Assembly: GCA_964594865.1 (NCBI GenBank) | Contig: CAZQMZ010000003.1 | Span: 11,369 to 75,368 of the forward strand | DNA length: 64,000 nucleotides | Direction: 5' to 3' | Source of the DNA: an uncultured Lachnospiraceae bacterium | Lineage (GTDB): Bacteria > Bacillota > Clostridia > Christensenellales > UBA1242 | Shown here: one piece after another, positions 1 through 64,000 of the stretch | Layout: each line of letters starts with the position of its first letter | Numbering within the stretch: position 1 is the first letter of the stretch | The notes under the pieces: generated by a model | Databases searched by the model: none | The model's input: only the letters and a program-made list of their open reading frames with translations | Told to the model about the DNA's origin: nothing | Position numbers and translations under genes: made by a program

Positions 1-23
1 TCTGAATTTTTGCTCAATCAAAG

Positions 24-386
24 TTAAAAAGTGAAGATATAAAGTACAATGATCACAACTGTGGCAACAATCCAGCAAATAAGCCACCAAACATTTCGAC
101 CGTTCCAATTTCCATGGCACTTTCTCATTGCCCAATAGAAACCCAACCAAATGCAGATGATGTATGCCAAGCATTCGCCGATTGATTCAAATGCCTGTGC
201 AACTGTTGGAACATTACTTTTGAACGCCAATTTCAAAATCAGTGCAATAGCAATGAAGATGATGGAGAAATATCCCACGCAATCCATAATTTTTATGGAC
301 GACCAACTTCTCTTTGCTGATTTTGAAGATGAAGATGATTTTGTTGTTGATGTCGACTTTTTCTCTGTTTTCTTTTTCTCAGCCAT
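24..386 (-). CDS. small membrane protein, Lys/Ser-rich N-terminus plus about 3 TM helices, function unknown
   Basis: 120-aa ORF; AAGGAG about 9 nt upstream of ATG; hydrophobic segments FSIIFIAIALILKLAF, LAYIICIWLGFYWA and WWLICWIVATVVIIVLYIF; no family recognised. Confidence 0.5.
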   Translation of the reverse strand: MAEKKKTEKKSTSTTKSSSSSKSAKRSWSSIKIMDCVGYFSIIFIAIALILKLAFKSNVPTVAQAFESIGECLAYIICIWLGFYWAMRKCHGNWNGRNVWWLICWIVATVVIIVLYIFTF

Positions 387-513
387 TTGTTTATACTCCT
401 TTTTTTAGATTTATATTAAAAGCACGATTTTTCGCTCTTTTAACCAAAGTTATTGAAATATTTTTCTCGTATTGCAATATATTCTTATGCATTATTTTTC
501 ACTTGTGACATCA

Positions 514-2097
514 TCACTTCGCTGTTTCAGAATATCTGCTTTCTCTTATGACATTGACCTTGATTTGTCCCGGATATTGCATTTCGTTCTCAATTTTTTG
601 AGCAATTTCCTTTGCCATAAACATTGCTTCGCTGTCCGAAACTTCTTGTGGTTTGACGATAATTCTCACTTCTCTGCCCGCCTGAACAGCGAAAGATTTT
701 TCCACACCCTTGAAGCCATTTGCAATTTCTTCCAACTGTTGAAGGCGTTTGATATAGTTTTCAAACGAATCTCGTCTTGCGCCCGGTCTGGAACTTGAAA
801 TGGCGTCTGCAACCTGCACAATAACCGCTTCAATGGTTTTGAATTCCACATTAAAGTGGTGTGCTTCAATGCAGTGCACAACTGCTTCATTTTCGCCATA
901 TTTACGCGCAAGTTCAACACCAATTTGCACATGAGTGCCTTCAAGTTCGTGGTCAAGCGCCTTGCCTATGTCGTGCAAAAGTCCGCCACGTTTGGCAACT
1001 TTGACATTTGCTCCCATTTCACTTGCCAAAAGCCCAGCAATAATGGAAGTTTCAATGGAATGTTTAAGCACATTTTGTCCATAACTTGTGCGATATTTCA
1101 ACCTACCCAAAGTTTTGACAAGTTCTGGATTGAGGTTGAATATGCCTGTTTCGTTGCAAGCTTCGTCACCTGCTTGCTTGATTGTTTTGTCAACCTCTTT
1201 TTGCATTTTTTCAACAATTTCTTCAATTCGAGTTGGATGAATTCTTCCGTCAGAAATAAGTTTTTCCAACGACAACCTTGCAACTTCACGTCTGATTGGG
1301 TCAAAGCCTGAAACTGTGATTGTTTCCGGTGTGTCATCAACAATCAGTTCCACACCTGTTGCCGCTTCAATGGCGCGAATATTTCGTCCTTCACGCCCAA
1401 TGATTCTTCCTTTCATTTCGTCATTTGGAAGAGCAACCGATGCAACCGTCATTTCAGTTGTAGTTTCGGTGGCACAACGTTGCAAAGCCTGACCTATGAT
1501 CCAACGTGCCTTGTTTTCGCCTTCTTCTCTGGCATCGTCCTCAATTTTCTTGACAATTGTCACGGCTTCTTTTTGAGCGTCATTTCTCATGTTTTCAATC
1601 AACAAATCTTTTGCTTCTTGCTTGGAAAGTTTGGCAGTTTTTTCAAGCTCTTCAAGAATCTTGGCTTTGATTTCTTCCTGTTGAATTTTCAGCTGATTGA
1701 GATTTTCACGAATTGACTGAACTTCCTTTTTTTCTTCGTCAAGTTGTTCAGATTTTTTGTCGACAGCCTGTTCTTTTTTCTCGATGTATTCTTCGCGTTG
1801 ACTCAAACGCTCTTCTTGTTTCAAGACTTCGTTGCGACGCTCTTTAACTTCTTTTTCAACATCGTCTTTCAATTTTTGCGATTGTTCTTTGCTTTCAATA
1901 ATCGCCTCTTTTTTGATTGTCTTTGCCTCTGCATACGCATCTTCAATGATTTTGATGGCATTTGATTTATTTTTTTGCAGTTTTTTACCGCTATAAATTT
2001 TATACACCAAAAGTCCGACAGCAAGTCCAACAATGAAAAGGACAATTGATATAACCGATACGATTGCAGGAGAGACATCAAGTAACAAAAATTTCAT
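514..2097 (-). CDS. rny: ribonuclease Y
   Basis: N-terminal TM helix, long coiled coil, KH motif GRIIGREGRNIRAIEAATG, HD domain LLHDIGKA..HH; AAGGAG SD. Confidence 0.95.
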   Translation of the reverse strand: MKFLLLDVSPAIVSVISIVLFIVGLAVGLLVYKIYSGKKLQKNKSNAIKIIEDAYAEAKTIKKEAIIESKEQSQKLKDDVEKEVKERRNEVLKQEERLSQREEYIEKKEQAVDKKSEQLDEEKKEVQSIRENLNQLKIQQEEIKAKILEELEKTAKLSKQEAKDLLIENMRNDAQKEAVTIVKKIEDDAREEGENKARWIIGQALQRCATETTTEMTVASVALPNDEMKGRIIGREGRNIRAIEAATGVELIVDDTPETITVSGFDPIRREVARLSLEKLISDGRIHPTRIEEIVEKMQKEVDKTIKQAGDEACNETGIFNLNPELVKTLGRLKYRTSYGQNVLKHSIETSIIAGLLASEMGANVKVAKRGGLLHDIGKALDHELEGTHVQIGVELARKYGENEAVVHCIEAHHFNVEFKTIEAVIVQVADAISSSRPGARRDSFENYIKRLQQLEEIANGFKGVEKSFAVQAGREVRIIVKPQEVSDSEAMFMAKEIAQKIENEMQYPGQIKVNVIRESRYSETAK

Positions 2098-2190
2098 AGA
2101 TATATCTCCTTAAATTTTGGTGTTTTTCCTTTCAATCATGGACAAATTGCCCATGTGACGAAAAAACGAAAGGAAACACACTCATGATTA

Positions 2191-2219
2191 AGTTTACCCT
2201 TTTCGTAAAGTTTTGTCAA
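2191..2219 (-). promoter_or_regulatory. sigma-A-type promoter of rny
   Basis: TTGACA (2214-2219), 17 nt, TAAACT (2191-2196); gives a roughly 90-nt structured leader. Confidence 0.55.
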
Positions 2220-2258
2220 ATAAAAAGATAAATATATGAAATATTTTTTAATTTTTTT

Positions 2259-2290
2259 AAAAAAAGAGAGAATTTTGGAAGAATTCTCTC
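2259..2290 (-). terminator. rho-independent terminator after the YgjV-like gene
   Basis: GAGAGAATT-cttccaa-AATTCTCTC plus U-run on the minus strand. Confidence 0.75.
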
Positions 2291-2295
2291 ACAGA

Positions 2296-2886
2296 TCACT
2301 TGATTTCGCTGTGGCAAATTTTCAAAATCTTTTTGATGTCATAGTTGCATTCAATCTTTCTCTTTTCTCTGATTCTCGGCAAAATTTCATATATGATGAT
2401 GGAAACGATAAGCAAGCAGATTGTCACAATACTGCAAGTCATTTTCACATAGCCTTTCACTGTGATGTCATACGAAATCCACAACAACGAATAACAAATC
2501 AACGAACAACGAATGAACAGCATATTTTCGAAAATCAAGCACACAGTTGACACCAACATCACAAAAATCAGCACAATATTTATCGGTCCTTGCCAAAAGA
2601 AAGCCAACACAACCGCAAAGAGAGAATTTATCAAAATAAGAGGAAGAATATAATGTTTTGGACTTTTTTTCTGTTCGTGCAATCGCAGATACCACACTGC
2701 TCGAATCAAAAGCAAGATTTGTGTGATTGCTGGCAAATAGTTTTCAAGAATGAAATAGGACAACGAATAAAAAGCTGGAGCCAAAACCATAAACAACAAA
2801 AGAAGCCTTTTTGTTTTCATCAATTTCCCAGCAAGGTCAATAATCATGCCAATTGCAACAATTATTTGTGAAATAATATACATCAT
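2296..2886 (-). CDS. polytopic inner-membrane protein (possibly YgjV-like)
   Basis: 196 aa, 5-6 hydrophobic helices; weak resemblance to the YgjV family by eye only. Confidence 0.45.
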   Translation of the reverse strand: MMYIISQIIVAIGMIIDLAGKLMKTKRLLLLFMVLAPAFYSLSYFILENYLPAITQILLLIRAVWYLRLHEQKKSPKHYILPLILINSLFAVVLAFFWQGPINIVLIFVMLVSTVCLIFENMLFIRCSLICYSLLWISYDITVKGYVKMTCSIVTICLLIVSIIIYEILPRIREKRKIECNYDIKKILKICHSEIK

Positions 2887-2924
2887 AACAAGAACATTTT
2901 TATCACAAAACAGTCCAACAAGTC

Positions 2925-2954
2925 AAGAAAAAACAGGTTAAAAACCAACCTGTT
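2925..2954 (-). terminator. rho-independent terminator after clpX
   Basis: AACAGGTT-ggttttt-AACCTGTT plus U-run on the minus strand. Confidence 0.7.
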
Positions 2955-2980
2955 TTCATTATTTTAAGTTCGATCAAATC

Positions 2981-4270
2981 TCAAACCGCTTCTTTTTCTT
3001 CCTTACTTTCAGTGTCTCTCTTGAGCAAAATCGGCTCTACACCTTTTTCAATGAAGTCGCGCGTGATGATGATTTTTCCGTATACTTTCGGGTCAGGAAG
3101 ATCAAACATAAGTTCAAGCATTTTGTTTTCCATGATTGTTCGAATTCCGCGTGCCCCTGTTTTGAGATCAATTGCTTGTTTTGAAACATAGGCAATGGCA
3201 TCTTCATCAAACTCCAACTCAAAGCCATCGATGCGGAAGAGTTCTTTATATTGTTTGATAAGTGAATTTTTTGGCTCAACAAGAATTTTTTGAAGCGCCT
3301 TGTCATCCAATTCGTCCAAGCCTGTGACGATTGGAAGTCTGCCCACAAATTCAGGAATTAAGCCAAACTTGATGAGATCGTCTGGCTGAACATCTTTGGC
3401 ATAATTGATTTTCGCCCTTTCATCTTTCGTTTTTATGTTGGCATTGAAACCAATAGATGATGCTGACAGACGCTTGTGAATGATGTCATCCAACCCAACA
3501 AAAGCACCGCCACAGATGAACAAAATGTTGGTTGTGTCGATTTGAAGCATCTCTTGATGCGGATGCTTTCTTCCGCCCTGTGGTGGAACGCTGGCAATCG
3601 TGCTTTCAATAATTTTGAGAAGAGCTTGCTGAACACCCTCTCCACCAACATCACGCGTGAGAGAACGATTTTCGCTCTTACGTGCAATTTTGTCTATTTC
3701 GTCAATATAAATTATTCCGCGTTGAGCTCTTTCGATGTCATAGTCCGCATTTTGAATGAGTTTCAAAAGCACATTTTCAACATCTTCACCAACATAGCCG
3801 GCTTCTGTCAACGTTGTGGCATCAGCGCAAGCAAAAGGGACATCCAAAACTTTGGCAAGAGTTCGCACAAGCAAAGTTTTTCCGGAACCTGTTGGTCCAA
3901 TCATAAGCACATTGCTTTTTTCAAGTTCAAGCAAATTCTTATCATTCTTGTTTTTCTTTGCATTGATTTTGTTGTGATAGTTATAATTTATCCTTTTATA
4001 ATGGTTGAACACAGCAACAGAAAGCACCTTTTTTGCCTGCTCTTGCCCAATAACATAATTATCCAGCGCCTTTTTGATGTCTTTTGGCGATGGAATGACA
4101 AGGTCTTTGAAGACTTTAACCTTCAAGCTCTCTTCTTTGATTATGTCAGCACAAACTCGCACACAGTCGTCACAAATGAAAGAGTCACCATTTGGGCTTG
4201 CAATCAATTTTTTCGCTGCCTTTTGTGGACGTCCACAAAAAGAACAAGAACACATTTCAATATCTTTCAT
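2981..4270 (-). CDS. clpX: ATP-dependent Clp protease ATP-binding subunit ClpX
   Basis: N-terminal zinc ribbon [12 protein letters not shown]; Walker A GPTGSGKT; Walker [10 protein letters not shown]; IPEFVGRLP motif. Confidence 0.97.
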
Positions 4271-4298
4271 TTCAACCTCGATGATTCATATTCGACTT

Positions 4299-4895
4299 TT
4301 AATCTTTCTTTTTTGTCTTTCTCGTCACAAAAATATTGTCAATCAAACCATATTTTTTTGCTTCTTCGGCTGACATATAGTTGTCGCGATCAGTGTCTTT
4401 TTCAATTTCTTCCAAACTTTTGCCGGTGTTTGCACTCAAAATTTGATTGAGCATATTTTTGATTTTTTTCATATGTTTGGCTTGAATTTCAATGTCGCTT
4501 GCTTGCCCTTGAGTTCCGCCAAGCGGTTGGTGAATCATAATTTCACTGTTTGGCAAAGCAAAACGTTTGCCTTTCGCTCCACTTGAAAGAAGGAAGGCGC
4601 CCATGGATGCCGCCATGCCGATGCAGATTGTCGAAACGTCGCATTTGATATAGTTCATTGTGTCATAGATGGCAATTCCAGCACTTACAGAACCGCCCGG
4701 ACTGTTGATATAAAGATATATGTCCTTATCCGGATTTTTTCCTTCCAAATAAATGAGTTGAGCGATGACAACATTTGCCGATGCGTCATTGATTTCTCCT
4801 GTCAAAAAAACAATTCTGTCTTCCAAAAGTCTGGAATAGATGTCATAAGACCTTTCACTTCCGCCTGTCTGATCGATAACCATTGGAATCATCAT
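4299..4895 (-). CDS. clpP: ATP-dependent Clp protease proteolytic subunit
   Basis: [11 protein letters not shown], catalytic GMAASMGA and IMIHQPLGG motifs; directly upstream of clpX. Confidence 0.97.
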
Positions 4896-4952
4896 ATCAA
4901 AACCCTCCTTTTTAGACCTAGAAATTTCTCATATAATAATATTATGCCAAAA

Positions 4953-6209
4953 TCAGTCTTCTTTAACAAGCTTAATTTTGTTGTTTTCACGCAAAAATTT
5001 GTTGAATTTTTGTAAAATCAATTCGTTTTCTTTGGAAACTTTATCTCTTTCATCCGTGATATCTTTTGTTGCTTCTTCAATTTCCGCTGGTGTTGGTTGC
5101 AAATTGTTTTCATCGACAATCTTTCGCACAATATAGCGGAATTTGATTGATTTGATTGCTCTTTCTCTCAACTTTTGAGCATATTCATCCACAGTGTTGC
5201 AGTTGAGATATTTTATATAGTCCTCCAAACTCATGTGATATGCTTCCAAAGATGATTTGAGAGTTTGCAAGTCATATTGAACATTGTTTTCAATCATCAC
5301 TTCTGGAATTTCAATCTTTGTGTTGTTGATTATGCAATCACGAATGTTATATTCAAATTCTTCTTCTTGTTCTTTTTTCTTCATAGTTTGAATATGAGCA
5401 GTTATTCCTTTTCTATACTCATCAACTGTTTCATATTCTGTCGTATCAGCAACAAATTTGTCGTCAAAATCTGGAAGATGTTTTTCTCTAACTTCCTTGA
5501 TGTCAACTTTGAAAGTTGCCTTTTTGTTTTGATATTCTTCTGCATAATAGTCTTTCGGGAATGTGACATTCACGTCCACTTTTTCGCCAGCTTTGTGACC
5601 AATGAGTTGTTCTTCAAAATTGTCAATGAAAGAGTGAGAGCCAATGTCAAGGCTATATCCCTGTGCTGAACCGCCCGGAAACTCAACATTGTCGATGAAA
5701 CCCATGAAGTCAATCATCACATTGTCGCCATCCTTGATTTCTCTTTCCACTTTTTCAAATTTTGCGTTGTTTTCAAGAAGGTTTTTGATGTGTATTTGCA
5801 CTTCATTTTCTGAAACTTCATCAGAATGAACTTCGATTGTCAAACCTTTATATTGCCCCATTTCAAAATTTGGAACGACCTCAAACATAATTTTCATTTT
5901 GAGTCCGTCTTTCAAAGTGAAACTCTCAAACTGTGTCGTTGGCATGGCAACTGGTTCAAGATTGGAATCTTTATAAAGCACTTCATCCATTGTTTTTTGG
6001 AAAAAATAGTTGACTGTGTCTTCAAAGAACACGCTGTCACCATATGTCTTTTCAATCACCTTTCGTGGTGCGTGACCTTTTCGAAAACCAACGACATCAT
6101 ATTTTCCTTTTTCTTTTTCATAGGTTTTCTCAACGCCTTCTTCCCATTCGGATGCAGGAATTGTAAGTTCAATCTCGACTTTTGTGCCATCTTGTTTTAT
6201 TTTATACAT
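4953..6209 (-). CDS. tig: trigger factor
   Basis: GFRKGHAPRKV ribosome-binding motif, FKBP-like middle domain; start moved to MYKIKQ (GGAGG 5 nt upstream) because the track start is a TTG inside the SD. Confidence 0.93.
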   Translation of the reverse strand: MYKIKQDGTKVEIELTIPASEWEEGVEKTYEKEKGKYDVVGFRKGHAPRKVIEKTYGDSVFFEDTVNYFFQKTMDEVLYKDSNLEPVAMPTTQFESFTLKDGLKMKIMFEVVPNFEMGQYKGLTIEVHSDEVSENEVQIHIKNLLENNAKFEKVEREIKDGDNVMIDFMGFIDNVEFPGGSAQGYSLDIGSHSFIDNFEEQLIGHKAGEKVDVNVTFPKDYYAEEYQNKKATFKVDIKEVREKHLPDFDDKFVADTTEYETVDEYRKGITAHIQTMKKKEQEEEFEYNIRDCIINNTKIEIPEVMIENNVQYDLQTLKSSLEAYHMSLEDYIKYLNCNTVDEYAQKLRERAIKSIKFRYIVRKIVDENNLQPTPAEIEEATKDITDERDKVSKENELILQKFNKFLRENNKIKLVKED

Positions 6210-6381
6210 AAATACCTCCAAAATTAACGTTATGACTGAAAGATTTTAGCACAAATTTTTTTAAAATGCAACAAATATTGACAGAAATTTAGTTTGATTT
6301 ATCTTTTCAGCAAATTTACCATTGCCAACCTATACTCCAAAGTAAATGTTCGACAAAAATAAACTTAATCTTCAAAATCGT

Positions 6382-6419
6382 TTGATTTTTTGCGAATAGT
6401 TTGATATAATTCAAGTATG
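6382..6419 (+). promoter_or_regulatory. promoter abutting the recombinase start codon (leaderless candidate)
   Basis: TTGATT (6382-6387), 17 nt, TGaTATAAT (6402-6410), 6 nt, ATG (6417); no SD. Confidence 0.6.
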
Positions 6420-7460
6420 AAAAATTTGTCATACTATGAAAAACGCGATTTGAAAAATATGCAAAAAATCGGAAATTATCTCTCCACACTTCCAGATTTT
6501 TGCTATGATTTCTTCACAGGAATTGAAAATAACACATCTTCACTGACAAGGCTCAACTATGCCATGGATTTGTGCATTTTCTTTGATTATTTGGAAAAGT
6601 TTGTTTTAAAGAAGCCAAAAATGCAAATCACTTTGGAAGATTTGGACGGCCTGCAGGCACGCAATATTGAAAACTATCTTTCTTATCTCTCTTATTATGA
6701 CAACAACGGAAAATTGGTCAGAAACACCGAACGCGGAAAGGCAAGAAAATTGGCAAGTGTTCGAAGTTTTTTCAAATATTATTTTGATCATGATATGCTC
6801 AAAAGCAACGTGGCAAGCAAAATCAAAACGCCAAAACTTCACAGCAAGGAAATCATACGCCTTGAAAAAGATGAAGTCAATCGAATGCTTGACGCTGTTT
6901 CCTCGCCGACAAGTTTCACCGAAAGACAAAAACACTATAACAAAAACACGCAAGAGCGTGACAATGCCATTGTCACATTGTTTTTAGGAACAGGAATTCG
7001 TATTTCCGAACTTGTCGGACTGAATGTTGAGGACTTTGATTTCTCTCAAGACGCTTTCAAAGTGACCCGAAAAGGCGGAAATCAAGCCATCCTATACTTT
7101 CCACTGGAAGTCAAACAAGCCTTGCAAAAGTGGCTGGAAAAAAGAAAGACCCTTCCACTTGATGAAAACGAGCATGCCATGTTTGTATCGTTGCAAAACA
7201 AGCGAATTTGCACGCGAGCAGTTGAAAATCTTGTCAAGAAATTTGCCAAAGAAGGAAGCCCACTCAAAAAGATTTCTCCCCACAAATTGCGCTCCACATT
7301 TGGCACAAATCTATATCGCGAAACAAAAGACATATACATCGTCGCCGATGTGTTGGGACACAAAGACGTCAACACCACCAAGCGCCACTATGCTGCAATA
7401 AGCGAAGATATGCGCAAAGCGGTTGCTGAAAAAGTGAAAATCATTCGCAAAACAGATTAA
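6417..7460 (+). CDS. tyrosine recombinase, XerC/XerD-like
   Basis: C-terminal catalytic region ..GTGIRISEL..HKLRSTFGT..LGHKDVNTTKRHY (R..HxxR..H..Y); N-terminal SAM-like core-binding domain. Confidence 0.85.
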   Translation: MKNLSYYEKRDLKNMQKIGNYLSTLPDFCYDFFTGIENNTSSLTRLNYAMDLCIFFDYLEKFVLKKPKMQITLEDLDGLQARNIENYLSYLSYYDNNGKLVRNTERGKARKLASVRSFFKYYFDHDMLKSNVASKIKTPKLHSKEIIRLEKDEVNRMLDAVSSPTSFTERQKHYNKNTQERDNAIVTLFLGTGIRISELVGLNVEDFDFSQDAFKVTRKGGNQAILYFPLEVKQALQKWLEKRKTLPLDENEHAMFVSLQNKRICTRAVENLVKKFAKEGSPLKKISPHKLRSTFGTNLYRETKDIYIVADVLGHKDVNTTKRHYAAISEDMRKAVAEKVKIIRKTD

Positions 7461-7464
7461 ATAA

Positions 7465-7512
7465 ATATGGTGTAGTATGCATTGCGTAATACACCATATT
7501 TTGTGTTATGCA
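7465..7512. repeat. TGCATAAYACAC-type palindromic element, locus A (3 half-sites)
   Basis: ATATGGTGTAGTATGCA-T-TGCGTAATACACCATAT, then TTTGTGTTATGCA; lies between the convergent recombinase and spoIVB genes; the spoIVB stop codon (7506-7508) is inside it. Confidence 0.85.
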
Positions 7513-8681
7513 ATCATCCAATCGACATAAACTCCATATCCTTTTGTTGGATCATTCAAGAAAACATGAGTCACCGCGCCAATGATTTTTCCATCTTGCA
7601 TGATTGGAGAACCGCTCATCCCTTGCACAATCCCGCCGGTCAATTCCAAAAGTCGTTTGTCCTTAACTCGAAAAACGATGCTTTTGTCATCTGCGGATTT
7701 TTGATAACTCGTCTTGATGATTTCAATATCATATTCTTCTCTGATTCCGCTTATTGTGGAAACAATTTTGGCATCTCCCATTTTCACGCTCAATCTTCCA
7801 CCCAACTTTGCCGTGACATTTTCGTCAACAAGCCCAGTGACATCGCTTAAAACACCACTTATTCCAAATTTGCTGTTGCTCTCAATCTCACCCTTACTTT
7901 TCGAACTTGAAAGGAAGACACATTTCAACTGCCCCGGATCATTTTTCTTTCCTTTCTCAATCCCAATCAAATTGCAACCATAGACATTGCCATTTTCGAC
8001 AGGAATAATGTTTCCACTACTTGCTTCTGTGATTGGATGTCCAAGCGCACCAAATTCCAATGTTTGTTTATTGACAAAAGTCAAAGTCCCCACGCCTGTT
8101 ATGTCGTCTTTCACCCACAATCCAAGTTTCAAATTTCCGCTTTCATCATAGGTTGTTTTGAGAATGGTTTTGAAAGTCTTGTTCTTGCGCAAAAATTCCA
8201 CTTCTGTTTCGTCTGAATTTTCTTCCAAAAGACTTTGGACGTCCTCCCAATCCTCCACTTCGTTGCCGTTTATTCGAATGATAATGTCGCCTTCTTTCAG
8301 TGTTCCGCTTTCATCACTGACAACAATCGCACCGTCGGTGTTTATGGCAAGCCCAATTGGCACACCGCCGACATAATATTCTTCATCGCCGGAAAGAACA
8401 ACAGCCACGCGTTTGATTGGAATCAAGCCAAACAATTTAAAGACAATTTCGTTTTGTTTTGCCTTTTGCCCGTCGACAACATTTTCTTTTTCCACAAGTT
8501 GTGAGGTGATAAAACTGCCAAATTTATGCGTCTGATTGACATTTTCCACATCCGAATAATCTGCCAAAAATCCCCCTTCCAAAGAATAGAGATCTCGAAG
8601 CGGAAGAACTATGGAAAAACTGAACAGAAAGACAAAAAAGAATACAACCAAACAAAGACAACTTTTGTAATTTTTTCTCAT
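7506..8681 (-). CDS. spoIVB: SpoIVB peptidase (S55), sporulation signalling protease
   Basis: signal/TM segment, PDZ segment (GDIIIRINGNEV), catalytic GALGHPI and GMSGSPI motifs. Confidence 0.9.
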   Translation of the reverse strand: MRKNYKSCLCLVVFFFVFLFSFSIVLPLRDLYSLEGGFLADYSDVENVNQTHKFGSFITSQLVEKENVVDGQKAKQNEIVFKLFGLIPIKRVAVVLSGDEEYYVGGVPIGLAINTDGAIVVSDESGTLKEGDIIIRINGNEVEDWEDVQSLLEENSDETEVEFLRKNKTFKTILKTTYDESGNLKLGLWVKDDITGVGTLTFVNKQTLEFGALGHPITEASSGNIIPVENGNVYGCNLIGIEKGKKNDPGQLKCVFLSSSKSKGEIESNSKFGISGVLSDVTGLVDENVTAKLGGRLSVKMGDAKIVSTISGIREEYDIEIIKTSYQKSADDKSIVFRVKDKRLLELTGGIVQGMSGSPIMQDGKIIGAVTHVFLNDPTKGYGVYVDWMIA

Positions 8682-8696
8682 ACACCTTAGTTTCTG

Positions 8697-8717
8697 TAAT
8701 TTTGGTTATATTATGCA
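8697..8717. repeat. single half-site copy, locus H
   Basis: TAATTTTGGTTATATTATGCA; 16 nt upstream of the spoIVB ATG and 3' of the DUF45 gene. Confidence 0.5.
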
Positions 8718-8792
8718 AATTCAAACTGTCAAAGCAAAAATTAAAGAAGAGATAACAATTCCTTTCTTTTTTTTCTATGATTGCTCCTTCAA

Positions 8793-9428
8793 TCAAATTC
8801 TCTTGTCATTTTTCAAAAGAAAGCCATATTTTTGCAGTTCTTTGCGATAGGCTTTATAGTTTGGACAAATCTTTTTCACGTCCGCCCAAAACTTTGGTTT
8901 GTGGTTCATATGCAAACTGTGACAAAGCTCATGTGCAACGACATATTCCGCCAAATGCTGTGGCAAAATGAGAAGTTTCCAATTCAATTTCATCACTCCG
9001 CCCGAGTTGTAACTTCCCCAAATTCTAGTGGAACTTGTCGGCTTGATTTCGTTGAACTTCAAACCTGTATGTGCTGAGATTTGATTTGCAATGTCAACCA
9101 ACTTGTCAAAATGAGAAAGATAGAATTTTTCAATTGTTTTTCTTTTTTTGGTTTGTGGTTGCTTGTCAAAATCCAAGGAAAGTTCATCGACAGACACAAA
9201 CTGCTTGCCGTCAAGATAGATAAACTTATCCAAATCAAAACTCATAGAAAATTGTTTGTTTGCCGAAATTTTTTCCGCTATTTTGTTCAACCAATTCTTT
9301 TTGTTTTCAATAAATTTTATAATCTTTTCATCACTCAAATTCTTTGGTGCCTTCAAAATTGCCCTGTCATCACTCACAACTTTCAACACCATAGTTTTTC
9401 TTTTCTCTTTGATTATTTCAACTTCCAT
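8793..9428 (-). CDS. YgjP/DUF45-family metal-dependent hydrolase
   Basis: C-terminal HELCHSLHMNHKPKFW (HExxH) with layout typical of DUF45. Confidence 0.75.
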   Translation of the reverse strand: MEVEIIKEKRKTMVLKVVSDDRAILKAPKNLSDEKIIKFIENKKNWLNKIAEKISANKQFSMSFDLDKFIYLDGKQFVSVDELSLDFDKQPQTKKRKTIEKFYLSHFDKLVDIANQISAHTGLKFNEIKPTSSTRIWGSYNSGGVMKLNWKLLILPQHLAEYVVAHELCHSLHMNHKPKFWADVKKICPNYKAYRKELQKYGFLLKNDKRI

Positions 9429-9462
9429 ACGCCTATTATATCACAAAGAAAAGAAGTTTCAA
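9426..9462 (-). promoter_or_regulatory. promoter abutting the DUF45 start codon (leaderless candidate)
   Basis: minus strand: TTGAAA (9457-9462), 16 nt, TGaTATAAT (9435-9443), 6 nt, ATG (9426-9428); no SD. Confidence 0.6.
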
Positions 9463-9490
9463 AATGTTTATAAACATTTTCAATTTTCAT

Positions 9491-9600
9491 GTGATATTTG
9501 CATAACACCACAATATGTTGTATAAAACTTTGCATATCACACGTCATATTGTTGTGATATGCAATTTAAAAAAAGTTTGCATAACACCTTAATTTTGTTT
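9491..9600. repeat. palindromic element, locus B (5-6 half-sites)
   Basis: GTGATATTTGCATAACACCAC; TGCATATCACA-N11-TGTGATATGCA (9531-9563); TGCATAACACC (9578-9588); ends at the -35 of the PadR-gene promoter. Confidence 0.85.
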
Positions 9601-9628
9601 GACAAATGTTTTAAATATGTTATATCAT
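9599..9628 (+). promoter_or_regulatory. sigma-A-type promoter of the PadR-membrane gene
   Basis: TTGACA (9599-9604), 16-17 nt, TGtTATATCAT region (9619-9628); SD-led. Confidence 0.5.
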
Positions 9629-9647
9629 AAAATAAATTGGAGGGTCT

Positions 9648-11264
9648 ATGGCATATAATGCAAACAAAGAAACTCAATATCTCATTCTTGACAGTCTTTC
9701 ACATGGTGCAAAATATGGGCTTGAAGTGATTGAATATATCTCTCAAAAAACAAACGGTGCATACATCTTAAAGAAACCGACACTATATTCCTGCCTGTCC
9801 CGTATGGAGAAAAAGGGTCTTATTTCTTCTTCCTATTGGGGAGAAAGCGACCTTGGCGGAAAAAGACATTATTTCAACGTAACAAATTCTGGAAAACAGC
9901 TTTTGGAAGAACTTTCAAAGGAATATGCCAACAGCACCTTCACAAGTGTTATGGAAGAAGTTGAACCAAAGACAGAAAACACGTCAAGCACTCCACTTTT
10001 CCTTCAACAAGACAACATTTTTGATATGGTCAAAGAAGAAAAAACAGCAACGACGGTCAAAGAAAGCAAACAAGAAGACCAAACTTTAAACAATCAAATT
10101 GACTTCTTCTCATTTCAAAAACAAAAAGATGAAGAAACTCGCGAAGAACCTACTGTTGAAAAGAACGAAGAGAAGATGCAATATTATCAATCAATTTTGG
10201 AACAAACTCCTCAAAACAACGCAAGATTTTTGGATGAAAGCGAAAGGCTCAGTTTTGCGCAAGAAGAACAGAACAAGCGCCTTTATGACACTTCGAGCGA
10301 ACTGAAAAAATACCGCAAACGCAAAAGTTTTTCCGAAAATCAAATTGAAATGTCTGTTGTGTATGAAAATGAAGAAGATCAAGCAATTCAACGTCAACGC
10401 ATAGAACAACTGAAAGCGTCAATGTTGGGTGCCCGTCAAAACCGCATTGAAGAAACAGAAAGATTTGATGAACTTCCAAAATATTACGAAGATCCAAAAG
10501 AAGAAGTTGTTGACGAACCTCAAGCCGACGATGGCGTCTTCATCAACACCCGCGTCAGAGAAGTTCCAATTCAAAAGAAGATTACCCCTCCAAACATTGA
10601 TGTTGAAATTGACGAAGACAAACTTCCTGCTCCAAAGCGAAACAGCAATCTTGAACCGACCTACAAAGATATGCTTTCCAAACTTTTTGAGAAGAAAAAG
10701 GAAGACAAGATCATCAAAGATGCTCCGCCACAGCCTCAAATCATGCAAGAAGAAGTTGACAGTTTTGTTGACTACAACTCTTTGAAGAGATATTATAAGA
10801 CCCATGACATCGAGTTTAAGGAATATTCCAAAACAAACATACAAAGAGAGCACAACACTAACTTTTTGAATTTCATAACCTCTGTCATTCTGCTCTGCTT
10901 GTCTGGAATTTCTTCTGCAATTTTGTTTGCCATAATCAGTTTCACCGAAAAATTGAATGTCAGCACAAATTGGCTGTTTTACACAATTCCGCTTTTGTTT
11001 CTTGTTTATTGCATCTTCGCCTTCATTCGCAACAAAGTGAGTATAAGTAAAAAAGCCACTCTGCTCTATAACGGATTTGTAAGTTGGGCAATCTTCATCC
11101 TTGGCGTCATTGTCGTGATTGTGATCAACGTCATCGCCGGAATGCAGTTTGAAACAATGGGAGATTATCTCACTTCAACACTCACCCCAACTTTGGCACT
11201 TTTGATTGCTTTCCCAATAAATCACTATGTCAAAAAATTCTTGTATAGCAGATATTCAAAATAA
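9648..11264 (+). CDS. PadR-family winged-helix domain fused to an acidic linker and a C-terminal 4-TM domain
   Basis: N-terminus LILDSLSHGAKYGLEVIEYI..GAYILKKPTLYSCLSRMEKKGLISS matches PadR; about 300 aa E/K/Q-rich linker; 4 hydrophobic helices at the C-terminus; GGAGGG SD. Confidence 0.75.
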   Translation: MAYNANKETQYLILDSLSHGAKYGLEVIEYISQKTNGAYILKKPTLYSCLSRMEKKGLISSSYWGESDLGGKRHYFNVTNSGKQLLEELSKEYANSTFTSVMEEVEPKTENTSSTPLFLQQDNIFDMVKEEKTATTVKESKQEDQTLNNQIDFFSFQKQKDEETREEPTVEKNEEKMQYYQSILEQTPQNNARFLDESERLSFAQEEQNKRLYDTSSELKKYRKRKSFSENQIEMSVVYENEEDQAIQRQRIEQLKASMLGARQNRIEETERFDELPKYYEDPKEEVVDEPQADDGVFINTRVREVPIQKKITPPNIDVEIDEDKLPAPKRNSNLEPTYKDMLSKLFEKKKEDKIIKDAPPQPQIMQEEVDSFVDYNSLKRYYKTHDIEFKEYSKTNIQREHNTNFLNFITSVILLCLSGISSAILFAIISFTEKLNVSTNWLFYTIPLLFLVYCIFAFIRNKVSISKKATLLYNGFVSWAIFILGVIVVIVINVIAGMQFETMGDYLTSTLTPTLALLIAFPINHYVKKFLYSRYSK

Positions 11265-11356
11265 TAAAAAAATTTTAAAAATTTTTGCATAAGATTCAAA
11301 AATGTGTGCACAATAGAAATAAGTTAAGTCGTAAAAACAACTTAACTTAAAAACGA

Positions 11357-11412
11357 AAAGAGATGAATTGGTTCGTGAGGAACAAATAACACATCTCTTT
11401 TCTTTTTTTTAT
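11357..11412 (+). terminator. terminator after the PadR-membrane gene (possibly bidirectional)
   Basis: AAAAGAGATG..25-nt loop..CATCTCTTTT followed by a T-run; a separate 9-bp hairpin lies at 11321-11348. Confidence 0.55.
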
Positions 11413-11418
11413 TCAATT

Positions 11419-12033
11419 TCATAAACACTTGATTTCGATTTCTTTTTTGCGACTTCTGATCTTTCCAATCAGCCAAACAACCAAATTCATCAGCACAAAA
11501 ATTCCAATCAAAATCAAAGAGAACATAAAGATGAAAAAGGCAGAGTTTTCAAACAACAAGCATATGGCGATGACAACACTACAAGAGAGCGCTTCTCCAA
11601 TTAAAATTGACAAAAACCCTTGCCAAATTTTGAGATTTGTCATCCCAGCAATCAAACTCCCCGTCCACACGCCCGTAAGCGGAAGTGGCACGGCAACAAA
11701 GGTGGAAAGCATCATGCATTTTTTGAATGTGGTGTTTTTTGCCTTTAATTTTTGAATTTGTTTTTCATAGCGCTTCATAAACTTCTCGCAAACAAAACCA
11801 CTCGTCCGATTTTTCACCCATCGCGAAAAAAGAATAATCAAAATGGAAGGCAACATACCCCCAAGCAAAGCCACAAAAAACGCAGTGATTGGCGACAAAA
11901 TTCCTTCACCCCAAATGGCAGTGGAAAGTGCAAAAGGAATGGCCACTCGACTTTCAAGCATTGGAATCATTGCCATAATAAGCACTGCCAAAATCACACA
12001 ATTTGAAAAATTGTCTGCAAAAAAGTCTGTCAT
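11419..12033 (-). CDS. small multidrug-export-like membrane protein (COG2426 / Sm_multidrug_ex-like)
   Basis: MIPMLESRVAIPFAL motif and 5 TM helices; family call by eye. Confidence 0.55.
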   Translation of the reverse strand: MTDFFADNFSNCVILAVLIMAMIPMLESRVAIPFALSTAIWGEGILSPITAFFVALLGGMLPSILIILFSRWVKNRTSGFVCEKFMKRYEKQIQKLKAKNTTFKKCMMLSTFVAVPLPLTGVWTGSLIAGMTNLKIWQGFLSILIGEALSCSVVIAICLLFENSAFFIFMFSLILIGIFVLMNLVVWLIGKIRSRKKEIEIKCL

Positions 12034-12062
12034 ATCAACCTCTCTAAAAAATTTTTAAGGAT

Positions 12063-12100
12063 AAAAAAATCAACCCTTCACAATAATATATGAAAGGTTG
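12063..12100 (-). terminator. rho-independent terminator after recN
   Basis: CAACCTTTCA/TGAAGGGTTG stem (1 mismatch) plus U7 on the minus strand. Confidence 0.7.
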
Positions 12101-12121
12101 GTTTGAAATATTATATATTTT

Positions 12122-13780
12122 TTAGTTATGTAAAAATAACTTCTTTGCGTGTTCCAACGCAGTTTGTGAGATTTCGTTTCCATCGTCAATCAATCGTGCC
12201 ACTTCAAAAACCGCCTGATTTTTGTCAAGTGATGCCACCGTGGAGATTGTGGAAGAATTGACAACATCCTTTTTGACAAGCAAAAACTCATCCGCTTTGG
12301 ACGCCACAACAGCTGTGTGCGTGATGCAAATGATTTGTGTGTATTTTGATATATTCACCAGCTTTTCGGCAACTTTTCCCGCCGTTTGACCGCTCACACC
12401 GGCATCAATTTCATCAAAGATGACTGTTTGCACAAAGTCTTTTTCCAACATAACATTCTTGAACGCCAAAAGCAGTCGCGAAAGTTCTCCGCCGGATGCC
12501 GTCTTATGCAAATCTCGAATCTCTTGCCCAACATTTGCCGAAAACATAAATTTCACAACGTCGAACCCTTTGCGTGTGAACTCTCCCCTTTCAAAATCAA
12601 CTTTGAAATTTGTGCCCACCATTTGCAAATCTTCAAGTTCGTGACAAAGGCGGTCTTCAAAAACTTTTGCAAATTTCTTTCGCAATTCACTCAATTTTGT
12701 GCATGCATTTTCAAGTTGTTGTTGGATGACAACCTGCTCTTTTTGCAGTTTTTCCAAAGTTTCTTGACTGTTTTCCAACTCTTCCAATTTTTGTTGGCAT
12801 TTTTCTTGATAGTCCAAAATGTCTTCGATTGTCTTTCCATATTTCTTTGACAGTTTCTTTATAAGATCCAAACGTTCATCAATTCGCTCCAATTCCTTTG
12901 GGTCAAATTCAGTGTTTTGCTTGACTCCATCCAGAACTTCTGCCACATCCTTGATTTCATAATAACAATCTTCAATGCGTTGTCGACATTCTTCAATCTC
13001 TTTAAAGTTTGAAAGCGCCGAAAGACAATTTTTGACTTCATACAAAAGCCCTGTCACATTTTCACGATCTTCATCGAGTTTGCCCACTGCCAAACCAACA
13101 CTCTCAAAAATCTTTTCGGAAGACGAGATAAATTCAAACCTTTCGCGCAGTTCTTCCGCCTCACCAAGTTGCAAATGAGCATTTTCAATTTCGTCAATTT
13201 GATATTCCAAAAGTTCTTTTTCGCGCAGACGTTCACTTTCACTTCCGCCAAGAGCAGAAATCTTTCTCTTGACATCTTGAAGGTCGTCATAAAGTCGTTC
13301 AACCTCACCTTTCAAATTTTCCACATCAGCGCCGGCAAATTTATCCAAAAGCAAAAGGTGATTTTTGACATTCAAAAGACCAACGCTATCATGTTGCCCA
13401 CAAAAGTCCGCCAACTTTTCAGAAAGTGTTTGCAACATTTTTGCGGTTGCCGGAAAGCCATTCACTTTGACAGAAGACTTTCCTTCCTGAGAGAGTGTGC
13501 GCGAGATGACAAGCTCATCCTCGACATCAATTTCCCATTCACGCAAAACATCTTTCTCGCTTTCAGACAATTCCACAAACACCCCATCAACCCTGAGAGA
13601 AGCTTCGCCAGAGCGAATCAAATTCTTATCCGCCTTGGCACCCAACAAAAAACTTAAAGCATCAATGATGATGCTCTTGCCCGCACCCGATTGACCCAAA
13701 AGACAATTGAAGCCATTCTTAAATTCTATTGTTTGTTTTTTGATTAAAGCAACATTTGTCAAAGTTAAAGATGAAAGCAT
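12122..13780 (-). CDS. recN: DNA repair protein RecN
   Basis: Walker A GQSGAGKS, long coiled coil, C-terminal ASGGELSRLLLA and IFDEIDAGVSG; start set at MLSSLTL (GAGGAA SD); downstream of argR as in Bacillus. Confidence 0.93.
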   Translation of the reverse strand: MLSSLTLTNVALIKKQTIEFKNGFNCLLGQSGAGKSIIIDALSFLLGAKADKNLIRSGEASLRVDGVFVELSESEKDVLREWEIDVEDELVISRTLSQEGKSSVKVNGFPATAKMLQTLSEKLADFCGQHDSVGLLNVKNHLLLLDKFAGADVENLKGEVERLYDDLQDVKRKISALGGSESERLREKELLEYQIDEIENAHLQLGEAEELRERFEFISSSEKIFESVGLAVGKLDEDRENVTGLLYEVKNCLSALSNFKEIEECRQRIEDCYYEIKDVAEVLDGVKQNTEFDPKELERIDERLDLIKKLSKKYGKTIEDILDYQEKCQQKLEELENSQETLEKLQKEQVVIQQQLENACTKLSELRKKFAKVFEDRLCHELEDLQMVGTNFKVDFERGEFTRKGFDVVKFMFSANVGQEIRDLHKTASGGELSRLLLAFKNVMLEKDFVQTVIFDEIDAGVSGQTAGKVAEKLVNISKYTQIICITHTAVVASKADEFLLVKKDVVNSSTISTVASLDKNQAVFEVARLIDDGNEISQTALEHAKKLFLHN

Positions 13781-13851
13781 TTTCGTTCCTCTATTTTGAT
13801 TATAACACAACATCATAAATTTTTCAAACTAAATTGAACAAAAGTGAAGAT

Positions 13852-13886
13852 AAAAAAAGTTGATTTCATTCTTAAACGAAATCAAC
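13852..13886 (-). terminator. rho-independent terminator (or attenuator) between argR and recN
   Basis: GTTGATTTC-N10-GAAATCAAC plus U7 on the minus strand. Confidence 0.7.
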
Positions 13887-13924
13887 TAAATTAAAGCAAT
13901 GGTCCTATCCAATAAGCCAACTAA

Positions 13925-14377
13925 TCACATCATCATCTGTTGTAGAGTGGAAACAGACTCGCTGGCAAAAGTTGTGGTTGGAAAAATCAACATCACTGTG
14001 TCGTCGCCATAAGTTGCACCCATAAGTTCTGATAAATTGAGTTTGTCGATGAAAGAGCAAACGCCAGAGCCCATACCTTTGATTGTCCTGATCACCACCA
14101 AGTTGAGAGCACTCTTCACAGAGATGACGCTTTCTTTGAAGATGTTTATGTATTTGTTGGACACGACTTGCTGTTCAGAACCCAAAATGGCATATTTATA
14201 TTTTCCCGAACTGCCTTGAATTTTTGTCAAACCCAACTCTTTGATATCACGAGAAATTGTCGCTTGAGTGATATCAAAGTTGGCGTTTTTCAATTCACGA
14301 GCCAATTCTTCTTGTGTTTCAATCTCTTTTGTGGAGATAAGTTCCAAAATTTTTGATTGTCTTGAACTTCTTGCCAT
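13925..14377 (-). CDS. argR: arginine repressor
   Basis: R(Q)SKILELI..ETQEEL..L....FDITQATISRDIKEL wHTH; C-terminal GTIAGDDT-like GATYGDDTVM. Confidence 0.92.
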   Translation of the reverse strand: MARSSRQSKILELISTKEIETQEELARELKNANFDITQATISRDIKELGLTKIQGSSGKYKYAILGSEQQVVSNKYINIFKESVISVKSALNLVVIRTIKGMGSGVCSFIDKLNLSELMGATYGDDTVMLIFPTTTFASESVSTLQQMMM

Positions 14378-14430
14378 TTTTGCGCTCCTTAACGGCTACA
14401 CTGCCCTAAATTACGGCGATGTAGCGATTT

Positions 14431-14527
14431 TTGCATAAATATAAATTTATGATTATTCATGCAATTTTGATAATTATACAATAAAATTTATAAAAATGCA
14501 AGCGATTTTTGCATATTTATTCATGAA
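14431..14527 (-). promoter_or_regulatory. cluster of ARG-box-like operators in the argR promoter region
   Basis: reverse complement of 14509-14525 is CATGAATAAATATGCAA, against the B. subtilis AhrC box CATGAATAAAAATTCAAG. ATTTATAAAAATGCAAG at 14486-14502. TTGCATGAATAATCAT (rc of 14449-14464). TTGCATAAATATAAAT at 14431-14446. Confidence 0.65.
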
Positions 14528-14700
14528 TTTTTTATAAAAATATACATTTCTGTAAATTTATAAATTCGAAATTAATAAATTTACACTTTTATGCATACTC
14601 TCATTTATCCCAAAACCAGAATAAGCAAATCTACCTTACTTCTCAAAGAATATCAGTCGCCCAAAAACTTTTCAAGACTTTGTGTCAAAATTTTTGCAAC

Positions 14701-14731
14701 AAAAAAAATCTATCAAAAATTTTGACAGATT
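14701..14731 (-). terminator. rho-independent terminator after thiI
   Basis: ATCTGTCAAAA/TTTTGATAGAT imperfect stem plus U8 on the minus strand. Confidence 0.55.
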
Positions 14732-14751
14732 TTTAAATTCACTTTCAAAAA

Positions 14752-15915
14752 TCAATAGCAATCAATCTCAACAATCTCATCATTCTCAACCGCCTTGTTG
14801 ACAAGATTGTCTATATCAAGATTTTGTTCCAAAAACTCCGCGCGTTTGATGGTTGGTCGGATCACAGGATTTTTTGGAAGAAACACAGTGCAACAATCTT
14901 CATAAGGCAAAATTGAAGTTTCATAAGTTCCAATCTTATTTGCCACTTTCATGATCTCTTCCTTGTCAAATGCAATAAGTGGTCGAAAGACAGGAAGGTT
15001 GACAACCGAATTTGTCACATTCATACTTTGCATAGTTTGGCTCGCCACCTGCCCTAAACTTTCACCTGTGACAATCGCACCAAGGTCATTTTGCAAACAA
15101 AGTTTTTCAGCAATTCGCATCATAATTCGTCGCATGATTGTGATCATATATTCGGCGTCACAACTTTTGTGAATCTGCTCTTGAATTTCAGTGAACGATA
15201 TCACATGAAGTTTGATTTTTCCGCAATATGTTGAAATCTCTTTGGCAAGTTGAATAACTTTCTCTTTTGCTTGAACACTTGTGTATGGATATGAATGAAA
15301 ATGCACAGCTTCAAATTTAAGTCCGCGCTTGGACATCAAAAAGCCAGCCACAGGACTGTCAATTCCGCCAGACAAAAGCAAAAGCCCTTTTCCAGCACTT
15401 CCAAGAGGCAACCCACCAGCGCAAGAAAACAACCTGTCATATATATATGTCTTGCCATTATTTCGCACTTCCACAAACACAACAACTTCCGGATGATATA
15501 AATCAACCTTTAAGGACGGATATTTGCGCAGAATTACATCACCAAGATGAGCACTTAATTCCATTGACGACATCGCAAATCTCTTGTCCGCGCGTTTTGT
15601 TTCCACCTTAAAAGTTTTGTAAGAAGAAAAATCAAGGCTCGAAGCATACTGTTCGATATTTTCCAAAGTTGTGTCCAACTCCACAGCATCGGCAATTGCA
15701 ATCAAACCAAACACCTGTTGCAATTTAGCAATGATTTCATCCTCAAGATTGACGTCATAGTCAGAAACAACCAAGCGACCTTGAGTTTCGTGCAAAGCAA
15801 AATTGAACTGACGAAGTTTTTGTCGAATATTTGACATCAAAAGAGAGATAAACTCATGTCGATTTTTACCCTTTAAAAACAATTCTCCAAATTTCAGCAA
15901 CAAAACTTTTTTCAT
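14752..15915 (-). CDS. thiI: tRNA 4-thiouridine(8) synthase ThiI
   Basis: THUMP N-terminal region, PP-loop LLLSGGIDSPVA. Confidence 0.92.
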   Translation of the reverse strand: MKKVLLLKFGELFLKGKNRHEFISLLMSNIRQKLRQFNFALHETQGRLVVSDYDVNLEDEIIAKLQQVFGLIAIADAVELDTTLENIEQYASSLDFSSYKTFKVETKRADKRFAMSSMELSAHLGDVILRKYPSLKVDLYHPEVVVFVEVRNNGKTYIYDRLFSCAGGLPLGSAGKGLLLLSGGIDSPVAGFLMSKRGLKFEAVHFHSYPYTSVQAKEKVIQLAKEISTYCGKIKLHVISFTEIQEQIHKSCDAEYMITIMRRIMMRIAEKLCLQNDLGAIVTGESLGQVASQTMQSMNVTNSVVNLPVFRPLIAFDKEEIMKVANKIGTYETSILPYEDCCTVFLPKNPVIRPTIKRAEFLEQNLDIDNLVNKAVENDEIVEIDCY

Positions 15916-15935
15916 AACCTTTCCTTATATATCTG

Positions 15936-17063
15936 TCAAGACACTCTTTTCTTTATGTCGAGATAGACTTTTGAAATAATTTGCCCCGCTTTTGCCACTT
16001 CTTCATCGGTCATATAAGCATTGAAGCTTATGCGCGCACTTGAAATGATTTCATCTTTTGAAAGTCCAATACACTCCAAAACGCGATTGCCAGCTTTCTT
16101 TGCCGAACACGCACTTCCAAGCCCAATGATCACCCCTTCTTGATTGAGAGCGTGAAGCATAGTTTCGCCTTTTACACCAGAAAATATGATATTCTCAATA
16201 TATGGCGACCCACCATTTTCGCCAAAATCACGAACAATCAACCCCGGTGCATTGAGATTTTCATTGAAAATTTTCTTCAACTTCAAAACTCTTTCAAAAT
16301 TTGCTTTTTCATCAATCAACTCAACCGCTTTTTTGAGTTGCATAATTCCAGAAACATTTTCCGTGCCCGAACGAAGCGAGTATTGCTGTCCACCGCCTTC
16401 AAAGAGTGTTTTCAAGTTGTTTTTGTTTTTGACATAAAGTCCCGCAATTCCCTTTGGCGCGTGAATTTTGTGACCACTGAAAGAATATAGATCCACCGCA
16501 GTTTGTTTGAGAGAAAGTGTAATTTTCATAAACCCTTGCACTCCGTCAACATGAAAAATTGCGTTTGGACAGATTTTGTTTTTAATGTCAGAGATTTTTT
16601 TCAAATCGTTGATTGCGCCGGTTTCGTTATTGACATGCATGACACTTATCAATCTTGTTCTTGCAGACAGAACACTTTCAAGTTTTTGATAATCCACACA
16701 GCCATTTGCCATCAGCGGAACAAAATGAACAATAACTCCGTCTTGTTGCAACTTTTTGGCCACATTATAGACCGACGGATGTTCACCGTCCGCAAAAACA
16801 TATTCCCACTTTCCCGTTCTCAAGGATCCTTTGATTGCAAGGTTATTGCTTTCGGTGGCACAACTTGTGAAAAGGATGTTTCCTTCGCTCGCACCCAACT
16901 TTTTCAAAAAAAGTCTTTCTGCATCAGCAACAAGTTTTGAAACTTCCAAAGACTGCATTGACAAAGCAGAAGGATTATAAAAATTCTCGCATGAAAAATG
17001 CTTGTGGACGTCCACACATTCTTCAAACATACAGGTCGTTCCGGCATTGTCGAGATAGATCAT
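15936..17063 (-). CDS. cysteine desulfurase (NifS/NifZ/IscS class)
   Basis: PLP-lysine motif SFSGHKIHAPKGIAGLYV and active-site region GSACSA; adjacent to thiI as NifZ-ThiI is in Bacillus. Confidence 0.9.
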   Translation of the reverse strand: MIYLDNAGTTCMFEECVDVHKHFSCENFYNPSALSMQSLEVSKLVADAERLFLKKLGASEGNILFTSCATESNNLAIKGSLRTGKWEYVFADGEHPSVYNVAKKLQQDGVIVHFVPLMANGCVDYQKLESVLSARTRLISVMHVNNETGAINDLKKISDIKNKICPNAIFHVDGVQGFMKITLSLKQTAVDLYSFSGHKIHAPKGIAGLYVKNKNNLKTLFEGGGQQYSLRSGTENVSGIMQLKKAVELIDEKANFERVLKLKKIFNENLNAPGLIVRDFGENGGSPYIENIIFSGVKGETMLHALNQEGVIIGLGSACSAKKAGNRVLECIGLSKDEIISSARISFNAYMTDEEVAKAGQIISKVYLDIKKRVS

Positions 17064-17083
17064 AAAAACTCCTTACAAAAGCT

Positions 17084-17156
17084 TGCGTAACATCCCAAAA
17101 CATTGCATATCACACCAAATCTTGTTGTATTATGCATATAGCACCACAAAATGTTG
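17084..17156. repeat. palindromic element, locus C (4 half-sites)
   Basis: TGCGTAACATCC..; TGCATATCACACC-N-GTTGTATTATGCA (17104-17136); TGCATATAGCACCAC; lies between the pheT stop and the desulfurase start. Confidence 0.85.
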
Positions 17157-17191
17157 AATTTTATCAACAATTTCTCATTAAACAAAACCCA

Positions 17192-19603
17192 TTATTCTTT
17201 TCGCAAAATTGCACCAAATCTATGTTCCAAACTTCTCAAGATTTTGTTAACAGCCGAATTGATTTCTTCGCCTGTCAAAGTTTTCTCTTCACTCATGAAG
17301 ATGATCTTATATGCCATACTCTTCTTTCCGGCAGTCAAAAGTTTGCTTCGATATACATCAAAAAGTTTGACATCAAACAAAATCTTCCCGCCCGCCGATC
17401 TGATTGCAGATTCAAGTTCTGCATTCGTCAATTTTTCATCAACAACAATGGCAATATCTCTCTCCACAGTTGGAAATTTTGAAATCTCTTTTGTTTCATA
17501 CTGCTTTTCTGGCAAACTTGCAAGATAGTCAGTGTCAATCTCTCCATAATATACGTCTTGACTGATGTCATAATTTTTCAAAACAGTCTTATGAACTTTC
17601 CCAAACCATCCAATCACCTTGCCGTCTTCACTGATGATGTCCGCACTTACGCCACTGTGAAGATAAGGCTCTTTTGAGCGTTCAAGTTTATATTTCACAG
17701 AAGTTTGCACAAGCAGATTTTCAACCACATTTTTGAGATTGAAGAAATCATAATCGTTCTCACAAACCGCAAAAGAAAGACGATTGTTCTCAATTGGGAG
17801 TTCTTTCAACGGCAAAGATTTTGGCTGATAAACTCTGCCAACCTCAAAAAATCTCAAATCTTTGTTTCCCACTGAAAGATTGTATGCAACGTCCAAAAGA
17901 AGCGCGTGTGCCATAACAGTTCGAATAGTGGACATATCTTCACTTATTGGATTGGCAATTTTGATAACCTTTCGTCTTTCATCCTTCTCATCAAGCAAAA
18001 GTTTGTCGCACACAGAAGCAGTGTATAAAGAATAGTTGAGTGTTTCATAAAATCCGCAGTCGACCAAAGTGGTCTTCAAAGCATTTTCCAACTGCAAGCG
18101 AGGCTCAAATCTTCCAACAGTCGTTGCAGAATTTTCAAACAAGCCACCTTCCATGTCGTTATAGACATCATAACCAAAAATTCTTATCACTTCTTCTGCA
18201 ATGTCATTCTCATTCTTTATGTCATCGCGAATATATGGTGGTTGACAGGTCAATATGTCGCCGTTTTCCGTTGTTTCAATTCCAAGACCATTCAAAATTT
18301 GCAACATCTTTTTCTTTGGAATTTCCACTCCCAAAATTTTGCAAACTTTGGAATAAGAGATTTCAAGTTTTTGACACTGCGCAAGTTTTTGACTGCAAAC
18401 GTCAATGATGCCGTCCACAATTTCACCACAATGCAACTTGTCCACCAAATGTAAAGTGCGTTTCAATGCAAGTGTTGGCGAATTTATGTTCACACCTTTG
18501 GAATATCTCGACGAACTGTCCGTTGCGAGACCAAATTTTCTTGCCGTCAAACGCACACTTTTCAAGTCAAACACGGCACACTCAAACACTGTTTCCGTGG
18601 TGTTTTCGCTTATGCAAGAATTCACTCCGCCAATCACACCAGCAATAACGACCGGCTTTTGAGCGTCAGCAATCACCATAACATCTTCGTCAAGTTGATA
18701 TGTGTTACCATTCAAAACTTCAATTTTTTCGCCACGTTTTGCTTGACGTACTTCAATTTTGTGCCCGTCCAAAAATTTGTAATCAAATGCGTGCATAGGT
18801 TGCCCTTGCTCAATGAGGATATAGTTTGTGATATCAACCATAGTGTTGATTGGCTTGATGTCCACAGCATGTAGACGACTTCTCATCCAAAGAGGAGAGC
18901 GTTCAAGCTTGATGTTTTTGACATAGGAAGCCATATATCTTGGGCAATTTGGAGTTTTGACATCAACACTAAGAAAATTTTTGACATCGCCACCAACCGT
19001 TTTGTATGAAACATCAAAATCCTTAAACTTCTTGTCAAAGATGGCACAAACTTCACGAGCAATTCCAACAACACTGTTGCAATCAGGACGATTTGGTGTG
19101 ACATTGATGTCAAAAACAACGTCATTCAAAAGAAGTGCATCTTCAATTTTTGCGCCAATCTTGAAATCGTTTGGCAGAATCAAAATGCCATTGACGCCAG
19201 CACCTTCAAAATAATTCTCATCAACACCAAGTTCTTCACCCGAACAAAACATACCTTCGCTTGGCACACCACGAAAATTGGTCGGTTTGATTTTCACGCC
19301 GTTGCAAAGGTCGGCACCGTCCAACGCCACAGGCACAACCGCACCTTCAAAAACGTTGGTGGCGGAAGTTATGATTTGCACCTTTTTGAACCCAACGTCA
19401 ACTTTACACACAACCAATCTGTCTGCCGAAGGATGTTTTTCAATCTTATCAATCCTGCTTACATAGACATCGTGCAAATACTCGTTCATGCAAATGACAT
19501 CTTCCACTTCAAAACCAGAAGTTGTCAATCTTTTTGCCACTTCGTCTGCAGAAATATCCTTCAAATCCACAAAATCTTTAAGCCAATTATAAGAAACCTT
19601 CAT
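17192..19603 (-). CDS. pheT: phenylalanine--tRNA ligase beta subunit
   Basis: MKVSYNWLKDF start with GGGAGA SD; tRNA-binding, B3/4, B5 and FDX-ACB layout; the 25-codon upstream extension in the track runs through an intergenic repeat and is rejected. Confidence 0.95.
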   Translation of the reverse strand: MKVSYNWLKDFVDLKDISADEVAKRLTTSGFEVEDVICMNEYLHDVYVSRIDKIEKHPSADRLVVCKVDVGFKKVQIITSATNVFEGAVVPVALDGADLCNGVKIKPTNFRGVPSEGMFCSGEELGVDENYFEGAGVNGILILPNDFKIGAKIEDALLLNDVVFDINVTPNRPDCNSVVGIAREVCAIFDKKFKDFDVSYKTVGGDVKNFLSVDVKTPNCPRYMASYVKNIKLERSPLWMRSRLHAVDIKPINTMVDITNYILIEQGQPMHAFDYKFLDGHKIEVRQAKRGEKIEVLNGNTYQLDEDVMVIADAQKPVVIAGVIGGVNSCISENTTETVFECAVFDLKSVRLTARKFGLATDSSSRYSKGVNINSPTLALKRTLHLVDKLHCGEIVDGIIDVCSQKLAQCQKLEISYSKVCKILGVEIPKKKMLQILNGLGIETTENGDILTCQPPYIRDDIKNENDIAEEVIRIFGYDVYNDMEGGLFENSATTVGRFEPRLQLENALKTTLVDCGFYETLNYSLYTASVCDKLLLDEKDERRKVIKIANPISEDMSTIRTVMAHALLLDVAYNLSVGNKDLRFFEVGRVYQPKSLPLKELPIENNRLSFAVCENDYDFFNLKNVVENLLVQTSVKYKLERSKEPYLHSGVSADIISEDGKVIGWFGKVHKTVLKNYDISQDVYYGEIDTDYLASLPEKQYETKEISKFPTVERDIAIVVDEKLTNAELESAIRSAGGKILFDVKLFDVYRSKLLTAGKKSMAYKIIFMSEEKTLTGEEINSAVNKILRSLEHRFGAILRKE

Positions 19604-19636
19604 ATCTTTTCTCCCTTTTTCAAGTTCAATCCACTT

Positions 19637-19700
19637 TGCGTAATACCGCAATATATGGTGTATTATGTTGCATACCACACATTATTTTGTGTATTATACA
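19637..19700. repeat. palindromic element, locus D (4 half-sites)
   Basis: TGCGTAATACCGC..ATATGGTGTATTATG; TGCATACCACAC-ATTATTTT-GTGTATTATACA (19669-19700); lies between the pheS stop and the pheT SD. Confidence 0.85.
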
Positions 19701-19710
19701 ACCATTTCAA

Positions 19711-20730
19711 CTATCTCATTTGTTTCAAAAATCTCAAATCGTTTCTGAACAAATATTTGATGTTTGGAATTTTGTTGGCAACCATGACACTTCGGTCAAT
19801 CCCCGGACCAAAAGCAAAACCACTATATTTTTTGCTGTCAATCCCTGCCATTTCCAAAATTTTTGGATTTACAATCCCACCACCAAAAAATTCTGAAAAA
19901 CCTGTTCCCTTACACAAAGAACATCCTTTACCCTGACATCTCTGACAAGTGGCATCAATCTCAATACTTGGCTCTGTGAAAGGAAAGTATGATGGTCTAA
20001 CTCTCATCTTAACATCTTTACCATACAACCTAACCGCCATTTCTTTAACCATTGTCATAAAATCTTTTAAACTTACATTTTCGTCAATCACTAACGCTTC
20101 AAACTGATTAAATATTGGAGAATGTGAACTATCATCATCGTTCCTATACACTCTTCCCGGACAAATTATCTTAAATGGAGGTTTAAAGGTATGCATCGCC
20201 CTAACCTGTGCTGGTGATGTGTGTGTGCGAAGAAGTATGTTTTCTGTGATATATAAAGAATCTTGCATATCTCTTGCTGGATGATTTTTTGGAACATTCA
20301 ACGCCTCGAAATTATTGTAATCAGTTTCAATTTCAGGTGTTTGTATGCAAGTAAACCCCATTTCAATACAAAGTTCCATAAACTTGTTGTTAAAACGCGT
20401 CAAAGGATGTAAAGCCCCGCGTTCAATTCCCTTGCTTGGCTCGGTTATATCCACTTTCTCCTTTTCCATATCGGCAAGCAGTTTTTCGTTTTCAAGTTTT
20501 GCCAAAGTTTCAGAAAGCGCCCCTTCCAATTTTTGACGAACAGAATTTGCCAGCGAGCCTATTTCACGACGCTCTTCGCTTGGGACATCTTTCATTCCAT
20601 GCAAAATTTGAGTCAGCGCACCAGCCTTCCCCAAATAGGTCACACGCACTTCGTCAAGTGTTTTCAAATCTTTTGCATTTTGAATTTCATTCATGGCATT
20701 CTTTAAAATTTGTTCAAGTTTTTCTTTCAT
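19711..20730 (-). CDS. pheS: phenylalanine--tRNA ligase alpha subunit
   Basis: class II aaRS motifs (HPARDMQDS.., FRNDxxDxxHxPxFxQxE-like YRNDDDSSHSPIFNQFE, GFAFGPGIDR). Confidence 0.96.
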   Translation of the reverse strand: MKEKLEQILKNAMNEIQNAKDLKTLDEVRVTYLGKAGALTQILHGMKDVPSEERREIGSLANSVRQKLEGALSETLAKLENEKLLADMEKEKVDITEPSKGIERGALHPLTRFNNKFMELCIEMGFTCIQTPEIETDYNNFEALNVPKNHPARDMQDSLYITENILLRTHTSPAQVRAMHTFKPPFKIICPGRVYRNDDDSSHSPIFNQFEALVIDENVSLKDFMTMVKEMAVRLYGKDVKMRVRPSYFPFTEPSIEIDATCQRCQGKGCSLCKGTGFSEFFGGGIVNPKILEMAGIDSKKYSGFAFGPGIDRSVMVANKIPNIKYLFRNDLRFLKQMR

Positions 20731-20782
20731 GATTTTGTCACCTTTTTTAGATAAATTTTTCTTTGTTCACCTGTATGCTAAC

Positions 20783-21049
20783 AAAAAAATCGCCCAAACT
20801 ATTAGGACGATCGACAAACCGTGGTACCACCTAACTTCATGTTGACCTCAATCAACACCTTATTAAGACAATTTACGCATGTCAAACGGCAACTTCTACG
20901 CAAGAAATTCTACATTCTTCTGCTTCATTTCTCTTCAAAGCACAGCTGGTGAAAGTGAATTCAGTTTTCCGCCCCAACCTTTTCTCAGCAACAAGGTTCT
21001 CTGTGTGGAGTTTTTGAAAACTTACTGGTCTTTCGTCATCGCCTTTAAT
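20783..21049 (-). promoter_or_regulatory. T-box riboswitch leader of pheST (Phe specifier)
   Basis: minus-strand T-box sequence AGTTAGGTGGTACCACGG (plus 20819-20835). Terminator stem ATCGTCC/GGGCGAT plus U-run (20783-20811), whose 5' half can pair with the T-box. Candidate UUC specifier in GAAUUCAC (plus 20957-20959). Confidence 0.85.
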
Positions 21050-21055
21050 GAGAAT

Positions 21056-21085
21056 ATTCTAACATATCCACCCTTTTGTTGTCAA
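21056..21085 (-). promoter_or_regulatory. sigma-A-type promoter of the pheS T-box leader
   Basis: TTGACA (21080-21085), 18 nt, TAGAAT (21056-21061). Confidence 0.6.
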
Positions 21086-21103
21086 ACATTTTTCATAAAT
21101 ATT

Positions 21104-21140
21104 TTGAGTATGAAAAAAGTTGTGGTATAATCAAAAAATG
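21104..21140 (+). promoter_or_regulatory. promoter abutting the pseudouridine synthase start codon (leaderless candidate)
   Basis: TTGAGT (21104-21109), 16 nt, TGgTATAAT (21123-21131), 6 nt, ATG (21138); no SD. Confidence 0.6.
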
Positions 21141-22055
21141 AGAAAATTCGAAAACAATTTTGAAACGCTTAACATTGAAGAAATCTCTTCGCTCAAACAA
21201 CCAACAATTTTCTTTTTTTTGAAAGAGCATGGCTTTTCGGAACATTACATTAAAGACCTACGCCACAAGAAAGATGGCATTCGCCTTAATGGTGTTCCTG
21301 TTACCATCCGAGAAAAAATAACGATCGGAGATGTTCTTGAAATCGCCAAAAATCCAAGCGCACCTTCTCAAATTGATTTTTGTGAAGGAGATTTAGACAT
21401 CATCTTTGAAGATGAAGATTTTCTCATTGTCAACAAACCTCACAATCTCGCCTGCATCCCAACTCGTTCTCATTATGCCATGAATTTGGGTGGACAGATT
21501 TGCAAATATATGCAAGAAACTCTTGAACAGACAGACTTTGTCCTTCGTATAGCCAATCGGCTCGACCGTGAAACCGCAGGGATTGTGGTAATTGCCAAAA
21601 ATGTTCTCGCATACAACTCCTTGAACTTGCAAAAAGAATATCACGCAATATGTAAAGGAAAAGTTGAGCAAAACATCACCATAGACAAACCCATTCTCAC
21701 GCTCACCCACAATGGCATCAACCAACAAAAACGAATTATTTCTCCAAACGGCAAACCTGCCGTCACCCATGTTGAAATTTTGCAATATCTTCAAGACCCC
21801 TTGCACCGAAAAGATTTAACACTTGTGAAATTGAAACTCGAAACCGGCAGGACACACCAAATTCGTGTTCATATGTCAGAAATTGGACATCCACTTGTTG
21901 ACGATAGTATATATAATTCAAATTCACAAAACTTTGAAAATTCTTCTCACACAATGTTACTTCTCAAAAATATAGTTTTTACACATTTTCGCACAGGAAA
22001 AACAGTCACCTTGTCTGTGCCATATCCTGACGATTGGAAAATATATAAGATCTAA
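21138..22055 (+). CDS. RluA-family pseudouridine synthase with N-terminal S4-like domain
   Basis: RLDRETAGIVVIAK catalytic-Asp motif and GRTHQIRVHM; start set at MRKFEN. Confidence 0.88.
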   Translation: MRKFENNFETLNIEEISSLKQPTIFFFLKEHGFSEHYIKDLRHKKDGIRLNGVPVTIREKITIGDVLEIAKNPSAPSQIDFCEGDLDIIFEDEDFLIVNKPHNLACIPTRSHYAMNLGGQICKYMQETLEQTDFVLRIANRLDRETAGIVVIAKNVLAYNSLNLQKEYHAICKGKVEQNITIDKPILTLTHNGINQQKRIISPNGKPAVTHVEILQYLQDPLHRKDLTLVKLKLETGRTHQIRVHMSEIGHPLVDDSIYNSNSQNFENSSHTMLLLKNIVFTHFRTGKTVTLSVPYPDDWKIYKI

Positions 22056-22062
22056 AAATAAA

Positions 22063-22091
22063 AAACCACGGGTTTTGCCTGTGGTTTTATT
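22063..22091 (+). terminator. rho-independent terminator after the pseudouridine synthase gene
   Basis: AAACCACGGG-ttttg-CCTGTGGTTT plus T-run. Confidence 0.8.
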
Positions 22092-22132
22092 TAACAAAAA
22101 TTTAAAAATTCTTTTTCTTTTTCATTTATATT

Positions 22133-22154
22133 AACTGTCGAAAATTGTTATAAT
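22133..22154 (+). promoter_or_regulatory. promoter copy 1 with embedded Spo0A box upstream of the Rho-like gene
   Basis: AACTGTCGAAAATTGTTATAAT: 0A-box TGTCGAA (22136-22142) 6 nt upstream of the extended -10 TGTTATAAT. Confidence 0.5.
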
Positions 22155-22214
22155 TATTTTAATTTTTCAAAATTTTAAAAAAATTTAAAAAATTTTTTTG
22201 TTTTTATTTGTAAA

Positions 22215-22236
22215 AACTGTCGAAAACTGTTATAAT
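22215..22236 (+). promoter_or_regulatory. promoter copy 2 with embedded Spo0A box upstream of the Rho-like gene
   Basis: AACTGTCGAAAACTGTTATAAT, 21/22 identical to copy 1 and 82 bp downstream; TTGTAA -35 at 22208-22213 with a 17-nt spacer; TGTCGAA lies inside the spacer. Confidence 0.55.
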
Positions 22237-22278
22237 AGTTCTGGTTTTAAGAAATTTTACAAAATAAGGAGTCTTTTT

Positions 22279-23454
22279 ATGTCAAAAAAAATCGATTATG
22301 AGTTTAAAAATCTAAGTGAAGCAGATCAAGCGTGTCTGTCAGTTATCGAATCACTTGGAATCTATGAGCTCAGAGCGCTTGCTCGAGTTTTTGGCGACAA
22401 TTCGCCAACAGTCTTGAAGAGAAGCGATCATATAAAGTTTGTCATGAACAAAATTTTGTCCGGAGAAGATTTGAAACCACTCCCACTTCGTCCAGGCAGA
22501 CCATATAAAGAACTCTCCAACATTGAAGGCATTTTGAGACAACTTTCTCAAATCACAGGAAAGAACTATTCCCTGACCCCAAACATTGATTCGCGCGCAA
22601 AAAAAGTGGTGTCTTTCAATCAAATTGAAGATGAAATATATTTAAAAAAATCTTGCCCAATTGAAGTTCAAGGAATTGTTTGTGAGAGCGAAGATCAATA
22701 TGTTTTGTCCGACCAAAACAGCGGAAAATTTATTCTTATACCAAAAAGTTTGGATGAAAAAATTCGTCCTTATGATTTTGTTGTTGGTCAAGCAATTTTG
22801 ATGAACAACAAAGGAGAATATATTCTTGACAAGATTACTTCAATCAACTTCCAAGAACGAAAAAATTTCGACGCCAAAGCTGACCCATATATTGAAACAA
22901 TTCCAAGCGAAAGTTTTGAAATTGAAAACAAAAAAATTCTCTTAGGTTCAAGATATTTGCTCAAAGTCACAAAGTTCAGCGAAAAAGCAGAAAAAATGAA
23001 AAAACTTTTGAAGACTTTTTCAACCAAAAAAATCATCACTCTCGCAATCACCCCAGATGTTTTCCCAGAAGATATGGTTGCAACAAACTCGCTTGGTTTT
23101 TCAAACGTGTTCATGAGCAAATATGACGATTCACCTTATGCAACCTATGAAATGTTCAACACTTTTGTTAACCATGTCAAACATCTTCAAGAGCAAGGCT
23201 TGAAAATTGCCGTATTTGTTGAAAATATCACATCCATTGCAAATTCCATCGACTATGTCAACAAAAACAGCATAAAGTCATTTATGGGACACACAGAAAA
23301 TGCTGTCAATATGATCAAACAACTTGTTTCGTTGGCGAAAGCGGGAGAAGGAAATAAGCACACCACCCTAATCACTTCGTTAGACGAATCTGACATGTTC
23401 GACCAACTTTATGTCAAATCTGTGTATAAAGTTTCAAAATTGATTGAATTATAA
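22279..23454 (+). CDS. Rho-fold protein with degenerate ATPase motifs (Rho_N-like plus OB/CSD-like plus RecA-like core lacking a P-loop)
   Basis: by-eye alignment to B. subtilis Rho. GIYELRALARVF aligns with Rho_N. VQGIVCESEDQYVL..ILIPKSLDEKIRPYDFVVGQAIL aligns with the CSD. GSRYLLKVTKFSEKAE replaces GQRGLIVAPPKAGKT. ITLAITPDVFPEDM aligns with LLIDERPEEVT, VFVENITSIANS with LMDSITRLARA, and TTLITSLDESDMFDQLY with TILATALVDTGSRMDDVIY. AAGGAG SD. Confidence 0.55.
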   Translation: MSKKIDYEFKNLSEADQACLSVIESLGIYELRALARVFGDNSPTVLKRSDHIKFVMNKILSGEDLKPLPLRPGRPYKELSNIEGILRQLSQITGKNYSLTPNIDSRAKKVVSFNQIEDEIYLKKSCPIEVQGIVCESEDQYVLSDQNSGKFILIPKSLDEKIRPYDFVVGQAILMNNKGEYILDKITSINFQERKNFDAKADPYIETIPSESFEIENKKILLGSRYLLKVTKFSEKAEKMKKLLKTFSTKKIITLAITPDVFPEDMVATNSLGFSNVFMSKYDDSPYATYEMFNTFVNHVKHLQEQGLKIAVFVENITSIANSIDYVNKNSIKSFMGHTENAVNMIKQLVSLAKAGEGNKHTTLITSLDESDMFDQLYVKSVYKVSKLIEL

Positions 23455-23560
23455 AAAATGAAGATTTTTACCAGATTTAGATAATAAAGCCGATTTTTAT
23501 TTCTCTTTTTGTGTGTATAAATATTTATATTTATGAATAAATATCCAAAAACTAGCAACA

Positions 23561-23591
23561 AAAAAAACACGAATTGATCTCGTGTTTTTTT
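23561..23591. terminator. bidirectional terminator between the Rho-like and lipoprotein genes
   Basis: A7-CACGA-attgatc-TCGTG-T7. Confidence 0.7.
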
Positions 23592-23600
23592 AATTCAATT

Positions 23601-25115
23601 TCATGCCGAATGTCTTGAAGAAATGGTTGTTTTACTCAAAAGTTCATAGTTGTGCGTCGAACCCGACAAGTTGACACGATAGAGATAATAATTTTCATCT
23701 GTTTCATCATCGTCGTCATCGTCATCTTCATCTTCAATTTCTTCAAGTTGTGCATAGAAATATAAATAAGTTCCGTCATAAGCACCAAGTTCAGCATCAT
23801 AAATTGCTGTCATCGAAAGGATTGTGTTGCAAGTCACGTTGACTGCAGTGTTTGAAGTTTTGTTGAAAGCAGTTGAAAGGTCCGCTGAATAAATTCCCGT
23901 TGTTGTTGAGAAATAAATCTTTCTTCCGTCAATTGCAAGAAGGTTGAAATCAGAACCTGTCAGTTCGGTTGATGTTCCGTCCACATCCGCTGTGAGAGTG
24001 ATCACACCCATTGCGCCATTTGAATTTTTGTATAAAAGATTTCCATCAGTGTTATAGAAAATGTAACCAACCGTCTTGTATGAAACATTCCCTGTGCTTG
24101 AAGTTGTTGCTGAAACGATCAAATTTATGCCACTTGCTTCACCACTATAGAAAAGGTTTCCAACAATTCCGCCTGATGTCGTTTGGAAGTCGTTTGTTTT
24201 TCCTGACATATCAGCATAATATGTTGCAACGATGCTGTTGCTGTCGGTCTTGGTGTAGAACACAACGTCATTTTCGCGACCAATCAATTCAATTGTTTCA
24301 CTGTAGCTTGAATAATATTCTTGTGCAGTTCCGCCAGATAATTCAATTCCCATGATTCTTGTTAAGGTTCTGCTTGAACCACTTTCTGTTGTTGAAGAAA
24401 GAGTGTAATAGATGATGCCGTTCCAATCAAGTGTGCTTCCAGCCTTGCTTTGTTGATATGTTTTTGAAATTGCAATGCTTGTGACATCTTCAGCAATTGT
24501 TTCTGCTTTGTTTGTTGAAAGATTGATTTTGATCAAGTCTGTCCCTGCAAGCATAACGATGTAATACACCCCGTCCACTTTCAGCACTTCAATGTCTGTG
24601 ATTTCACCCACGGTTGTGTAGAGTTTTGATTTGTTGTTGCCGTTCAAACTGCTTTTATATATGCAGGTATATGTGTAGTTATATGAATTTCCGTCCGAAC
24701 TTGAAACCACTTGTCTGTTTGGTGTGGCATAATAGATTGTCTGCCCAAGCACAAACATGAAGTTGCCTTCATAACCTGTCACTTCAGAAGAAACAGTTTC
24801 GACGTTTGCTGGAGAATAGTCCCCACTCGTTGCTCCCAAATCAGCATTTGTGTTGAGTCTTGCAAGATATGTTGTCTTTGCACTTGACTTATAATCGCTG
24901 TCTGATGAGAAGCTCGAAGCATCAACAACAGAGTTGGCGTAATAAAGATAGCCATCCACCATAACTGCGGAATTGCCGTAATACAAAATCTCGTTGCTGG
25001 AATTTGTTATATTTCCCACTGTTGCACAGCCAGCCAGCCCGCAAGAAAGGCAAAGGACACAAAGCGCAACGCAACATACAATTTTTATCCAATTTTTAAG
25101 CGCAATGTTTTTCAT
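23601..25115 (-). CDS. secreted lipoprotein with repeated Tyr/Ser/Thr-rich beta-propeller-like units and a poly-Asp tract
   Basis: signal peptide with lipobox LAGC; recurring ..IYY/LYY/FYT.. strands (DUF5050/YWTD-like by eye); EEIEDEDDDDDDDETDE near the C-terminus. Confidence 0.7.
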   Translation of the reverse strand: MKNIALKNWIKIVCCVALCVLCLSCGLAGCATVGNITNSSNEILYYGNSAVMVDGYLYYANSVVDASSFSSDSDYKSSAKTTYLARLNTNADLGATSGDYSPANVETVSSEVTGYEGNFMFVLGQTIYYATPNRQVVSSSDGNSYNYTYTCIYKSSLNGNNKSKLYTTVGEITDIEVLKVDGVYYIVMLAGTDLIKINLSTNKAETIAEDVTSIAISKTYQQSKAGSTLDWNGIIYYTLSSTTESGSSRTLTRIMGIELSGGTAQEYYSSYSETIELIGRENDVVFYTKTDSNSIVATYYADMSGKTNDFQTTSGGIVGNLFYSGEASGINLIVSATTSSTGNVSYKTVGYIFYNTDGNLLYKNSNGAMGVITLTADVDGTSTELTGSDFNLLAIDGRKIYFSTTTGIYSADLSTAFNKTSNTAVNVTCNTILSMTAIYDAELGAYDGTYLYFYAQLEEIEDEDDDDDDDETDENYYLYRVNLSGSTHNYELLSKTTISSRHSA

Positions 25116-25207
25116 TCAATCTCCAAGTTTTTGATCTTTTTCAAGTTTACTGTAATATAATACAATATTATTTTCAAAAAAGTCAATAAATTTCTCAATT
25201 TCTCAAA

Positions 25208-25249
25208 ATTAATTTCAAAAATATCAGTATTAATTTCAAAAATATCAAT
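25208..25249. repeat. tandem 21-bp direct repeat in the lipoprotein/lgt divergent region
   Basis: ATTAATTTCAAAAATATCAGT / ATTAATTTCAAAAATATCAAT, head to tail. Confidence 0.8.
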
Positions 25250-25317
25250 ATATAAAAACAAAAACGGCATTCTTCGACATAAAATTTTCTTTTTGAAGCG
25301 GTATTGAATGATTTTAT

Positions 25318-25356
25318 TTGACTTTAACTCGTCTTTTGAACTATAATTTCGCTATG
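25318..25356 (+). promoter_or_regulatory. promoter abutting the lgt start codon (leaderless candidate)
   Basis: TTGACT (25318-25323), 18 nt, TATAAT (25342-25347), 6 nt, ATG (25354); no SD. Confidence 0.55.
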
Positions 25357-26202
25357 AGTCTTTCCATTCCAAAAGGTTTCAATATTGGAAATTTGCCAAT
25401 CACTTTCTATGGAGTGATCAGTGCTTTTTGCTATCTTCTTGGTGTGATCATCACCATAATAAATGCCAAAAAACGCAGGTTTTCGACAGAAGACATAATC
25501 ACACTTGCTTGTTATGTCATCCCGCTGTGCATCGTTGGCGCAAGGATTTATTATGTTCTTTTCAGTCTTGATTCATACACAAATTTTTGGGAGATATTCA
25601 ATCTCAGGGAAGGCGGACTTGCTTTCTATGGCGGTTTGATTGGTGGAACAATTGGTGTGGTGCTTTTTTGCGTCATTCACAAGAAAAATTTTTTGGCTCT
25701 TGCGGACATTGTCGTTCCCGGACTTATCCTTGGGCAAGCGTTGGGACGTTGGGGAAATTTCTTCAATCAAGAAGCATATGGCTATACTGTCACCGACCCT
25801 GATTGGCAATGGTTTCCATTTGCGGTGTTTATTGATGACGTCAAGAGTCATTCAGGATGCACATGTGTTGGCTGGCATTTGGCGACATTCTTCTATGAAA
25901 GCATTTGGAATCTTTGCGTCTTCATCGTCTTGATGTTTTTGCTATATCGCGTCGACTTCAAGAAAAACGGCATTATTGGAGGGCTTTATCTCGTTCTCTA
26001 TGGTGCCGGAAGAGTTTGGATTGAAGGTCTTCGCACAGACAGTTTATATTTGGGAAGCATTCGCGTTTCGCAACTGTTGAGCATTTTGTTCATCATCGCC
26101 GGGCTCACTTTGGTGATTTATCAGTCGGTGAAAAGATATCTTGAAAAAAGAAAAGAAAGTTTCAACATAATCATGAGAGTTTTGAAAAAGGATTTGAAAT
26201 AG
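25354..26202 (+). CDS. lgt: prolipoprotein diacylglyceryl transferase
   Basis: GRWGNFFNQEAYG signature, GARIYYV, 7 TM; start set at MSLSIPKG. Confidence 0.92.
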   Translation: MSLSIPKGFNIGNLPITFYGVISAFCYLLGVIITIINAKKRRFSTEDIITLACYVIPLCIVGARIYYVLFSLDSYTNFWEIFNLREGGLAFYGGLIGGTIGVVLFCVIHKKNFLALADIVVPGLILGQALGRWGNFFNQEAYGYTVTDPDWQWFPFAVFIDDVKSHSGCTCVGWHLATFFYESIWNLCVFIVLMFLLYRVDFKKNGIIGGLYLVLYGAGRVWIEGLRTDSLYLGSIRVSQLLSILFIIAGLTLVIYQSVKRYLEKRKESFNIIMRVLKKDLK

Positions 26203-26235
26203 TTTAAAATTTCATCTTTTCGGCATAATAAAAAC

Positions 26236-26730
26236 ATGAATGGACGTGTTTTTGGAATCAAAAAAAGCACCTTGCTCAACCTTTCGGCAATTTTTATATT
26301 TGTTGCCTTTGTGATATATCTTTTTCTTTCAATTTTTCTGTGGAAAAATGCTGAACTCTGGTTTTTCGGTTTCTGTCTTTTTGTTGGAAGTTATGAAATT
26401 GTCAAAAGTATGCTTTTCAAATTTGACAGTTGCGTTTATATTGGTTCTCTTCTTCTTTTCATCGGCATTTTTGGATTTATCTTTTCTCACAATGTCGCCT
26501 ACGCTCCATATTTCATTTCGCTTGCGTTTATCCTTGCATCGCTTGTCACATGTCTTTTGTGCGGACATAGATTTCATTTGATTGTGGCATTTTCGATCTT
26601 TTTCGTGGGATTTTATTGCCTTTTATACACAATAAATTTGATAACCCTAACAATTTTGCTTGCATTTGTCCTTCCGTTTTTGCTATTATTTATATTGGAG
26701 ATTATATGGATATGTTTTCACAAGAAATAA
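26236..26730 (+). CDS. polytopic membrane protein, unknown function
   Basis: 164 aa, 5 hydrophobic helices, no recognised motif. Confidence 0.5.
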   Translation: MNGRVFGIKKSTLLNLSAIFIFVAFVIYLFLSIFLWKNAELWFFGFCLFVGSYEIVKSMLFKFDSCVYIGSLLLFIGIFGFIFSHNVAYAPYFISLAFILASLVTCLLCGHRFHLIVAFSIFFVGFYCLLYTINLITLTILLAFVLPFLLLFILEIIWICFHKK

Positions 26731-27335
26731 ATGGATACAATAAAAACGAAGTCGACAGCTATATTCAGCGACTCAAAGTCAGCTATGAAGCAAAATTGAT
26801 GGAAGAAAAACTCAAAGCTCTTGACAGCGAAAAACGTATTCTGGACTTGAAGAACGAGCGCTCTGAAATCGAAAACAAAGAAAAGAACATTCTCAATGCT
26901 TTGAGCGTGTTTGAAAAAGCGAAAAAATTTGAAGAAGAGGGCACAAAAAATCTTAATAAACTCATCATAGACAAACTTGAATATTTGGTCAAGGAACTAA
27001 ATTCGCATTTTCCACAACTCAAAAACGACAAAATTTTTGAAGACATAATGAGCGAATTTTCAAGTATTATGAAAAGTTATCGCCAAAATCTTGACAGGAT
27101 GTCTGACATCACCCGCCCAATTTTTTCGGATAACGACAGCATGCGTATGCTTTTGAACAAGATGCAAGACTATAAAAAGGTTCAAGATTTTCCAAAAGAA
27201 GTGCATATCACCACAAAAAAGACTCTCCGTGATTTTCCAATCAGCGAAAGTGGTTTCAATTTTGAAGAAGCTCTTCATCCAAAAGAAGACTTGTCCGAAA
27301 TCATGAAAGCATTTGATTTTTATAACGAAAACTAA
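26706..27335 (+). CDS. DivIVA-domain coiled-coil protein
   Basis: start set at MDMFSQEINGYNKNEVDSYI (F..GY...EVD.fl DivIVA N-terminal signature; GGAG SD); coiled coil follows. Confidence 0.62.
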   Translation: MDMFSQEINGYNKNEVDSYIQRLKVSYEAKLMEEKLKALDSEKRILDLKNERSEIENKEKNILNALSVFEKAKKFEEEGTKNLNKLIIDKLEYLVKELNSHFPQLKNDKIFEDIMSEFSSIMKSYRQNLDRMSDITRPIFSDNDSMRMLLNKMQDYKKVQDFPKEVHITTKKTLRDFPISESGFNFEEALHPKEDLSEIMKAFDFYNEN

Positions 27336-27362
27336 AAAGAACCACTCTTCGTGGTTTTTTTT
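27334..27362. terminator. bidirectional terminator between the DivIVA-like and metal transporter genes
   Basis: AAAAAGAACCAC-tcttc-GTGGTTTTTTTT. Confidence 0.75.
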
Positions 27363-27370
27363 AATTATTT

Positions 27371-28327
27371 TCACATAAACAAACTGACAAGAAAACCGCT
27401 GACTATTCCAATTCCATATTGCAAAACGAGAATGCCTAAATTTTGAAGCGGATGTTTTCTGTTTTTTGTCCAAAGGATGATCAGTCCCACACCCGCACCT
27501 GCTGTCAAGCCTGCAAGCAGTGCTGGGAAGGAAAGTGTGCCAAAGAGAAAAAGTTCTGTCAAAAGCACAGAAGATGCACAGTTTGGAATCAATCCAATCA
27601 ACCCTGCAATGAGAATTTGAAAATATGGATTTGTTGTGAGAAGACTGCTCAAAACTTCCGTTCCGCAATAGTTGACCACCAAATTGAGCACAAACGTTGC
27701 GACAAAGATATATATGGCAATGTTGAAAGTGTGATCAAACGCTTCTACAAAAATGTTGTTTCCACAGCAACTTCCATGTTGATGTCCACAGTTGGCTTCG
27801 CACTCTGTTGAATGAATATGCCCGCATTCGTGCACATGAGAATGTTCATGCTCTTTGTTTTCTTCTTCAATCTCATCGTGCTCATGTTCATGTTCTTCAA
27901 TTTCAACAACAAATTCATGTTTTCGTCTTGGACGTATCACCAAATCAATGAGATATCCCCAAATGATTGCCAAGACAAGTTTTATGCCAATAAGTTCAAG
28001 CATGCTCACCACACTTTCGACATTCGACAACATGATTGGAATGGCTTCATCCGAAGTGGCAATGAAAACCGCAACAAGAGTGCCAAGCGAAACACGGCGT
28101 TGAGAATATAAATCAGAAATCACGGAAGAGAATCCACACTGAGGAACACATCCAAGAAGAGAAGCATAAAAAACACTGAACTTACTGTTTTTTGAAAGAA
28201 ACTTTGTGAATTTATGGCTGTGATCATGCGACAAAAATGCCACCAAAAGATAGGCAAGAAAAAGGATTGGAACGACTTTCAAACAATCCACCACGGCATC
28301 ATATAAACTTTCAACAAAAATCTCCAT
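27371..28327 (-). CDS. putative heavy-metal transporter (ArsP_2-like 10-TM family) with a His/Cys-rich cytoplasmic loop
   Basis: LLGCVPQCGFSSV..IATSDEAIPIML motif; loop EHEHEHDEIEEENKEHEHSHVHECGHIHSTECEANCGHQHGSCCG; start set at MEIFVES (AAGGGG SD), and the track's TTG start lies inside the -35. Confidence 0.6.
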   Translation of the reverse strand: MEIFVESLYDAVVDCLKVVPILFLAYLLVAFLSHDHSHKFTKFLSKNSKFSVFYASLLGCVPQCGFSSVISDLYSQRRVSLGTLVAVFIATSDEAIPIMLSNVESVVSMLELIGIKLVLAIIWGYLIDLVIRPRRKHEFVVEIEEHEHEHDEIEEENKEHEHSHVHECGHIHSTECEANCGHQHGSCCGNNIFVEAFDHTFNIAIYIFVATFVLNLVVNYCGTEVLSSLLTTNPYFQILIAGLIGLIPNCASSVLLTELFLFGTLSFPALLAGLTAGAGVGLIILWTKNRKHPLQNLGILVLQYGIGIVSGFLVSLFM

Positions 28328-28352
28328 ACTTGCCCCTTTCGCAGTCAAGTCC

Positions 28353-28404
28353 ATTGTATCACATACAAAGCTCTTTTTCAAATATATTTGAAAATTATTT
28401 CAAA
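28353..28404 (-). promoter_or_regulatory. promoter of the His-rich metal transporter plus an adjacent near-palindrome (candidate metalloregulator operator)
   Basis: minus strand: TTGAAA (28376-28381), 17 nt, TACAAT (28353-28358). The 18-bp near-palindrome TTTGAAAATTATTTCAAA (28387-28404) lies just upstream of the -35. Confidence 0.5.
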
Positions 28405-28450
28405 AATTACTCAAACTTTATAATATATATTTTCAAAAATAAACTTTATT

Positions 28451-28482
28451 TTGTTGACTTATCAACAAAAATTTGATATCAT
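28451..28482 (+). promoter_or_regulatory. promoter of the marR-ABC operon with an overlapping inverted repeat (candidate MarR operator)
   Basis: TTGACT (28454-28459), 17 nt, TGaTATCAT (28474-28482); inverted repeat TTGTTGA-ctta-TCAACAA (28451-28468) covers the -35. Confidence 0.55.
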
Positions 28483-28503
28483 AGAGAGCAAAAGGAGAAA
28501 CAA

Positions 28504-28905
28504 ATGCAAACTCAAGAAGAACAATATGATTTAAGCAAATTTTTTGTCATAAAGAAAATCTGCAACAAATATATATGCGATGGCAAAAATGCCCCATTTG
28601 CAATCTTTGCAGAAGCAATTTTAAATCACAATTTCCGCACCCAACAGGAACTCACTCAATTTTTGGATTGTGACAAAGCTCACACAAGCAGAACGTTGCT
28701 TAAAATGCAAGCAAGCGGATTTGTCAAACCTTTTTCAAAAAATATAACCTTAACAGACAAAGGAAAAACGTTTGCACTTGAAATACAACGAAAAAAAGTC
28801 GAACTGCAAAAAAAACTTATTCAAGACATATCAGAGCAAGATTTGAAAACCTTTATGAATGTGATTGAACAAATTGCAAACAACGCAAAAAATTTGATTG
28901 AATAA
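28504..28905 (+). CDS. MarR-family transcriptional regulator
   Basis: wHTH segment RTQQELTQFLDCDKAHTSRTLLKMQASGFV; AAGGAG SD; first gene of an operon with the ABC transporter. Confidence 0.75.
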   Translation: MQTQEEQYDLSKFFVIKKICNKYICDGKNAPFAIFAEAILNHNFRTQQELTQFLDCDKAHTSRTLLKMQASGFVKPFSKNITLTDKGKTFALEIQRKKVELQKKLIQDISEQDLKTFMNVIEQIANNAKNLIE

Positions 28906-28918
28906 ATAAGGAGAAAAT

Positions 28919-31045
28919 ATGGAAAAAGAACTTAAACTTATCAATGTCAACAAAAAATATAAATTGGCAGGAAAGCAAACTTTTCAAGCTCTATATGACA
29001 TCAACATCGAATTTGAAAAAGGCGAACTTGTTTCAATTGTTGGTGAAAGCGGAAGCGGAAAATCGACCCTGATGAACCTTATCGGCGGGCTTGACAGCGA
29101 TTTCACCGGCGACATTATTGCTGGCGGAGAAAATTTGCGTAAACTTTCTGACAAACAGTTGGATAAATATCGCAAAAACAAGGTGGGCTTTGTCTTTCAG
29201 TCTTTCAATCTCATCTCACACCTTTCCATTTTAGATAACGTCACACTTTCGTTGACACTGTCGAATGTCAGCGAAAAACAAAAGGTGAAAAAAGCGACAG
29301 AGATTTTGAAACGCGTTGGACTTTCAACTCAATTAAAGAGAAAGCCAACCCAACTTTCTGGCGGACAAAAACAACGTGTGGCAATCGCCCGCGCCCTGAT
29401 CAACGACCCAGAAATCATCATTGCTGACGAACCAACAGGCTCGCTTGACAGCACCACTTCCATGCAAATTTTGGAAATTTTGAAAGAAATTGCAGACAGT
29501 GGCAAACTTGTCATCATGGTGACCCACTCTGAAAAAGTGGCATCCGTTTCTTCTCGTGTGGTGGAGATTTCGGACGGAAGAATAATTTCGGACAAAATCA
29601 ACGAAAAATATAAGAGAAAAAAGATTGCGCCTGCTGAAAAGCCAGCTGAAAAAGTTGAAGAGACTACCAAGAAAAAGAAAAAATCTGTCAACTATAAAGA
29701 CCGTCAAACTCTCACTCTTTGGCAAGCCATACGTCTGTCGATGCACAACATGTGGGCAAGCAAAACAAAGAATTTTCTCATGGCATTTGGCGTGGCAATT
29801 GGCATTGGAAGTTTGATTTTGATGATGTGTTTTTCGTCAGGTATTACTGATTATATCACCAACACCTCAAACTCATTCTCCGATCCAACAATCGTGACAA
29901 TTTCAAAGAAAAACACTGAAGATAGCTCCTCAGGCTCTTTAATAAGTTCGCTGTTAGATTTCAGTTACACCCCATTTGATGAAGATGAAAATGAGATTGA
30001 AACATTGATTGAAAATATAAATAACTATTTAGCTGAGCAATACGAAAGTGGAAAACTGAGTGAAAGTTTCACCGTGACCGAAGAAAACATTTCCAGAGGC
30101 GTGCAAATGTACACAATTTCCACAGGAGAAAACTCGAAAGCCTCCGTTACTAACACGGAAACAGATGAAAGTTTGAACATTTTCTGCATATACACCATCC
30201 CGCCTTATTACACCAGTGCAAATGTGGCAACTGGAGAAATGTGCACATCCGAAGGCGGAGTTATGTTCTCCAGCAAAATTCTCGAATTGTTTGAAAACGG
30301 AAGCATATATAACGACGACGGAAGTGCAAGAACTGTCAAGTTGTCATTAAGTCTCGACGAAACTGGTGGAACAAACACATTACCTTACACACTTGAAGAA
30401 GAAGTGACAGGAATTATGGATATCTCCATTTTGTCGGGATATCTTGTGATGTATGTTGATTATGACTATTTGCAAGACATTTATGAAGGTTGGACCGGCA
30501 CGACATTAAATCCAAACATCCTTTACATCCAAACATCAAGTGAAGAAATCACAAATGCCATAAACACATACATCGCCGCCCAAGAAGGATACACCGGCTC
30601 AATTGAAGATCAACTTTCGGGTGTGTTTTCAAGCATGTCATCCGTCATTGGCACATCACTGATTATCATTTCTTGCATTTCACTTATCGTTTCTGCAATG
30701 ATGATTTTGGTTGTGCTTTATATGAGCGTCACTGAACGCACAAAAGAAATTGGCGTACTCAAATCAATCGGTGCACGTCGAAAAGATATTCGCAGAATTT
30801 TCACATCCGAAAGTTTCTTGATTGGTCTTTTGAGTGGTATTGTTGGCATTGTGTTCAACCTGATCCTTACCGGCATTGTCTATCTTGCACTCATCAACTT
30901 GATTGGCATCGCTCCGCTCACATATCGCTGGTGGTATTTTGCAGTTGCAATTGGAGTTTCAGTTGTGATCAGCATGCTTTCTGGACTCTACCCTGCAAAC
31001 AAAGCTTCCAAACTTGACCCTGTGGAAAGTTTGCGAAGAGAATGA
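28919..31045 (+). CDS. fused ABC transporter ATP-binding protein/FtsX-type permease (MacB-like)
   Basis: Walker A GESGSGKST, signature LSGGQKQR, Walker B IIIADEPTGSLD; large extracytoplasmic domain between TM1 and the C-terminal FtsX 3-TM bundle. Confidence 0.9.
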   Translation: MEKELKLINVNKKYKLAGKQTFQALYDINIEFEKGELVSIVGESGSGKSTLMNLIGGLDSDFTGDIIAGGENLRKLSDKQLDKYRKNKVGFVFQSFNLISHLSILDNVTLSLTLSNVSEKQKVKKATEILKRVGLSTQLKRKPTQLSGGQKQRVAIARALINDPEIIIADEPTGSLDSTTSMQILEILKEIADSGKLVIMVTHSEKVASVSSRVVEISDGRIISDKINEKYKRKKIAPAEKPAEKVEETTKKKKKSVNYKDRQTLTLWQAIRLSMHNMWASKTKNFLMAFGVAIGIGSLILMMCFSSGITDYITNTSNSFSDPTIVTISKKNTEDSSSGSLISSLLDFSYTPFDEDENEIETLIENINNYLAEQYESGKLSESFTVTEENISRGVQMYTISTGENSKASVTNTETDESLNIFCIYTIPPYYTSANVATGEMCTSEGGVMFSSKILELFENGSIYNDDGSARTVKLSLSLDETGGTNTLPYTLEEEVTGIMDISILSGYLVMYVDYDYLQDIYEGWTGTTLNPNILYIQTSSEEITNAINTYIAAQEGYTGSIEDQLSGVFSSMSSVIGTSLIIISCISLIVSAMMILVVLYMSVTERTKEIGVLKSIGARRKDIRRIFTSESFLIGLLSGIVGIVFNLILTGIVYLALINLIGIAPLTYRWWYFAVAIGVSVVISMLSGLYPANKASKLDPVESLRRE

Positions 31046-31076
31046 AATTGATAAATTGTGTTGAAAGAGAAAAAAT

Positions 31077-31736
31077 ATGATTAACATAAAAAAATTTTTG
31101 TTTGAACATGCCGATGAGAAGTATGCAGACTTCAATAAAAAATTCATCAAGTCTGCATACCAAATTGTCGGTGTGAGAATTCCAATTTTAAGAAAATTTG
31201 CCAAGGAAATTGAACCAGAATATATTGACTTGGAAGACAAATCGCTCACCCATGAAGAAATTTTGCTCTATGTCTATTCCGCCGCAGAGAATTATAAGAC
31301 AGAAGATGAACAGTTGGAATATTTGCAAAACATTCTGCCATATATCGACAATTGGTGCACCAGCGATTGCATTGACACAGCATTAAAAAGTTTGACCGGA
31401 GAAAAATCTTATCAATTTTTCACAAATCTACTTTTTGATGAACGCGAATTCTATATTCGAGTTGGCATTGTTGGACTTATGTTTTTCTTTTTGAAAACCG
31501 ACAAACTTGATGAAATCTTGAAAAATTTGAAGAAAATCAAATCGCAAACATATTATGTCAAAATGGCAACTGCATGGTTTTTTGCAGAACTTTCAACTTT
31601 CAATTTTTCACTTGCAAAAGAAGAAATTTCAAAAATTCAAGACAAATTCATTAGAAATAAATCCATTTCAAAGGCATGCGAAAGTTTGAGATTGAACAAA
31701 GAAGAAAAAACTGAATTGATGAATTTAAAAAAATAA
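31077..31736 (+). CDS. DNA alkylation repair protein (AlkD-like HEAT-repeat family)
   Basis: N-terminus ..ADEKYADFNKKFIKSAYQIVGVRIPILRKFAKEI typical of the DNA_alkylation family. Confidence 0.7.
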   Translation: MINIKKFLFEHADEKYADFNKKFIKSAYQIVGVRIPILRKFAKEIEPEYIDLEDKSLTHEEILLYVYSAAENYKTEDEQLEYLQNILPYIDNWCTSDCIDTALKSLTGEKSYQFFTNLLFDEREFYIRVGIVGLMFFFLKTDKLDEILKNLKKIKSQTYYVKMATAWFFAELSTFNFSLAKEEISKIQDKFIRNKSISKACESLRLNKEEKTELMNLKK

Positions 31737-31773
31737 AATAAATTAAATAAAAATATAAAAAATAATAAAAAAG

Positions 31774-31803
31774 CAATAAAAAATGATTTTTATTGTTTTT
31801 TTT
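31774..31803. terminator. AT-rich bidirectional terminator after the alkD-like gene
   Basis: CAATAAAAA-atga-TTTTTATTG flanked by an A-run and a T-run. Confidence 0.55.
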
Positions 31804-32004
31804 GAAATATTTTTTCGCTATACGTGTTGGAATTTTTCTCGATTTTTAAATAATTTTTTATTTATTTTTCTTTTTTTTGATATTTTTTATTATTTTTTCT
31901 TAATTTTTCGACAATTTTTTTAATATTTTTTGCTAAATTTTTTACTTATTTTTTTTGCTAAAATTTTTTGCCGACATTTTTATGATTTTTTCGATAATTT
32001 TTAA
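31800..32004. repeat. about 200-bp T-tract-rich low-complexity spacer with short degenerate direct repeats
   Basis: runs of T5-T8 recurring about every 9-12 nt; TTTTTTGCTAAA(A)TTTTTT occurs twice (about 31927 and 31953); TTTTTCGACAATTTTTT contains TTCGACA (31907-31913). Confidence 0.7.
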
Positions 32005-33159
32005 TTATTTTTTTCTAGATTGACGACTGACGCTTATTGCAACACCCACACCAGCCATAAAAACTGCAACAGATGTTCCGCCACTTGAAATGAAAGGAAG
32101 GGGAAGTCCTGTTGGCGGAATACTTCCCGTCACCACAGCAATGTTCAAAAGTGTTTGAACGGCAATGACAATTCCAATTCCGCATGCAAGCAAACAACCA
32201 AAACGATCTTTGGCATTTAAACCAATTTTGAAAAGTTGATAGACCAGCAAACCAAAAACAAGAATGACAGCAATGCATCCGACATAACCCAACTCTTCGC
32301 CTATTATTGAAAAAATGAAATCAGATTCGGCAAATGGCAAGAAAAGATATTTTTGGCGCGACTGAAACAACCCCACGCCAAACCAACCACCATTGCCAAG
32401 AGAATAGAGAGATTGGATGAGTTGAAAGCCTTCACCTTGTGGTGAAGCCCAAGGGTCGAGAAAGGCAAAAAGACGTTTTAAGCGATATGGTTCTGTCAAA
32501 ATCAAAACCGGCACCATCACACCTGCCATACACGAAAAAATGATTGTATGCTTTTTCGTTATCCCGCCAACAATCAACATGAAAAATGTGACAATTGCCA
32601 AACACATTGTCACGCTCATGCTTGGCTCGATGATGACAAGCACACACAAAATTCCAGCAACTGCAAGTGGTGGAAGAAGTCCTTTGAAAGATTTGATTTT
32701 GTCATGCTTTTCGGAGAGATAACACGCCAAAAACAGCACAAGCGAAAACTTTGCAATCTCAGATGGTTGAATGGACACTCCAAGAAAATTGACCCATCGA
32801 TTTGCGCCATAACTTTGCACGCCGAAGCCGGGCACAAACACCAAAACAAGCAAGACAATGCTCCCCGCCAAAACCCAATATCGAAATTTTTTGAGAACGT
32901 GATAGTCAACAAAAGCAAAAAAGAACATTGCAACAAGCCCAAGAATGACGCCAAAAATTTGTTTGAACAAGAAGAAATATTCGTTTCCATAGCGATAACT
33001 TGCCGAATATGAACTTGCGCTGTAAACCATAAGACAGCCAAACCCAGCAAGAGCTATCACCAAGAGAATGACAAAAAACTCTTGTTTCGAAAAAATTTTC
33101 TTTGATGAAAAATTTATTTTAAACTTATTTCCAATCACACTCAACGACTTTTTTTTCAT
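32005..33159 (-). CDS. FtsW/RodA/SpoVE-family peptidoglycan glycosyltransferase
   Basis: 10 TM; LQPSEIAKF-like IQPSEIAKF and SGGTS motifs; start MKKKS shares 1 nt with the murD stop (TAATG); dcw position matches ftsW/spoVE. Confidence 0.9.
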   Translation of the reverse strand: MKKKSLSVIGNKFKINFSSKKIFSKQEFFVILLVIALAGFGCLMVYSASSYSASYRYGNEYFFLFKQIFGVILGLVAMFFFAFVDYHVLKKFRYWVLAGSIVLLVLVFVPGFGVQSYGANRWVNFLGVSIQPSEIAKFSLVLFLACYLSEKHDKIKSFKGLLPPLAVAGILCVLVIIEPSMSVTMCLAIVTFFMLIVGGITKKHTIIFSCMAGVMVPVLILTEPYRLKRLFAFLDPWASPQGEGFQLIQSLYSLGNGGWFGVGLFQSRQKYLFLPFAESDFIFSIIGEELGYVGCIAVILVFGLLVYQLFKIGLNAKDRFGCLLACGIGIVIAVQTLLNIAVVTGSIPPTGLPLPFISSGGTSVAVFMAGVGVAISVSRQSRKK

Positions 33160-34460
33160 TAAAATCCTTCTTTCAAATTGCTTAGGATGATATTTTTGAA
33201 GCACTCGCCCCTTTCGGCATAGTTTGAAAATTCATCAAAACTTGCGCATGCCGGCGAAAGTATGACATAGTCACCTTTTTCAGCATCTTTTATACAAAAT
33301 TGCACCGCGTCATAAAACTTTTCAAACACTGCACGCGAATAGCCATATTTTCTGGCAGATTCTGCAATCTTTTCTCTTTCTTGACCGAAACATATCACTT
33401 TTTTGACGGCAAACTGACGGCAAAATAAATCGTCATAGTTGATGTCCTTCCCTTCACCGCCCATCAAAAGCAAAATACTTTTGCCTTTGAATGCTTCCAC
33501 GCACGCTATGGTGCTTGCAACGTTGGTGGCTTTGCTGTCATCAATGAACACAACATCATTCATTTCTCCCACTTTTTCCATGCGATGAGAAGCGGGAAGG
33601 AAGGTCTTGATTGGTTCGAAATAGGCACTTGGTGGAAGTTTGAACTGACTGCATATCGCCACGCTTGCCAAAACATTCTCCAAATTCTTTTCGCCCAAAA
33701 GCGGAATGTCACTTATACTGACAATTTTGCGCTTGCCGGCATATATTTGGTTTTTCCAGACATAGACACCCTTTTTTATTTTATTTTTGGAAAAATAAAG
33801 GCAATTTCGGTGCTCAATTTTTCTTGCATTTTGATCGTCCAAATTCAAAATCAAAACATCCTTTCTCTTCAAATTGTCTGCAATCTTGCTCTTGACACAC
33901 ATATATTCTTCAAAACTGCCGTGCCTGTCCAAATGATCTGGCTGGACGTTCAACACGCACGCCACATCCGCACGAAAAAATCTGCTTGTTTCAAGCTGAA
34001 AACTTGACACTTCACAAACAACAACACTGTCTTTGGTGGTTTTTTCACAAACTGCCGAAAAAGGAAGACCAATGTTTCCGCACAAAAAAGTCTCATATCC
34101 AGCCGACTTGAGAATTTTGTTCACAAGCATACACACCGTCGTTTTGCCGTTTGTGCCAGTGACCGCAACAATTTTTCCGCGTGAGTTTAAGTAGGCAAAA
34201 TCAATCTCGGAAATCACAGGAATTTTTCGTTCTTGAAACCTTTGCAAAAGTGTATTATCTCGGCATTTCACTCCCGGACTTATCACCACCAAATCCCAAT
34301 CTTTTTCTTCCGGATTACGCTCAAAGCCAATTTGGTCAAAGAAGCGCACATCTTCATCGTAAAAACTGACATACGCACTCTTTTCTTGCAAAATTTTGAT
34401 GACCGCTCGTCCACTGTCGCCAAGCCCATACACCAAAATTTTCTTGTTTTTCAATTTCAT
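33159..34460 (-). CDS. murD: UDP-N-acetylmuramoylalanine--D-glutamate ligase
   Basis: GLGDSG N-terminus, VTGTNGKTT P-loop, Mur ligase layout. Confidence 0.93.
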   Translation of the reverse strand: MKLKNKKILVYGLGDSGRAVIKILQEKSAYVSFYDEDVRFFDQIGFERNPEEKDWDLVVISPGVKCRDNTLLQRFQERKIPVISEIDFAYLNSRGKIVAVTGTNGKTTVCMLVNKILKSAGYETFLCGNIGLPFSAVCEKTTKDSVVVCEVSSFQLETSRFFRADVACVLNVQPDHLDRHGSFEEYMCVKSKIADNLKRKDVLILNLDDQNARKIEHRNCLYFSKNKIKKGVYVWKNQIYAGKRKIVSISDIPLLGEKNLENVLASVAICSQFKLPPSAYFEPIKTFLPASHRMEKVGEMNDVVFIDDSKATNVASTIACVEAFKGKSILLLMGGEGKDINYDDLFCRQFAVKKVICFGQEREKIAESARKYGYSRAVFEKFYDAVQFCIKDAEKGDYVILSPACASFDEFSNYAERGECFKNIILSNLKEGF

Positions 34461-34475
34461 ATTTGCTCCGTTGAC

Positions 34476-35441
34476 TTAAATTCCAACGGCCAAAACCCCC
34501 GCCAAAACTGCAAGCGAAACTGCCATTGTTATAACTATATATACGATGACAATTCGATTTTCATGCACTCCTTTTTGCTCAAAATGATGATGAAGCGGTG
34601 CCATCAAAAACACTCGCTTTTTGGTGCGCTTATAATGCAAAACTTGAATGATGTCTGAAAGTGCTGAAAGCACAAACATCACTCCCATGATTGGAAGAAG
34701 AAGTTCCAAACCTGAAAGAACAGCCACGACTCCAATAAATCCCCCAAGCGCCAGCGAGCCAGTGTCACCCATGAATATCTTGGCAGGATAGCAATTGAAA
34801 AGCAAAAAGCCCAAAATGCCACCGCAAAGCCCAAAGCAAAGCATTGCCAAATTGCTCATTTCCATTTCACCAACAACCGCCAAAATTATACCAAAAACAA
34901 GAACATAAACAAAACTCACTCCACCTGCCAGCCCGTCCAAACCGTCGGTCAAATTGACACTGTTGGCAGTTGCCACAAGCACAAAAATAACAAGCGGAAT
35001 GACCGCCCAACCGATGTCAAATTTCCACGAAAAGAAAGATATGCTTGTCCTGTCCGACAAAAAAATATAGACAGCCACCACAACAGCAATGCCAACTTGT
35101 CCAATAATTTTTTGATATGGTCTGAGCCCTTCATTGTGATGATTGTGCACCTTCAAAAAGTCGTCCAAAAATCCAAGCAAAGCATAGCCCAATGTCACAG
35201 CAACTGCAAACCATGCAAGAAAAGAGTCTTCTGAAAATAAAAAGAAGGTTGAAAAAAGGAGCACTATCAAGAAAATAAGTCCGCCCATTGTTGGAGTTCC
35301 TTCCTTTGACGCATGCTTGTCCACATAATGCAAAATACTTTGCGACGCTTTAAGTCTTTTGCAAACTGCCAGCACAACAGGAGCGATTATTGTGGCAAAA
35401 ATTAAACACAAAAGTCCACAAATTATGAATTTAACTACCAT
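34476..35441 (-). CDS. mraY: phospho-N-acetylmuramoyl-pentapeptide transferase
   Basis: TPTMGG, NLTDGLDGLA, MGDTGSLALGG and PLHHHFE motifs. Confidence 0.96.
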   Translation of the reverse strand: MVVKFIICGLLCLIFATIIAPVVLAVCKRLKASQSILHYVDKHASKEGTPTMGGLIFLIVLLFSTFFLFSEDSFLAWFAVAVTLGYALLGFLDDFLKVHNHHNEGLRPYQKIIGQVGIAVVVAVYIFLSDRTSISFFSWKFDIGWAVIPLVIFVLVATANSVNLTDGLDGLAGGVSFVYVLVFGIILAVVGEMEMSNLAMLCFGLCGGILGFLLFNCYPAKIFMGDTGSLALGGFIGVVAVLSGLELLLPIMGVMFVLSALSDIIQVLHYKRTKKRVFLMAPLHHHFEQKGVHENRIVIVYIVITMAVSLAVLAGVLAVGI

Positions 35442-36886
35442 TCTTTCCCCCTATTTGCAATTGGGTTGGAATTTTCAAAACATTCATAAACCACATCAAA
35501 ATCGTTATATGGCTTTTTCACGCCCGCCACTTCTTGATATTTTTCCGCACCCTTTCCGGCAATGATAATCAAATCACCGCCATTCGCTTTTTCAATCATG
35601 TTTCTGATTGCCGTCCGTCTGTCAGGCTCAACAAAATGCTCTTTCTTCATCCCTTTTTCGATGTCAGCGATTATGTCAAGCGAATTTTCGAACCGCGGAT
35701 TATCATCGGTCAAACAGACAACATCGGCATATTTTTCCGCGACGGCTCCCATTTTGTGCCGTTTGTCGCGATCGCGATTTCCACCACAGCCAAACACAAG
35801 ATAAATTTTTTTGTCAGTCAAATTTCGAGCCGTTTTAAGCACATTCATAAGACTGTCCGGCGAATGCGCAAAATCGATGACAACATATTTTCCGTCAATT
35901 TTGCTGACATTAAATCTCCCTTCAACAGGATATATGAAATTCAGCCCGTCTTGCAATTGCTTGCCATTCAGTCCCAAAATATGACAGACCGAAAGCCCTG
36001 CAAGACAGTTTTCGATGTTATATTCTCCAATCAGGTTGGTCTTGACACTGACAACATTGTCACAAACATTGCCGTCGAATCGCGAACCTTCCAGCGAACA
36101 AAAGGTGTTTATGGCAAAGGTATCGCAAGGATTATGAAGACCATAAGTCGTCAACGGAACATCACAATTTCCAATCAATTTTCGTGCCGAATCATCATCT
36201 ACACAAATCACCGCGTGCTTCATGTTCGCTCTTGAAAAGAACTTCAATTTTGTTTGCTCATATGCTTCAAAGTTTTTGAAATAATCCAAATGATCCTGCG
36301 TGATGTTTGTCAAAACGCCAACTTCAAACATAATTCCATGCACCCGCTTTTGTTCGATTGCGTGCGCCGAAACTTCCATGACAACATATTCCACACCGGC
36401 CTCGCGCATTTCATAGAAAGTTTTGTGCAAGAAGTCAGCATCCGGAGTTGTCAGTGGACAGTCCAAAACATGCCCATTATAAAACACTCCATTTGTGCCA
36501 ATGATAGCACATTTTTTGCCGTTACGTTTCAACATCTCGGCGATGATATGCGCAGTGGTGGTCTTGCCATTTGTTCCCGTCACACCAACAATTTTCAAAT
36601 CATCACAGGCACGATGATAAAAATTTGCACATGCGGTGGCAAAAAGTTCTCTCGTATTGTCCACTTTAATCGAGTTTTCATACGGCAAATCAAAGTTGCA
36701 AACAACAAAAGATGCTCCATTTTCTTCGGCTTCCAAACATCTTTCTTCTGCCTTTTGCCGATCTTTTGTCAGGCAAAAATAAATCTCGTTTTCGTCGACG
36801 GTTTTGCTGTTGCGACTTATCTGTTTGATGTCAACATTTTGAAACCTTTCAGACAAATTGTTTCCAATAATTTCTTTAAGAAGCAT
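35435..36886 (-). CDS. murE: UDP-MurNAc-L-Ala-D-Glu--2,6-diaminopimelate ligase
   Basis: VTGTNGKTT P-loop; DNPR motif (LTDDNPRFE) indicative of meso-DAP-adding MurE. Confidence 0.92.
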   Translation of the reverse strand: MLLKEIIGNNLSERFQNVDIKQISRNSKTVDENEIYFCLTKDRQKAEERCLEAEENGASFVVCNFDLPYENSIKVDNTRELFATACANFYHRACDDLKIVGVTGTNGKTTTAHIIAEMLKRNGKKCAIIGTNGVFYNGHVLDCPLTTPDADFLHKTFYEMREAGVEYVVMEVSAHAIEQKRVHGIMFEVGVLTNITQDHLDYFKNFEAYEQTKLKFFSRANMKHAVICVDDDSARKLIGNCDVPLTTYGLHNPCDTFAINTFCSLEGSRFDGNVCDNVVSVKTNLIGEYNIENCLAGLSVCHILGLNGKQLQDGLNFIYPVEGRFNVSKIDGKYVVIDFAHSPDSLMNVLKTARNLTDKKIYLVFGCGGNRDRDKRHKMGAVAEKYADVVCLTDDNPRFENSLDIIADIEKGMKKEHFVEPDRRTAIRNMIEKANGGDLIIIAGKGAEKYQEVAGVKKPYNDFDVVYECFENSNPIANRGKEW

Positions 36887-36980
36887 AATCTCTCCTTTTT
36901 CATATTTTAATATAGAAATTATTCAATCTTGTTGCGAAGTCAAAAAAAGTTAAAATTAGACAAAATTTTCAACCTAAAAA

Positions 36981-38081
36981 TCATTTTTTCACTTTATCCA
37001 CAACTTCTTCAAAAATTGCCAATGCGTCACTTGGAAATGCTTTGACAAGTTGATTTTCTTTCTCCAAATTTGTTTTACACTGCTTTAAAACGGCACTTAA
37101 AATGTCCTTGAAAGACAACCCTTCAAACAAATAAAACCCCAAAGAGCCGGGAATGGTGTTGATTTCGTTGACATAGAGTTTTTCAAGTTTCTCATCATAA
37201 AGAAAATCCACACGCACAATGCCCTGACAATCAAACAAACGATAGACCTTTTCCGTCATATTTTCAATTCGACGCACCAATTTTTTCTCAACCGTTCTGC
37301 TTTTGGATTCAGTGGAGAGATATTTGTCATCAAAGGAATATATCTCCCCTTTGCCCGTCACTTCATTGACCTTTGAAAGAAAACAGTTTCCATCAAAAAA
37401 GAAACATGCACAATTATATTCGCGAAGATTTTCCACCATTTTTTCCACAATAATTTTGTTGTCGAACTCAAATGCCAACTCAACCGCTTTATCAAAATCG
37501 GCGACATTTTTACACACAGAAATTCCAATCGAACTTCCCAAATTCGCCGGCTTGACAATGAGCGGAAATTTGATTTTTTTGAGCACTTTGTTTTTCTCAA
37601 ACGTTCGATATAGTGTCACAAACAATGGTGTGTCAATGTCATTTGCCTTGCAAACATCCTTCATAACCGCCTTATCCATGCATAGCGCCGAAGAAAGCAC
37701 CAACGGCGAACTCTGCGCAACTCCGCACGTTTTAAACACTCCCTGCACCGCACCGTCTTCGCCGATATTACCATGGCAACAATTCAAGACTGCGGAAATT
37801 TTTGCATATTCCAAAAACTTCTTACCCTTTTTCATCATAAGAACATTTTCGCCAAGCACAAAAGTGACTTGACGAAGTTTTTTTCCATATTTTTGAAAAT
37901 TATGATAGATTTTTATGTCGTCTAAATTTTTTCCAATCCACCATCGACCATTGCGATCTATGTAACAAAAAATATAATCATATTCTTCCGGCAAATTTTT
38001 GCCCACTTGCAAAGCCGTTATTATGGAAATGTCATGTTCGACGCTTTTCCCACCAAACAACAAAAGAACGTTTTCTTTCAT
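36981..38081 (-). CDS. ddl: D-alanine--D-alanine ligase
   Basis: LLFGGKSVEHDISI N-terminus; ATP-grasp KPANLGSSIGIS; C-terminal EINTIPG. Confidence 0.93.
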   Translation of the reverse strand: MKENVLLLFGGKSVEHDISIITALQVGKNLPEEYDYIFCYIDRNGRWWIGKNLDDIKIYHNFQKYGKKLRQVTFVLGENVLMMKKGKKFLEYAKISAVLNCCHGNIGEDGAVQGVFKTCGVAQSSPLVLSSALCMDKAVMKDVCKANDIDTPLFVTLYRTFEKNKVLKKIKFPLIVKPANLGSSIGISVCKNVADFDKAVELAFEFDNKIIVEKMVENLREYNCACFFFDGNCFLSKVNEVTGKGEIYSFDDKYLSTESKSRTVEKKLVRRIENMTEKVYRLFDCQGIVRVDFLYDEKLEKLYVNEINTIPGSLGFYLFEGLSFKDILSAVLKQCKTNLEKENQLVKAFPSDALAIFEEVVDKVKK

Positions 38082-38132
38082 GTGAAATATATATGCCTTC
38101 TTTCAAAATCTTGACAATGAAATCACAAAAAT

Positions 38133-39365
38133 CTATTCACCAAAACAAACAGACAAAGGCTCTTTGCTTTTGAGTGAACGGTTTGTTATTCCGTTGACGT
38201 TATAGAAAAAAGTTTGTCCAACACGCAAAAATTTTTCAGAACCTGAAATGACAAGAATTTTTTTGTAATATTCTCCATTGAAAACCCCCAGCTCCCGCAA
38301 CTCAATTTGTTTGAAGTTGACAAATGAAAGTTTGTTTGAGCCTTTCATGAAAAGACGTTTCAGTGTGAGATATTTTTCTTCCAATTTTTCGTCAATCTCT
38401 CCATTAAGCCAATTTATCCAAATCTTTTGTGGAAGAGAACGATTAAAGAAAAAGTCAAATTTTGGATTTTTGGTTTTGACTTGTAGATTGAAAATTTCGC
38501 AACATTTGACACGTGCAATTTCCTTAAATTTCACGATGTCATGAAATCCTTTGAACGAAAAACTCTTTTCTCCAAAATTGAAAAAGACAAAACTTTCTTC
38601 TCGACCAGCAAGAGTGAGTTTAACTTTGACATTAATGCAAGAGAAAATGGAATTTTCCAAACCGTCCACTTCCGAAAAAGAAAATTTTGCATTTCGACAG
38701 ATGAAATTTAAATATGACTTTTCTCTCGTCAACAAATTTTCCACCAAAATGCTTTTTGCAAGTCTTTTGAAAAAATAATATCCTTTTTGAAGAGGAAGGT
38801 TGAATTCAACGACAACACTTTTGGTGTCTTTGCTCGAATTTTGTATTTTCAAAAAATGGTTGTTTCCATTGAGCACAAATTCTGTATAATCCACGAAAAA
38901 GTCATCAACAACAAGTGTTTGATGCAAGGAAAAATCTTCAAAATTTGGATTTAAAATTTGATTGTTGACCTTGAAAAACTTGTCCTTGAAAAGCAAGTTA
39001 TAGTTTGAAGAAGATTGATAGTTTATGTTGAGTTTGTTGATCATCTCTAAGAACGCTTTTGAACTTGTATGTTTGCTGAAAATAACAACATTATTCAATC
39101 TCGACAACCTTTTTTCTTTACTTCGGTCGAAACTGTCAGTGGAAATCAACAAATTGAATTTTTCTTCTTTTTCGGCAAGTTCGAATGCTTTGAGAAGAGG
39201 TTTTGTCAGTTGTTTTTCAAATTTAAATATCGGTTTTTCAACATCCACACCGTGTTCAAAAAGGATACGCCGATCCAATTTGTCGTCATACACAATTGGT
39301 GCATGAAATCTCACACGGTTCAAAATAGATTTTTTTGCTCTTTCGATATATTCCTTCTTTGTCAT
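38133..39365 (-). CDS. hypothetical protein, Lys/Phe/Asn-rich, no recognised domain
   Basis: long ORF codirectional with ddl; start uncertain, MTKKEY chosen because the upstream extension overlaps an intergenic repeat; no SD at either candidate start. Confidence 0.45.
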   Translation of the reverse strand: MTKKEYIERAKKSILNRVRFHAPIVYDDKLDRRILFEHGVDVEKPIFKFEKQLTKPLLKAFELAEKEEKFNLLISTDSFDRSKEKRLSRLNNVVIFSKHTSSKAFLEMINKLNINYQSSSNYNLLFKDKFFKVNNQILNPNFEDFSLHQTLVVDDFFVDYTEFVLNGNNHFLKIQNSSKDTKSVVVEFNLPLQKGYYFFKRLAKSILVENLLTREKSYLNFICRNAKFSFSEVDGLENSIFSCINVKVKLTLAGREESFVFFNFGEKSFSFKGFHDIVKFKEIARVKCCEIFNLQVKTKNPKFDFFFNRSLPQKIWINWLNGEIDEKLEEKYLTLKRLFMKGSNKLSFVNFKQIELRELGVFNGEYYKKILVISGSEKFLRVGQTFFYNVNGITNRSLKSKEPLSVCFGE

Positions 39366-39411
39366 GGATTGATTATTGCCAATCTGTGTGAATTTTAGAC
39401 ATTGCAAATCT

Positions 39412-39490
39412 TGCATACATGATGTGTAAATCTTACACTACATAATGTGTGGTATGCAACATAATACGCTATATTTTGTGGTGGTATGCA
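39412..39490. repeat. palindromic element, locus E (4-5 half-sites)
   Basis: TGCATACATGATGTG; CATAATGTGTGGTATGCA; ACATAATACGCTATATTTTGTGGTGGTATGCA; lies between the rnpB terminator and the next gene. Confidence 0.8.
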
Positions 39491-39492
39491 AT

Positions 39493-39518
39493 AAAAAAAA
39501 CACTGCCAAAGCAGTGCC
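39493..39518 (-). terminator. rho-independent terminator of rnpB
   Basis: CACTGC-tttg-GCAGTG plus U8 on the minus strand. Confidence 0.75.
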
Positions 39519-39521
39519 TTT

Positions 39522-39879
39522 GTGTCAGTTGAACTGTAAGCCGAGTTCTGTTTTTGATGGTCATCTATCCAGACTTATTGTCGCCAACAAGTTCAAGCGG
39601 TGTTTTTGTTGAGCGTGAAAGAACGCACATTTGCTCAAACTTAACCTTGCATCGGGTGGGGTTTACAGAGCAATGATTGTTGCCAATCATCCGGTGAGCT
39701 CTTACCTCACCTTTCCACCATCACCATACCACATTGCTGTGATATGGAAGTCTATTTCTGTTGCACTATCCTTGAAGTCGCCTCCACCAGCCGTTAACTG
39801 GCACCCTGTTCTTTTGATGCTCGGACTTTCCTCTCTGTGCTCTTTGTGAACACACAGCGACCATCTGTTCAACTGACAA
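39522..39879 (-). ncRNA. rnpB: RNase P RNA (M1-type ribozyme)
   Basis: minus-strand reading gives the P4 5' strand GAGGAAAGTCCGAGC (plus 39822-39831 core) and the P4 3' strand ACAGAACTCGGCTTACAG. P1 pairs GTCAGTTGAAC (39867-39877) with GTTCAACTGAC (39524-39534). Own promoter and terminator. Confidence 0.9.
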
Positions 39880-39883
39880 TATT

Positions 39884-39912
39884 ATTGTATCACATTCATC
39901 AAAAAAAATCAA
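39884..39912 (-). promoter_or_regulatory. sigma-A-type promoter of rnpB
   Basis: TTGATT (39907-39912), 17 nt, TACAAT (39884-39889); predicted +1 coincides with the first base of the P1 stem. Confidence 0.6.
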
Positions 39913-39926
39913 GTCTTTTCAAAAAA

Positions 39927-41285
39927 TCATCCAACGTTGAAAATTTGTTTAACTTTTCCTTGTTTGTCAACACTGAACCCTTGCATAATTCCATCTTGCG
40001 AAACTTTGATTGCCACACCATATTTTGCCATTGTTGTGGTTGCTGCAAGTCGCCCGCCACCAAGACTGCCAGCTTCAATTTTGATGATTGCACCAACAGC
40101 AATGATTGTGCCGTCATAGTCAATGATCGTTGCACCATCCACAGATGTCATTTCTTCGATAAGTTTTCTGTCAAGCTCAAATAACTTTTTTCCGCCAACA
40201 ATTTTTCTTATTGCCGTGGTCTTGACTGACTTTGTTTTGTTTAAAAAGTCTTCATACGACAAACTAAATTTTTCAATGATGTTCTTTGCATTGCCGATGT
40301 TATAAAGTTTTTCCGCTTCTTCAAGTTCCAACTGCTTTTTCATATTGAAATGTTCTTCGGAAATGATGTCAGACGCATCGATGTGATTGAGAGCTTCCAA
40401 AGTCTTATCTTTGTTGATATAGGCAATGCACGCGCCATTATATGAAAATGAACAATCCAAAGCAGTGTTGTATATTGCGCGCCTGATCTGCTTTGCACCA
40501 AAAGAAACATTGCTTTGCAAAAGCCTGATGATTTCGTCATGAGAATAGACGCACCAACGCCCATTTCGTTTTGCAAAAAGAAGTTGGTGGGCAGCAAAAA
40601 TCAAAATGTCCGCCTCTTCTGTCAAAACAATTCCAATTCTTCTTTCACTGCAAACCCTTGCCAATCTATCAAAAATGTTTGGCGAAATTGTTGGAACAGT
40701 TTTTGTTCGCTTTAAGTTGAGATAGCCAAGAAGATTCCCGTGTTTGTCAAACTCCAAAAATGAAGAAATACCATCTGTGAAGAGAGCAAAGAAATCGTGT
40801 GACATAATTTGTTGATAGTTCACTTTTGTTGAACTTTCGCTCGTCAATGCCAAATTGACCAAAATTCCAAGTTTGACTTTGGAACCTTCATAACTTCTTG
40901 CTGCCCAACTTTCAAGATAGCTGATTATACCCAAAATTGTGTCCGCCCCGCTTTCCGTGATGCTTTCTATAAGCGCTCTTTCAATCGCCAAATTGTATAG
41001 ATGAATCAAATACATCTTGTCGGTGATGTGCATCAAAGCGATGTCATTGATTTCACGAATAATCGAACGAATGAGTTCCACCTCAAAAGTTTTGAACGCC
41101 TGTCCACGTTTTAAGATAAGACGATAGTCATCCGATTTTGAAGGTTTCAACAAAATGGTGTTGCCCTTTCCAAGCGCAACTTCCATATCCCTTGAAGAAG
41201 ATTCTGTCTCTCCAACAAGATTTGAACCGGTGAACAAAGGGACAATAAGTTTGCCAACAATATCATAGAATTCAAGTTTTTCCAC
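39927..41285 (-). CDS. DisA_N (diadenylate-cyclase fold)-like protein with a divergent active site and an unknown N-terminal region
   Basis: C-terminus VDGATIIDYDGTIIAVGAII...GGGRLAATTTMAKYGVAIKVSQDG aligns by eye with the CdaA DAC core HDGAVI..GTRHRAA..IIVSEETG. A second weaker DAC-like half lies at about aa 170-260. GTG start with AGGAGG SD. Confidence 0.55.
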   Translation of the reverse strand: MEKLEFYDIVGKLIVPLFTGSNLVGETESSSRDMEVALGKGNTILLKPSKSDDYRLILKRGQAFKTFEVELIRSIIREINDIALMHITDKMYLIHLYNLAIERALIESITESGADTILGIISYLESWAARSYEGSKVKLGILVNLALTSESSTKVNYQQIMSHDFFALFTDGISSFLEFDKHGNLLGYLNLKRTKTVPTISPNIFDRLARVCSERRIGIVLTEEADILIFAAHQLLFAKRNGRWCVYSHDEIIRLLQSNVSFGAKQIRRAIYNTALDCSFSYNGACIAYINKDKTLEALNHIDASDIISEEHFNMKKQLELEEAEKLYNIGNAKNIIEKFSLSYEDFLNKTKSVKTTAIRKIVGGKKLFELDRKLIEEMTSVDGATIIDYDGTIIAVGAIIKIEAGSLGGGRLAATTTMAKYGVAIKVSQDGIMQGFSVDKQGKVKQIFNVG

Positions 41286-41455
41286 TGCCCACCTCCTGTT
41301 GTTAATAAACTAATTAGAAAGAAAAATGACACAAAACCTATTTAACTTAATTTTAAAAGATAAAATAAATTTCTGTCAAGCGATTTGGCTTATTTTTTTT
41401 GAACAAGACATAAAATTTTAATCTTTCGTTTTTCACACTGTTTGTCTTTTTCACA

Positions 41456-42151
41456 TTAATTGTCAACGTTTTTAAATTCATCTCTAATGATTTGCAAAGT
41501 TTTGTTTTCAATTCGAGAAATATATGACCGTGATATGCCAAGTTGCTCCGAAACTTCTTTTTGCGTCAGTGCCCTTTGACAACCAATGCCATAGCGAAGT
41601 TTGACAACTTTTTGTTCGCGTTCAGAAAGTTTTTCGTCGATTATTTTGTTTATTTTCTGCATAGTTAAATTGTTTTCCACTTGCAAAAAAATTTCTTCAT
41701 CGTCCGAAGCAAGCAAATCTTTGATTTCCAAATCTTTGTCATCGTCGTTGTTGGAAGTCAAGCTGTTTATGGAAACAACATTTTTATGCTTTTTGTTTGA
41801 ACGAATAAGCATCAAAATTTCGTTGTTTATGCATCGAGCCGCATAGGTTGAAAGTTGCACTTTTTTGCCATAGTCAAAAGTGTCGATCGCCTTGATTAAA
41901 CCAATTGTCCCCACAGACAAAAGGTCATCGGCCTCCAACGAATTGGTATATTTTTTGACAATGTGTGCAACAAGCCGAAGATTGTGAGTGATGAGTTTTT
42001 CTCGAGCTTTTTTGTCGCCATTTTTCATTTTTTCAAATTCTGCTTTTTCTTCTTCAAGCGTCAAAGGTTTTGGAAATCCTTGCGCTGTGTTGACATAGTT
42101 TGTAAACAGACAAATACGACTAAAAAAATAGGCAAAACTTTCAAAAATCAT
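41456..42151 (-). CDS. sigK: RNA polymerase sporulation sigma factor, pro-sigma-K-like
   Basis: YVNTAQGFPKPLTLEEE, HNLRLVAHIVKKY and YAARCINNEILM closely track B. subtilis SigK; hydrophobic pro-sequence MIFESFAYFFSRICLF; start moved to the second Met (AGGAGA SD); uninterrupted. Confidence 0.8.
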   Translation of the reverse strand: MIFESFAYFFSRICLFTNYVNTAQGFPKPLTLEEEKAEFEKMKNGDKKAREKLITHNLRLVAHIVKKYTNSLEADDLLSVGTIGLIKAIDTFDYGKKVQLSTYAARCINNEILMLIRSNKKHKNVVSINSLTSNNDDDKDLEIKDLLASDDEEIFLQVENNLTMQKINKIIDEKLSEREQKVVKLRYGIGCQRALTQKEVSEQLGISRSYISRIENKTLQIIRDEFKNVDN

Positions 42152-42262
42152 AAAATCTCCTACAATGAGATATATGTTGATTTTTGTCAATTTTTGCCTA
42201 AATGTTTAAAAATAAGACAACTTTCTTGGATGCAATTTGCACTGAGCAAATGTTTGTAGTGA

Positions 42263-43051
42263 TTATGTATAGAGATGTCTTACAAGAAAATTTAGCATCT
42301 TTGTTGGAATGATTCGAACCAAAAACGAAATAAATTTGCCCGTTCCGCCAATCGCCACTCTAAGCGGTGGATGTTTCTTTCGAACAATTTTCATCACGCA
42401 TTTTGCAACATATTCCGGTGTTTGACCTTTGCGTTCTGCCTTTTCCATTTTCTCTATTCCGCGAGTTTCTGCTTTGTTATCTTCTGTTCCTGTCTGCTTA
42501 ACTCTGGCATCCGTGAAATTGGTGTTTGTATCTCCCGGCATGAAAGTTGTGACAGAAATATCTCTCGACTTGACTTCGTTTGCAATCGCACGTGAAAAAT
42601 TTTCAATCCCCGCTTTGCAAGCGCTGTAACAAGCTTGATATGGCAAAGGAATGATTGAAGCAAGCGAACCCGTGAAGATAATTTTTCCTCCCTTGTTTAT
42701 GTGCGGAAGAAAAAGGTTTGTCATTTTTATGTGTGCAACAAAATCAACATTCAAAATTTTGTCAATGACATCCACTGTGGCATTTTCAAAAAGACCGCCA
42801 ACTCCAAAGCCTGCGTTGCAAAACAAAAAGTCAATTTTCCCTTCCATTTCCAAAATTTCATTGACCGCTTTTTTGAGTTGTGCATCGCTTGAAATGTCGC
42901 ACTTGAAACATTTTTGAAAAACATATTTGGTGTTTCCACTTTTTGAAATGTCATAAATTTTGACATTTTGTTCTTTAAGCTTTTTGGCAATTGCCAACCC
43001 AATTCCACTGCTTCCGCCAGAAATTACTGCAACTTTTCCTTCCAATTTCAT
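42263..43051 (-). CDS. SDR-family oxidoreductase
   Basis: GGSSGIG cofactor motif, NAG, catalytic YSACKAG. Confidence 0.85.
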   Translation of the reverse strand: MKLEGKVAVISGGSSGIGLAIAKKLKEQNVKIYDISKSGNTKYVFQKCFKCDISSDAQLKKAVNEILEMEGKIDFLFCNAGFGVGGLFENATVDVIDKILNVDFVAHIKMTNLFLPHINKGGKIIFTGSLASIIPLPYQACYSACKAGIENFSRAIANEVKSRDISVTTFMPGDTNTNFTDARVKQTGTEDNKAETRGIEKMEKAERKGQTPEYVAKCVMKIVRKKHPPLRVAIGGTGKFISFLVRIIPTKMLNFLVRHLYT

Positions 43052-43066
43052 CTCTTTTCCTCCTTT

Positions 43067-43111
43067 TATACCACAAAATATGGTGTATTATGAATGCATA
43101 ATACACCATAT
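43067..43111. repeat. palindromic element, locus F (cleanest hairpin)
   Basis: ATATGGTGTATTATG-AA-TGCATAATACACCATAT, 14-15 bp perfect stem; 3 nt after the ftsY stop and 16 nt before the SDR SD. Confidence 0.88.
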
Positions 43112-43113
43112 CA

Positions 43114-44010
43114 TCAAAATAATTCCTCAACAAAATCTTTTGGATCGAATTTATCCAAATCTTCTTGTTTTTCACCTGTGCCCACAAACACAACGGGAAG
43201 TTTATATTCCTTCTCAATTGCAATGATGACTCCACCCTTTGCTGTTCCATCAAGTTTTGTCAGCACAATGCCGTCAATGTGCGCAAATTCATCAAACACA
43301 CTGATCTGCGAAAGTGCGTTTTGACCAGTTGTTGCATCCAAAACAATAAAATTATATTTATGTGCAGATGGATATTCCTTGTCAATAATTTTTTCAATTT
43401 TTCTCAGTTCTGCCATAAGGTTAGTCTTTGTGTGAAGTCGTCCTGCCGTATCAACAAGCAAGACATCTGTTCCGTTTGCCTTTGCGCTGGCAATGCCGTC
43501 AAAAACAACCGCTCCGGCATCTGCGCCCTCTGCGTGCTTGATGATTCTTGTCTTGGTTCGCTCAGCCCATTCGGCAAGTTGAGAAGATGCTGCCGCACGA
43601 AAAGTGTCACCTGCAACCAAAGTCACAGATTTTTTCTGTGATTTGAAATAGTTTGCAAGTTTTCCGATCGTCGTCGTTTTGCCAACACCATTGACGCCAA
43701 TGATTGTTATGATTGCAGGATATTCAATTTCAATTTTCGGCGCGGTCAGAAAGTAGCTTTGAAGAATTTCTTTCAACACAGTCTTGACATCTTCGCCTTT
43801 GCGAACTTTTCTTTTATGACATTCTTGACGTAAGTCTTCAACAATTTCCATTGATGCCTTGACACCAATATCGCAAGAAATCAATATGTCGGTCAATTCA
43901 TCAAACAAATTATCATCAACTTCGCCGTGACTCAAAAGAGCATCAATCTTTCGATTGAAAGCATCTTTGGTCTTTTTCAACGCGTTTCCAATTTTTTTAA
44001 AAAGCCCCAT
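43114..44010 (-). CDS. ftsY: signal recognition particle receptor FtsY (short form, no A domain)
   Basis: GVNGVGKTTT, DTAGR, TKLDGTAKGG. Confidence 0.95.
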   Translation of the reverse strand: MGLFKKIGNALKKTKDAFNRKIDALLSHGEVDDNLFDELTDILISCDIGVKASMEIVEDLRQECHKRKVRKGEDVKTVLKEILQSYFLTAPKIEIEYPAIITIIGVNGVGKTTTIGKLANYFKSQKKSVTLVAGDTFRAAASSQLAEWAERTKTRIIKHAEGADAGAVVFDGIASAKANGTDVLLVDTAGRLHTKTNLMAELRKIEKIIDKEYPSAHKYNFIVLDATTGQNALSQISVFDEFAHIDGIVLTKLDGTAKGGVIIAIEKEYKLPVVFVGTGEKQEDLDKFDPKDFVEELF

Positions 44011-44021
44011 TCTTGCTCCTT

Positions 44022-47000
44022 TTAAACTCCAACTGTTTCGTTTTCTTGTTCCGCTTGTGCAATTGCATCCGAAAGTTTGACGGATACAATTTTTGACACT
44101 CCCTTCTCTTCCATCGTCACACCATAAAGGCTATCAGAAAGTTCCATAGTCGGTTTTCGGTGCGTTATGACAATGAACTGTGTGGTTTGCGATAATTTTT
44201 TCAAATACATCGCAAATCTTTCGATGTTGGCATCGTCTAGAGCCGCTTCGATTTCGTCCAAAAGAGAGAATGGCAAAGGTTTGAGTCTCAAAATTGCAAA
44301 CAACAATGCAATGGCTGTCAAGGTTTTCTCGCCACCGCTCAAAAGAGAAAGTTTGTTTGCTGCCTTGCCCGGCAATTGAACCATAATCTCCACGCCCGCT
44401 TCAAGTGGATCTTCCGCTTCGGTGAGTTCCAACTTGGCATTTCCGCCACCAAAGAGTTCTCTGAACACCACTTTGAAACTGTCGTTGATTTTTTCGAACT
44501 CGTTGTTGAATTTTGTCAACATTTCTGTCGAAAGATCTTTGATAATCTTAACCAAATCTTCTTCCGCCTTTTTGAGATCATCAGACTGAACGGTCATGTC
44601 ATTGTATCTTTCAAGCAAGGTCGAAACATCTTCAATCGCGTGAACATTGACATAACCCAAAGCAGAAATATCTTTTTTGAGTTTGTTTATGTCGATCAAT
44701 GCTTCTCTCAAATCAAAATCTGGTCGTCTAAATTCCAAACAATCAGAATAAGTCAGGTTGTATTCTTCATAAATTCGCTCTTGCATCGCTTCAAGTTCGG
44801 TGTCAACTTTGGTGAGATTTGCTTCTTCGCGGAATTTTCTGTCGTTGACTTTGGCAATCTCTTCCATGGCAGTCGTCTTTTGTTCATCCAATTTTTTGAT
44901 GTTTGCCGAAACTTCAATCTTGCTGTTTTCCAATTCTTCTCGCTGTCTTCTCATCTTTTGCAAGTTGTCCTTTGCAAGCGAAGGTTTTGCGTTTTCGATT
45001 TGAACCCTGATGAGTTCTTCCGCGCCTGCAATAAACTTTTCGTTTTCCGCAAGATGAGATTTCAATGCCTCAATATTTGAGTTTTGCTTATCTTTTTCAA
45101 TAAGCAAACGATCAATTTCGTCACAAACGGCTTTAAGTTTTTCTTCGCATGAAGCAATTTCAACCTTAATTGTTGTCATATTTGAGACGATTTCATCACG
45201 CTCTGTTCGAATTTTGTTATATCTCTCCTGCTTTTGTTTAACCAAAAGGTCTGCGTCTTCTTTGTTTCCACTCAACGCATTTTCCATGAGACTGGTTTGT
45301 GAAAGATCACTTTCGATGAGCTTGAGTTTGTTTTCAACAGTCACCTTTTCACGCTCATAATCTTGCTTCTCTTCCAAAAGTTCTGATAAATCTTTGTTGA
45401 TTGCTTCCAATTTTTCTTGTTCTTTGGCGAGCAAGATTTCCAATTCGTTTTTCTTGCCGACAACCTCTTTTTCGGCATTTTTTGAACCTGTCAAATCCAC
45501 TTTCAAATAATCAATCTTTCTTGTGATTTCAACATTCTTCATCGTCAGGTTTTCAATCTCTTCTGCAAGCGTTTCAATTTCGCGCTGACGAGAAATGAGA
45601 TTGACAGCTTCGTTCTTCTTGCTTCCGCCCGTAAGTGAACCCTGTGTGCTGACCACGTCGCCTTCAAGAGTGACAATTCTGAACGAAAATCGGTTGTCAC
45701 GCGCCAAATCGACCGCCGTGGCAAGCGTATCCACAATCACCGTTCCGCCAAGCAAGTTGCTGATGACGTTGTCAATCTTTTTGTCATATGAAATCAACTT
45801 GCTGGCAACACCAAACACCCCCTTTTTGCCAGAGATGAGTTGCTCGTCAAGACTTCTTCTCTTCATGCTGGAAATTGGAAGGAATGTTGCGCGTCCAAAT
45901 TGGTTTTGTTTCAAATATGAAATCAAATCTTTTGCGCCATTTTCATCATAAGTGACAATGTTTTGCACAGCCGAGCCAAGTGCAACCTCAACTGCCGTTT
46001 CAAATTGTGCTGGAACTTTGATGAGTGATGCAAGCACGCCCACCATTTTGCTTTTGATGTTTGAGTTTCTTTCGCACTCTTTCAAGATTTTGCGCACACT
46101 GCTTGCATAGCCTTCATATTCCGCCTGCATTTCGCTCAAAAGTTTTTTGCGATTTTCATAAACCTTGATTTGAGTTGTCAGGTTTGCTTTTTCAGTTTCA
46201 AGATCAGAAATATCTCTTGTTGAAACAAAGATACGTCCTGAAATTTCTTCTGCTTCCGCCTTGATTTTTTCATAATCTTTTTGTGCTTTTTCAAGCATAT
46301 CGGTGCTGTTCTTTTGCAATTTTTGCATGTTTTCAAGTTTATATTCCACTTCAATCAAGCTCTTACTCAAATTTTCTTGATTTTGCAAAAGAAGATTTTT
46401 CTCTGTCTGCAACCTTGTGGCACTGCTCTTTATGTCGGATAGCGAACCCAAAGTTTCGATGATTTTTTGTTGAGATTGCCCCGTTTCAGTTTCGCTTTGT
46501 GACATTTCATCAACAATAGCAAGATGTTTGTTGGAAAGTTCTTCATATGAAGTATTCAAAACTTTCAAACGTTCTTGCAAATTGGATTTTTCTTCATTTT
46601 TCTCTTTTTCGCTTTGAGTGCAATTTTCAAGGATAATCTGTGCGTTTGTGATATCCAAATTGATGCGGTCATTTTCTTTTTGTGTGAAATTGATTCTCTC
46701 ACGCGTCACTTTGGTTTCGCCTTCTTGCTTTTCAAGTTCAACAGTAATTCGCAAAAGTTCATCGTTCAAAGCAGAGATTTTTTTGTCATAAGATGTGAGA
46801 TTGTCCATCTGTTCATCATATTCTTTCGAAGCTCTTTCCAAATCAGTTTGTCGCGCAAAGAGTTCTTCTTCAATTGCCTGTAATTTTTGTTTGATTTGTT
46901 CCTTTGCAACATGAGAATTTTCATACTGAAAAACATAGGCATTCACTTCCAAATCTTTGAGTTGCCCTTTATATTCCAAATATTTTTTCGCATCTTCCGC

Positions 47001-47624
47001 CTGTTTTTTAAGGGGACCCATTTGACGCTCGATTTCTCCGCGAATGTCATCAATACGCGTCAAATTGTCTCGCGTGCGTTCAAGTTTGCGCTCTGCCTCC
47101 ACCTTTCGCGACTTAAACTTGGCAATGCCGGCCGCCTCTTCAAACATAACTCGACGCTCTTCTGGTTTTTCATCAACGATTTCGCTGACCTTACCTTGAC
47201 CAATGACGGAATATCCATTCTTTCCAATTCCACTGTCAAACAAAATATCTGTGATGTCCCGCAAACGGCAAGTGTTTTTGTTGATGAGATATTCACTCTC
47301 TCCAGAGCGATATAGTTTTCGCGTGATAGACAATTCGTCATACGCGATGTTGAAAAATCTGTCAGTATTGTCAAAAGTGAGAGTCACTTCACAATAGGAC
47401 AAACTTTTTCGCTTTGCCGTACCTTTGAAAATGACATCTTGCATGTTATCACCACGCAAACTCTTCGCGCTTTGCTCACCCAAAACCCAGCGAATTGCAT
47501 CCGAAACGTTACTTTTTCCACAACCGTTTGGCCCAACAATTGCAGTGAATCCGCCATTAAATTCAATGACAGTGCGGTCAGCAAACGATTTAAATCCAAT
47601 CATTTCAATCTTTTTAAAATACAT
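44022..47624 (-). CDS. smc: chromosome segregation protein SMC
   Basis: 1200 aa; N-terminal GPNGCGKSN, hinge GxxGxxG region, C-terminal LSGGEKTLTAIALLFA and LDEIEAALD. Confidence 0.96.
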   Translation of the reverse strand: MYFKKIEMIGFKSFADRTVIEFNGGFTAIVGPNGCGKSNVSDAIRWVLGEQSAKSLRGDNMQDVIFKGTAKRKSLSYCEVTLTFDNTDRFFNIAYDELSITRKLYRSGESEYLINKNTCRLRDITDILFDSGIGKNGYSVIGQGKVSEIVDEKPEERRVMFEEAAGIAKFKSRKVEAERKLERTRDNLTRIDDIRGEIERQMGPLKKQAEDAKKYLEYKGQLKDLEVNAYVFQYENSHVAKEQIKQKLQAIEEELFARQTDLERASKEYDEQMDNLTSYDKKISALNDELLRITVELEKQEGETKVTRERINFTQKENDRINLDITNAQIILENCTQSEKEKNEEKSNLQERLKVLNTSYEELSNKHLAIVDEMSQSETETGQSQQKIIETLGSLSDIKSSATRLQTEKNLLLQNQENLSKSLIEVEYKLENMQKLQKNSTDMLEKAQKDYEKIKAEAEEISGRIFVSTRDISDLETEKANLTTQIKVYENRKKLLSEMQAEYEGYASSVRKILKECERNSNIKSKMVGVLASLIKVPAQFETAVEVALGSAVQNIVTYDENGAKDLISYLKQNQFGRATFLPISSMKRRSLDEQLISGKKGVFGVASKLISYDKKIDNVISNLLGGTVIVDTLATAVDLARDNRFSFRIVTLEGDVVSTQGSLTGGSKKNEAVNLISRQREIETLAEEIENLTMKNVEITRKIDYLKVDLTGSKNAEKEVVGKKNELEILLAKEQEKLEAINKDLSELLEEKQDYEREKVTVENKLKLIESDLSQTSLMENALSGNKEDADLLVKQKQERYNKIRTERDEIVSNMTTIKVEIASCEEKLKAVCDEIDRLLIEKDKQNSNIEALKSHLAENEKFIAGAEELIRVQIENAKPSLAKDNLQKMRRQREELENSKIEVSANIKKLDEQKTTAMEEIAKVNDRKFREEANLTKVDTELEAMQERIYEEYNLTYSDCLEFRRPDFDLREALIDINKLKKDISALGYVNVHAIEDVSTLLERYNDMTVQSDDLKKAEEDLVKIIKDLSTEMLTKFNNEFEKINDSFKVVFRELFGGGNAKLELTEAEDPLEAGVEIMVQLPGKAANKLSLLSGGEKTLTAIALLFAILRLKPLPFSLLDEIEAALDDANIERFAMYLKKLSQTTQFIVITHRKPTMELSDSLYGVTMEEKGVSKIVSVKLSDAIAQAEQENETVGV

Positions 47625-47704
47625 ATATCATTTTTTCCTTTATATCAAAAATTTGTTGAGTTATTTCCATGTTTCTGGACGATTGGTTATATAAATATAA
47701 CATC

Positions 47705-48376
47705 TCATTCTTCAAACAATTTTTTCATGGCAACAAATGCTGCATTCTGCTCGGCTTTGGTTTTATCTTTGCCATAACCTGTCGAAATCAAATCTTCATC
47801 CATAAAAAACTTTGCTTCAAAGCCACCTTCCACTCGTTCGGTTTCATACTTCATCGTACACTTGAAGTTTGCTTGCACCAACTCTTGAAGTTGAGATTTA
47901 TAGTTGTCATTTTCGGCGTTTTCAAAATCGGTGATGTGAAGTTTGTCAGTGATAAATCCCCTTGCCTGTTCCAAACCGCCGTCAAGATAAATCCCTGCAA
48001 TTATGCTTTCCATAATGTCGCCCTTGATGGCAGAAGTTATGTCTTGTTTCAAACTTTTGCCCTTAATCACAAATTCGGAAAGGTCCAACTCATCAAAAAC
48101 TGCTGCAAGGTGGTTTTCAGAAACATAGTGTGCTCGCAAAACTGTCAACTCGCCCTCTTGTTTGTTGCTATTTTTGAAGAGAAATTCGCCAACAAGGAAA
48201 TTTAATATGCTGTCACCCAAAAATTCAAGACGTTGATAGTTGTTCTTCGATTTTGAAGGATGTGTCAAAGCGCGTATGAGAAGGTCTTTGTCTTTGAATT
48301 TATATCCAATTTTTTTCTCGATTTTCTCTTCAAAAGTATTTTCATCGCCATTGTTTTTTTTCTTGTCTTTAATCAT
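47705..48376 (-). CDS. rnc: ribonuclease III
   Basis: ERLEFLGDS-like QRLEFLGDS signature, C-terminal dsRBD; start set at MIKDKK (GAGG SD inside the plsX 3' end). Confidence 0.93.
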   Translation of the reverse strand: MIKDKKKNNGDENTFEEKIEKKIGYKFKDKDLLIRALTHPSKSKNNYQRLEFLGDSILNFLVGEFLFKNSNKQEGELTVLRAHYVSENHLAAVFDELDLSEFVIKGKSLKQDITSAIKGDIMESIIAGIYLDGGLEQARGFITDKLHITDFENAENDNYKSQLQELVQANFKCTMKYETERVEGGFEAKFFMDEDLISTGYGKDKTKAEQNAAFVAMKKLFEE

Positions 48377-48377
48377 T

Positions 48378-49385
48378 TTACGCCTCAATTTCTTGTGTCA
48401 TGGAAAGCACCATTTTTTCAATTTTTTCATTAAGTTTGTTCTCATCAAGTTTGACAACTTGCAAAATTGTGTTGCACACAACTTCTCTTTTCGCCGTGCC
48501 GTGAGTTTTGACAACAAGCTTTTTACATCCCAAAAATGGTGCACCGCCATATTTGTTTGCATCCATTTTGCGTTTGATGCCTTTAAATTTCCCCATCATA
48601 AGTGCACCAATCATGGAGAACAAATTCTTTTTGGCTTCTTTTTTGATCAATGCAGACATTCCACTTGCCACACCTTCAATTCCCTTCAAAAGCACGTTTC
48701 CCGCAAAGCCGTCTGTGACGATGACGTCAACATCGCCGGACATAACTTCTCTTGCTTCAACATTTCCAACAAAGTTGATTGGAAGTTTTTTCATAAGAGG
48801 ATAAGTTGCCTTTGTAAGTTCATTGCCTTTGTGTTCTTCGGCACCGTTGTTGAGAAGTGCCACGCGAGGACGTTCGACATCCGACATAATGGAATAATAA
48901 GCAGACGCCATAATTGCAAAATACAACAAATGTTCAGTTTTGCAGTCAACATTTGCACCACTGTCACAAATCATGACAGTTTTTCCGTCCAATATTGTTG
49001 GCAAAATTGGCGAAAGTGCCGGACGAGAAATCCCCTTGATTCTTCCAATTTTCAAAATGGCACCCGTGAGCACCGCGCCTGTGCTTCCTGCCGAAACAAG
49101 TCCAACAACATCTTTGTTTTCCTTCAAAATGTCAAACGCGCGAACAAGCGAAGAATCTTTTTTCTGCCTTATTGCCACCGTTGGCGAATCATCATTCGAG
49201 ATAACTTCACTTGCATTCACGATTTCAATTCGCTCATTGCGACCAGCCAAAATCTCTTGAATTTTTTTCTCGTTTCCGGTCAAAACAACCGTCAAATCCT
49301 TTCTTTTCTTAACAGCCAGCACAGCTCCTTCAACAATTTCAAGCGGAGCATAATCGCCACCGAATGCATCAACAACAACTTTCAT
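48378..49385 (-). CDS. plsX: phosphate acyltransferase PlsX
   Basis: MKVVVDAFGGDYAP start, VSAGSTGA, LLNNGAEE(HKG). Confidence 0.93.
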   Translation of the reverse strand: MKVVVDAFGGDYAPLEIVEGAVLAVKKRKDLTVVLTGNEKKIQEILAGRNERIEIVNASEVISNDDSPTVAIRQKKDSSLVRAFDILKENKDVVGLVSAGSTGAVLTGAILKIGRIKGISRPALSPILPTILDGKTVMICDSGANVDCKTEHLLYFAIMASAYYSIMSDVERPRVALLNNGAEEHKGNELTKATYPLMKKLPINFVGNVEAREVMSGDVDVIVTDGFAGNVLLKGIEGVASGMSALIKKEAKKNLFSMIGALMMGKFKGIKRKMDANKYGGAPFLGCKKLVVKTHGTAKREVVCNTILQVVKLDENKLNEKIEKMVLSMTQEIEA

Positions 49386-49542
49386 ATCAAACTCCTTTTG
49401 ACATTTTTGCGATATGCATAAAATACCACTAATAGAATAACAAAAAACAGTCACAAAAGTCAAAAGAATGTGGAATAAAACTAAAATTTAACGCTCATAT
49501 TTCATAAATTTGGCAATTTCAGACAAAATTGTTTATACAAAC

Positions 49543-49565
49543 AAAAAAACCCAACCTAAGTTGGG
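49543..49565 (-). terminator. rho-independent terminator after rpmF
   Basis: CCCAAC-ttag-GTTGGG plus U7 on the minus strand. Confidence 0.8.
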
Positions 49566-49595
49566 CTTGGAAATCACACAAGATTGTGAAATTTT

Positions 49596-49790
49596 TTATT
49601 TCTTTGCACTTTTTTTGTCTTCGACAACAGTCTTGTTTTTATATGTGCCACAATTTTTGCAAACAACATGAGGCTTTTTAAGTTCGTGACATTTTGGACA
49701 TTCAACAAGTGTTGGAGCTTCTGCCTTAAAGTTTGCAGAATTTCTTGTGTTTCTTCTTTGTTTTGAAACTTTCCCCTTTGGAACTGCCAT
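49596..49790 (-). CDS. rpmF: 50S ribosomal protein L32
   Basis: MAVPKGKVSKQRRNTR.. with CxxC..CxxC zinc ribbon; GGAGAG SD. Confidence 0.95.
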   Translation of the reverse strand: MAVPKGKVSKQRRNTRNSANFKAEAPTLVECPKCHELKKPHVVCKNCGTYKNKTVVEDKKSAKK

Positions 49791-49843
49791 TTTCTCTCTC
49801 CTTTTATATCAAGTTTAAAATTTTAATCAGCATCAACTCGCAT

Positions 49844-49872
49844 ATTATACAACAAAGCGAGCTGTTTGTCAA
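49844..49872 (-). promoter_or_regulatory. consensus sigma-A promoter of rpmF
   Basis: TTGACA (49867-49872), 17 nt, TATAAT (49844-49849). Confidence 0.7.
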
Positions 49873-49902
49873 CTCTTATTCACTCAATTTTCGCTGATTT
49901 TT

Positions 49903-51108
49903 TTATTTTTTTAAATTTTCTACGATTTTTTGAGTGTCAATCGCCATCATCAACTCTTCGTTTGTTGGAATAATGAAAATTTTGACTTTTGATTTTTTGG
50001 AAGAAATTTTCTCGATCTCTCCACGTCTGAAATTCTTATTTTTCTTTTTGTCAATCACAACACCAAGATTTTCCATATCACTGCAAACAGCTTCTCGCGT
50101 GTTGTCGCTGTTTTCCCCAATTCCGCCTGTGAAGACAATGGCATCAACTTTGTTCAACACTGCAAGATAACTTCCAACATGTTTTTTGATGGAATAGTGA
50201 AGCACATCAAGTGCAAGTTGACAATGTTCATCACCTTCCTTCGCCTTTGCAATCACTTCTCTTTGGTCACTGGATACACCAGAAACGCCATAAAGCCCGC
50301 ACTCTTTGTTGAGATATGACAAACATTCGTCAACCGTCATCTTTTTCTTGTTGCACAAATATTGAACAACCGCTGGATCAATATCACCCGAACGAGTGCC
50401 CATAACAAGTCCTTGAAGCGGAGTGAAACCCATTGTGGTGTCCACACTCTGTCCGTTTTTGACAGCAGTGATGCTTGAACCATTTCCAAGATGGCAGATA
50501 ATCAAATTGACATTCTCTGGTTTTTTGCCAAGCACTTTTGCTGTTTCAAGTGTGATGAACTTGTGGCTTGAACCGTGGAAGCCATATTTTCTTATGTGAT
50601 ATTTTTCTGCATCTTTATAGTTTATGGCATAGGTATATGCTTTCTCTGGCATTGTTGCGTGAAAAGCAGTGTCGAAAATCAACACATTTGGAACTTCAGG
50701 CATTGCTTTTTGGCAACCCAAAACACCTTTGACATTTGCTGGATTGTGAAGAGGTGCAAGATCGTCAAGTTTTGAGAGGTCTTTGAGAACTTTTGGAGTG
50801 ACAAGCACACTTTCTTTAAACAACCATCCACCTTGGACAACTCTGTGACCAACAGCTTCAATCTCATCCAAAGATTTGATGACGCCATAATCCTTATTCA
50901 CCAAAATTTCCAAAACTTTTGTGATTGCTTCTTCATGATTTTTTGCACCAGCAAATTCTTGTGTTCTTCCATCGTGCTTATAAGAAATAAACGGTTTTGG
51001 AAGACCAATTCTCTCGCAAACACCTTTTGCAATCACATTTTCTGTTTGCATATCAATGAGTTGATATTTAAGCGACGAACTGCCTGCATTAATAACCAAA
51101 ATTTTCAT
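49903..51108 (-). CDS. ackA: acetate kinase
   Basis: MKILVINAGSSSLKYQL, VGHRVVQGG, FDTAFH, GFHGSSH, IPTNEE. Confidence 0.96.
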   Translation of the reverse strand: MKILVINAGSSSLKYQLIDMQTENVIAKGVCERIGLPKPFISYKHDGRTQEFAGAKNHEEAITKVLEILVNKDYGVIKSLDEIEAVGHRVVQGGWLFKESVLVTPKVLKDLSKLDDLAPLHNPANVKGVLGCQKAMPEVPNVLIFDTAFHATMPEKAYTYAINYKDAEKYHIRKYGFHGSSHKFITLETAKVLGKKPENVNLIICHLGNGSSITAVKNGQSVDTTMGFTPLQGLVMGTRSGDIDPAVVQYLCNKKKMTVDECLSYLNKECGLYGVSGVSSDQREVIAKAKEGDEHCQLALDVLHYSIKKHVGSYLAVLNKVDAIVFTGGIGENSDNTREAVCSDMENLGVVIDKKKNKNFRRGEIEKISSKKSKVKIFIIPTNEELMMAIDTQKIVENLKK

Positions 51109-51126
51109 AATAAACTCCTTAATTTT

Positions 51127-52116
51127 CTATTTTTCTTTGTCTTCCACTTGCAGTGCAGTTATGGCACTGACAACAACAATATCTTCCACACTGCAACCGC
51201 GTGAAAGGTCGTTGATTGGTTTTTTCAAGCCTTGCAAAATCGGTCCAACAGCATTCAATCCACCAACATACTGAAAAACTTTATAGCAAATGTTTCCAGC
51301 TTGCAAGTTTGGAAAAATAAGCACATTGGCATCACCTTTCAAAGCACTATCTTTTGCCTTATGTTCTGCCACAGATGGAACCATAGCAGCATCAAACTGC
51401 AACTCTCCGTCGCAAATGACGTCTTTTTCTTTCTTTTGAAATTTTTCAAAGGCTGTGCGCACTTTGTCCACTTCTTCCGACTTGGCACTTCCTTTGGAAG
51501 AATACGACAAAAACGCTACCTTAGGCTCCAACCCAAACATTTTGGCACTCTTGGCACTTTGACTTGCAATAGAGCAGAGCTCGTCTGCATTTGGATTTTG
51601 CAGAACTCCGCAATCGGACAAAATCAGCGCCTTGCCTTTGAGAAAATCATTTTTTCCATAAACCAAAAAGAAGGACGAAACCGGTTCTTTTTTGCTTTTG
51701 CTTTTGATGATTTGAAGAGCTGGACGAACGGTTGTGGCTGTTGTTGCTTCTGCGCCTGCCACCATGCCGTCTGCATATCCGCACTCCACAAGAAGAGTGG
51801 CAAAATAATATGGATCCTTTTCAAGCTCATCTGCTTCTTCCAAAGTCAGTCCCTTTTCCTTACGTTTGTTATAAAGTGTTTTGACAAGTTTTTCTCTTTC
51901 AGGGAAAGTGACCGGATTGACAATATCAAACTTTTCAAACACCTTATCACGCAAGATAAGTGCACTTGCGTCACCCACCAACAAAACCTTGACAATTTTT
52001 TTCTTTTGAAGAATTTTCACCGCTTCAACGGTTCTGTCCGAAAAACTCGCCTCTGGAAAAACAATCGTTTTTTGTCGTTTTTTTGCTTCATCAAGAATTT
52101 TTTCAATTTTAAACAT
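51127..52116 (-). CDS. pta: phosphate acetyltransferase
   Basis: short-form Pta; GPILQGLKKPINDLSRGCSVEDIV C-terminal signature; upstream of ackA. Confidence 0.9.
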   Translation of the reverse strand: MFKIEKILDEAKKRQKTIVFPEASFSDRTVEAVKILQKKKIVKVLLVGDASALILRDKVFEKFDIVNPVTFPEREKLVKTLYNKRKEKGLTLEEADELEKDPYYFATLLVECGYADGMVAGAEATTATTVRPALQIIKSKSKKEPVSSFFLVYGKNDFLKGKALILSDCGVLQNPNADELCSIASQSAKSAKMFGLEPKVAFLSYSSKGSAKSEEVDKVRTAFEKFQKKEKDVICDGELQFDAAMVPSVAEHKAKDSALKGDANVLIFPNLQAGNICYKVFQYVGGLNAVGPILQGLKKPINDLSRGCSVEDIVVVSAITALQVEDKEK

Positions 52117-52188
52117 ATCATCCTCATTCTTTTTTGAAAATTTATCAAATAAAATGATTGTATAGCACTGTCTTATTTTAAAGAAAAA

Positions 52189-53184
52189 ATGATGTCTATG
52201 TCAAATATTTTTGGGAGAAAAAACAGAAAAATGTCAAAATTTATGAAAATTATTCGACAAGATTACACCAAAATCATTCTTTCGGCTTTTGTTATATTTT
52301 TTCTCGTGTGCATGATTGCACAACCAGACAAATTTATCTCCACATCTTTGGACGGGTTGTCAGCTTGGGCATTCAATGTGTTGCCAAGTGTACTTCCGTT
52401 CATGTTCTTCACAAAAGTGCTGTCATCTCTTGACAGCATAAGCACCTTAACTCGCCCTTTCTCTTCAATAAGTCGAACGCTTTTCAAAACTCCGCCAATT
52501 TCAATCTACACATTTTTCATGGCAATACTTTCAGGCTATCCTGTCGGTTCGAAGATGGTCGCTGACTTATATTTGCAAGGAAAAATCTCCCGCGAAGATG
52601 CCTTCAAAATGACGTCTTTTTGTTCGACTTCTGGGCCAATGTTTATCGTTGGCGCGGTTGGTGTTGGAATGTTCCACAGTGCAAAGATAGGATATATTTT
52701 GTTTGCAAGTCACCTGCTTGGAGCTCTCTTGAATGGAATTTTATATCGAAATTTGAAATTAAAAAACGAAGAAAAAGTTGAAAATATCTTGTTGAACGAG
52801 AACTCGAAAAGAATATCACTTTCTGACATAGTCTTAAACTCCGTTCTATCAATTTTGTCAGTAGGATGTATAATCACCATTTTCTTCATTGTCATCGAAT
52901 GTTTTGAGCCAATATTGTCACTCTTTCCACAAAACATTTCCTATTTCTTGGAAGGTGTTATTGAAATAACAAAAGGATGTTTGGACATTTCCACACTTCC
53001 AAACATCGCTCTCGCAACAATTTTATCTTCTTTTGTGATAAGTTTTGGTGGAATTTCGACAATTTTGCAATCTCTCACAATGCTGAACTCTGTCAAAATG
53101 CCAATCAAACTCTTTGTCTTGCAAAAATTCACTCACGCTTGTCTGTCAGCCGTCGTCGCAATCATTTTGGTGCTGATTTTTTGA
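52189..53184 (+). CDS. ylbJ: sporulation integral membrane protein YlbJ-like (nucleoside-recognition-domain family)
   Basis: aligns by eye with B. subtilis YlbJ (..SLDGLSAWAFNVLPSVLPFMF.., GYPVGSKM, GPMFIVGAVGVGMF); start codon ambiguous among several Met. Confidence 0.7.
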   Translation: MMSMSNIFGRKNRKMSKFMKIIRQDYTKIILSAFVIFFLVCMIAQPDKFISTSLDGLSAWAFNVLPSVLPFMFFTKVLSSLDSISTLTRPFSSISRTLFKTPPISIYTFFMAILSGYPVGSKMVADLYLQGKISREDAFKMTSFCSTSGPMFIVGAVGVGMFHSAKIGYILFASHLLGALLNGILYRNLKLKNEEKVENILLNENSKRISLSDIVLNSVLSILSVGCIITIFFIVIECFEPILSLFPQNISYFLEGVIEITKGCLDISTLPNIALATILSSFVISFGGISTILQSLTMLNSVKMPIKLFVLQKFTHACLSAVVAIILVLIF

Positions 53185-53285
53185 AAAATTCTTCGCACAA
53201 ACTATTGCCGAATAATCTCCTAAAAAACTGCGCCAAGTCGCAAAAGTTTTGGGTTTATTTATGTTTCACTAAACGAACAATCGCT

Positions 53286-53309
53286 GTGTTTTATGCATAT
53301 GATCAAAAC
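53286..53309. repeat. degenerate copy of the palindromic element
   Basis: GTGTTTTATGCATATGATCAAAAC (two half-sites sharing TGCA); lies between the convergent ylbJ-like and HIT-RNase H genes. Confidence 0.45.
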
Positions 53310-53322
53310 TTCGCTGATATTT

Positions 53323-54195
53323 TTATTCTGCGTTTAACTTCAAAATCTCTGCGCGTGCCAATTCGTCACAGCGGTTGTTATATTCATTGTCAGCATGCCC
53401 CTTAACCTTATTGAAAGTGACATCCAATTTCTCTGTGAGAGAAAGAAGTCTTTGCCACAAATCTTTGTTTAAGACATCCCCTTTTCCACTCGTCTTCCAA
53501 TTGTTTTTCTGCCAACTGTCAAGCCAATTTTGGTTGAAAGCGTTGACAACGTAGGCACTGTCGCTGTAAATTTGCACAGGAATTTGGGTCTTCACGCTCT
53601 CCAATGCCATGATCACAGCCATAAGCTCCATGCGATTGTTGGTTGTCATATCTTCACCGCCAGAGAGAACTTTTTCTTTGCCTTTATATGACAATATGCT
53701 TGCCCAGCCACCTGCACCCGGATTTCCAGAGCAAGCGCCGTCGGTGTAAATCACCACAGCGTTTTCGTCATCTATTTTTGTCTGTTTTTCTTCTTCCATT
53801 TTAAGCGAGTCACAAACTTCTTGAAGTTCCACCTTACATCCCGAAAGTTTTGGGCAAACATGTTCGCCATCGCCGTTTTTTCTTGGAAAAATGTGAAAAT
53901 GAAGATGCATAACCGACTGTCCCGCTGACTCGCCAGTGTTGTTCAAAAGGTTAAATCCATCAAATCCGCAATCTTCAACAAAATGATTGCCAACCTTTTT
54001 GCATCCCTCAATAACTCGAGCTAAGGTTGAGTTATCACAAGTCTGGACATTTTGAAAGTGCTTTTTTGGAACGACAAGCGTGTGCCCGTAAAGATCATTC
54101 GAAGCATCCAAAAACGCCAAGACAAAGTCGTCTTCATAGATTTTATAGCAAGGAATTTCGCCCTTGACAATCTTACAAAAAATGCAATCTTTCAC
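53323..54195 (-). CDS. HIT-family nucleotide hydrolase fused to RNase HI
   Basis: N-terminus CIFCKIV..HTLVVPKKH..VMHLHFHIFPR (HxHxHxx). C-terminus VIYTDGACSGNPG..TNNRMELMAV..YSDSAYVV..VKGHADNEYNNRCDELA (RNase H DEDD). Single uninterrupted ORF. Confidence 0.85.
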   Translation of the reverse strand: MKDCIFCKIVKGEIPCYKIYEDDFVLAFLDASNDLYGHTLVVPKKHFQNVQTCDNSTLARVIEGCKKVGNHFVEDCGFDGFNLLNNTGESAGQSVMHLHFHIFPRKNGDGEHVCPKLSGCKVELQEVCDSLKMEEEKQTKIDDENAVVIYTDGACSGNPGAGGWASILSYKGKEKVLSGGEDMTTNNRMELMAVIMALESVKTQIPVQIYSDSAYVVNAFNQNWLDSWQKNNWKTSGKGDVLNKDLWQRLLSLTEKLDVTFNKVKGHADNEYNNRCDELARAEILKLNAE

Positions 54196-54221
54196 GAATT
54201 ATCTCCAAAACAAATTTTCAA

Positions 54222-55091
54222 TCATTTATAAATTCTTGTGCAAGCGCAAGCAAGAACTTTTGGACCCGTGTGAGTGGCAATTGAAAGTGGAAGTTCGGCA
54301 ATATATCTCAATTCAATATTTGGAAACAGTTCTTTGAGTTCTTTTGCCAATTCCATTGCTTGTTCAGCGTTGCGAGTGTGAGCAATATCAATTCTCATAC
54401 AGTCATCAGCAACAAATTTTGCAAAGCGTCCTTCCAAATCTTTTTTGATTGCTCCAATCATCTTTGCTTTTGCGCTTTTCATGTTCATAACTTTTGCGAA
54501 GCTGTCCAACTTTCCGCCTTGAAGTTGAAGAACAGGTTTGATGTTGAGAACTGTTCCAATTGCCGCAGCGGCAGGTGTGATTCTTCCACCCTGTTTGAGA
54601 TATTTCAAAGTGTCAACCACAATATAGATTGAAGAATCAAGTGCTGTTTCTTCCAGCCATTCTTTGATTTCTTTGGCATCCTTGCCTTCTTTCAACATGT
54701 TTAAAGCATCCACAACAGATTCTTTCATTGTGATTGAAACGCGTTTGTTGTCCACCACCTGCACCTTGCCATTGAAACTTTGTGCAAAACTTTTTGCAGT
54801 TTCGCAACTTTGGCTGAGGCCGCTGGACATTGGAATATGCACAATTTCGTCATAATCTTTCAAAAGTGATTTCCAAAGATTGACAATTTCGTTGATATTT
54901 GGTTGTGAAGTGGTGATTCTCTTTCCACTTTTTTGAATATCATAAAATTTTTCCTGAGTCAAATTGACTCCTTCAAAAAACTCTTCTCCCTCGATAATGA
55001 AAGGCATAGGAACAAGAAAGCATCCCCAAGCTTCCGCCTCTTCAGCAGTGATTCCACTGTTTGTGTCTGTCACAATTGCAATTTTTTTCAT
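54222..55091 (-). CDS. DegV-family fatty-acid-binding protein
   Basis: MKKIAIVTDTNSGIT start, TSQPN, typical DegV length; GGGAGG SD. Confidence 0.9.
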   Translation of the reverse strand: MKKIAIVTDTNSGITAEEAEAWGCFLVPMPFIIEGEEFFEGVNLTQEKFYDIQKSGKRITTSQPNINEIVNLWKSLLKDYDEIVHIPMSSGLSQSCETAKSFAQSFNGKVQVVDNKRVSITMKESVVDALNMLKEGKDAKEIKEWLEETALDSSIYIVVDTLKYLKQGGRITPAAAAIGTVLNIKPVLQLQGGKLDSFAKVMNMKSAKAKMIGAIKKDLEGRFAKFVADDCMRIDIAHTRNAEQAMELAKELKELFPNIELRYIAELPLSIATHTGPKVLACACTRIYK

Positions 55092-55112
55092 AATACCCTC
55101 CCATAGTAAACA

Positions 55113-55128
55113 ACATCAAATTTGATGT
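55113..55128. promoter_or_regulatory. perfect 16-bp palindrome in the degV/GT2 divergent region
   Basis: ACATCAAATTTGATGT. Confidence 0.5.
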
Positions 55129-55133
55129 CATCA

Positions 55134-55157
55134 TTTAAGTATGATATCATACTTAAA
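55134..55157. promoter_or_regulatory. perfect 24-bp palindrome overlapping the likely degV -10
   Basis: TTTAAGTATGATATCATACTTAAA; on the minus strand TTGAAA, 16 nt, TATCAT falls inside it. Confidence 0.5.
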
Positions 55158-55177
55158 ATAATTTTCAAAACAAATTT

Positions 55178-55215
55178 TTGACAAAATTTCAATTTTAGGA
55201 ATAAAAAATTTTATG
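55178..55215 (+). promoter_or_regulatory. promoter abutting the GT2 start codon (leaderless candidate, weaker -10)
   Basis: TTGACA (55178-55183), 17 nt, ATAAAA (55201-55206), 6 nt, ATG (55213). Confidence 0.45.
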
Positions 55216-56265
55216 TTCACGATAAGTCTATGCATGATTGTCAAAAATGAAAGTGCCGTTTTGAAACGCGCACTTGATTGCGTCAAAAAGTTCGCCGATG
55301 AAATTATCATTGTGGACACCGGTTCAGAGGACAACACCAAAGAAATTGCAAAAAAGTTCACCGAAAAAGTTTATGACTTTGCGTGGTGCGACGATTTTTC
55401 CAAGGCAAGAAATTTTTCTTTTTCTCTTGCTTCGTGTGACTACCAAATGTGGTTGGACGCCGACGATGTCATCACCGATGAAAATATACAAAAAATCAAC
55501 GCACTCAAAAATAACTTTGCAGATGTCGACGTGTTTATGTGCAAATATTCCACAGGATTTGACAGTGAAAATCAGCCCAGCATCACTTATTTTCGCGAGC
55601 GAATTTTGAAGCGCGCCGACAATTTCAAATGGCAAGGATTTGTGCATGAAGTGATTGCTCCTTGCGGAAAGATTGAATATACCGACATTGAGATTGAGCA
55701 CCACAAAGTCGTGGCTGGCGATCCAAAACGCAACTTGAAATTATATCAAAAAGCACTCAAAAAAGGTGTGCAGTTCAGCCCACGCGAGTTATATTATTAT
55801 GCCCGCGAACTCTTCTATACCGGACAATATCGAAAGTCAGCGCAATACTTGAAAAAATTTTTAAAAATTGAAGGAACATATCCTCCCGACCACTTCGGCG
55901 CACACATCATGTTGTGCGATTGTTTTTTGGCTATGAATGAAGAAGAAAAAGCATTGAACATTTTGTTTTCATATATGAAATACAACCCGCCAAACGCCGA
56001 AATATGTTGCAAACTCGCCTATATTTTCGACAAATTAAAGAACACAGAGTGTGCGATTTTTTGGTTTAAAACTGCCCTTATCTCTCAGCCACAAACGCAA
56101 GGTTTCGTCAAAAAAGACTGTCAAGATTTCACTCCACTTGTTGAACTTTCACGACTGCTCTATCAAAAAGACTATGCCTATGCAAAAGAGTGCCACAAAA
56201 AAGCGAAAGCCATTCACCCAAATCACTTTGCCGTGAAATTTAACGACAAGTTTTTCACAGTTTAA
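55213..56265 (+). CDS. family-2 glycosyltransferase with C-terminal TPR-like helical domain
   Basis: LCMIVKNE..IIIVDTGSEDNT..WLDADD GT-A motifs; helical repeats after about aa 190. Confidence 0.8.
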   Translation: MFTISLCMIVKNESAVLKRALDCVKKFADEIIIVDTGSEDNTKEIAKKFTEKVYDFAWCDDFSKARNFSFSLASCDYQMWLDADDVITDENIQKINALKNNFADVDVFMCKYSTGFDSENQPSITYFRERILKRADNFKWQGFVHEVIAPCGKIEYTDIEIEHHKVVAGDPKRNLKLYQKALKKGVQFSPRELYYYARELFYTGQYRKSAQYLKKFLKIEGTYPPDHFGAHIMLCDCFLAMNEEEKALNILFSYMKYNPPNAEICCKLAYIFDKLKNTECAIFWFKTALISQPQTQGFVKKDCQDFTPLVELSRLLYQKDYAYAKECHKKAKAIHPNHFAVKFNDKFFTV

Positions 56266-56292
56266 AAAAAATCACTTAACGTGATTTTTTAT
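56264..56292. terminator. bidirectional terminator between the GT2 gene and the 105-aa ORF
   Basis: A8-TCAC-ttaac-GTGA-T6. Confidence 0.6.
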
Positions 56293-56606
56293 AATGTTCT
56301 TTCATCTGTTCTTTCATTATTGATTAATGGAGTTTTGTCATTTTCTTTTTCATACCAATAACAAGAAATTTCACCCTCTTTATCTTTTTCAACAATTCTC
56401 ACTCTGTTTCCAAATTCGATCACAATTTTGCCGCACTGTCCTGATTTAATAAGATTTTTTGCATCTGAGTCTACCATATGAACATAACTTCCCATTTGTG
56501 CAACGGCATAAAGTACACTCTTTTCTGTGCGAATCCGAAAGCTTTCTCCTTCTTTTATGTCTGGTTCTTCTTCAATCCACCACATACTTTTCCCATAATT
56601 TTTCAT
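56289..56606 (-). CDS. hypothetical small cytoplasmic protein
   Basis: 105-aa ORF between a bidirectional terminator and the tRNA; AGGGAGG about 12 nt upstream of ATG; no recognised motif. Confidence 0.4.
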   Translation of the reverse strand: MKNYGKSMWWIEEEPDIKEGESFRIRTEKSVLYAVAQMGSYVHMVDSDAKNLIKSGQCGKIVIEFGNRVRIVEKDKEGEISCYWYEKENDKTPLINNERTDERTL

Positions 56607-56730
56607 AAATTTTTACCTCCCTCATTAAGAATGATATCACAAATTTCGACATTTGTCAATAGGTTTGCAAAATTTTAAAATTTTTAGCAACAAATACGTC
56701 ACAAAAAACAAATTTATTTTTGCAAAACGT

Positions 56731-56759
56731 TTGATTTTTTATGTAAAGTGTGCTAAACT
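56731..56759 (+). promoter_or_regulatory. promoter of tRNA-Ser
   Basis: TTGATT (56731-56736), 17 nt, TGcTAAACT (56751-56759), about 20 nt before the mature 5' end. Confidence 0.55.
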
Positions 56760-56778
56760 TGTCAAAGTTTAAACTTGT

Positions 56779-56868
56779 GCAGAGGTGTCCGAGCGGTTTA
56801 AGGTGCAGCCCTGGAAAGGCTGTGTGCGAGAAATCGCACCAAGAGTTCGAATCTCTTCCTCTGCGCCA
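56779..56868 (+). tRNA. tRNA-Ser (anticodon GGA)
   Basis: acceptor GCAGAGG/CCTCTGC, discriminator G, encoded CCA, anticodon loop CTGGAAA (GGA at 56813-56815), long variable arm, T-loop GTTCGAATC. Confidence 0.93.
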
Positions 56869-57004
56869 CATACTTTTTTAAAAAAATATGCAAAAAGAAA
56901 TCAAGTACTTTCTTGCTCGCGCTAATTATTAAGATAAATTTCTTTGCGTATGACGGCTATAAAGCACACAAACTTCACTCTAATTACCTAATTAAGGAGA
57001 AAAA

Positions 57005-57685
57005 GTGGAATCGAACAATTATGCAGTTATTTTTGATATGGACGGAGTCATTTTTGACTCTGAAAAAACATGGAAAAAACAATTTAGAAAAACTTGCCAT
57101 CTATATCACATCAAGTTTTCGGAAAAATATCGCCAATCACTTTCTGGAAAAATCGAGCAAAAAGTGATGGAGCAACTTCAAAAAGATTATGATTTCGATG
57201 CAAACAAATTTTGGGAAAAATTGACATCTCTTGTCTTTAAAGAACTGTGTGAAAAAGGCGCGCCCTTGAAGGATAAAAATTTTGCAAATCACATTGCAAA
57301 ATTGAAAAACAAAGGTTTCAAAATCGCTCTCGTCTCCAGCAATGACAATGAAAGAGTAAGTGTCATGTTTGAAAAAGTTGGATTGAAAGCAAGCGAACTT
57401 TTTGATGTTATTGTCACAGGCAATGATGTTTCATTTGGAAAGCCCGCCCCTGATTGTTATAACATGGCTTGCAAAAAGCTGAAGATAAAAAATGAAAATT
57501 GTTTTGTTCTTGAAGATTCAAAAAATGGTATAATCTCCGCCCACACTGCAAACTGTCGAACAATCATGGTGATTGATTTGATCAAGCCGACTACAGAAAT
57601 AAAAAGCATTTGTGAAAAGGTTTACAAAAACATGAAGCAAGCACTCAAATACATATCAAAGCAAACAAATAAAAATAAGTTTTAA
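57005..57685 (+). CDS. HAD-superfamily hydrolase (beta-phosphoglucomutase-like subfamily IA)
   Basis: FDMDGVIFDSE motif I, VSSN motif II, EDSKNG motif IV; GTG start after AAGGAG. Confidence 0.85.
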   Translation: MESNNYAVIFDMDGVIFDSEKTWKKQFRKTCHLYHIKFSEKYRQSLSGKIEQKVMEQLQKDYDFDANKFWEKLTSLVFKELCEKGAPLKDKNFANHIAKLKNKGFKIALVSSNDNERVSVMFEKVGLKASELFDVIVTGNDVSFGKPAPDCYNMACKKLKIKNENCFVLEDSKNGIISAHTANCRTIMVIDLIKPTTEIKSICEKVYKNMKQALKYISKQTNKNKF

Positions 57686-57715
57686 TTGATGTCATTGAAA
57701 AGAAATAAAAACAAA

Positions 57716-57770
57716 ATATAGTGTGGTATGCAATGCATAATACACTATATTTTGTTGTAGTATGCATAAT
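57716..57770. repeat. palindromic element, locus G (3-4 half-sites, same architecture as locus A)
   Basis: ATATAGTGTGGTATGCA-A-TGCATAATACACTATAT, then TTTGTTGTAGTATGCATAAT; lies between the convergent HAD and mnmA genes. Confidence 0.85.
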
Positions 57771-57817
57771 TTTAAACAATTTTGTCTATTCGTTTTTCAA
57801 TCACTCAATTCAGGGTT

Positions 57818-59556
<1,739 letters not shown>

Positions 59557-59714
59557 TGAGTTATTTTAAATAATTTTCAGCACATTGTCAAGCGAACACA
59601 CTGAAAAACATCGCAAGGCGCCCCCATATCGTAAGTCACTGCAATAAACAATCCACCTCAAATGCTTCACGCACATAAAATTCACGCCACTATAAAAATT
59701 CACGCATAAAATTT

Positions 59715-61163
59715 TCACGCCACATCTTTCAATTTTTCAACCGCCTTGTTGAAATAGACAAATGAAGGTTTGTCGTCTGAAACAACACGAAGCACACTTT
59801 CAAGTTCTGTTTTTGCAAGTTCATAATTTTTTGAATTGTAAGCTCTCACACCGCTTTCAAATTTTCCCTTCATCTTTTTCAATTTTTCTCGCTTGTTTTT
59901 TTGATAATAATTCAAACTTTCATAAAGTGGCACCTGAGAGCCGTTCTCCAAAGAAAGTGCTCCGACAAAGCGATAAGCAAATTCGAAATTTTGCGGAAGT
60001 TCGTTGAGAGAGGACTTGGAAAGAATGAGTTTTGTGCCAATGAAAAGATTTATCTCTTCCATTTTGCTCGACAGATTGACAACATCCGAGATTATTGTCG
60101 GGCTTTTGTGCTCATCTTCGCCAACAACTCCAAAAACAACCTCTCCCGTGTTTATGGAAATTCGAGCATCAATGTTTGTCTTTTTTGACTTATTCCTAAC
60201 TTCAATCGCTTTCAAAATTGCGTGTGCACATTCAATGCCATTTTGTGGTTTCGAAAAGACTGCAACCACCCCGTCGCCGAGATATTTATCAATAAACCCG
60301 TCATATTTGCGGATAAGCGGTGCAACAACATTGAGATAGGAATTGATGTAATTGAAGTTCTCTTCCAAACTCAAACTGTGACTCTCATTTGTCGGATTTC
60401 TCAAATCACAAAACAGTGTTGTCGCGATTTTTTTCACCTGCTTTCCAAGTTCAAGCTCTTCAATTCCGCTTTTACCCATAAATTTTGTGAACTGTCTCGA
60501 AACAAACTTTTGCGCTTCCAAATTTGCCTTTCTAATTTTGTTTTCATTTTTCTTATAGTTGTAATTGATTTTGTTTAACGAATTTTCAATTCCCTTAAAC
60601 TGTTTGCCACCGCCCACTTTGAAATCGTCTTCCTTGATTCGCCCGTCACCAAGTTTTTCTGTTGCCTTTTCCACTTTGGAAAGCGGACGACAAGAAAAAA
60701 GAAGAATGACAAAAACAACAACCAAATAAATCAAAGTCGCAAGCCCCGCCCAAAGAAGATTGTTATACGAATCTTCCGCCGTGGCGATGTTTAATGTGGA
60801 GCGAACCGACTCTGCAAGTGTGCCTGTCATATCTTTGACAGTGACGATATAGACCATGAAAGCGCCATAGACAAGGGTCAGTGGAGCAACTGAAAAGAAA
60901 ATCGCATTTGAAAGACGTTGCGTTTTCAAAAACCTGAAAAATAGAATTGTTGAAAAAATGGCTGAAAGAATTTGAAGTGCAAGAGCAAGCCACGCAAGTG
61001 CTGTGAAGTCAAAAACAAAACCATCGCCTGTTGGAACAATCGCTGAAAAAAGATATTGCGCCAGGAAGATGTTTGCAACAAAAAGTGCAATTGTTATGAC
61101 TGTCAAAATTTTTGTCGAGGTTCTCATGCGCTTATTTTGGTGAAATAAAAAGCTTATATACAT
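59715..61163 (-). CDS. membrane-anchored class III nucleotidyl (adenylate/guanylate) cyclase with a HAMP-like linker and a C-terminal helical (TPR-like) tail
   Basis: 4 TM, RPLSKVEKATEKLGDGRI HAMP-like. Cyclase core is TTLFCDLRN..KYLGDGVVAVF..RISINTGEVVFGVVG..SDVVNLSSKME. True start may be MRTSTK at 61127. Confidence 0.8.
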   Translation of the reverse strand: MYISFLFHQNKRMRTSTKILTVITIALFVANIFLAQYLFSAIVPTGDGFVFDFTALAWLALALQILSAIFSTILFFRFLKTQRLSNAIFFSVAPLTLVYGAFMVYIVTVKDMTGTLAESVRSTLNIATAEDSYNNLLWAGLATLIYLVVVFVILLFSCRPLSKVEKATEKLGDGRIKEDDFKVGGGKQFKGIENSLNKINYNYKKNENKIRKANLEAQKFVSRQFTKFMGKSGIEELELGKQVKKIATTLFCDLRNPTNESHSLSLEENFNYINSYLNVVAPLIRKYDGFIDKYLGDGVVAVFSKPQNGIECAHAILKAIEVRNKSKKTNIDARISINTGEVVFGVVGEDEHKSPTIISDVVNLSSKMEEINLFIGTKLILSKSSLNELPQNFEFAYRFVGALSLENGSQVPLYESLNYYQKNKREKLKKMKGKFESGVRAYNSKNYELAKTELESVLRVVSDDKPSFVYFNKAVEKLKDVA

Positions 61164-61240
61164 AAGAAATTTGTCGAATTTTGAAATTGTGATGTATATC
61201 TAAAAAAAATCCGTTCAAAATAATTCAAAAGGAGAAGTTT

Positions 61241-61690
61241 ATGGACGAAAAAGAAAAACTCACCGAATATCTCAATGCAATCTATCAAAACACACGCACA
61301 GCCATTCAATCGATTGAAGACATCATCACAAAGACGGAAGATAAGAAATTGATTGAAGAGCTTGCCAAGGAAGAAGATGAATACACCTGCCTTGCCAAAG
61401 AGTGTGAGCAATTTGCAAAAGCGGAGAAAATTGAAGACATCAAAGACAACAATTGGATTGAAAAAGCAAAACTTTGGAGCGCAATCAACATGGGCACAAT
61501 GCTGGACAAAACTTCGCGAAATATTGCTGAAATGATGCTTATTGGCACATTTATGGGCATCATCACTTGCATTAAAGATAAGGATGATCACAAAAACATT
61601 TCTGCCGAACTTGACGAAATCATTGACAAACTATATGAATTTGAGCGACACAACATCGACCGACTGCTTCCATTTTTGGAAGAAAAATAA
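61241..61690 (+). CDS. hypothetical helical-bundle protein
   Basis: 149 aa, AAGGAGAAG SD, predicted all-alpha; divergent from the cyclase gene. Confidence 0.45.
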   Translation: MDEKEKLTEYLNAIYQNTRTAIQSIEDIITKTEDKKLIEELAKEEDEYTCLAKECEQFAKAEKIEDIKDNNWIEKAKLWSAINMGTMLDKTSRNIAEMMLIGTFMGIITCIKDKDDHKNISAELDEIIDKLYEFERHNIDRLLPFLEEK

Positions 61691-61785
61691 GTTTTTGGAG
61701 TAGAGCTCTTTTCAAATGTATTTTTGGAAGAAGAGAGCTTTTTGGAAAGAATTTTTCAAAGGCAGTTTGGAAAAGAGTGAATTTT

Positions 61786-62640
61786 TTAAATGGTCTTAAA
61801 TATGTCTTTGAGTTCGCAGTCATAGCCATAAGAAAGCGAAAGATTGACGACCATTTTTTCACTTATATTCACAACCCGACCGTTTTCAAGCACAAGACAA
61901 AAAATATGTGTTTTTGAAGACTGCATTTTTGCAAGCAGGTCCTTGATTTTGACGTCCGGATTGACATAACAGACAGTTGGCTTCACAAAATTTTTTGTTT
62001 GTTTGCAAAATATGTTGATTTTCTCATATTTGGTGGAAAAGTTTAAATCAAGCACCCCCGTAATTAAAAAAAATGCAAACAGCAAATAAGTTGGATTGAA
62101 ATTTTTGAAAACAAAAACCACAAACAAAACCATAAAAAAGACACTCAAAACAACATTATTCAAGATTGTGATTTTTTTCGCTCGCTTTTCGTCACAAAAC
62201 TGCGAAAATGTTGCCACAAAAACCCGCCCACCATCAAGCGGATAGGCTGGCAAAAGGTTGAGAAGTGCCAAAATCACTGAAATCTCAACAAAACTTGAAG
62301 TGAAAACATAGACATTTGGAAACAACCACCAAACGCCAACTGTCAGAAAACCTGAAAGGATGTTTGCAAACGGCCCAGCAAGCGCAATTTTGATTTCATG
62401 ATGGAAGTCCAAATTTTGTTGAAAGTATGACAACGCAACGCCGTATGGCGAAAGCGAAAACCTTGAAAGAGCATAGCCCAAACGTTTGGCAGTCAAAAAA
62501 TGCCCCAACTCATGGACAGCAACGGCAAGCACATAGGAAAGAGCTGACACCACTCCCACGCAGACAAACAGCCATATCCAAATGATGACGCTGACAGGAT
62601 GAATAGAAAATTTTTTATCACATTTTTTCAAATTTTTCAT
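61786..62640 (-). CDS. spoIVFB: M50 site-2 protease, SpoIVFB-like (pro-sigma-K processing enzyme family)
   Basis: HELGHFLTAKRLG (HExxH) in a TM helix, NLLPAYPLDGGRV (NxxPxxxxDG), C-terminal CBS-like domain; start set at MKNLKK. Confidence 0.75.
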   Translation of the reverse strand: MKNLKKCDKKFSIHPVSVIIWIWLFVCVGVVSALSYVLAVAVHELGHFLTAKRLGYALSRFSLSPYGVALSYFQQNLDFHHEIKIALAGPFANILSGFLTVGVWWLFPNVYVFTSSFVEISVILALLNLLPAYPLDGGRVFVATFSQFCDEKRAKKITILNNVVLSVFFMVLFVVFVFKNFNPTYLLFAFFLITGVLDLNFSTKYEKINIFCKQTKNFVKPTVCYVNPDVKIKDLLAKMQSSKTHIFCLVLENGRVVNISEKMVVNLSLSYGYDCELKDIFKTI

Positions 62641-62780
62641 AGAAACACGCCAAGGCAGACCGCCACAACAATCACCGTCATCACACAAGCGCACAAAGTG
62701 AAGACAAAGAACTTCAAAGAAAATCGATGCTTTAATTTTGTTTGATGATAGTTTTTGCCATATAACTTTTGCTTATCCAT
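62637..62780 (-). CDS. 47-aa single-TM peptide translationally coupled to spoIVFB
   Basis: MDKQKLYGKNYHQTKLKHRFSLKFFVFTLCACVMTVIVVAVCLGVFL; its TGA overlaps the spoIVFB ATG (ATGA at 62637-62640); TATAAT 6 nt upstream of its ATG. Confidence 0.4.
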   Translation of the reverse strand: MDKQKLYGKNYHQTKLKHRFSLKFFVFTLCACVMTVIVVAVCLGVFL

Positions 62781-62792
62781 GAAAATATTATA
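62778..62792 (-). promoter_or_regulatory. -10 element abutting the small-ORF/spoIVFB start (leaderless candidate)
   Basis: minus strand: TATAAT (62787-62792), 6 nt, ATG (62778-62780); poor -35. Confidence 0.45.
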
Positions 62793-62833
62793 TGCACGAA
62801 AAAATGCAATAAAACAGGTCACATAAACTTATT

Positions 62834-62860
62834 AAAAAAAGGTGATAAATTTTTATCACC
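62834..62860 (-). terminator. rho-independent terminator after scpB
   Basis: GGTGATA-aaaatt-TATCACC plus U7 on the minus strand. Confidence 0.75.
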
Positions 62861-62865
62861 TTCGT

Positions 62866-63546
62866 TCACGCACCAACATCGGCACTGTCAATCGTCTGCA
62901 GGTTTTCTTCGTCTTTCAAGAAGTCTGGCAATTCTTCTTCATCAGGAAGTTTAAACTCGTTGTAAAGACTGTCGCTCTGTGGTGTCATCTCACCTTCTTC
63001 AATCACCTTAATTCTCTCCAAAAGTCCTTCATAATCAGGCAATTCTGCCAAATCGGTGAGATTAAATCTCTTTAAAAAGTTATCGGTCGTTCCAAAAAGA
63101 AGTGGCTTGCCAACTGCATCTTTGCGTCCCACCACTTCAATGACATTTTGGTCAAGAAGAATTTGAATGGCATAGTCGCAATTGTTGACGCCTCTTATCT
63201 CTTCAACTTCCAATTTTGTGACAGGTTGTTTATACGCGATGATGGCAAGCGTTTCAAGAGCCGCACGCGTCAATGATTTTTCGCGGATAGGGTTCAGCAC
63301 TTCGCTTATATAATCAGCATATTCTGGATTTGATGCAAGTTGCAATTTGTTTTTGTATGTGATGATGTGAATACCTTTTTCATCACAATATTCTTTTTTG
63401 AGTTCTTCCACCACCTTGTCAAGTTCTTTGTCTGTCAAATTCAATTTTTGAATGATGAAATCGCGTTCAATTCCCTCGCCTGCAACAAAAAGAATGGAAA
63501 GCACAATATCCTTTAAATTTTTCTTATTTTCCACGTTCATACTCAC
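62866..63546 (-). CDS. scpB: segregation and condensation protein B
   Basis: LFVAGEGI.., tandem wHTH, RGVNCDYAIQ.LLDQNVIE..GR; 4-nt overlap with scpA. Confidence 0.93.
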   Translation of the reverse strand: MSMNVENKKNLKDIVLSILFVAGEGIERDFIIQKLNLTDKELDKVVEELKKEYCDEKGIHIITYKNKLQLASNPEYADYISEVLNPIREKSLTRAALETLAIIAYKQPVTKLEVEEIRGVNNCDYAIQILLDQNVIEVVGRKDAVGKPLLFGTTDNFLKRFNLTDLAELPDYEGLLERIKVIEEGEMTPQSDSLYNEFKLPDEEELPDFLKDEENLQTIDSADVGA

Positions 63547-64000
63547 CCCTCATTTGCCGTAATGACAATTTTTCCAAAAATACCGCTTTGAATGGCTTTG
63601 ATTGTTTGCAATTTCAACAGTTCCAAAAGTGCCAAGAAAGTGTTTATCAATTCGCTTTTTGTCATGTCGTCATCAAACAATTCTTCAAACTCAAAGCGCT
63701 TTTTCTCTTTCGCAAAATTTCGAATGGAAATGATTTTTTCTGCCACAGTGAAACGATCTTTGATAATCTTTTTCGGTCCTTCATTTTTGATAACTTTTTT
63801 CATTTCTTCGCGTGCCATCAACTTTGCAAAAGCATCAAGCAGTTGGTCAAGCACCATGTCTTTGACGATGATCTTGACTTTTTCTGTTTCTTTCCCTGGT
63901 GCTCGATACATCTTGTTGACATCTTCAATCTCTTTCATGTTTTTGCTTGCTTCTTTGAAGAGTTCATATTCCTTCAAGCGACGCAAAAGCACCGCCTCTT
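63543..64000 (-). CDS. scpA: segregation and condensation protein A (C-terminal part; N-terminus lies beyond the window edge)
   Basis: kleisin C-terminal region ..LLALLELLKLQ.I...Q...FG.I; reading frame stays open to the window end. Confidence 0.88.
   Translation of the reverse strand, partial: EAVLLRRLKEYELFKEASKNMKEIEDVNKMYRAPGKETEKVKIIVKDMVLDQLLDAFAKLMAREEMKKVIKNEGPKKIIKDRFTVAEKIISIRNFAKEKKRFEFEELFDDDMTKSELINTFLALLELLKLQTIKAIQSGIFGKIVITANEG

Follow-up and report, generated by a model that had tools for sequence, protein, structure and literature searches.

The palindromic elements dispersed between the genes of the 64 kb stretch of DNA analysed here (the window) are probably double-stranded DNA operators of a membrane-anchored PadR-family protein, the candidate binder, which is encoded at 9648-11264 in the same window. 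From sequence comparison we put the probability of this reading at roughly 0.6. The motif is enriched in the window and restricted to intergenic DNA, its half-sites evolve independently and are helically phased, the elements are conserved at orthologous positions and they are linked to the promoter of the proposed regulator.

The half-site motif and its arrangement in the window

With at most one mismatch, 16 copies of TGCATAHYACAC were counted in the window where 1.34 would be expected, and the highest count in 100 dinucleotide shuffles of the window was 5. A half-site weight matrix trained solely on related loci of other genomes gave 18 matches at a threshold of 9 bits, against 0-4 in shuffles, and 17 of the 18 were within the intergenic loci of a preliminary description of this DNA. 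The family of intergenic half-sites in modular, alternately oriented copies which that description proposed is therefore genuine, and the coordinates and sequences that it quoted all agree with the window. The half-site is longer than the 12-13 nt given there. The consensus from 238 aligned copies was T-G-C-A-T-A-[A>C>T]-[T>C]-A-C-A-C-[A/C/T]-A-T-A-T, so the true length is about 17 nt, TGCATA-H-Y-ACAC-HATAT.

The half-sites pair in two modes, head-to-head as 12+8+12 palindromes and tail-to-tail at TGCA/TGCA. The head-to-head unit is a palindrome of 32-34 bp, of which the 8-nt centre, NATATATN, is itself conserved and symmetric. The length of the centre was 8 nt in 74-75 cases, 9 nt in 23-24, 7 nt in 6 and 10 nt in 6. 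Along an array the two kinds of dyad alternate, repeating every ~32-33 bp as measured by direct-repeat offsets, and many units found by the head-to-head pattern occur singly. A repeat search of the window paired 19636-19693 with 39434-39491 (84% complementary over 58 nt). It also paired 7463-7507 with 57708-57752 (84% complementary over 45 nt); these belong to loci A and G, which had been said to be alike in their three-unit architecture and which both read <><. The spoIVB stop codon, reported to lie within locus A, is at 7506 and inside the half-site 7501-7512.

Every good locus of the window has an orthologue at the same junction in relatives (Table 1). The single half-site previously listed at 8697-8717 has 2 mismatches, scores under the matrix threshold and is not conserved in L234-L236, and the possible relic at 11286-11310 is also under the threshold and not conserved in relatives. 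Both are probably not members of the family. The locus at 53286-53309, listed as degenerate, is a member and can now be described as the decayed copy of a full unit that is present at the orthologous site in L015.

In an Rfam scan of the window the gathering score was reached by RNase P RNA (39521-39876) and one tRNA alone, with no match to the palindromes, and a 55-nt query from locus A gave no match in plasmid or phage collections. As far as the searched libraries show, the repeat family is undescribed, in agreement with the earlier statement that it is not a recognised named family.

Table 1. Elements and associated features in the window. Half-sites are given by position and strand; L numbers are loci in related genomes.
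Feature	Coordinates	Strand	Half-sites or other features	Context	Orthologous loci
Locus A	7465-7512		<><; 7470-7481(-), 7483-7494(+), 7501-7512(-)	between convergent xerS-like and spoIVB	spoIVB 3' end in L074, L234, L235
YgjP-like metallopeptidase gene	8793-9428	-	Pfam YgjP-like, E = 2.5e-39	divergent partner of PadR-like gene	divergent ygjP/padR-like pairing kept in L234, L236, L237, L240
Promoter-like site	9462-9435	-	TTGAAA-16-TATAAT	upstream of ygjP-like	
Largest array (putative 'home' operator region)	9487-9600		9499(+), 9531(+), 9552(-), 9578(+), plus degenerate flanks	between two divergent promoters; last half-site ends 10 nt upstream of padR-like -35	
Promoter-like site	9599-9628	+	TTGACA-18-TATCAT, 11/12 matches	PadR-like gene	
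PadR-like gene, candidate binding protein	9648-11264	+	Pfam PadR, E = 1.6e-13		
pheT-iscS array	17084-17156		17104(+), 17125(-), 17133(+), degenerate at 17085	between pheT and iscS	tail-to-tail pairs, spacers 0-1 or 9-11 nt, in L021, L027, L036, L057, L067, L089, L108, L134, L235
pheS-pheT two-unit array	19637-19700		19637(+), 19658(-), 19669(+), 19689(-)	between pheS and pheT	12 loci including window, plus L234 and L235
Array	39412-39490		39447(-), 39479(-), degenerate at 39413, 39459	between rnpB terminator and unannotated 427-aa gene	L044; element at start of homologues of the 427-aa gene in L023, L059, L111
ftsY 3' tail-to-tail pair	43067-43111		43083(-), 43095(+)	7 nt past ftsY stop codon	ftsY 3' end in L048, L062, L069, L070, L077
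Decayed copy	53286-53309		one good half-site	between convergent genes	full unit at convergent junction in L015
Locus G	57716-57770		<><; 57721(-), 57734(+), 57755(-)	between convergent genes	L093, L025

Occurrence and conservation in related genomes

An exact-pattern scan of 185,579 species genomes gave 112 loci. The collection is without the window's own species, the nearest relative having ~85% DNA identity. About 93 of the 112 loci came from 49 assemblies of uncultured gut Clostridia, each with 1-4 strict copies, so the copies are not confined to the window; the remaining loci were GC-rich or had odd spacers and were treated as chance. Labels among the 49 assemblies include Candidatus Caccovivens, 'Catabacter', 'Lachnospiraceae' and 'Clostridia bacterium'. 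A scan of metagenomes with the tail-to-tail pattern gave, among the matches listed, 6 family members, all at known junctions, together with mostly unrelated termite-gut palindromes. The one match in a scan of viral contigs is probably due to chance.

In 0.86 Mb of related DNA there were 277 half-sites in 128 kb of intergenic DNA and 70 in 730 kb of called ORFs, a density ~22-fold higher in intergenic DNA. The intergenic placement noted in the window therefore holds in relatives as well, and 2 of 109 multi-site clusters were inside ORFs. The clusters lay at 63 co-directional, 20 divergent and 19 convergent junctions, which is similar to the background intergenic mix of 275, 103 and 83.

Loci were assigned to junctions by clustering the proteins that flank them. 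They fall into ~12-15 recurrent orthologous junctions, plus a rarer tail, across ~49 species. Counting the window's own copy wherever present, the junctions are pheS-pheT (12 loci), spoVAE-yunB (9-11), trmD-rbgA (8), ygjP<>padR-like (8), rihC<>spoIIAA (7), fabG-like/rho-like (6-8), pheT-iscS (6), the ftsY 3' end (6), xerS/spoIVB (4-5) and obg-yhbY (2-3), with single loci at ruvA-ruvB-queA-tgt and lepA-hemN (L079, L080, L090). Flanking proteins at orthologous junctions are 45-80% identical and the coding DNA ~72-80% identical, and despite this divergence the elements remain near consensus. Given that neutral intergenic DNA should be randomised between genomes with flanks so diverged, the near-consensus elements indicate purifying selection in place and argue against a freely mobile repeat. 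Some differences in presence were seen: there is an element at clpP-clpX in L052 and none in the window, and none at pheT-iscS in L234.

Within the 64 kb of the window there are 3 strict copies, compared with 1-4 per whole assembly elsewhere, and ~8 of the ~30 known junctions (about a quarter) are within it, next to the regulator gene. This suggests that the sites are regionally clustered around the window.

Half-site evolution and helical phasing

No compensatory changes were found between the arms of the units; the arms follow a single half-site rule without covariation. The same base was present in both arms at position 7 in 42% of units (37% expected) and at position 8 in 58% (56% expected), and the same dinucleotide in 28% (23% expected). 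Position 7 was mismatched between the arms in most units. This absence of covariation, together with a conserved and palindromic 8-nt 'loop', argues for protein recognition of duplex half-sites and not for a hairpin. The spacers of tail-to-tail pairs are bimodal, with 68 at -1..3 nt, 11 at 9..12 nt and 1 at 4-8 nt, so that the two modes are one helical turn apart; the longer spacers come from at least 6 different junctions. A jump of one turn which avoids the loop sizes favoured by hairpins is the pattern expected of proteins on one face of duplex DNA.

When folded as RNA, transcribed arrays had energies between -15 and -25 kcal/mol; z lay between -3.4 and -6 for 6 of 7 stretches, and the pheT-iscS array (-17.3 kcal/mol, z = -0.7) could not be told from shuffles. 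An intrinsic terminator scan of 7000-21000 gave 12 terminator-like sites, none of them at an element, and the stems of the elements are AT-rich with no U-tract. The elements are thus not canonical intrinsic terminators, as the preliminary description had also concluded.

The PadR-like protein and its upstream array

In the protein encoded at 9648-11264, a PadR winged-helix domain (residues ~11-95) is joined through a charged linker of ~300 aa to four transmembrane helices at the C-terminus. Across 22 homologues the winged-helix domain hardly varies. Residues K42, P44, Y47, S48, L50, R52 and E54 of the recognition helix are invariant down to 25% identity, and G70, R73 and Y75 of the wing region are also invariant across the homologues compared. 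There were 239 close homologues at E <=1e-10, and the best 120 listed were all >=45% identical. Few of those listed have a named source and the names given are Clostridia or Caccovivens; the close homologues and the element seem to belong to one clade. Among 1.8 billion cluster representatives searched, there were full-length homologues down to 27% identity, and the winged-helix/linker/membrane-anchor architecture was present in 627 cluster representatives at E <=1e-10.

The array was upstream of the padR-like gene in all 8 species of the strict set that have the gene. L234-L236 were sampled through the PadR-like protein alone, the motif not being consulted, and two units plus a promoter-proximal half-site were present upstream of the gene in 3 of 3; L235, which is without ygjP, still keeps the array with padR-like. 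Five loci of distant homologues, L237-L241, with 25-36% identity, were also examined. The motif TGCATA[AC][TC]A was within 160 nt upstream of the padR-like gene in all five, and it was absent from the other intergenic regions of these loci. It occurred 9 times in the 800 nt upstream and 6 times in the 31.9 kb elsewhere, giving a Poisson P of ~1e-13, a value which overstates the significance because orthologous sites are not independent observations. The upstream neighbour genes differ among the five loci. In L238-L241 a geometry is repeated in which the half-site is followed after 6-22 nt by a -35-like hexamer (TTGACA or TTGACT), and the distant homologues typically have such a half-site and/or a tail-to-tail pair with a 0-1-nt spacer. 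Given that the half-sites are tied to the promoter of the PadR-like gene even in lineages without dispersed copies, the PadR-like protein is the candidate for the binding protein.

Operators of the PadR family are inverted repeats with spacers of ~8-10 nt (PMC3506622), and AphA, a PadR-family regulator, has the box ATATGCA-N6-TGCATAT (PMC3440409). The inverted repeats found here are ACAC-N8/9-GTGT and TATGCA-N0-1-TGCATA; they have the TGCATA core in common with the AphA box, and differ from the PadR and AphA boxes in base identities and spacing. Half-site spacing unlike the AphA box (N6) and unlike ATGT-N8-ACAT counts against the PadR reading, as do the many head-to-head units that occur singly.

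If the PadR-like protein is the binder, the recognition unit would be the ~17-bp half-site TGCATA-[A/C/T]-[T/C]-ACAC-HATAT, used in a tail-to-tail dyad at TGCA/TGCA, which distant lineages also have, and in a head-to-head dyad across an AT centre of 8-9 bp. The array period of ~32-33 bp would place bound dimers on one face of the helix, where they could cooperate. The home array, upstream of both -35 elements, is predicted to autoregulate the padR-like and the divergent ygjP-like genes. TGCATAMTA... would be the cognate autoregulatory operator of the membrane-anchored PadR family, which in a Caccovivens-like clade may have gained the ACAC-N8-GTGT extension and may then have been copied to other junctions. 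Point mutation cannot have produced a 32-bp palindrome again and again, so some copy mechanism must have spread the unit, and this counts against the PadR reading. Copies of the operator would thereby have spread to ~15-30 intergenic junctions in uncultured gut Clostridia (Caccovivens and relatives) and would have been retained there by selection, usually a few bases past the stop codon of the upstream gene. Protein bound at these dispersed sites could separate neighbouring transcription units, as a conditional roadblock or an insulator.

A second protein of the window was considered as the binder and rejected. This is the rho-like 391-aa protein (22279-23454; Rho similarity at E 0.1-0.5), for which the frequent upstream element hugs the fabG stop and not the promoter of the rho-like gene.

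Alternative explanations

The central 16-mer of the head-to-head unit, ACAC-H-ATATAT-D-GTGT, fits the NrdR box equally well, and this counts against the PadR reading. It carries all six NrdR-box positions C4, A6, A8, T9, T11 and G13 and is near-identical to NrdR boxes bound at 40-170 nM, e.g. ACACAATATATAGTGG and CCCCTATATATAGTGT (PMC13584703). The elements might then be operator arrays of NrdR, or of an NrdR-like protein, in which the head-to-head units are NrdR boxes, the dATP/ATP-sensing NrdR tetramer binds neighbouring boxes at a distance of 3 or 4 helical turns, and the regulon of this clade extends beyond ribonucleotide reductase. The C-to-G distance of 8 nt (74-75 cases) or 9 nt (23-24 cases) agrees with this, as do box-to-box linkers of 15-19 or 25-28 bp, which parallel the NrdR classes of 15-16 and 26-27 bp (PMC13584703), and at pheS-pheT and pheT-iscS even the 'half' units retain C4...G13. 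However, no ribonucleotide reductase gene is present among ~100 start-facing neighbours of the elements. A second box at +/-31-34 bp was found in only ~35% of full units, whereas NrdR needs two (PMC13584703), and the linker/flank TGCATAAT is strongly conserved, being the most conserved part, whereas natural NrdR linkers are not (PMC13584703). Upstream of padR-like in the distant lineages, it is TGCATAMTA that is conserved, and the ACAC...GTGT box is missing. NrdR is near-universal whereas the element family is clade-restricted, and no nrdR gene was found in the 0.86 Mb comprising the window and L001-L112, though tblastn with NrdR queries is a weak test of this. NrdR is therefore an improbable binder, and the PadR-like protein is preferred.

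The preliminary description compared the elements to REP/BIME elements. The elements would on that account be selfish palindromes of the REP/BIME or REPIN kind, spread by a transposase-like enzyme and forming DNA or RNA hairpins at gene 3' ends for mRNA stabilisation or weak termination, and the copy at the padR-like promoter would be a coincidence. Part of the resemblance stands. The elements are imperfect palindromes in modular clusters of alternating orientation, strictly intergenic, adjoining stop codons and often directly 3' of genes as had been stated; they are distributed over convergent, divergent and tandem junctions in the background proportions given above, would fold stably when transcribed in six of the seven stretches folded, vary in presence between species at some junctions (clpP-clpX, L052 against the window; pheT-iscS, L234), and their dispersal requires some copy mechanism. 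What does not stand is a high-copy mobile family of the RAYT type. REPs number tens to hundreds per genome, whereas here there are 1-4 strict copies per species assembly. REP positions turn over, whereas the 8-9 loci of the window are at junctions seen in relatives and the orthologous junctions are conserved, with near-consensus sequence, across the deep divergence of ~49 species. Recurrence at orthologous junctions indicates that the elements have been kept where they are and are not mobile. The arms are without compensatory changes, with position 7 mismatched in most units, the 4-8-nt loops best for hairpins are avoided in tail-to-tail pairs, and there is no GTAG-type end, no target-site duplication, no U-tract and no GC-rich stem. 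A RAYT (Y1/HUH transposase) gene is typically flanked by REPs, and the earlier statement that the window has no RAYT or IS200-like gene agrees with the ORFs scanned; nor was a transposase found among them as a source of dispersal. Selfish REP-like palindromes are thus about as poor a prospect as NrdR boxes.

An explanation at the level of RNA is less probable again. Sequence-specific hairpins for an RNA-binding protein or RNase, serving as processing or stability marks at cistron junctions, would suit the elements inside the conserved housekeeping clusters pheS-pheT, trmD-rbgA, obg-yhbY and ruvB-queA-tgt. At co-directional junctions, 50 of 56 units can pair at position 8 when read on the sense strand; U.G occurs there in 18 units and C.A in 6. 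However, this excess of U.G over C.A is in the direction given by GC skew and of its size, and the sites are not independent. Furthermore, ~20% of arrays are in promoter regions of divergent genes, both strands carry the palindrome, and the spacer phasing and the linkage to the padR-like promoter are left unexplained, so RNA hairpins are very unlikely. Least probable of all, and hardly credible, is that the elements are recombination sites of the adjacent Xer-type tyrosine recombinase (6417-7460). The geometry of the unit is lox/FRT-like (12-13 + 8 + 12-13), an element adjoins the xerS-like gene in five contexts, and synteny breakpoints often coincide with elements. Against this, dozens of conserved sites with symmetric centres would scramble the chromosome, and the sites are multi-copy where a unique site linked to the recombinase or the terminus would be looked for. 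L235 keeps the element at the spoIVB 3' end though its recombinase gene is elsewhere, L236 is without an element next to the recombinase gene, and there is no GC-skew switch in the window.

Several known motifs were compared with the unit and rejected. A sigma-70 promoter (TTGCAT-18-TATTAT) within the unit is contradicted by the -10 A, a critical base that is replaced by G in ~32% of half-sites, more often on the sense side. The same-orientation half-site spacing of 32-33 nt is unfit for promoters of the forespore or mother-cell sigma factors (GCATA and CATA motifs). DnaA boxes, ARG boxes, Rex, CIRCE, parS and dif differ in sequence or spacing.

Possible role of the dispersed sites

At co-directional junctions the median distance of the element is 11 nt from the stop codon that precedes it and 53 nt from the next called start, and it is nearer the stop than the start in 45 of 63 cases. 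At the fabG/rho-like junction the element is always 1-2 nt from the stop, whereas the downstream promoter is anywhere from ~57 to 85 nt away, and at yunB a sigma-E-like promoter is 50-130 nt from the element. This hugging of stop codons is REP-like or terminator-like and not that of a classical operator, and like the ~19% of arrays which lie between convergent genes it is a point against the PadR reading. The stop-proximal placement and the convergent cases make promoter occlusion unlikely, and hence a roadblock or insulator, or a membrane tether, is favoured. That the dispersed sites act as a conditional roadblock/insulator or a membrane tether is put forward with low confidence. A fuller form of the idea is speculative and rather unlikely: the sites would be docking points that tie the chromosomal neighbourhood to the membrane, and/or bidirectional roadblock terminators or insulators after stops. 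In docking, a membrane-anchored DNA-binding protein with a tether of ~300 aa would hold the housekeeping- and sporulation-rich region around its own gene. If true, either would amount to REP or terminator function carried out through a protein, derived from an expanded regulator operator.

If the assignment to the PadR-like protein is correct, a widespread and uncharacterised architecture of PadR winged helix, long linker and membrane anchor gains a DNA motif, and an operator of a regulator has been copied to a couple of dozen junctions and long held there in uncultured gut Clostridia. The elements would then offer a testable case that REP-like intergenic palindromes can be protein-binding sites, and a point of entry to gene regulation or to chromosome-membrane organisation in organisms not yet grown. 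That the motif coincides with the NrdR box calls for caution in motif-based regulon prediction.

Comparison with known systems

The REP, BIME and REPIN elements of proteobacteria are likewise extragenic alternating palindromes, often just 3' of genes and also inside operons. The copy number here is ~ten- to hundred-fold lower, the positions are conserved between species, and there is no covariation of the arms, no RAYT seen and no GTAG end. CIRCE, the HrcA operator, is likewise a conserved inverted repeat with a ~9-nt spacer and few copies per genome, and it can work at the DNA level and at the RNA level; its sequence differs and it is found only in heat-shock promoters, without arrays or placement at 3' ends. 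NrdR boxes are alike in the six conserved positions, in the C-G distance of 8 or 9 nt and in pairs ~3 or ~4 turns apart, whereas the elements described here are away from RNR genes, often single, conserved in the linker, clade-restricted and PadR-linked. PadR-family operators, like the putative home operator, are an inverted repeat for a winged-helix dimer in the regulator's own promoter. The AphA box has in common with the half-site of the window the TGCATA core, and the head-to-head spacer of 8-9 bp is comparable to that of the canonical PadR sequence ATGT-N8-10-ACAT. In contrast to these operators, the half-site is longer (~17 bp), the tail-to-tail spacing is 0-1 or ~10 nt where the AphA box has N6, the candidate regulator is a membrane-anchored protein of 540-650 aa, and the sites are dispersed to conserved junctions, mostly at the 3' ends of genes.

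Surroundings of the padR-like gene

The gene for the membrane-anchored PadR-like protein, the candidate binder of the palindromic elements, has a conserved divergent partner encoding a YgjP-like metallopeptidase. The partner is also present at L234 and L236, related loci sampled through the PadR-like protein alone, and at L237 and L240, contigs of distant homologues, and the divergent pairing persists even at 25-36% identity. The two proteins may form a protease-regulator pair. Directly adjoining the pair in L240 (positions 1-3246) are microvirus-like genes that encode a Phage_F capsid as well as a REP_ORF2-G2P replication protein; they may represent an integrated microvirus.

A conserved hairpin (AAGTTAAG...CTTAACTT, with AAAACGAAAAGAG after it) lies between the padR-like gene and a convergent Sm_multidrug_ex gene. 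It was also found downstream of the padR-like gene in L234-L236, and is retained where the relatives' protein identity is only ~50%. The hairpin is probably a bidirectional terminator, though its conservation is unusually strong. The preliminary description had listed TTGCATAATATAA, upstream of spoIVB, as a locus with a single half-site of the element. This sequence is not conserved in relatives; it may be nothing more than a GCATA-type -35 belonging to a sigma-F/G-like forespore promoter.

Positions of features in the window
Feature	Position	Strand
TTGCATAATATAA	8697-8717	
ygjP-like gene	8793-9428	
Hairpin	11320-11349	
Tandem duplication	22096-22259	
391-aa gene	22279-23454	
Gene flanking AT-rich stretch	31077-31736	+
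AT-rich stretch (repeat family D1)	31834-32014	
Gene flanking AT-rich stretch	32005-33204	-
427-aa ORF	38133-39416	

Other genes and repeats

The product of the 391-aa gene has no Pfam family and its similarity to Rho is weak (E 0.1-0.5); the upstream motif TGTCGAAATGTGATATAAT is conserved in orthologues. Upstream of this gene is a tandem duplication of an 82-nt unit, both copies of which contain AACTGTCGAAAAnTGTTATAAT, a Spo0A-box-like TGTCGAA adjoining an extended -10. The 427-aa ORF gave no match in Pfam or NCBIfam, and its homologues in four other species have an element on the 5' side in differing gene contexts. T-tracts with ~11-nt phasing in the AT-rich intergenic stretch look like intrinsically curved DNA.

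Two unrelated, abundant palindromic families occur among the metagenome matches listed (L113-L232, mostly from Ga01233xx/Ga0131853, termite-gut-type samples). Common to both is a core, GTGTGGTATGCA...TGCATACCACAC or GTGTGATATGCA-N8-TGCATATCACAC, which in one family is followed by AAAGTTTG...CCCAAAGTTTTCTAGCA; the other is a long MITE-like hairpin, tctggtatatgtcactgtatgtaggtgacc....

Follow-up and report, generated by a model that had tools for sequence, protein, structure and literature searches.

The window examined here, a 64-kb (64,000 nt) stretch of DNA, encodes a strongly conserved descendant of the transcription terminator Rho that keeps the fold of Rho, as judged from a predicted structure and profile alignments, but has lost every part of its ATP motor. 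We refer to this 391-aa protein as RhoL. It represents a clear and so far undescribed case of a bacterial motor protein that, on the sequence evidence, has been turned into a non-enzymatic factor in uncultured spore-forming gut Clostridia. A first-pass annotation, made from the sequence alone, had described the gene as a Rho-fold paralogue with its Walker A and Walker B motifs destroyed. The observation of a Rho-like protein lacking an ATPase site is confirmed, whilst the interpretation placed on it is only partly supported, as set out below.

Relationship to Rho and loss of the ATPase site

The reading frame is genuine, and the longer 418-aa ORF starting at a TTG codon is an artefact, because all homologues start M-[SAT]-K-K at the ATG. 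The single sequence gives only marginal matches to Rho: it scores 16.7 bits against a curated cut-off of 315 and 13.2 bits against 509 for the NCBIfam models TIGR00767 and NF006886, weak hits in the PDB, and no Pfam hit to Rho_N, Rho_RNA_bind or ATP-synt_ab. Profile and structure methods supersede these searches and place the whole-length likeness to Rho far beyond chance. The AF2 model has a pLDDT of 86, and its top 50 Foldseek hits against the PDB are all Rho, with E values of 1e-16 to 1e-13, a probability of 1.00 and about 400 alignment columns (gaps counted) against chains of 345–419 residues. Profile–profile alignment (hhalign) against 29 canonical Rho sequences gave 92.8% and E=4e-7 over 294 colinear columns, with residues 19–368 aligned to Rho 2–319 from the Rho_N bundle through the OB fold to the RecA core. 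A family profile searched against the PDB returned Rho for 9 of the top 10 hits (best E=7.8e-4). Finally, a chain of intermediate homologues matches the NCBIfam Rho models over their full length at 1e-20 to 1e-53; for example, the family member P0206 is found by the RhoL profile at 2.7e-16 and hits NF006886 at 7.9e-53. Relatives also hit Pfam Rho_RNA_bind and Rho_N (PF07498, a SAP-LEM-like HeH domain), the latter at 1e-8 to 2e-3, with only three of nine (P0223, P0262 and P0206) reaching the gathering score.

The motif pairings proposed in the first-pass annotation were reproduced by HMMER and MAFFT alignments. KVTKFSEK sits where Rho has PPKAGKT, ITPDVFPED sits where Rho has LIDERPEEV, VFVENITSIANS aligns with ILLDSITRLARA, and TTLITSLDESDMF aligns with LTIIATALIDTGSKM. 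Two of its labels require correction, however. The LIDERPEE segment of Rho is not Walker B but carries the catalytic Glu211 and the Arg valve Arg212, whereas Walker B is the ILLDS strand (Asp265), which had been assigned to the Q/R-loop region. A further loss had been missed: the protein ends at about Rho residue 345, so that Phe355, the Arg366 finger and the C-terminal helices are absent, and all 51 close homologues examined end within 4 residues of the same point. None of these 51 has any [AG]xxxxGK[ST] motif, and a P-loop is found in 3 of 129 representatives of the broad family. At the positions of Glu211, Arg212 and Asp265 the family consensus is V/M/Q-E.

The residues that contact RNA in Rho have fared no better. 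In the primary site Phe62, Phe64, Tyr80, Glu108 and Tyr110 are replaced and Arg66 is gapped, whilst in the secondary site Thr286 of the Q-loop is gapped and Lys326 of the R-loop is replaced by Met. The suggestion that RhoL retains RNA- or DNA-binding surfaces is thus not true for the known surfaces of Rho, and the OB domain is acidic (pI 4.5), in contrast to residues 1–124 (pI 9.2). The features of the locus are collected in Table 1.

Table 1. Features of the RhoL locus (window coordinates; residue numbers refer to RhoL unless marked as Rho)
Position	Strand	Feature	Basis
22125–22154	+	Predicted upstream promoter copy P1: TTTATA, 18-nt spacer, TG-extended TATAAT; 0A-box TGTCGAA at 22136–22142 in the spacer	Promoter scan (10/12 match with TG); sequence; exact motif
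22208–22236	+	Predicted proximal promoter copy P2: TTGTAA, 17-nt spacer, TG-extended TATAAT; 0A-box TGTCGAA at 22218–22224 in the spacer; the copy conserved in orthologues	Promoter scan; sequence; exact motif; same architecture (TGTCGAA, 3–4 nt, TGnTATAAT) in 26/43 close orthologous loci, mostly at -50 to -80 from the ATG on the coding strand
22266–22271	+	Ribosome-binding site AAGGAG, 7 nt before the ATG	Sequence; AAGGAG conserved in the orthologous loci
22279–23454	+	CDS of RhoL, 391 aa, from ATG at 22279 to the stop codon at 23452–23454 (included)	ORF list; 137 close homologues of the same length
22318–22461	+	Residues 14–61: three-helix Rho_N-like (HeH) bundle; Leu31, Arg32 and Arg36 conserved in at least 98% of the broad family, Pro43 and Thr44 in 97–99%	AF2 helices 14–24, 28–37 and 48–61; hhalign pairs residues 19–58 with Rho 2–41; relatives hit Pfam Rho_N; one of the most conserved regions
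22462–22563	+	Residues 62–95: family-specific insertion, a low-confidence loop with P-L-R-x-G73-R74-P75-x-K77 (GRP at 22495–22503; AT-hook-like) and helix 82–93	Loop pLDDT 44–66; Gly73 and Arg74 100%, Pro75 99%, Lys77 94% across 119 diverse members; absent from canonical Rho; highest conservation in the protein (0.83 identity)
22651–22854	+	Residues 125–192: OB/cold-shock-like domain equivalent to Rho_RNA_bind, primary-site aromatic residues replaced	Five strands in the model; relatives hit Pfam Rho_RNA_bind; F62Q, F64V, Y80L, E108G, Y110E
22906–23451	+	Residues 210–391: RecA-type core equivalent to Rho 155–345, truncated before the C-terminal sub-domain of Rho	HMMER, hhalign and Foldseek alignments; multiple alignment ends at Rho ~345
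22963–22986	+	Residues 229–236, KVTKFSEK: degenerate P-loop position (Rho A178–T185)	K181F, G183E, T185A; helix in the model starts at residue 233, leaving a 4-residue loop
23047–23073	+	Residues 257–265, ITPDVFPED: equivalent of Rho LIDERPEEV; catalytic Glu211 changed to Val, Arg valve Arg212 to Phe	Alignments; family consensus here N-V-M-x-E-D
23212–23226	+	Residues 312–316, VFVEN: Walker B strand equivalent (Rho ILLDS); Asp265 changed to Glu; family-conserved Asp316 is Asn in this protein	Alignments
23561–23591	+	Intrinsic-terminator-like hairpin shared with the convergent lipoprotein gene; RhoL is monocistronic in this window	Terminator scan; sequence

Conservation, genomic context and the promoter region

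RhoL is not a relic. Its dN/dS is 0.03–0.12, and it occurs in at least 114 GTDB species, all represented by MAGs of uncultured gut Clostridia, with one hit per assembly among the 80 loci listed. Examples of near-complete genomes that carry it are the assemblies with contigs JAZRRN01, JBJFCL01, CAJJUK01, CAKNGB01 and CALWJY01 and the 602-kb scaffold ERZ28617943 scaffold_2, with GCA_002919055.1 for the long form. The family is large (405 clusters at 50% identity), has no Pfam entry, is not known to have a characterised function (the first-pass annotation likewise knew of none), and is absent from viral contigs, so that a phage origin is rejected. The gene order RhoL, lgt, a TM ORF and a DivIVA-like ORF is kept in 78 of 85 loci, spanning orthologues that are only 22–28% identical, although RhoL diverges faster than its neighbours (25% identity against about 52% for Lgt). 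Among 51 sequences there are 42 invariant columns, including the new GRPxK motif absent from Rho. Constraint is concentrated on the N-terminal helix bundle and on this inserted loop, and the RecA-like core is the least conserved part of the protein. A ‘GH[TS]E’ loop (His338) is also conserved.

The first-pass annotation had tied the gene to the sporulation decision through Spo0A-box promoters, and a link to Spo0A is supported at the level of sequence. An exact TGTCGAA lies in the promoter spacer in 26 of 43 close orthologous upstream regions, against a background of about 0.07 per 300 nt, and the window encodes a SpoIVB peptidase and a SigK-type sigma factor, both above curated cut-offs. Long-form relatives lie directly after spo0A..veg-sipL-spoIIR-sleB-ypeB. 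On the other hand, 17 of the 43 close orthologues lack an exact box, the more distant syntenic orthologues use a consensus TTGACA promoter without it, and TGTCGAA is generally over-represented in this window (26 against 14 expected). Searches by tblastn with approximate B. subtilis Spo0A and RpmE query sequences gave no hits in the DNA available. The box is a predicted regulatory site, confined to the closer half of the family.

Interpretation and alternative origins

We consider that RhoL is a catalytically dead, C-terminally truncated descendant of Rho, a reading we hold with moderate confidence. What the analysis itself establishes is that the protein keeps the Rho_N helix bundle, the OB fold and the RecA-type core; that it lacks the P-loop Lys/Thr, the catalytic Glu, the Arg valve, the Walker B Asp, the Arg finger, the adenine-stacking Phe, the key Q/R-loop residues and the primary-site aromatic residues, and therefore cannot be an ATP-driven RNA translocase; that it is under strong purifying selection, single-copy (within the listing given above) and syntenic; and that constraint has moved from the motor domain to the N-terminal 95 residues, above all to an inserted, probably flexible loop with an invariant RxGRPxK motif. 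Different members of the family keep different relics of the active site, and of the 8 members tabulated across all catalytic sites, including the 3 that still have a P-loop, none has the full set. The function, by contrast, is inferred. RhoL would work without ATP as a nucleic-acid-binding factor (for AT-rich DNA or RNA) or as an RNA-polymerase-associated factor, with binding through the HeH bundle plus the AT-hook-like loop and with the dead RecA-like core serving as a passive, probably oligomeric, scaffold. The hexamer-forming surfaces suggested in the first-pass annotation likewise remain an inference, and the ATP-bridged interface of Rho hexamers is gone. In this clade the gene would be transcribed from an extended -10 sigma-A-type promoter whose spacer holds a Spo0A box, and Spo0A~P would therefore switch it off at the onset of sporulation. 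This would parallel the situation in Bacillus subtilis, where the SigA promoter of rho is silenced at stationary phase and a fall in Rho is needed to start sporulation (PMC11599450).

Rho is one of the best-understood molecular motors and is usually among the most conserved bacterial proteins. That this family keeps the fold under strong selection while discarding the whole ATPase and both known RNA sites means that the Rho scaffold must have a second, motor-independent use. The family offers a graded natural series for the study of how pseudoenzymes arise, flags hundreds of ‘hypothetical proteins’ in abundant but uncultured gut Clostridia, and, through the conserved Spo0A box and the neighbouring sporulation genes, provides a testable new link between Rho-type proteins and the sporulation decision. 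It also matters for annotation, since surveys of Rho presence or absence that rely on domain hits will score these genomes inconsistently.

A tentative alternative is that RhoL is the only surviving rho gene of the lineage, an orthologue that decayed in place in small, AT-rich genomes and was repurposed, in which case these bacteria would have no Rho-dependent termination. The single copy and stable synteny fit this view, as does the resemblance of its predicted regulation to that of B. subtilis rho. The labelled relatives (Candidatus Caccovivens, GTDB family UBA1242, order Christensenellales) have genomes of about 1.1 Mb at 34% GC (PMC8035907), and Rho is absent from 30% of Bacillota and from small AT-rich genomes, although most Clostridia keep it (PMC11347177). 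A motif scan found no canonical Rho in the window, and a tblastn search with E. coli Rho over 1.45 Mb of related loci found only the divergent long form, in two loci (L004 and L005). All of this DNA covers one genomic neighbourhood, however, and is uninformative as to whether RhoL is a paralogue, the term used in the first-pass annotation. A canonical Rho locus (L091), among the closest full-length canonical Rho hits to P0262 (a P-loop-bearing long form), belongs to a distant organism, with a Pta only 46% identical to that of the window, and cannot speak for this clade. Furthermore, even the P-loop-bearing family members are only 26–32% identical to any canonical Rho and are equidistant from Rho of many phyla, a pattern that fits an old duplicate better than a recent decay.

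It is less likely that RhoL is a true paralogue that coexists with canonical Rho and acts on it, either poisoning or tuning Rho hexamers by co-assembly or competing for partners such as NusG or RNAP, as a pseudoenzyme regulating its active relative. The deep divergence from all canonical Rho predates loss of the P-loop, 462 species carry more than one protein with Rho domains, ‘Rho-like’ partial proteins are reported in 421 species (PMC11347177), and control by Spo0A would give such a modulator a role in timing. Against this, co-occurrence is a presumption on present evidence, the C-terminal sub-domain and the nucleotide-bridged interface that hold Rho rings together are missing, and the low conservation of the RecA-like core is unexpected if it had to keep fitting a highly conserved partner.

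A bolder and unlikely reading combines several of these elements: in a whole clade of small-genome, spore-forming gut Clostridia (Christensenellales UBA1242-like), the only descendant of Rho would have stopped being a motor and become an ATP-independent DNA/RNA-binding regulator built around a newly acquired AT-hook-like loop, switched off by Spo0A so that its disappearance, like the fall of Rho in Bacillus, is part of the decision to sporulate. The living intermediates of the family (P-loop present but Glu211/Arg366 lost; then P-loop lost; then C-terminus lost) would record, step by step, how a ring helicase turns into a pseudoenzyme.

Two further possibilities can be set aside. A decaying relic or pseudogene might explain the loss of all catalytic motifs, the differing relics among relatives and the faster evolution than neighbouring genes, but is contradicted by the dN/dS values and is at odds with the invariant columns, the conserved promoter and RBS, and the full-length ORFs recovered from metagenome databases in 114 species and 405 clusters, even though gene-calling and tblastn hits would under-sample disrupted copies. 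Chance resemblance of another RecA-fold protein, such as a non-catalytic F1/V1-ATPase-like subunit or a RadA/KaiC-like protein, could be entertained from the marginal single-sequence hits and from the ATP-synt_ab fold shared by Rho and F1 subunits, but is contradicted by the Foldseek, hhalign and intermediate-homologue evidence.

Comparison with related proteins and promoters

The closest known protein is Rho itself (E. coli, PDB 1PV4/3ICE), with which RhoL shares domain order and predicted fold. The alignment is colinear with Rho residues 2–345, and RhoL retains Gly171/Arg173 (‘GxR’), the ‘PE[ED]’ of RPEEV and the helix after Walker B (‘ITxxAxx’). Besides the losses described above, it lacks Rho residues 346–419, carries an insertion of about 60 residues with the GRPxK motif, and shows an inverted conservation pattern, the N-terminus being more conserved than the motor.

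Extra or partial Rho-domain proteins have been noted in many genomes, including the Type 4 or ‘group B’ short Rho (PMC11347177) and paralog_Rho2 (NCBIfam NF041509). These lack the N-terminal domain but keep a functional ATPase, whereas RhoL is the reverse. Intermediate members of the RhoL family hit NF041509 weakly, but the window protein gives no hit, and the main text of PMC11347177 does not analyse ATPase-dead forms. RecA-type folds retained as structural or regulatory scaffolds after loss of Walker A exist elsewhere, for instance the V1-ATPase B subunit without a P-loop. Those proteins work inside a ring alongside catalytic partners; no partner is known for RhoL, which also differs in having its N-terminal nucleic-acid-type domains as the selected part.

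Like the rho gene of B. subtilis, RhoL is a Rho-family gene with a sigma-A-type promoter (here predicted, and tied to entry into sporulation by sequence evidence only), and as in Spo0A-controlled promoters a consensus 0A box lies inside the core promoter. For B. subtilis the drop in SigA-promoter activity is shown, with no mention of a 0A box in the passages searched (PMC11599450), whilst here the box is a sequence prediction only.

AT-hooks have a GRP core flanked by basic residues in a disordered segment and bind the minor groove of AT-rich DNA. In RhoL an invariant G-R-P followed by Lys and preceded by Arg/Lys lies in a predicted flexible loop of a protein from a 34–37% GC genome, a likeness judged by eye from a short motif, the Pfam AT_hook model being too short to score. 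The motif is single-copy and reads R-P-G-R-P-Y-K in the window protein and R-Q-G-R-P-Y-K in the family, most members having Q/K/P rather than R before the Gly. Some relatives have a full K-R-G-R-P-P-K, as in P0201.

The gene and its relationship to Rho

The coding sequence is real: an ATG at 22279 lies 7 nt after an AAGGAG, and the frame stops at 23452-23454 to give a protein of 391 amino acids, referred to here as RhoL. A longer, TTG-initiated ORF from 22198 was discounted, because all homologues begin M-[SAT]-K-K at the ATG. The gene is flanked by an RluA-family pseudouridine synthase gene and a convergent lipoprotein gene with which it shares a terminator-like hairpin, and further out are pheST on one side and lgt on the other. 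By eye, a hairpin plus T-run (CCACGGG-TTTTG-CCTGTGG-TTTTATTT) can also be seen just after the stop codon of the rluA-family gene, which would insulate RhoL from upstream transcription, although a terminator scan did not list it. The coordinates of these and other features of the window are collected in the table below.

Coordinates of RhoL, its control elements and other features of the window
Position	Strand	Feature
7506-8681, 41456-42190, 12122-14377	-	SpoIVB peptidase and SigK-type sporulation sigma factor, both above curated cut-offs; argR-recN-...-spoIVB arrangement reminiscent of Bacillus, but without spo0A next to spoIVB
21120-22055	+	RluA-family pseudouridine synthase gene
22063-22090		Hairpin plus T-run, by eye
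22125-22154		Upstream copy of the duplicated RhoL promoter
22136-22142		TGTCGAA (putative Spo0A box), upstream copy
22208-22236		Downstream copy of the duplicated RhoL promoter
22218-22224		TGTCGAA (putative Spo0A box), downstream copy
22279-23454		RhoL
23561-23591		Terminator-like hairpin shared by RhoL and the convergent lipoprotein gene
23601-25115	-	Predicted lipoprotein, 504 aa, no family hit
25318-27335	+	Cluster RhoL-lgt-164-aa multi-TM ORF-ORF with a DivIVA-like N-terminus
27371-28381		ArsP-like gene
28016-28029	-	Tandem pair of TGTCGAA, inside the ArsP-like gene
38133-39416	-	Large ORF (427 aa) between ddl and sigK, no Pfam or NCBIfam match
39927-41285	-	Large ORF (452 aa) between ddl and sigK, no Pfam or NCBIfam match
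53323-54195	-	Single ORF fusing a HIT domain to an RNase H domain
59715-61163	-	482-aa protein with an adenylate/guanylate cyclase catalytic domain (E=1.4e-8)

Taken alone, the RhoL sequence gives only marginal signals: no Pfam family, an NCBIfam Rho match at E=0.0024 and 16.7 bits against a cut-off of 315, and PDB Rho chains at E=0.1-0.5. Four stronger tests agree, however. A profile built from 51 homologues found Rho as 9 of its 10 best PDB matches, with a best E-value of 7.8e-4. An AlphaFold2 model (pLDDT 86, pTM 0.71) had Rho as all of its top 50 Foldseek matches in the PDB, with E-values from 1e-16 to 1e-13, a probability of 1.00 and alignments spanning about 400 columns, gaps counted. 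Alignment of the family profile with 29 canonical Rho sequences by hhalign gave a probability of 92.8% and E=4e-7 over 294 colinear columns, pairing residues 19-368 of the query with residues 2-319 of E. coli Rho, whose sequence was first confirmed to be identical to 1PV4. Finally, a full HMMER scan of 1.84 billion representatives with the family profile found 405 clusters, and the more distant of these (the cluster representatives P0206, P0249, P0241, P0223 and P0262) hit the NCBIfam Rho equivalogs over their full length at 1e-35 to 1e-53. They also hit Pfam Rho_N, Rho_RNA_bind and ATP-synt_ab, though all remain below the Rho cut-offs. The homology to Rho is therefore secure.

The ATPase site, the RNA surfaces and the pattern of conservation

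The first-pass annotation described a Rho-like protein in which Walker A and Walker B are destroyed, and this observation held, the loss being more thorough than had been seen. In a 131-sequence alignment that includes E. coli Rho, the P-loop position reads KVTKFSEK (K181F, G183E, T185A), and in the model the following helix starts three residues early, leaving a loop of four residues. The segment LIDERPEEV of Rho has become ITPDVFPED, so that the catalytic Glu211 is now Val and the Arg valve Arg212 is now Phe, whilst the Walker B strand ILLDS has become VFVEN (D265E). Arg269 is Ser, the Q-loop Thr286 falls in a gap and the R-loop Lys326 is Met. The protein ends at about Rho residue 345, so that Phe355, the Arg366 finger and the C-terminal helices are missing. 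None of 51 close homologues has any Walker A motif, and all end at the same point. The motif pairings of the first-pass annotation are right, but two of its labels are not: LLIDE is the catalytic-Glu/Arg-valve motif rather than Walker B, and LMDSITRLARA is Walker B plus its helix rather than the Q loop.

The accompanying interpretation, that the protein retains RNA- or DNA-binding or hexamer-forming surfaces and is tied to the sporulation decision by Spo0A-box promoters, is only partly supported, since the RNA surfaces of Rho are not kept. The primary-site residues are F62Q, F64V, Y80L, E108G and Y110E, with Arg66 in a gap, the OB domain has a pI of 4.5, and the secondary-site loops are altered as described. 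What is conserved is different. Within the close family, residues 14-95 are 72-83% identical to the window protein, against 24-53% elsewhere. Across 119 diverse members the near-universal residues are Leu31, Arg32, Ala35, Arg36, Gly39, Pro43, Thr44, Gly73, Arg74, Pro75, Lys77, Gly132, Gly165 (the family consensus; Tyr in the window protein), Asp166, Asn190 and Gly223, almost all of which lie in the N-terminal half. The window protein departs from its own family at three otherwise near-invariant positions (Q72P, N260D and D316N), and is therefore a slightly derived member.

Residues 62-95 form an insertion that canonical Rho lacks. Its core, P-L-R-x-G-R-P-x-K, lies in a low-confidence and probably flexible loop of the model and, by eye, looks like an AT-hook; the family member P0201 even reads K-R-G-R-P-P-K. 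This reverses the pattern in canonical Rho, where nearly all invariant columns of the 29-sequence alignment lie in the OB and ATPase domains and only two (Leu14 and Gln32) fall in the N-terminal bundle.

Distribution, decay and possible links to sporulation

The gene is not a relic. Pairwise dN/dS between close orthologues is 0.03-0.12. A pattern scan of one genome per GTDB species found 114 relatives, and each of the 80 listed comes from a different assembly. Every listed genome is an uncultured gut MAG, labelled Clostridia, Christensenella, Catabacter, Eubacteriales, Lachnospiraceae, Firmicutes or Candidatus Caccovivens, the last being GTDB genus UBA11517, family UBA1242, order Christensenellales, with a genome of about 1.1 Mb at 34% GC (PMC8035907). 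The gene order RhoL-lgt-(multi-TM ORF)-(weakly DivIVA-like ORF) is kept in 78 of 85 loci (from the set L001-L086), the likeness of the last ORF to DivIVA resting on a Pfam match at E=6e-4, below the cut-off. These loci include a second layer of orthologues that are only 22-28% identical to the window protein. At that distance Lgt is still about 52% identical, and RhoL therefore evolves about twice as fast as its neighbours while remaining constrained. The family is absent from viral contigs.

Only 3 of 129 representatives keep a P-loop (P0223, P0261 and P0262), and these three have Lys in place of Glu211 and Asp or Glu in place of Arg366. Other long forms keep Glu211/Arg212, or even Arg366, but have no P-loop or Walker B Asp. 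Within the P0262 group the P-loop itself can be seen fading, as in P0319 and P0326. Of the 8 members tabulated across all catalytic sites none has a complete set, and different relics survive in different branches, which is the pattern expected once hydrolysis stopped being selected. The long forms (about 440-470 aa, with a C-terminal tail) differ from the short forms (about 360-400 aa) to which the window protein belongs. P0262 is only 26-32% identical to any canonical Rho, and is about equally distant from Rho of many phyla.

The 223-nt region upstream of RhoL holds two copies of AACTGTCGAAAAnTGTTATAAT, 82 bp apart in tandem, each an extended -10 promoter with a weak -35 and an exact match to the Spo0A box (TGTCGAA) in the spacer. 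Most orthologues have one copy, although a few (loci L029, L038, L042 and L044) have two or three boxes. On its own this evidence is modest, because the heptamer occurs 26 times in the window against 14±3.8 expected from shuffles, none of 100 of which reached 26. The conservation is more telling: 26 of 43 close orthologous upstream regions carry an exact box, against a background of about 0.07 per 300 nt, and in nearly all of them the box is on the coding strand, 3-4 nt before TGnTATAAT, while the flanking sequence has diverged. The box is placed at about -25 to -19, which predicts repression. This prediction applies only to the close family, as the second-layer orthologues use a consensus TTGACA promoter without the box.

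The organism does have sporulation genes, since the window encodes a SpoIVB peptidase (325 bits against a cut-off of 305) and a SigK-type sigma factor (257.5 against 252), although spo0A itself was not found in the DNA that could be searched. Together with the argR-recN-...-spoIVB arrangement, these indicate a sporulation programme in a lineage whose labelled relatives have genomes of only about 1.1 Mb. Four long-form relatives (at loci L004, L087, L089 and L090) lie directly after veg-sipL-spoIIR-sleB-ypeB, and in two of these loci spo0A lies just upstream of veg. In B. subtilis the vegetative SigA promoter of rho is silenced at stationary phase, and a fall in Rho is needed to start sporulation (PMC11599450); this is a suggestive parallel, not evidence.

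Possible role, origin and genomic neighbours

The analysis establishes that RhoL is a truncated Rho homologue under purifying selection, ATPase-dead as judged from its lost motifs, with constraint centred on the N-terminal HeH bundle and the GRPxK loop, and we are highly confident that it is a dead Rho descendant with a retained function. How it works is inference from sequence and model. RhoL would act without ATP as a nucleic-acid-binding or RNAP-associated factor, the dead RecA-like core would serve as a scaffold, perhaps oligomeric, and in this clade Spo0A~P would turn the gene off. Nucleic-acid binding by the N-terminus and repression by Spo0A are each, at best, about as likely as not.

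Two readings of its origin remain. No canonical Rho is present in the window or in 1.45 Mb of related loci, but those loci sample a single neighbourhood. Small AT-rich genomes often lack Rho (PMC11347177), which favours RhoL as the sole descendant, whereas the deep, pre-decay divergence from all canonical Rho favours an old duplicate. On present evidence, co-residence with a canonical Rho is no more than an even possibility, and perhaps somewhat less.

These proteins are called ‘hypothetical’ or ‘Rho termination factor N-terminal domain-containing protein’ in sequence records, and no Pfam family covers the close family. The 2024 survey of Rho diversity mentions ‘Rho-like’ partial-domain sequences in 421 species, but defines functional Rho by domain presence and does not, in its main text, describe ATPase-dead full-fold forms (PMC11347177). 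We regard RhoL as a pseudo-enzyme branch of the Rho family.

The predicted lipoprotein next to RhoL carries a poly-Asp/Glu stretch (EDEDDDDDDDETDE), and is inserted between RhoL and lgt only in this window and in locus L008. The long-form Rho-like genes at the four loci named earlier precede a giant ORF of 2,500-2,900 aa with no Pfam hit and then, in the two loci that extend that far (L004 and L089), a TraG/T4SS-coupling-protein-like gene.

Follow-up and report, generated by a model that had tools for sequence, protein, structure and literature searches.

A diverged diadenylate cyclase-like domain in an uncurated protein family, encoded between sigK and rnpB in a lineage of gut Clostridia

An uncultured Lachnospiraceae bacterium encodes, between sigK and the RNase P RNA gene, a protein whose C-terminal part recalls the diadenylate cyclase (DAC, or DisA_N) fold but carries a non-canonical version of the nucleotide-binding RHR motif. 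The question raised by this locus is whether such a protein synthesizes a nucleotide signal, senses one, or serves its sporulation-related neighbor. We addressed it with a 64,000-nt stretch of genomic DNA (the window) and with relatives of the protein from other genomes. The open reading frame (39927..41285, minus strand) encodes 452 aa from a GTG start and belongs to a family that has not been curated. The strong Shine-Dalgarno sequence noticed for it earlier is in place (AGGAGG, 41292..41297, minus strand, 6 nt before the GTG), and its homologues begin at the same Met/Val (MEK/MDKxEFY), so that the start call is sound. The ORF is a real gene. Judging from the sequence and its comparative analysis, the likeliest role of its product is that of a regulated cyclic-(di)nucleotide synthase. 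The best explanation as a whole, which we hold to be slightly better than even, is a diverged DAC synthase gated by N-terminal modules, vertically inherited and transcribed from its own promoter. As part of that explanation, the protein is probably cytoplasmic and composed of three modules (aa 1-110, aa 111-252, and aa ~262-452).

As judged from profile and structure comparisons, the C-terminal module (aa ~262-452; 39930..40502, minus strand) is a diverged and apparently intact domain of DAC/DisA_N fold. In a Foldseek search of the PDB with the predicted structure, every one of the best 15 matches was a DisA or a DacA, with probabilities of 0.99-1.00 and E values from 2e-3 to 1e-2, aligned over about 86 columns at ~3 Å rmsd, the best structural matches being DisA (PDB 3c1y, 9y4s, 7y0d). 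Profile-profile alignment (hhalign) with a DAC alignment covered 110 columns with four motif regions in register (P=3.7e-5, probability 71%), the reference being a thin one of 6 sequences, of which one was checked only by its PDB matches. The window protein itself had no PF02457 match at E<=1 when compared with Pfam (hmmscan). This absence of a DisA_N hit is overturned at the family level, because 32 of 117 relatives match PF02457 at E<=1 (hmmscan; best E 4.8e-7) and because of the hhalign and Foldseek results given above. One relative (P0217) reached an E of 2.4e-5 with 24.4 bits, under the gathering score of 27 bits. No DAC match to the window protein was found in NCBIfam, in PADLOC, or by phmmer against the PDB; an hmmsearch of the PDB with a 36-sequence profile of its family returned nothing meaningful, and the viral structure library BFVD gave no significant match. 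Hits to KDM5_C-hel, BrxC, and ARP8 were discarded as noise. The DAC core perceived from the sequence therefore holds as a fold, but its length is ~190 aa rather than 120. It accommodates a helical insert of ~50 aa (aa ~303-352; 40230..40379, minus strand; helices 310-351 in the model) that, in the family alignment, is found only in the Caccovivens-like Clostridia clade. The full-length AF2 model has a pTM of 0.56 and is of low confidence over aa 249-281, across the start of the DAC domain.

The motifs of a DAC active site can be followed through this domain and across the family. The counterpart of the DAC "GALI" strand is NGACIAY (aa 283-289), in which GACIA (aa 284-288; 40422..40436, minus strand) has a nearly invariant G284. 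The DGA motif (D383 G384 A385; 40131..40139, minus strand) lies in VDGATII (aa 382-388), and the counterpart of SEETG (S429-Q-D431-G432; 39990..40001, minus strand) lies in KVSQDG (aa 427-432). Both had been pointed out in the sequence-only reading, and both proved to be invariant or nearly so: D383, G384, G398, and R412 do not vary among 139 diverse members at 25-52% identity, while A385, S429, and D431 are nearly invariant. In hhalign, S429 aligns with the Ser of SEETG, and D431 falls one position off the metal-binding Glu, after a one-residue deletion. The motif that replaces (T)RHR is GGR (G410 G411 R412; 40050..40058, minus strand). It had been read as GGGRLAA (aa 409-415) opposite GTRHRAA; that stretch is indeed present and (nearly) invariant, but the register was one residue off, since the profile-profile alignment sets GGR-L-A opposite GTR-H-R, with R412 facing the first Arg of RHR. 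Only this first Arg is kept, and the His and second Arg are replaced by L413 and A414. The pattern DGA...GS.GGGR.AA recurs in most of the 150 surveyed representatives. Within the explanation that we favor, the domain thus appears from its sequence to retain a catalytic-type residue set, consisting of D383-G-A, G410-G411-R412, and S429 with D431.

A precedent for this variant is PanS, the minimal DAC-fold protein of the anti-phage system Panoptoo, which has DGF and GGR as its catalytic motifs, and in which mutating these motifs abolishes cUA synthesis (Ragucci, Haley & Kranzusch, bioRxiv 10.64898/2026.08.10.743927). As GGR is catalytic in PanS, the altered RHR of the window protein does not imply inactivity. 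From the letters alone it had been suggested that the protein has either an altered chemistry or a sensing role; both still have a claim, and the PanS precedent moves the balance toward an active cyclase. In the synthase that we favor, the DAC domains of two chains would face each other head to head, each with a bound NTP, and would jointly make a cyclic dinucleotide, which may be c-di-AMP or a different one. The gating of this output would fall to the N-terminal half (aa 1-110 plus aa 111-252), through control of activity or oligomerization.

The strongest competitor, although an unlikely one in our estimate, is that the DAC-like domain is a cyclase-derived nucleotide sensor that synthesizes nothing. 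It would bind a (cyclic) nucleotide or NTP, and binding would switch the N-terminal modules, or the Abi_2 or AlbA_2 domains fused to it in some relatives, as an effector, a logic parallel to that of CARF or SAVED sensor-effector proteins. The loss of the His and the second Arg of RHR would fit such a role, as would the solo occurrence of the family gene without a conserved partner, the N-terminal effector-type or nucleic-acid-binding domains of some relatives (Abi_2/HEPN, Schlafen AlbA_2, and HU), and the invariant residues that the middle domain has of its own (E133, P202, and W244). On the other hand, the residues of the DAC catalytic floor are kept (the Asp and Gly of DGA, G-R, and Ser with an acidic residue) and are invariant in >100 diverse clusters, PanS uses this same GGR variant for catalysis, and no sensor role for the DAC fold was found in the DAC literature surveyed.

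The wider family numbers 1162 clusters at 50% identity (E<=0.001). Among 78 distant loci we found no conserved partner gene, and with no conserved effector or receptor beside the family, any signal would be without an obvious reader, a point against the synthase. The most frequent neighbor was hsdM, at 6 of the 78. At the locus L071 the family gene, X, sits within a type I restriction-modification (R-M) operon in the order hsdM-hsdS-X-hsdR, and two others (L072 and L074) are similar; the Prosthecobacter fluviatilis KACC 12649 gene at L073 is likewise embedded among R-M genes. A type IIG R-M enzyme, Ymh, an SMC-like ATPase, and PAPS_reduct together with HNH are further neighbors of family genes. 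A type II CBASS adjoins one member (WP_235678681.1) on an A. vitis plasmid, in convergent orientation, and another member is carried by a Bacillus plasmid, surrounded by AAA/HNH, NucS, and recombinase genes. Fusions to Abi_2, AlbA_2, or HU occur among the relatives too. Two members weakly match NF053872 (DS2_3, the DAC protein of the defence system DS-2) in the DGA region. According to our best explanation, the family gene in most phyla probably stands alone in a defence or mobile setting. The association of the wider family with defence islands and mobile elements does not appear in the sequence-only reading.

The surroundings of the gene in the window are of a different kind, being a housekeeping neighborhood with smc, ftsY, an SDR gene, sigK, rnpB, ddl, and mur genes. 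The upstream neighbor on the same strand, taken for sigK from its sequence, was confirmed as SigK-like (41456..42190, minus strand; NCBIfam PRK05803 SigK, 257.5 bits vs a cutoff of 252), with SigE scoring lower, and a gap of 170 nt separates it from the DAC-like gene. Immediately downstream is rnpB (RNase P RNA class A; 39521..39876, minus strand), which has its own promoter-like site and terminator, followed by a gene for a 427-aa protein without a Pfam match. As several loci retain the DAC-like gene without it, this protein was rejected as a partner. The window contains no canonical DAC elsewhere (searched as a DGA...RHR regular expression in six-frame translations of its 64,000 nt) and no c-di-AMP riboswitch, as Rfam finds just rnpB and a tRNA. 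Across 68 Clostridia loci the synteny is kept in most, and the identity of the 452-aa protein tracks that of SMC, FtsY, and SigK. In the Caccovivens-like gut Clostridia, the DAC-like gene is vertically inherited and stable.

Could the protein, then, be a sporulation protein functionally tied to sigma-K, either cotranscribed with sigK or part of its regulon? Most related Clostridia loci, including those where protein identity has fallen to 50%, preserve the order of sigK followed by the DAC-like gene, and the interval between them holds no terminator-like site. However, the 170-nt gap carries a near-consensus sigma-A-type promoter-like site (TTGACA-N18-TAAAAT, 11/12 matches; 41350..41379, minus strand), with a transcript 5' end predicted about 7 nt downstream of 41350; 50 of 61 related loci have an equivalent site, where 3.5 would be expected. 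For reads or transcripts of the region, a look-up of public runs listed none. A survey of the neighborhood in relatives, as had been proposed, covered the 68 Clostridia loci: at 53 of them sigK is the immediate upstream neighbor, whereas at 8 others (L043-L046, L048, L049, L066, and L047, the last judged on a limited flank) there is no sigK within the flank, and in these the gene and its promoter are both retained; at L043 the gene adjoins RNase J. Family members were also found in Verrucomicrobiota, Acidobacteriota, Alphaproteobacteria, and further phyla in which sporulation is not known. Moreover, the whole smc-ftsY-sigK-gene-rnpB block is syntenic, so that adjacency to sigK carries little information. 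Given the gene's own promoter, the loci away from sigK, and the phyla without known sporulation, the functional tie to sigK implied earlier is not supported, and we regard a sigma-K-dependent role as quite improbable. The explanation that we favor holds instead that the gene is transcribed from its own predicted sigma-A-type promoter and that its adjacency to sigK reflects synteny, not regulation.

As anticipated for its first 160 aa or so, the N-terminal part of the protein resembles no recognized family: searches of Pfam, NCBIfam, and PADLOC gave no match to a curated family over the first ~250 aa. The AF2 models outline a family-specific domain at aa 1-110 (40956..41285, minus strand) made of a helix, four strands, and two helices, with PLFTGS and RxQxF motifs and no match in Pfam, NCBIfam, PADLOC, or the PDB. 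It is missing from some relatives, whose match begins at about aa 85-112. The middle alpha/beta domain (aa 111-252; 40530..40955, minus strand), delimited from the AF2 model, hhalign, and structure matches, has E133 (in TYEG), P202, and W244 as its invariant residues. Its weak matches are to Roadblock/longin/PAS-type folds, and Robl_LC7 is matched by 4 of 117 relatives (best E 0.0098), so far as such matches go suggesting a weak resemblance of the predicted domain to Roadblock/LC7 or longin folds. A separate model of aa 1-254 is confident (pLDDT 85, pTM 0.84), and in a PDB search with it no DAC protein was among the best 50 of 161 matches (E<=10), none of which was significant.

The sequence-only reading had seen a second, weaker DAC-like half at aa 170-260 and proposed a tandem duplication in which two DAC folds of one chain pack as an intramolecular pseudo-dimer, but this is very improbable: the secondary-structure order of aa 114-246 (helix, strand, helices, two strands, helix, three/four strands) is superficially DAC-like and hhalign does align 60 columns of the middle region with the C-terminal domain in the register proposed (P=0.009), yet with a probability of just 4.5%, while the comparison with true DAC sequences gives P=0.18, the aa 1-254 model lacks a DAC protein among those best 50 matches, the DGA, GGR, and S-x-D-G motifs are all absent from the middle domain, and its weak matches are to other folds; on alignment and fold search together, neither the second half nor the pseudo-dimer is supported.

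Returning to the gated synthase, its likeness to known DAC systems is partial in each case. PanS resembles it in having a DAC fold, a DGx motif (DGF in PanS, DGA here), and GGR in place of (T)RHR, and relatives of the window protein have defence-island associations, like PanS itself. However, PanS consists of a single domain of ~150 aa, is picked up by the Pfam DisA_N signature, and has a partner gene for an S2TM-beta (Cap15-like) effector, whereas the window protein has 452 aa with two extra N-terminal domains, escapes that signature, and lacks such a partner, its neighbors being sigK and rnpB. DS-2C (CBASS-DAC, Liu-DS2) is defence associated and makes c-di-AMP in vitro; reportedly, its DisA_N domain is canonical and its gene belongs to a CBASS operon that also encodes a CD-NTase and a patatin-like phospholipase. 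Both proteins place uncharacterized N-terminal modules before a C-terminal DAC domain. The N-terminus of DS-2C is DACNG/DACNH, whereas aa 1-260 of the window protein have no Pfam match, and DACN families were absent among the 25 listed of the 54 families matched by the 117 relatives. Against NF053872 (DS2_3_antiphage), the window protein scores 16.8 bits vs a cutoff of 630, only over aa 370-402 in the DGA region. Unlike the reported CBASS operon of DS-2C, the surroundings of the window gene are of a housekeeping kind, and only one distant relative lies beside CBASS.

DisA starts with its DAC domain and continues through a helical linker into an HhH domain, whereas in the window protein the DAC domain is C-terminal and the chain ends at aa 452 without HhH; DisA also has full DGA and RHR motifs, the latter reduced here to one Arg. 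The relatives fused to HU or AlbA_2 nevertheless recall the DisA logic of a DAC domain joined to a DNA-binding module. CdaA has three N-terminal transmembrane helices. The DAC core of CdaA/DacA (PDB 6hvl, 6huw, 6gyx) is shared with the window protein, with the hhalign motifs in register, but the full RHR and SEETG motifs and the transmembrane helices of CdaA are all lacking from it.

DAC enzymes have long been seen as housekeeping c-di-AMP synthases. In 2026, two DAC classes, DS-2C and PanS, were shown to act in phage defence, both found via the Pfam signature. A large multiphylum family that lies below this signature, has PanS-type DGx/GGR motifs, and is enriched in R-M and defence contexts is a candidate class of immune nucleotide cyclases or a cyclase-derived sensor. 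A bolder reading, which we put forward tentatively and consider rather doubtful, is that the family is a third, unrecognized class of defence-associated DAC cyclases, typically solo in type I R-M operons, and that one gut-Clostridia lineage has domesticated it as a constitutively promoted core cyclic-dinucleotide synthase. If so, the genes in R-M operons might guard the restriction system, and the Clostridia gene might stand in for or supplement CdaA or DisA. Some members may already be catalogued in Galperin's 2023 DAC census. The Clostridia clade, reachable through many gut MAGs, would be a natural example of a gene of defence type that has become fixed in the core genome.

The DAC-like ORF noted in the sequence-only reading (39927..41285, minus strand, 452 aa) is a real, conserved gene, and its product represents a new variant, in architecture and in motifs, within the diadenylate cyclase (DAC) superfamily. 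An AGGAGG Shine-Dalgarno sequence lies 6 nt before its GTG start codon, and this start call is supported by its homologues, which begin at the same position (MEK/MDKxEFY). We found the gene in 68 species-level genomes of uncultured gut Clostridia, several of them named Candidatus Caccovivens, at 48-87% identity. Across these genomes, the more SMC, FtsY, and SigK have diverged, the more its product has diverged too, a pattern that vertical inheritance would produce. The gene is fixed as a core gene in this lineage. Its family is large, is not curated, and bears a defense-island signature; searches gave 638 matches in a database clustered at 90% and, at E ≤ 0.001, 1162 clusters at 50% identity, 371 of them at 1e-30.

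Direct sequence searches were silent for the window protein, with no PF02457 (DisA_N) match at E ≤ 1, nothing useful in NCBIfam or PADLOC, and no PDB sequence match either by single sequence or by a 36-sequence profile. However, four independent lines of evidence agree, from which we conclude that aa ~262-452 form a diverged DAC domain, in keeping with the C-terminal DAC core read earlier from the sequence. All top-15 PDB fold matches of an AlphaFold2 model (pLDDT 79) were DisA or DacA (probability 0.99-1.00, ~86 columns at ~3 Å). When 117 diverse family members were scanned one by one, PF02457 was by far the commonest Pfam match (32/117, best E 4.8e-7). The family C-terminal profile aligned across the entire domain with six DAC sequences (profile-profile, probability 71%, P=3.7e-5, 110 columns); these comprised CdaA from L. 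monocytogenes and from B. subtilis plus four DisA sequences. PDB alignments supplied five of the six, and the B. subtilis DisA sequence was entered by hand and checked only by its PDB matches. The same comparison placed the motifs in register, pairing ..TGGCI.. with ..xGALI.., DGA with DGA, GGR-x-A with GTR-H-R, and KIS-x-DG with VSEETG. D383, G384, S429, and D431 are invariant or nearly invariant in the family, and NCBIfam DS2_3, the DAC protein of defense system DS-2, weakly matched two members exactly around DGA. A ~50-aa helical insert inside the domain (aa ~303-352) occurs only in this Clostridia clade. In the full-length model (pTM 0.56), aa 249-281 and the relative placement of the domains are of low confidence.

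The RHR motif had been described as non-canonical; it is indeed altered, to a GGR form, but the residue-by-residue register first proposed needs a shift of one position. The first Arg of RHR corresponds to R412, which does not vary among 139 members sharing 25-52% identity; in the profile-profile alignment, Leu or a variable residue takes the place of the His, and an invariant Ala that of the second Arg. A direct precedent for this form is the defense DAC PanS, in which DGF and GGR are the conserved catalytic sites and mutation of the active-site floor (D71, G72, G107, and R108) abolishes 3'3'-cUA synthesis (Panoptoo, bioRxiv 10.64898/2026.08.10.743927). Since GGR is catalytic in PanS, the change from RHR points to a modified active site rather than a dead one. 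With the fold, homology, and motif conservation observed here, we lean toward a regulated nucleotide cyclase, for which we infer activity, product, and oligomerization. In such an enzyme, the DAC domains of two chains would come together, the DGA/GGR floor would catalyze phosphodiester formation, and family-specific N-terminal modules might gate activity or assembly. The gene matters because this chemistry can be put to a direct test and the subject is a timely one. The family is unlike both known defense DACs in architecture: DS-2C, a part of CBASS-DAC whose product is c-di-AMP, has ~550 aa with DACNG, DACNH, and DAC domains, and PanS has ~150 aa with an S2TM-beta effector as its partner. Both were discovered via a Pfam signature.

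Distant family members were found in Hyphomicrobiales, Verrucomicrobiota (including the cultured Prosthecobacter fluviatilis), Acidobacteriota, Bryobacterales, Ignavibacteriales, deltaproteobacteria, and Acidimicrobiales, as well as in many soil and sediment metagenomes, and some members might be listed already in Galperin's 2023 DAC census. Despite highly variable neighbors, with no conserved partner gene among 78 distant loci, the wider family shows a clear defense-island theme. hsdM lies near the family gene in 6/78 loci, with ~0.3 expected by chance (a rough estimate assuming one hsdM per genome), and locus L071 holds the family gene (X) in a type I R-M operon, hsdM-hsdS-X-hsdR, with similar arrangements in L072 and L074. 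These placements (L071:1360-9497; L072:1800-6236; L074:922-5466), from Verrucomicrobiota, Bryobacterales, and Acidobacteriota MAGs, are between or after hsdS and before hsdR, a position typical for accessory or guard defense genes. Other neighbors at distant loci include a type IIG R-M enzyme, a Ymh protein, a LexA-like protein, an SMC-like ATPase, PAPS-reductase and HNH genes, DUF3800, and a resolvase. On an A. vitis plasmid (NZ_AP023285.1, L147:6971-12771), a member labelled "hypothetical protein" adjoins, in convergent orientation, a complete type II CBASS operon (patatin, DncV-like CD-NTase, ThiF-like E1, and JAB/MPN), echoing the association reported for CBASS-DAC. A Bacillus bombysepticus plasmid carries a member, named "DisA nucleotide-binding domain protein" by PGAP, among AAA/HNH, NucS-like, and recombinase genes. 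Five loci of a distant subgroup, on gut and other metagenome contigs (L117, L119, L122, L126, and L142), have a nearby gene for an inosine-uridine nucleoside hydrolase (PF01156), which in L122 lies directly upstream of the family gene. The sole phage-collection match, a short, unannotated 6.6-kb contig from human feces labelled "Bacteriophage sp." (H5, MT837587.1), encodes a member with 28% identity to the family representative P0170 across 69% of its length.

Some members, represented by P0248, P0136, and P0153, carry extra N-terminal domains, namely Abi_2 (HEPN-type), Schlafen AlbA_2, and HU; where that domain is Abi_2, the family match starts only at ~aa 112 of the query, which suggests that the first domain has been replaced. 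Such effector-type fusions, like the lack of a partner gene, would fit the main rival to a cyclase, a cyclase-derived nucleotide sensor controlling N-terminal or fused effector modules. However, precisely the catalytic-floor residues are conserved, and we regard a sensor as possible but doubtful.

In the window, the gene has housekeeping surroundings: plsX, rnc, smc, ftsY, SDR, sigK, the target, rnpB, a 427-aa orphan, ddl, mur genes, mraY, and spoVE/ftsW. The 64-kb window contains neither a canonical DAC nor a c-di-AMP riboswitch. As noted earlier, sigK (41456-42190, minus strand) lies 170 nt upstream on the same strand; its best score is to the SigK model NCBIfam PRK05803 (257.5 bits versus a cutoff of 252), with SigE models lower, and it is one unbroken 244-aa ORF without a skin-like element inside. 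No terminator-like site was found between the two genes. The order smc-ftsY-(SDR)-sigK-X-(rnpB)-hyp427 is kept in most of the 68 genomes, but a functional tie to sigK, as the early emphasis on adjacency implied, is not supported, as eight loci lack sigK in the flank and all eight retain the DAC-like gene and the promoter-like site. Its neighbors there include RNase J and an O-methyltransferase (L043) or a TauE-family exporter (L066). The sigK-target gap has a near-consensus sigma-A-type promoter-like site, TTGACA-N18-TAAAAT (41379-41350, minus strand), with an equivalent upstream in 50/61 related loci, relocated copies included (3.5 expected from shuffles, 0-2 in coding controls). Because this site is conserved even at relocated copies, the adjacency looks like synteny rather than co-regulation, and a sigma-K-linked sporulation role is unlikely. 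The target is followed directly by rnpB (class A RNase P RNA, 39521-39876, minus strand, 275 bits). An extended -10 promoter-like site belonging to rnpB, TTGATT-17-TG-TACAAT (39912-39884, minus strand), begins 15 nt past the target's stop codon, and there is a strong terminator-like hairpin at 39521-39496 (minus strand). Beyond it lies the 427-aa ORF hyp427 (38133-39416, minus strand), for which Pfam, NCBIfam, and PADLOC gave no match; its position is kept in most related Clostridia genomes (28-77% identity), and it is missing from some loci with the DAC-like gene. A dcw-type cell-wall cluster follows (32005-38081, minus strand), encoding a Ddl-like ligase, two Mur ligases, an MraY-like Glycos_transf_4, and an FtsW/RodA/SpoVE-family protein.

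The weaker second DAC-like half of the sequence-only reading was rejected, and a tandem-DAC pseudo-dimer is highly improbable: aa 105-252 aligned with the C-terminal domain over 60 columns in the proposed register at P=0.009 and probability 4.5% (hhalign), the middle region gave P=0.18 against true DAC sequences, and a separate model of aa 1-254 (pLDDT 85, pTM 0.84) had no significant PDB fold match and no DAC among the best 50 of 161 matches at E ≤ 10. The strand-strand-helix-strand-strand-strand pattern common to both regions is generic. Among the matches listed, the weak fold matches of this model were to longin, Roadblock, and PAS-type folds, and four relatives weakly matched Pfam Robl_LC7. 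The middle domain has its own invariant residues, E133 (in TYEG), P202, and W244, indicating that it is more than a spacer.
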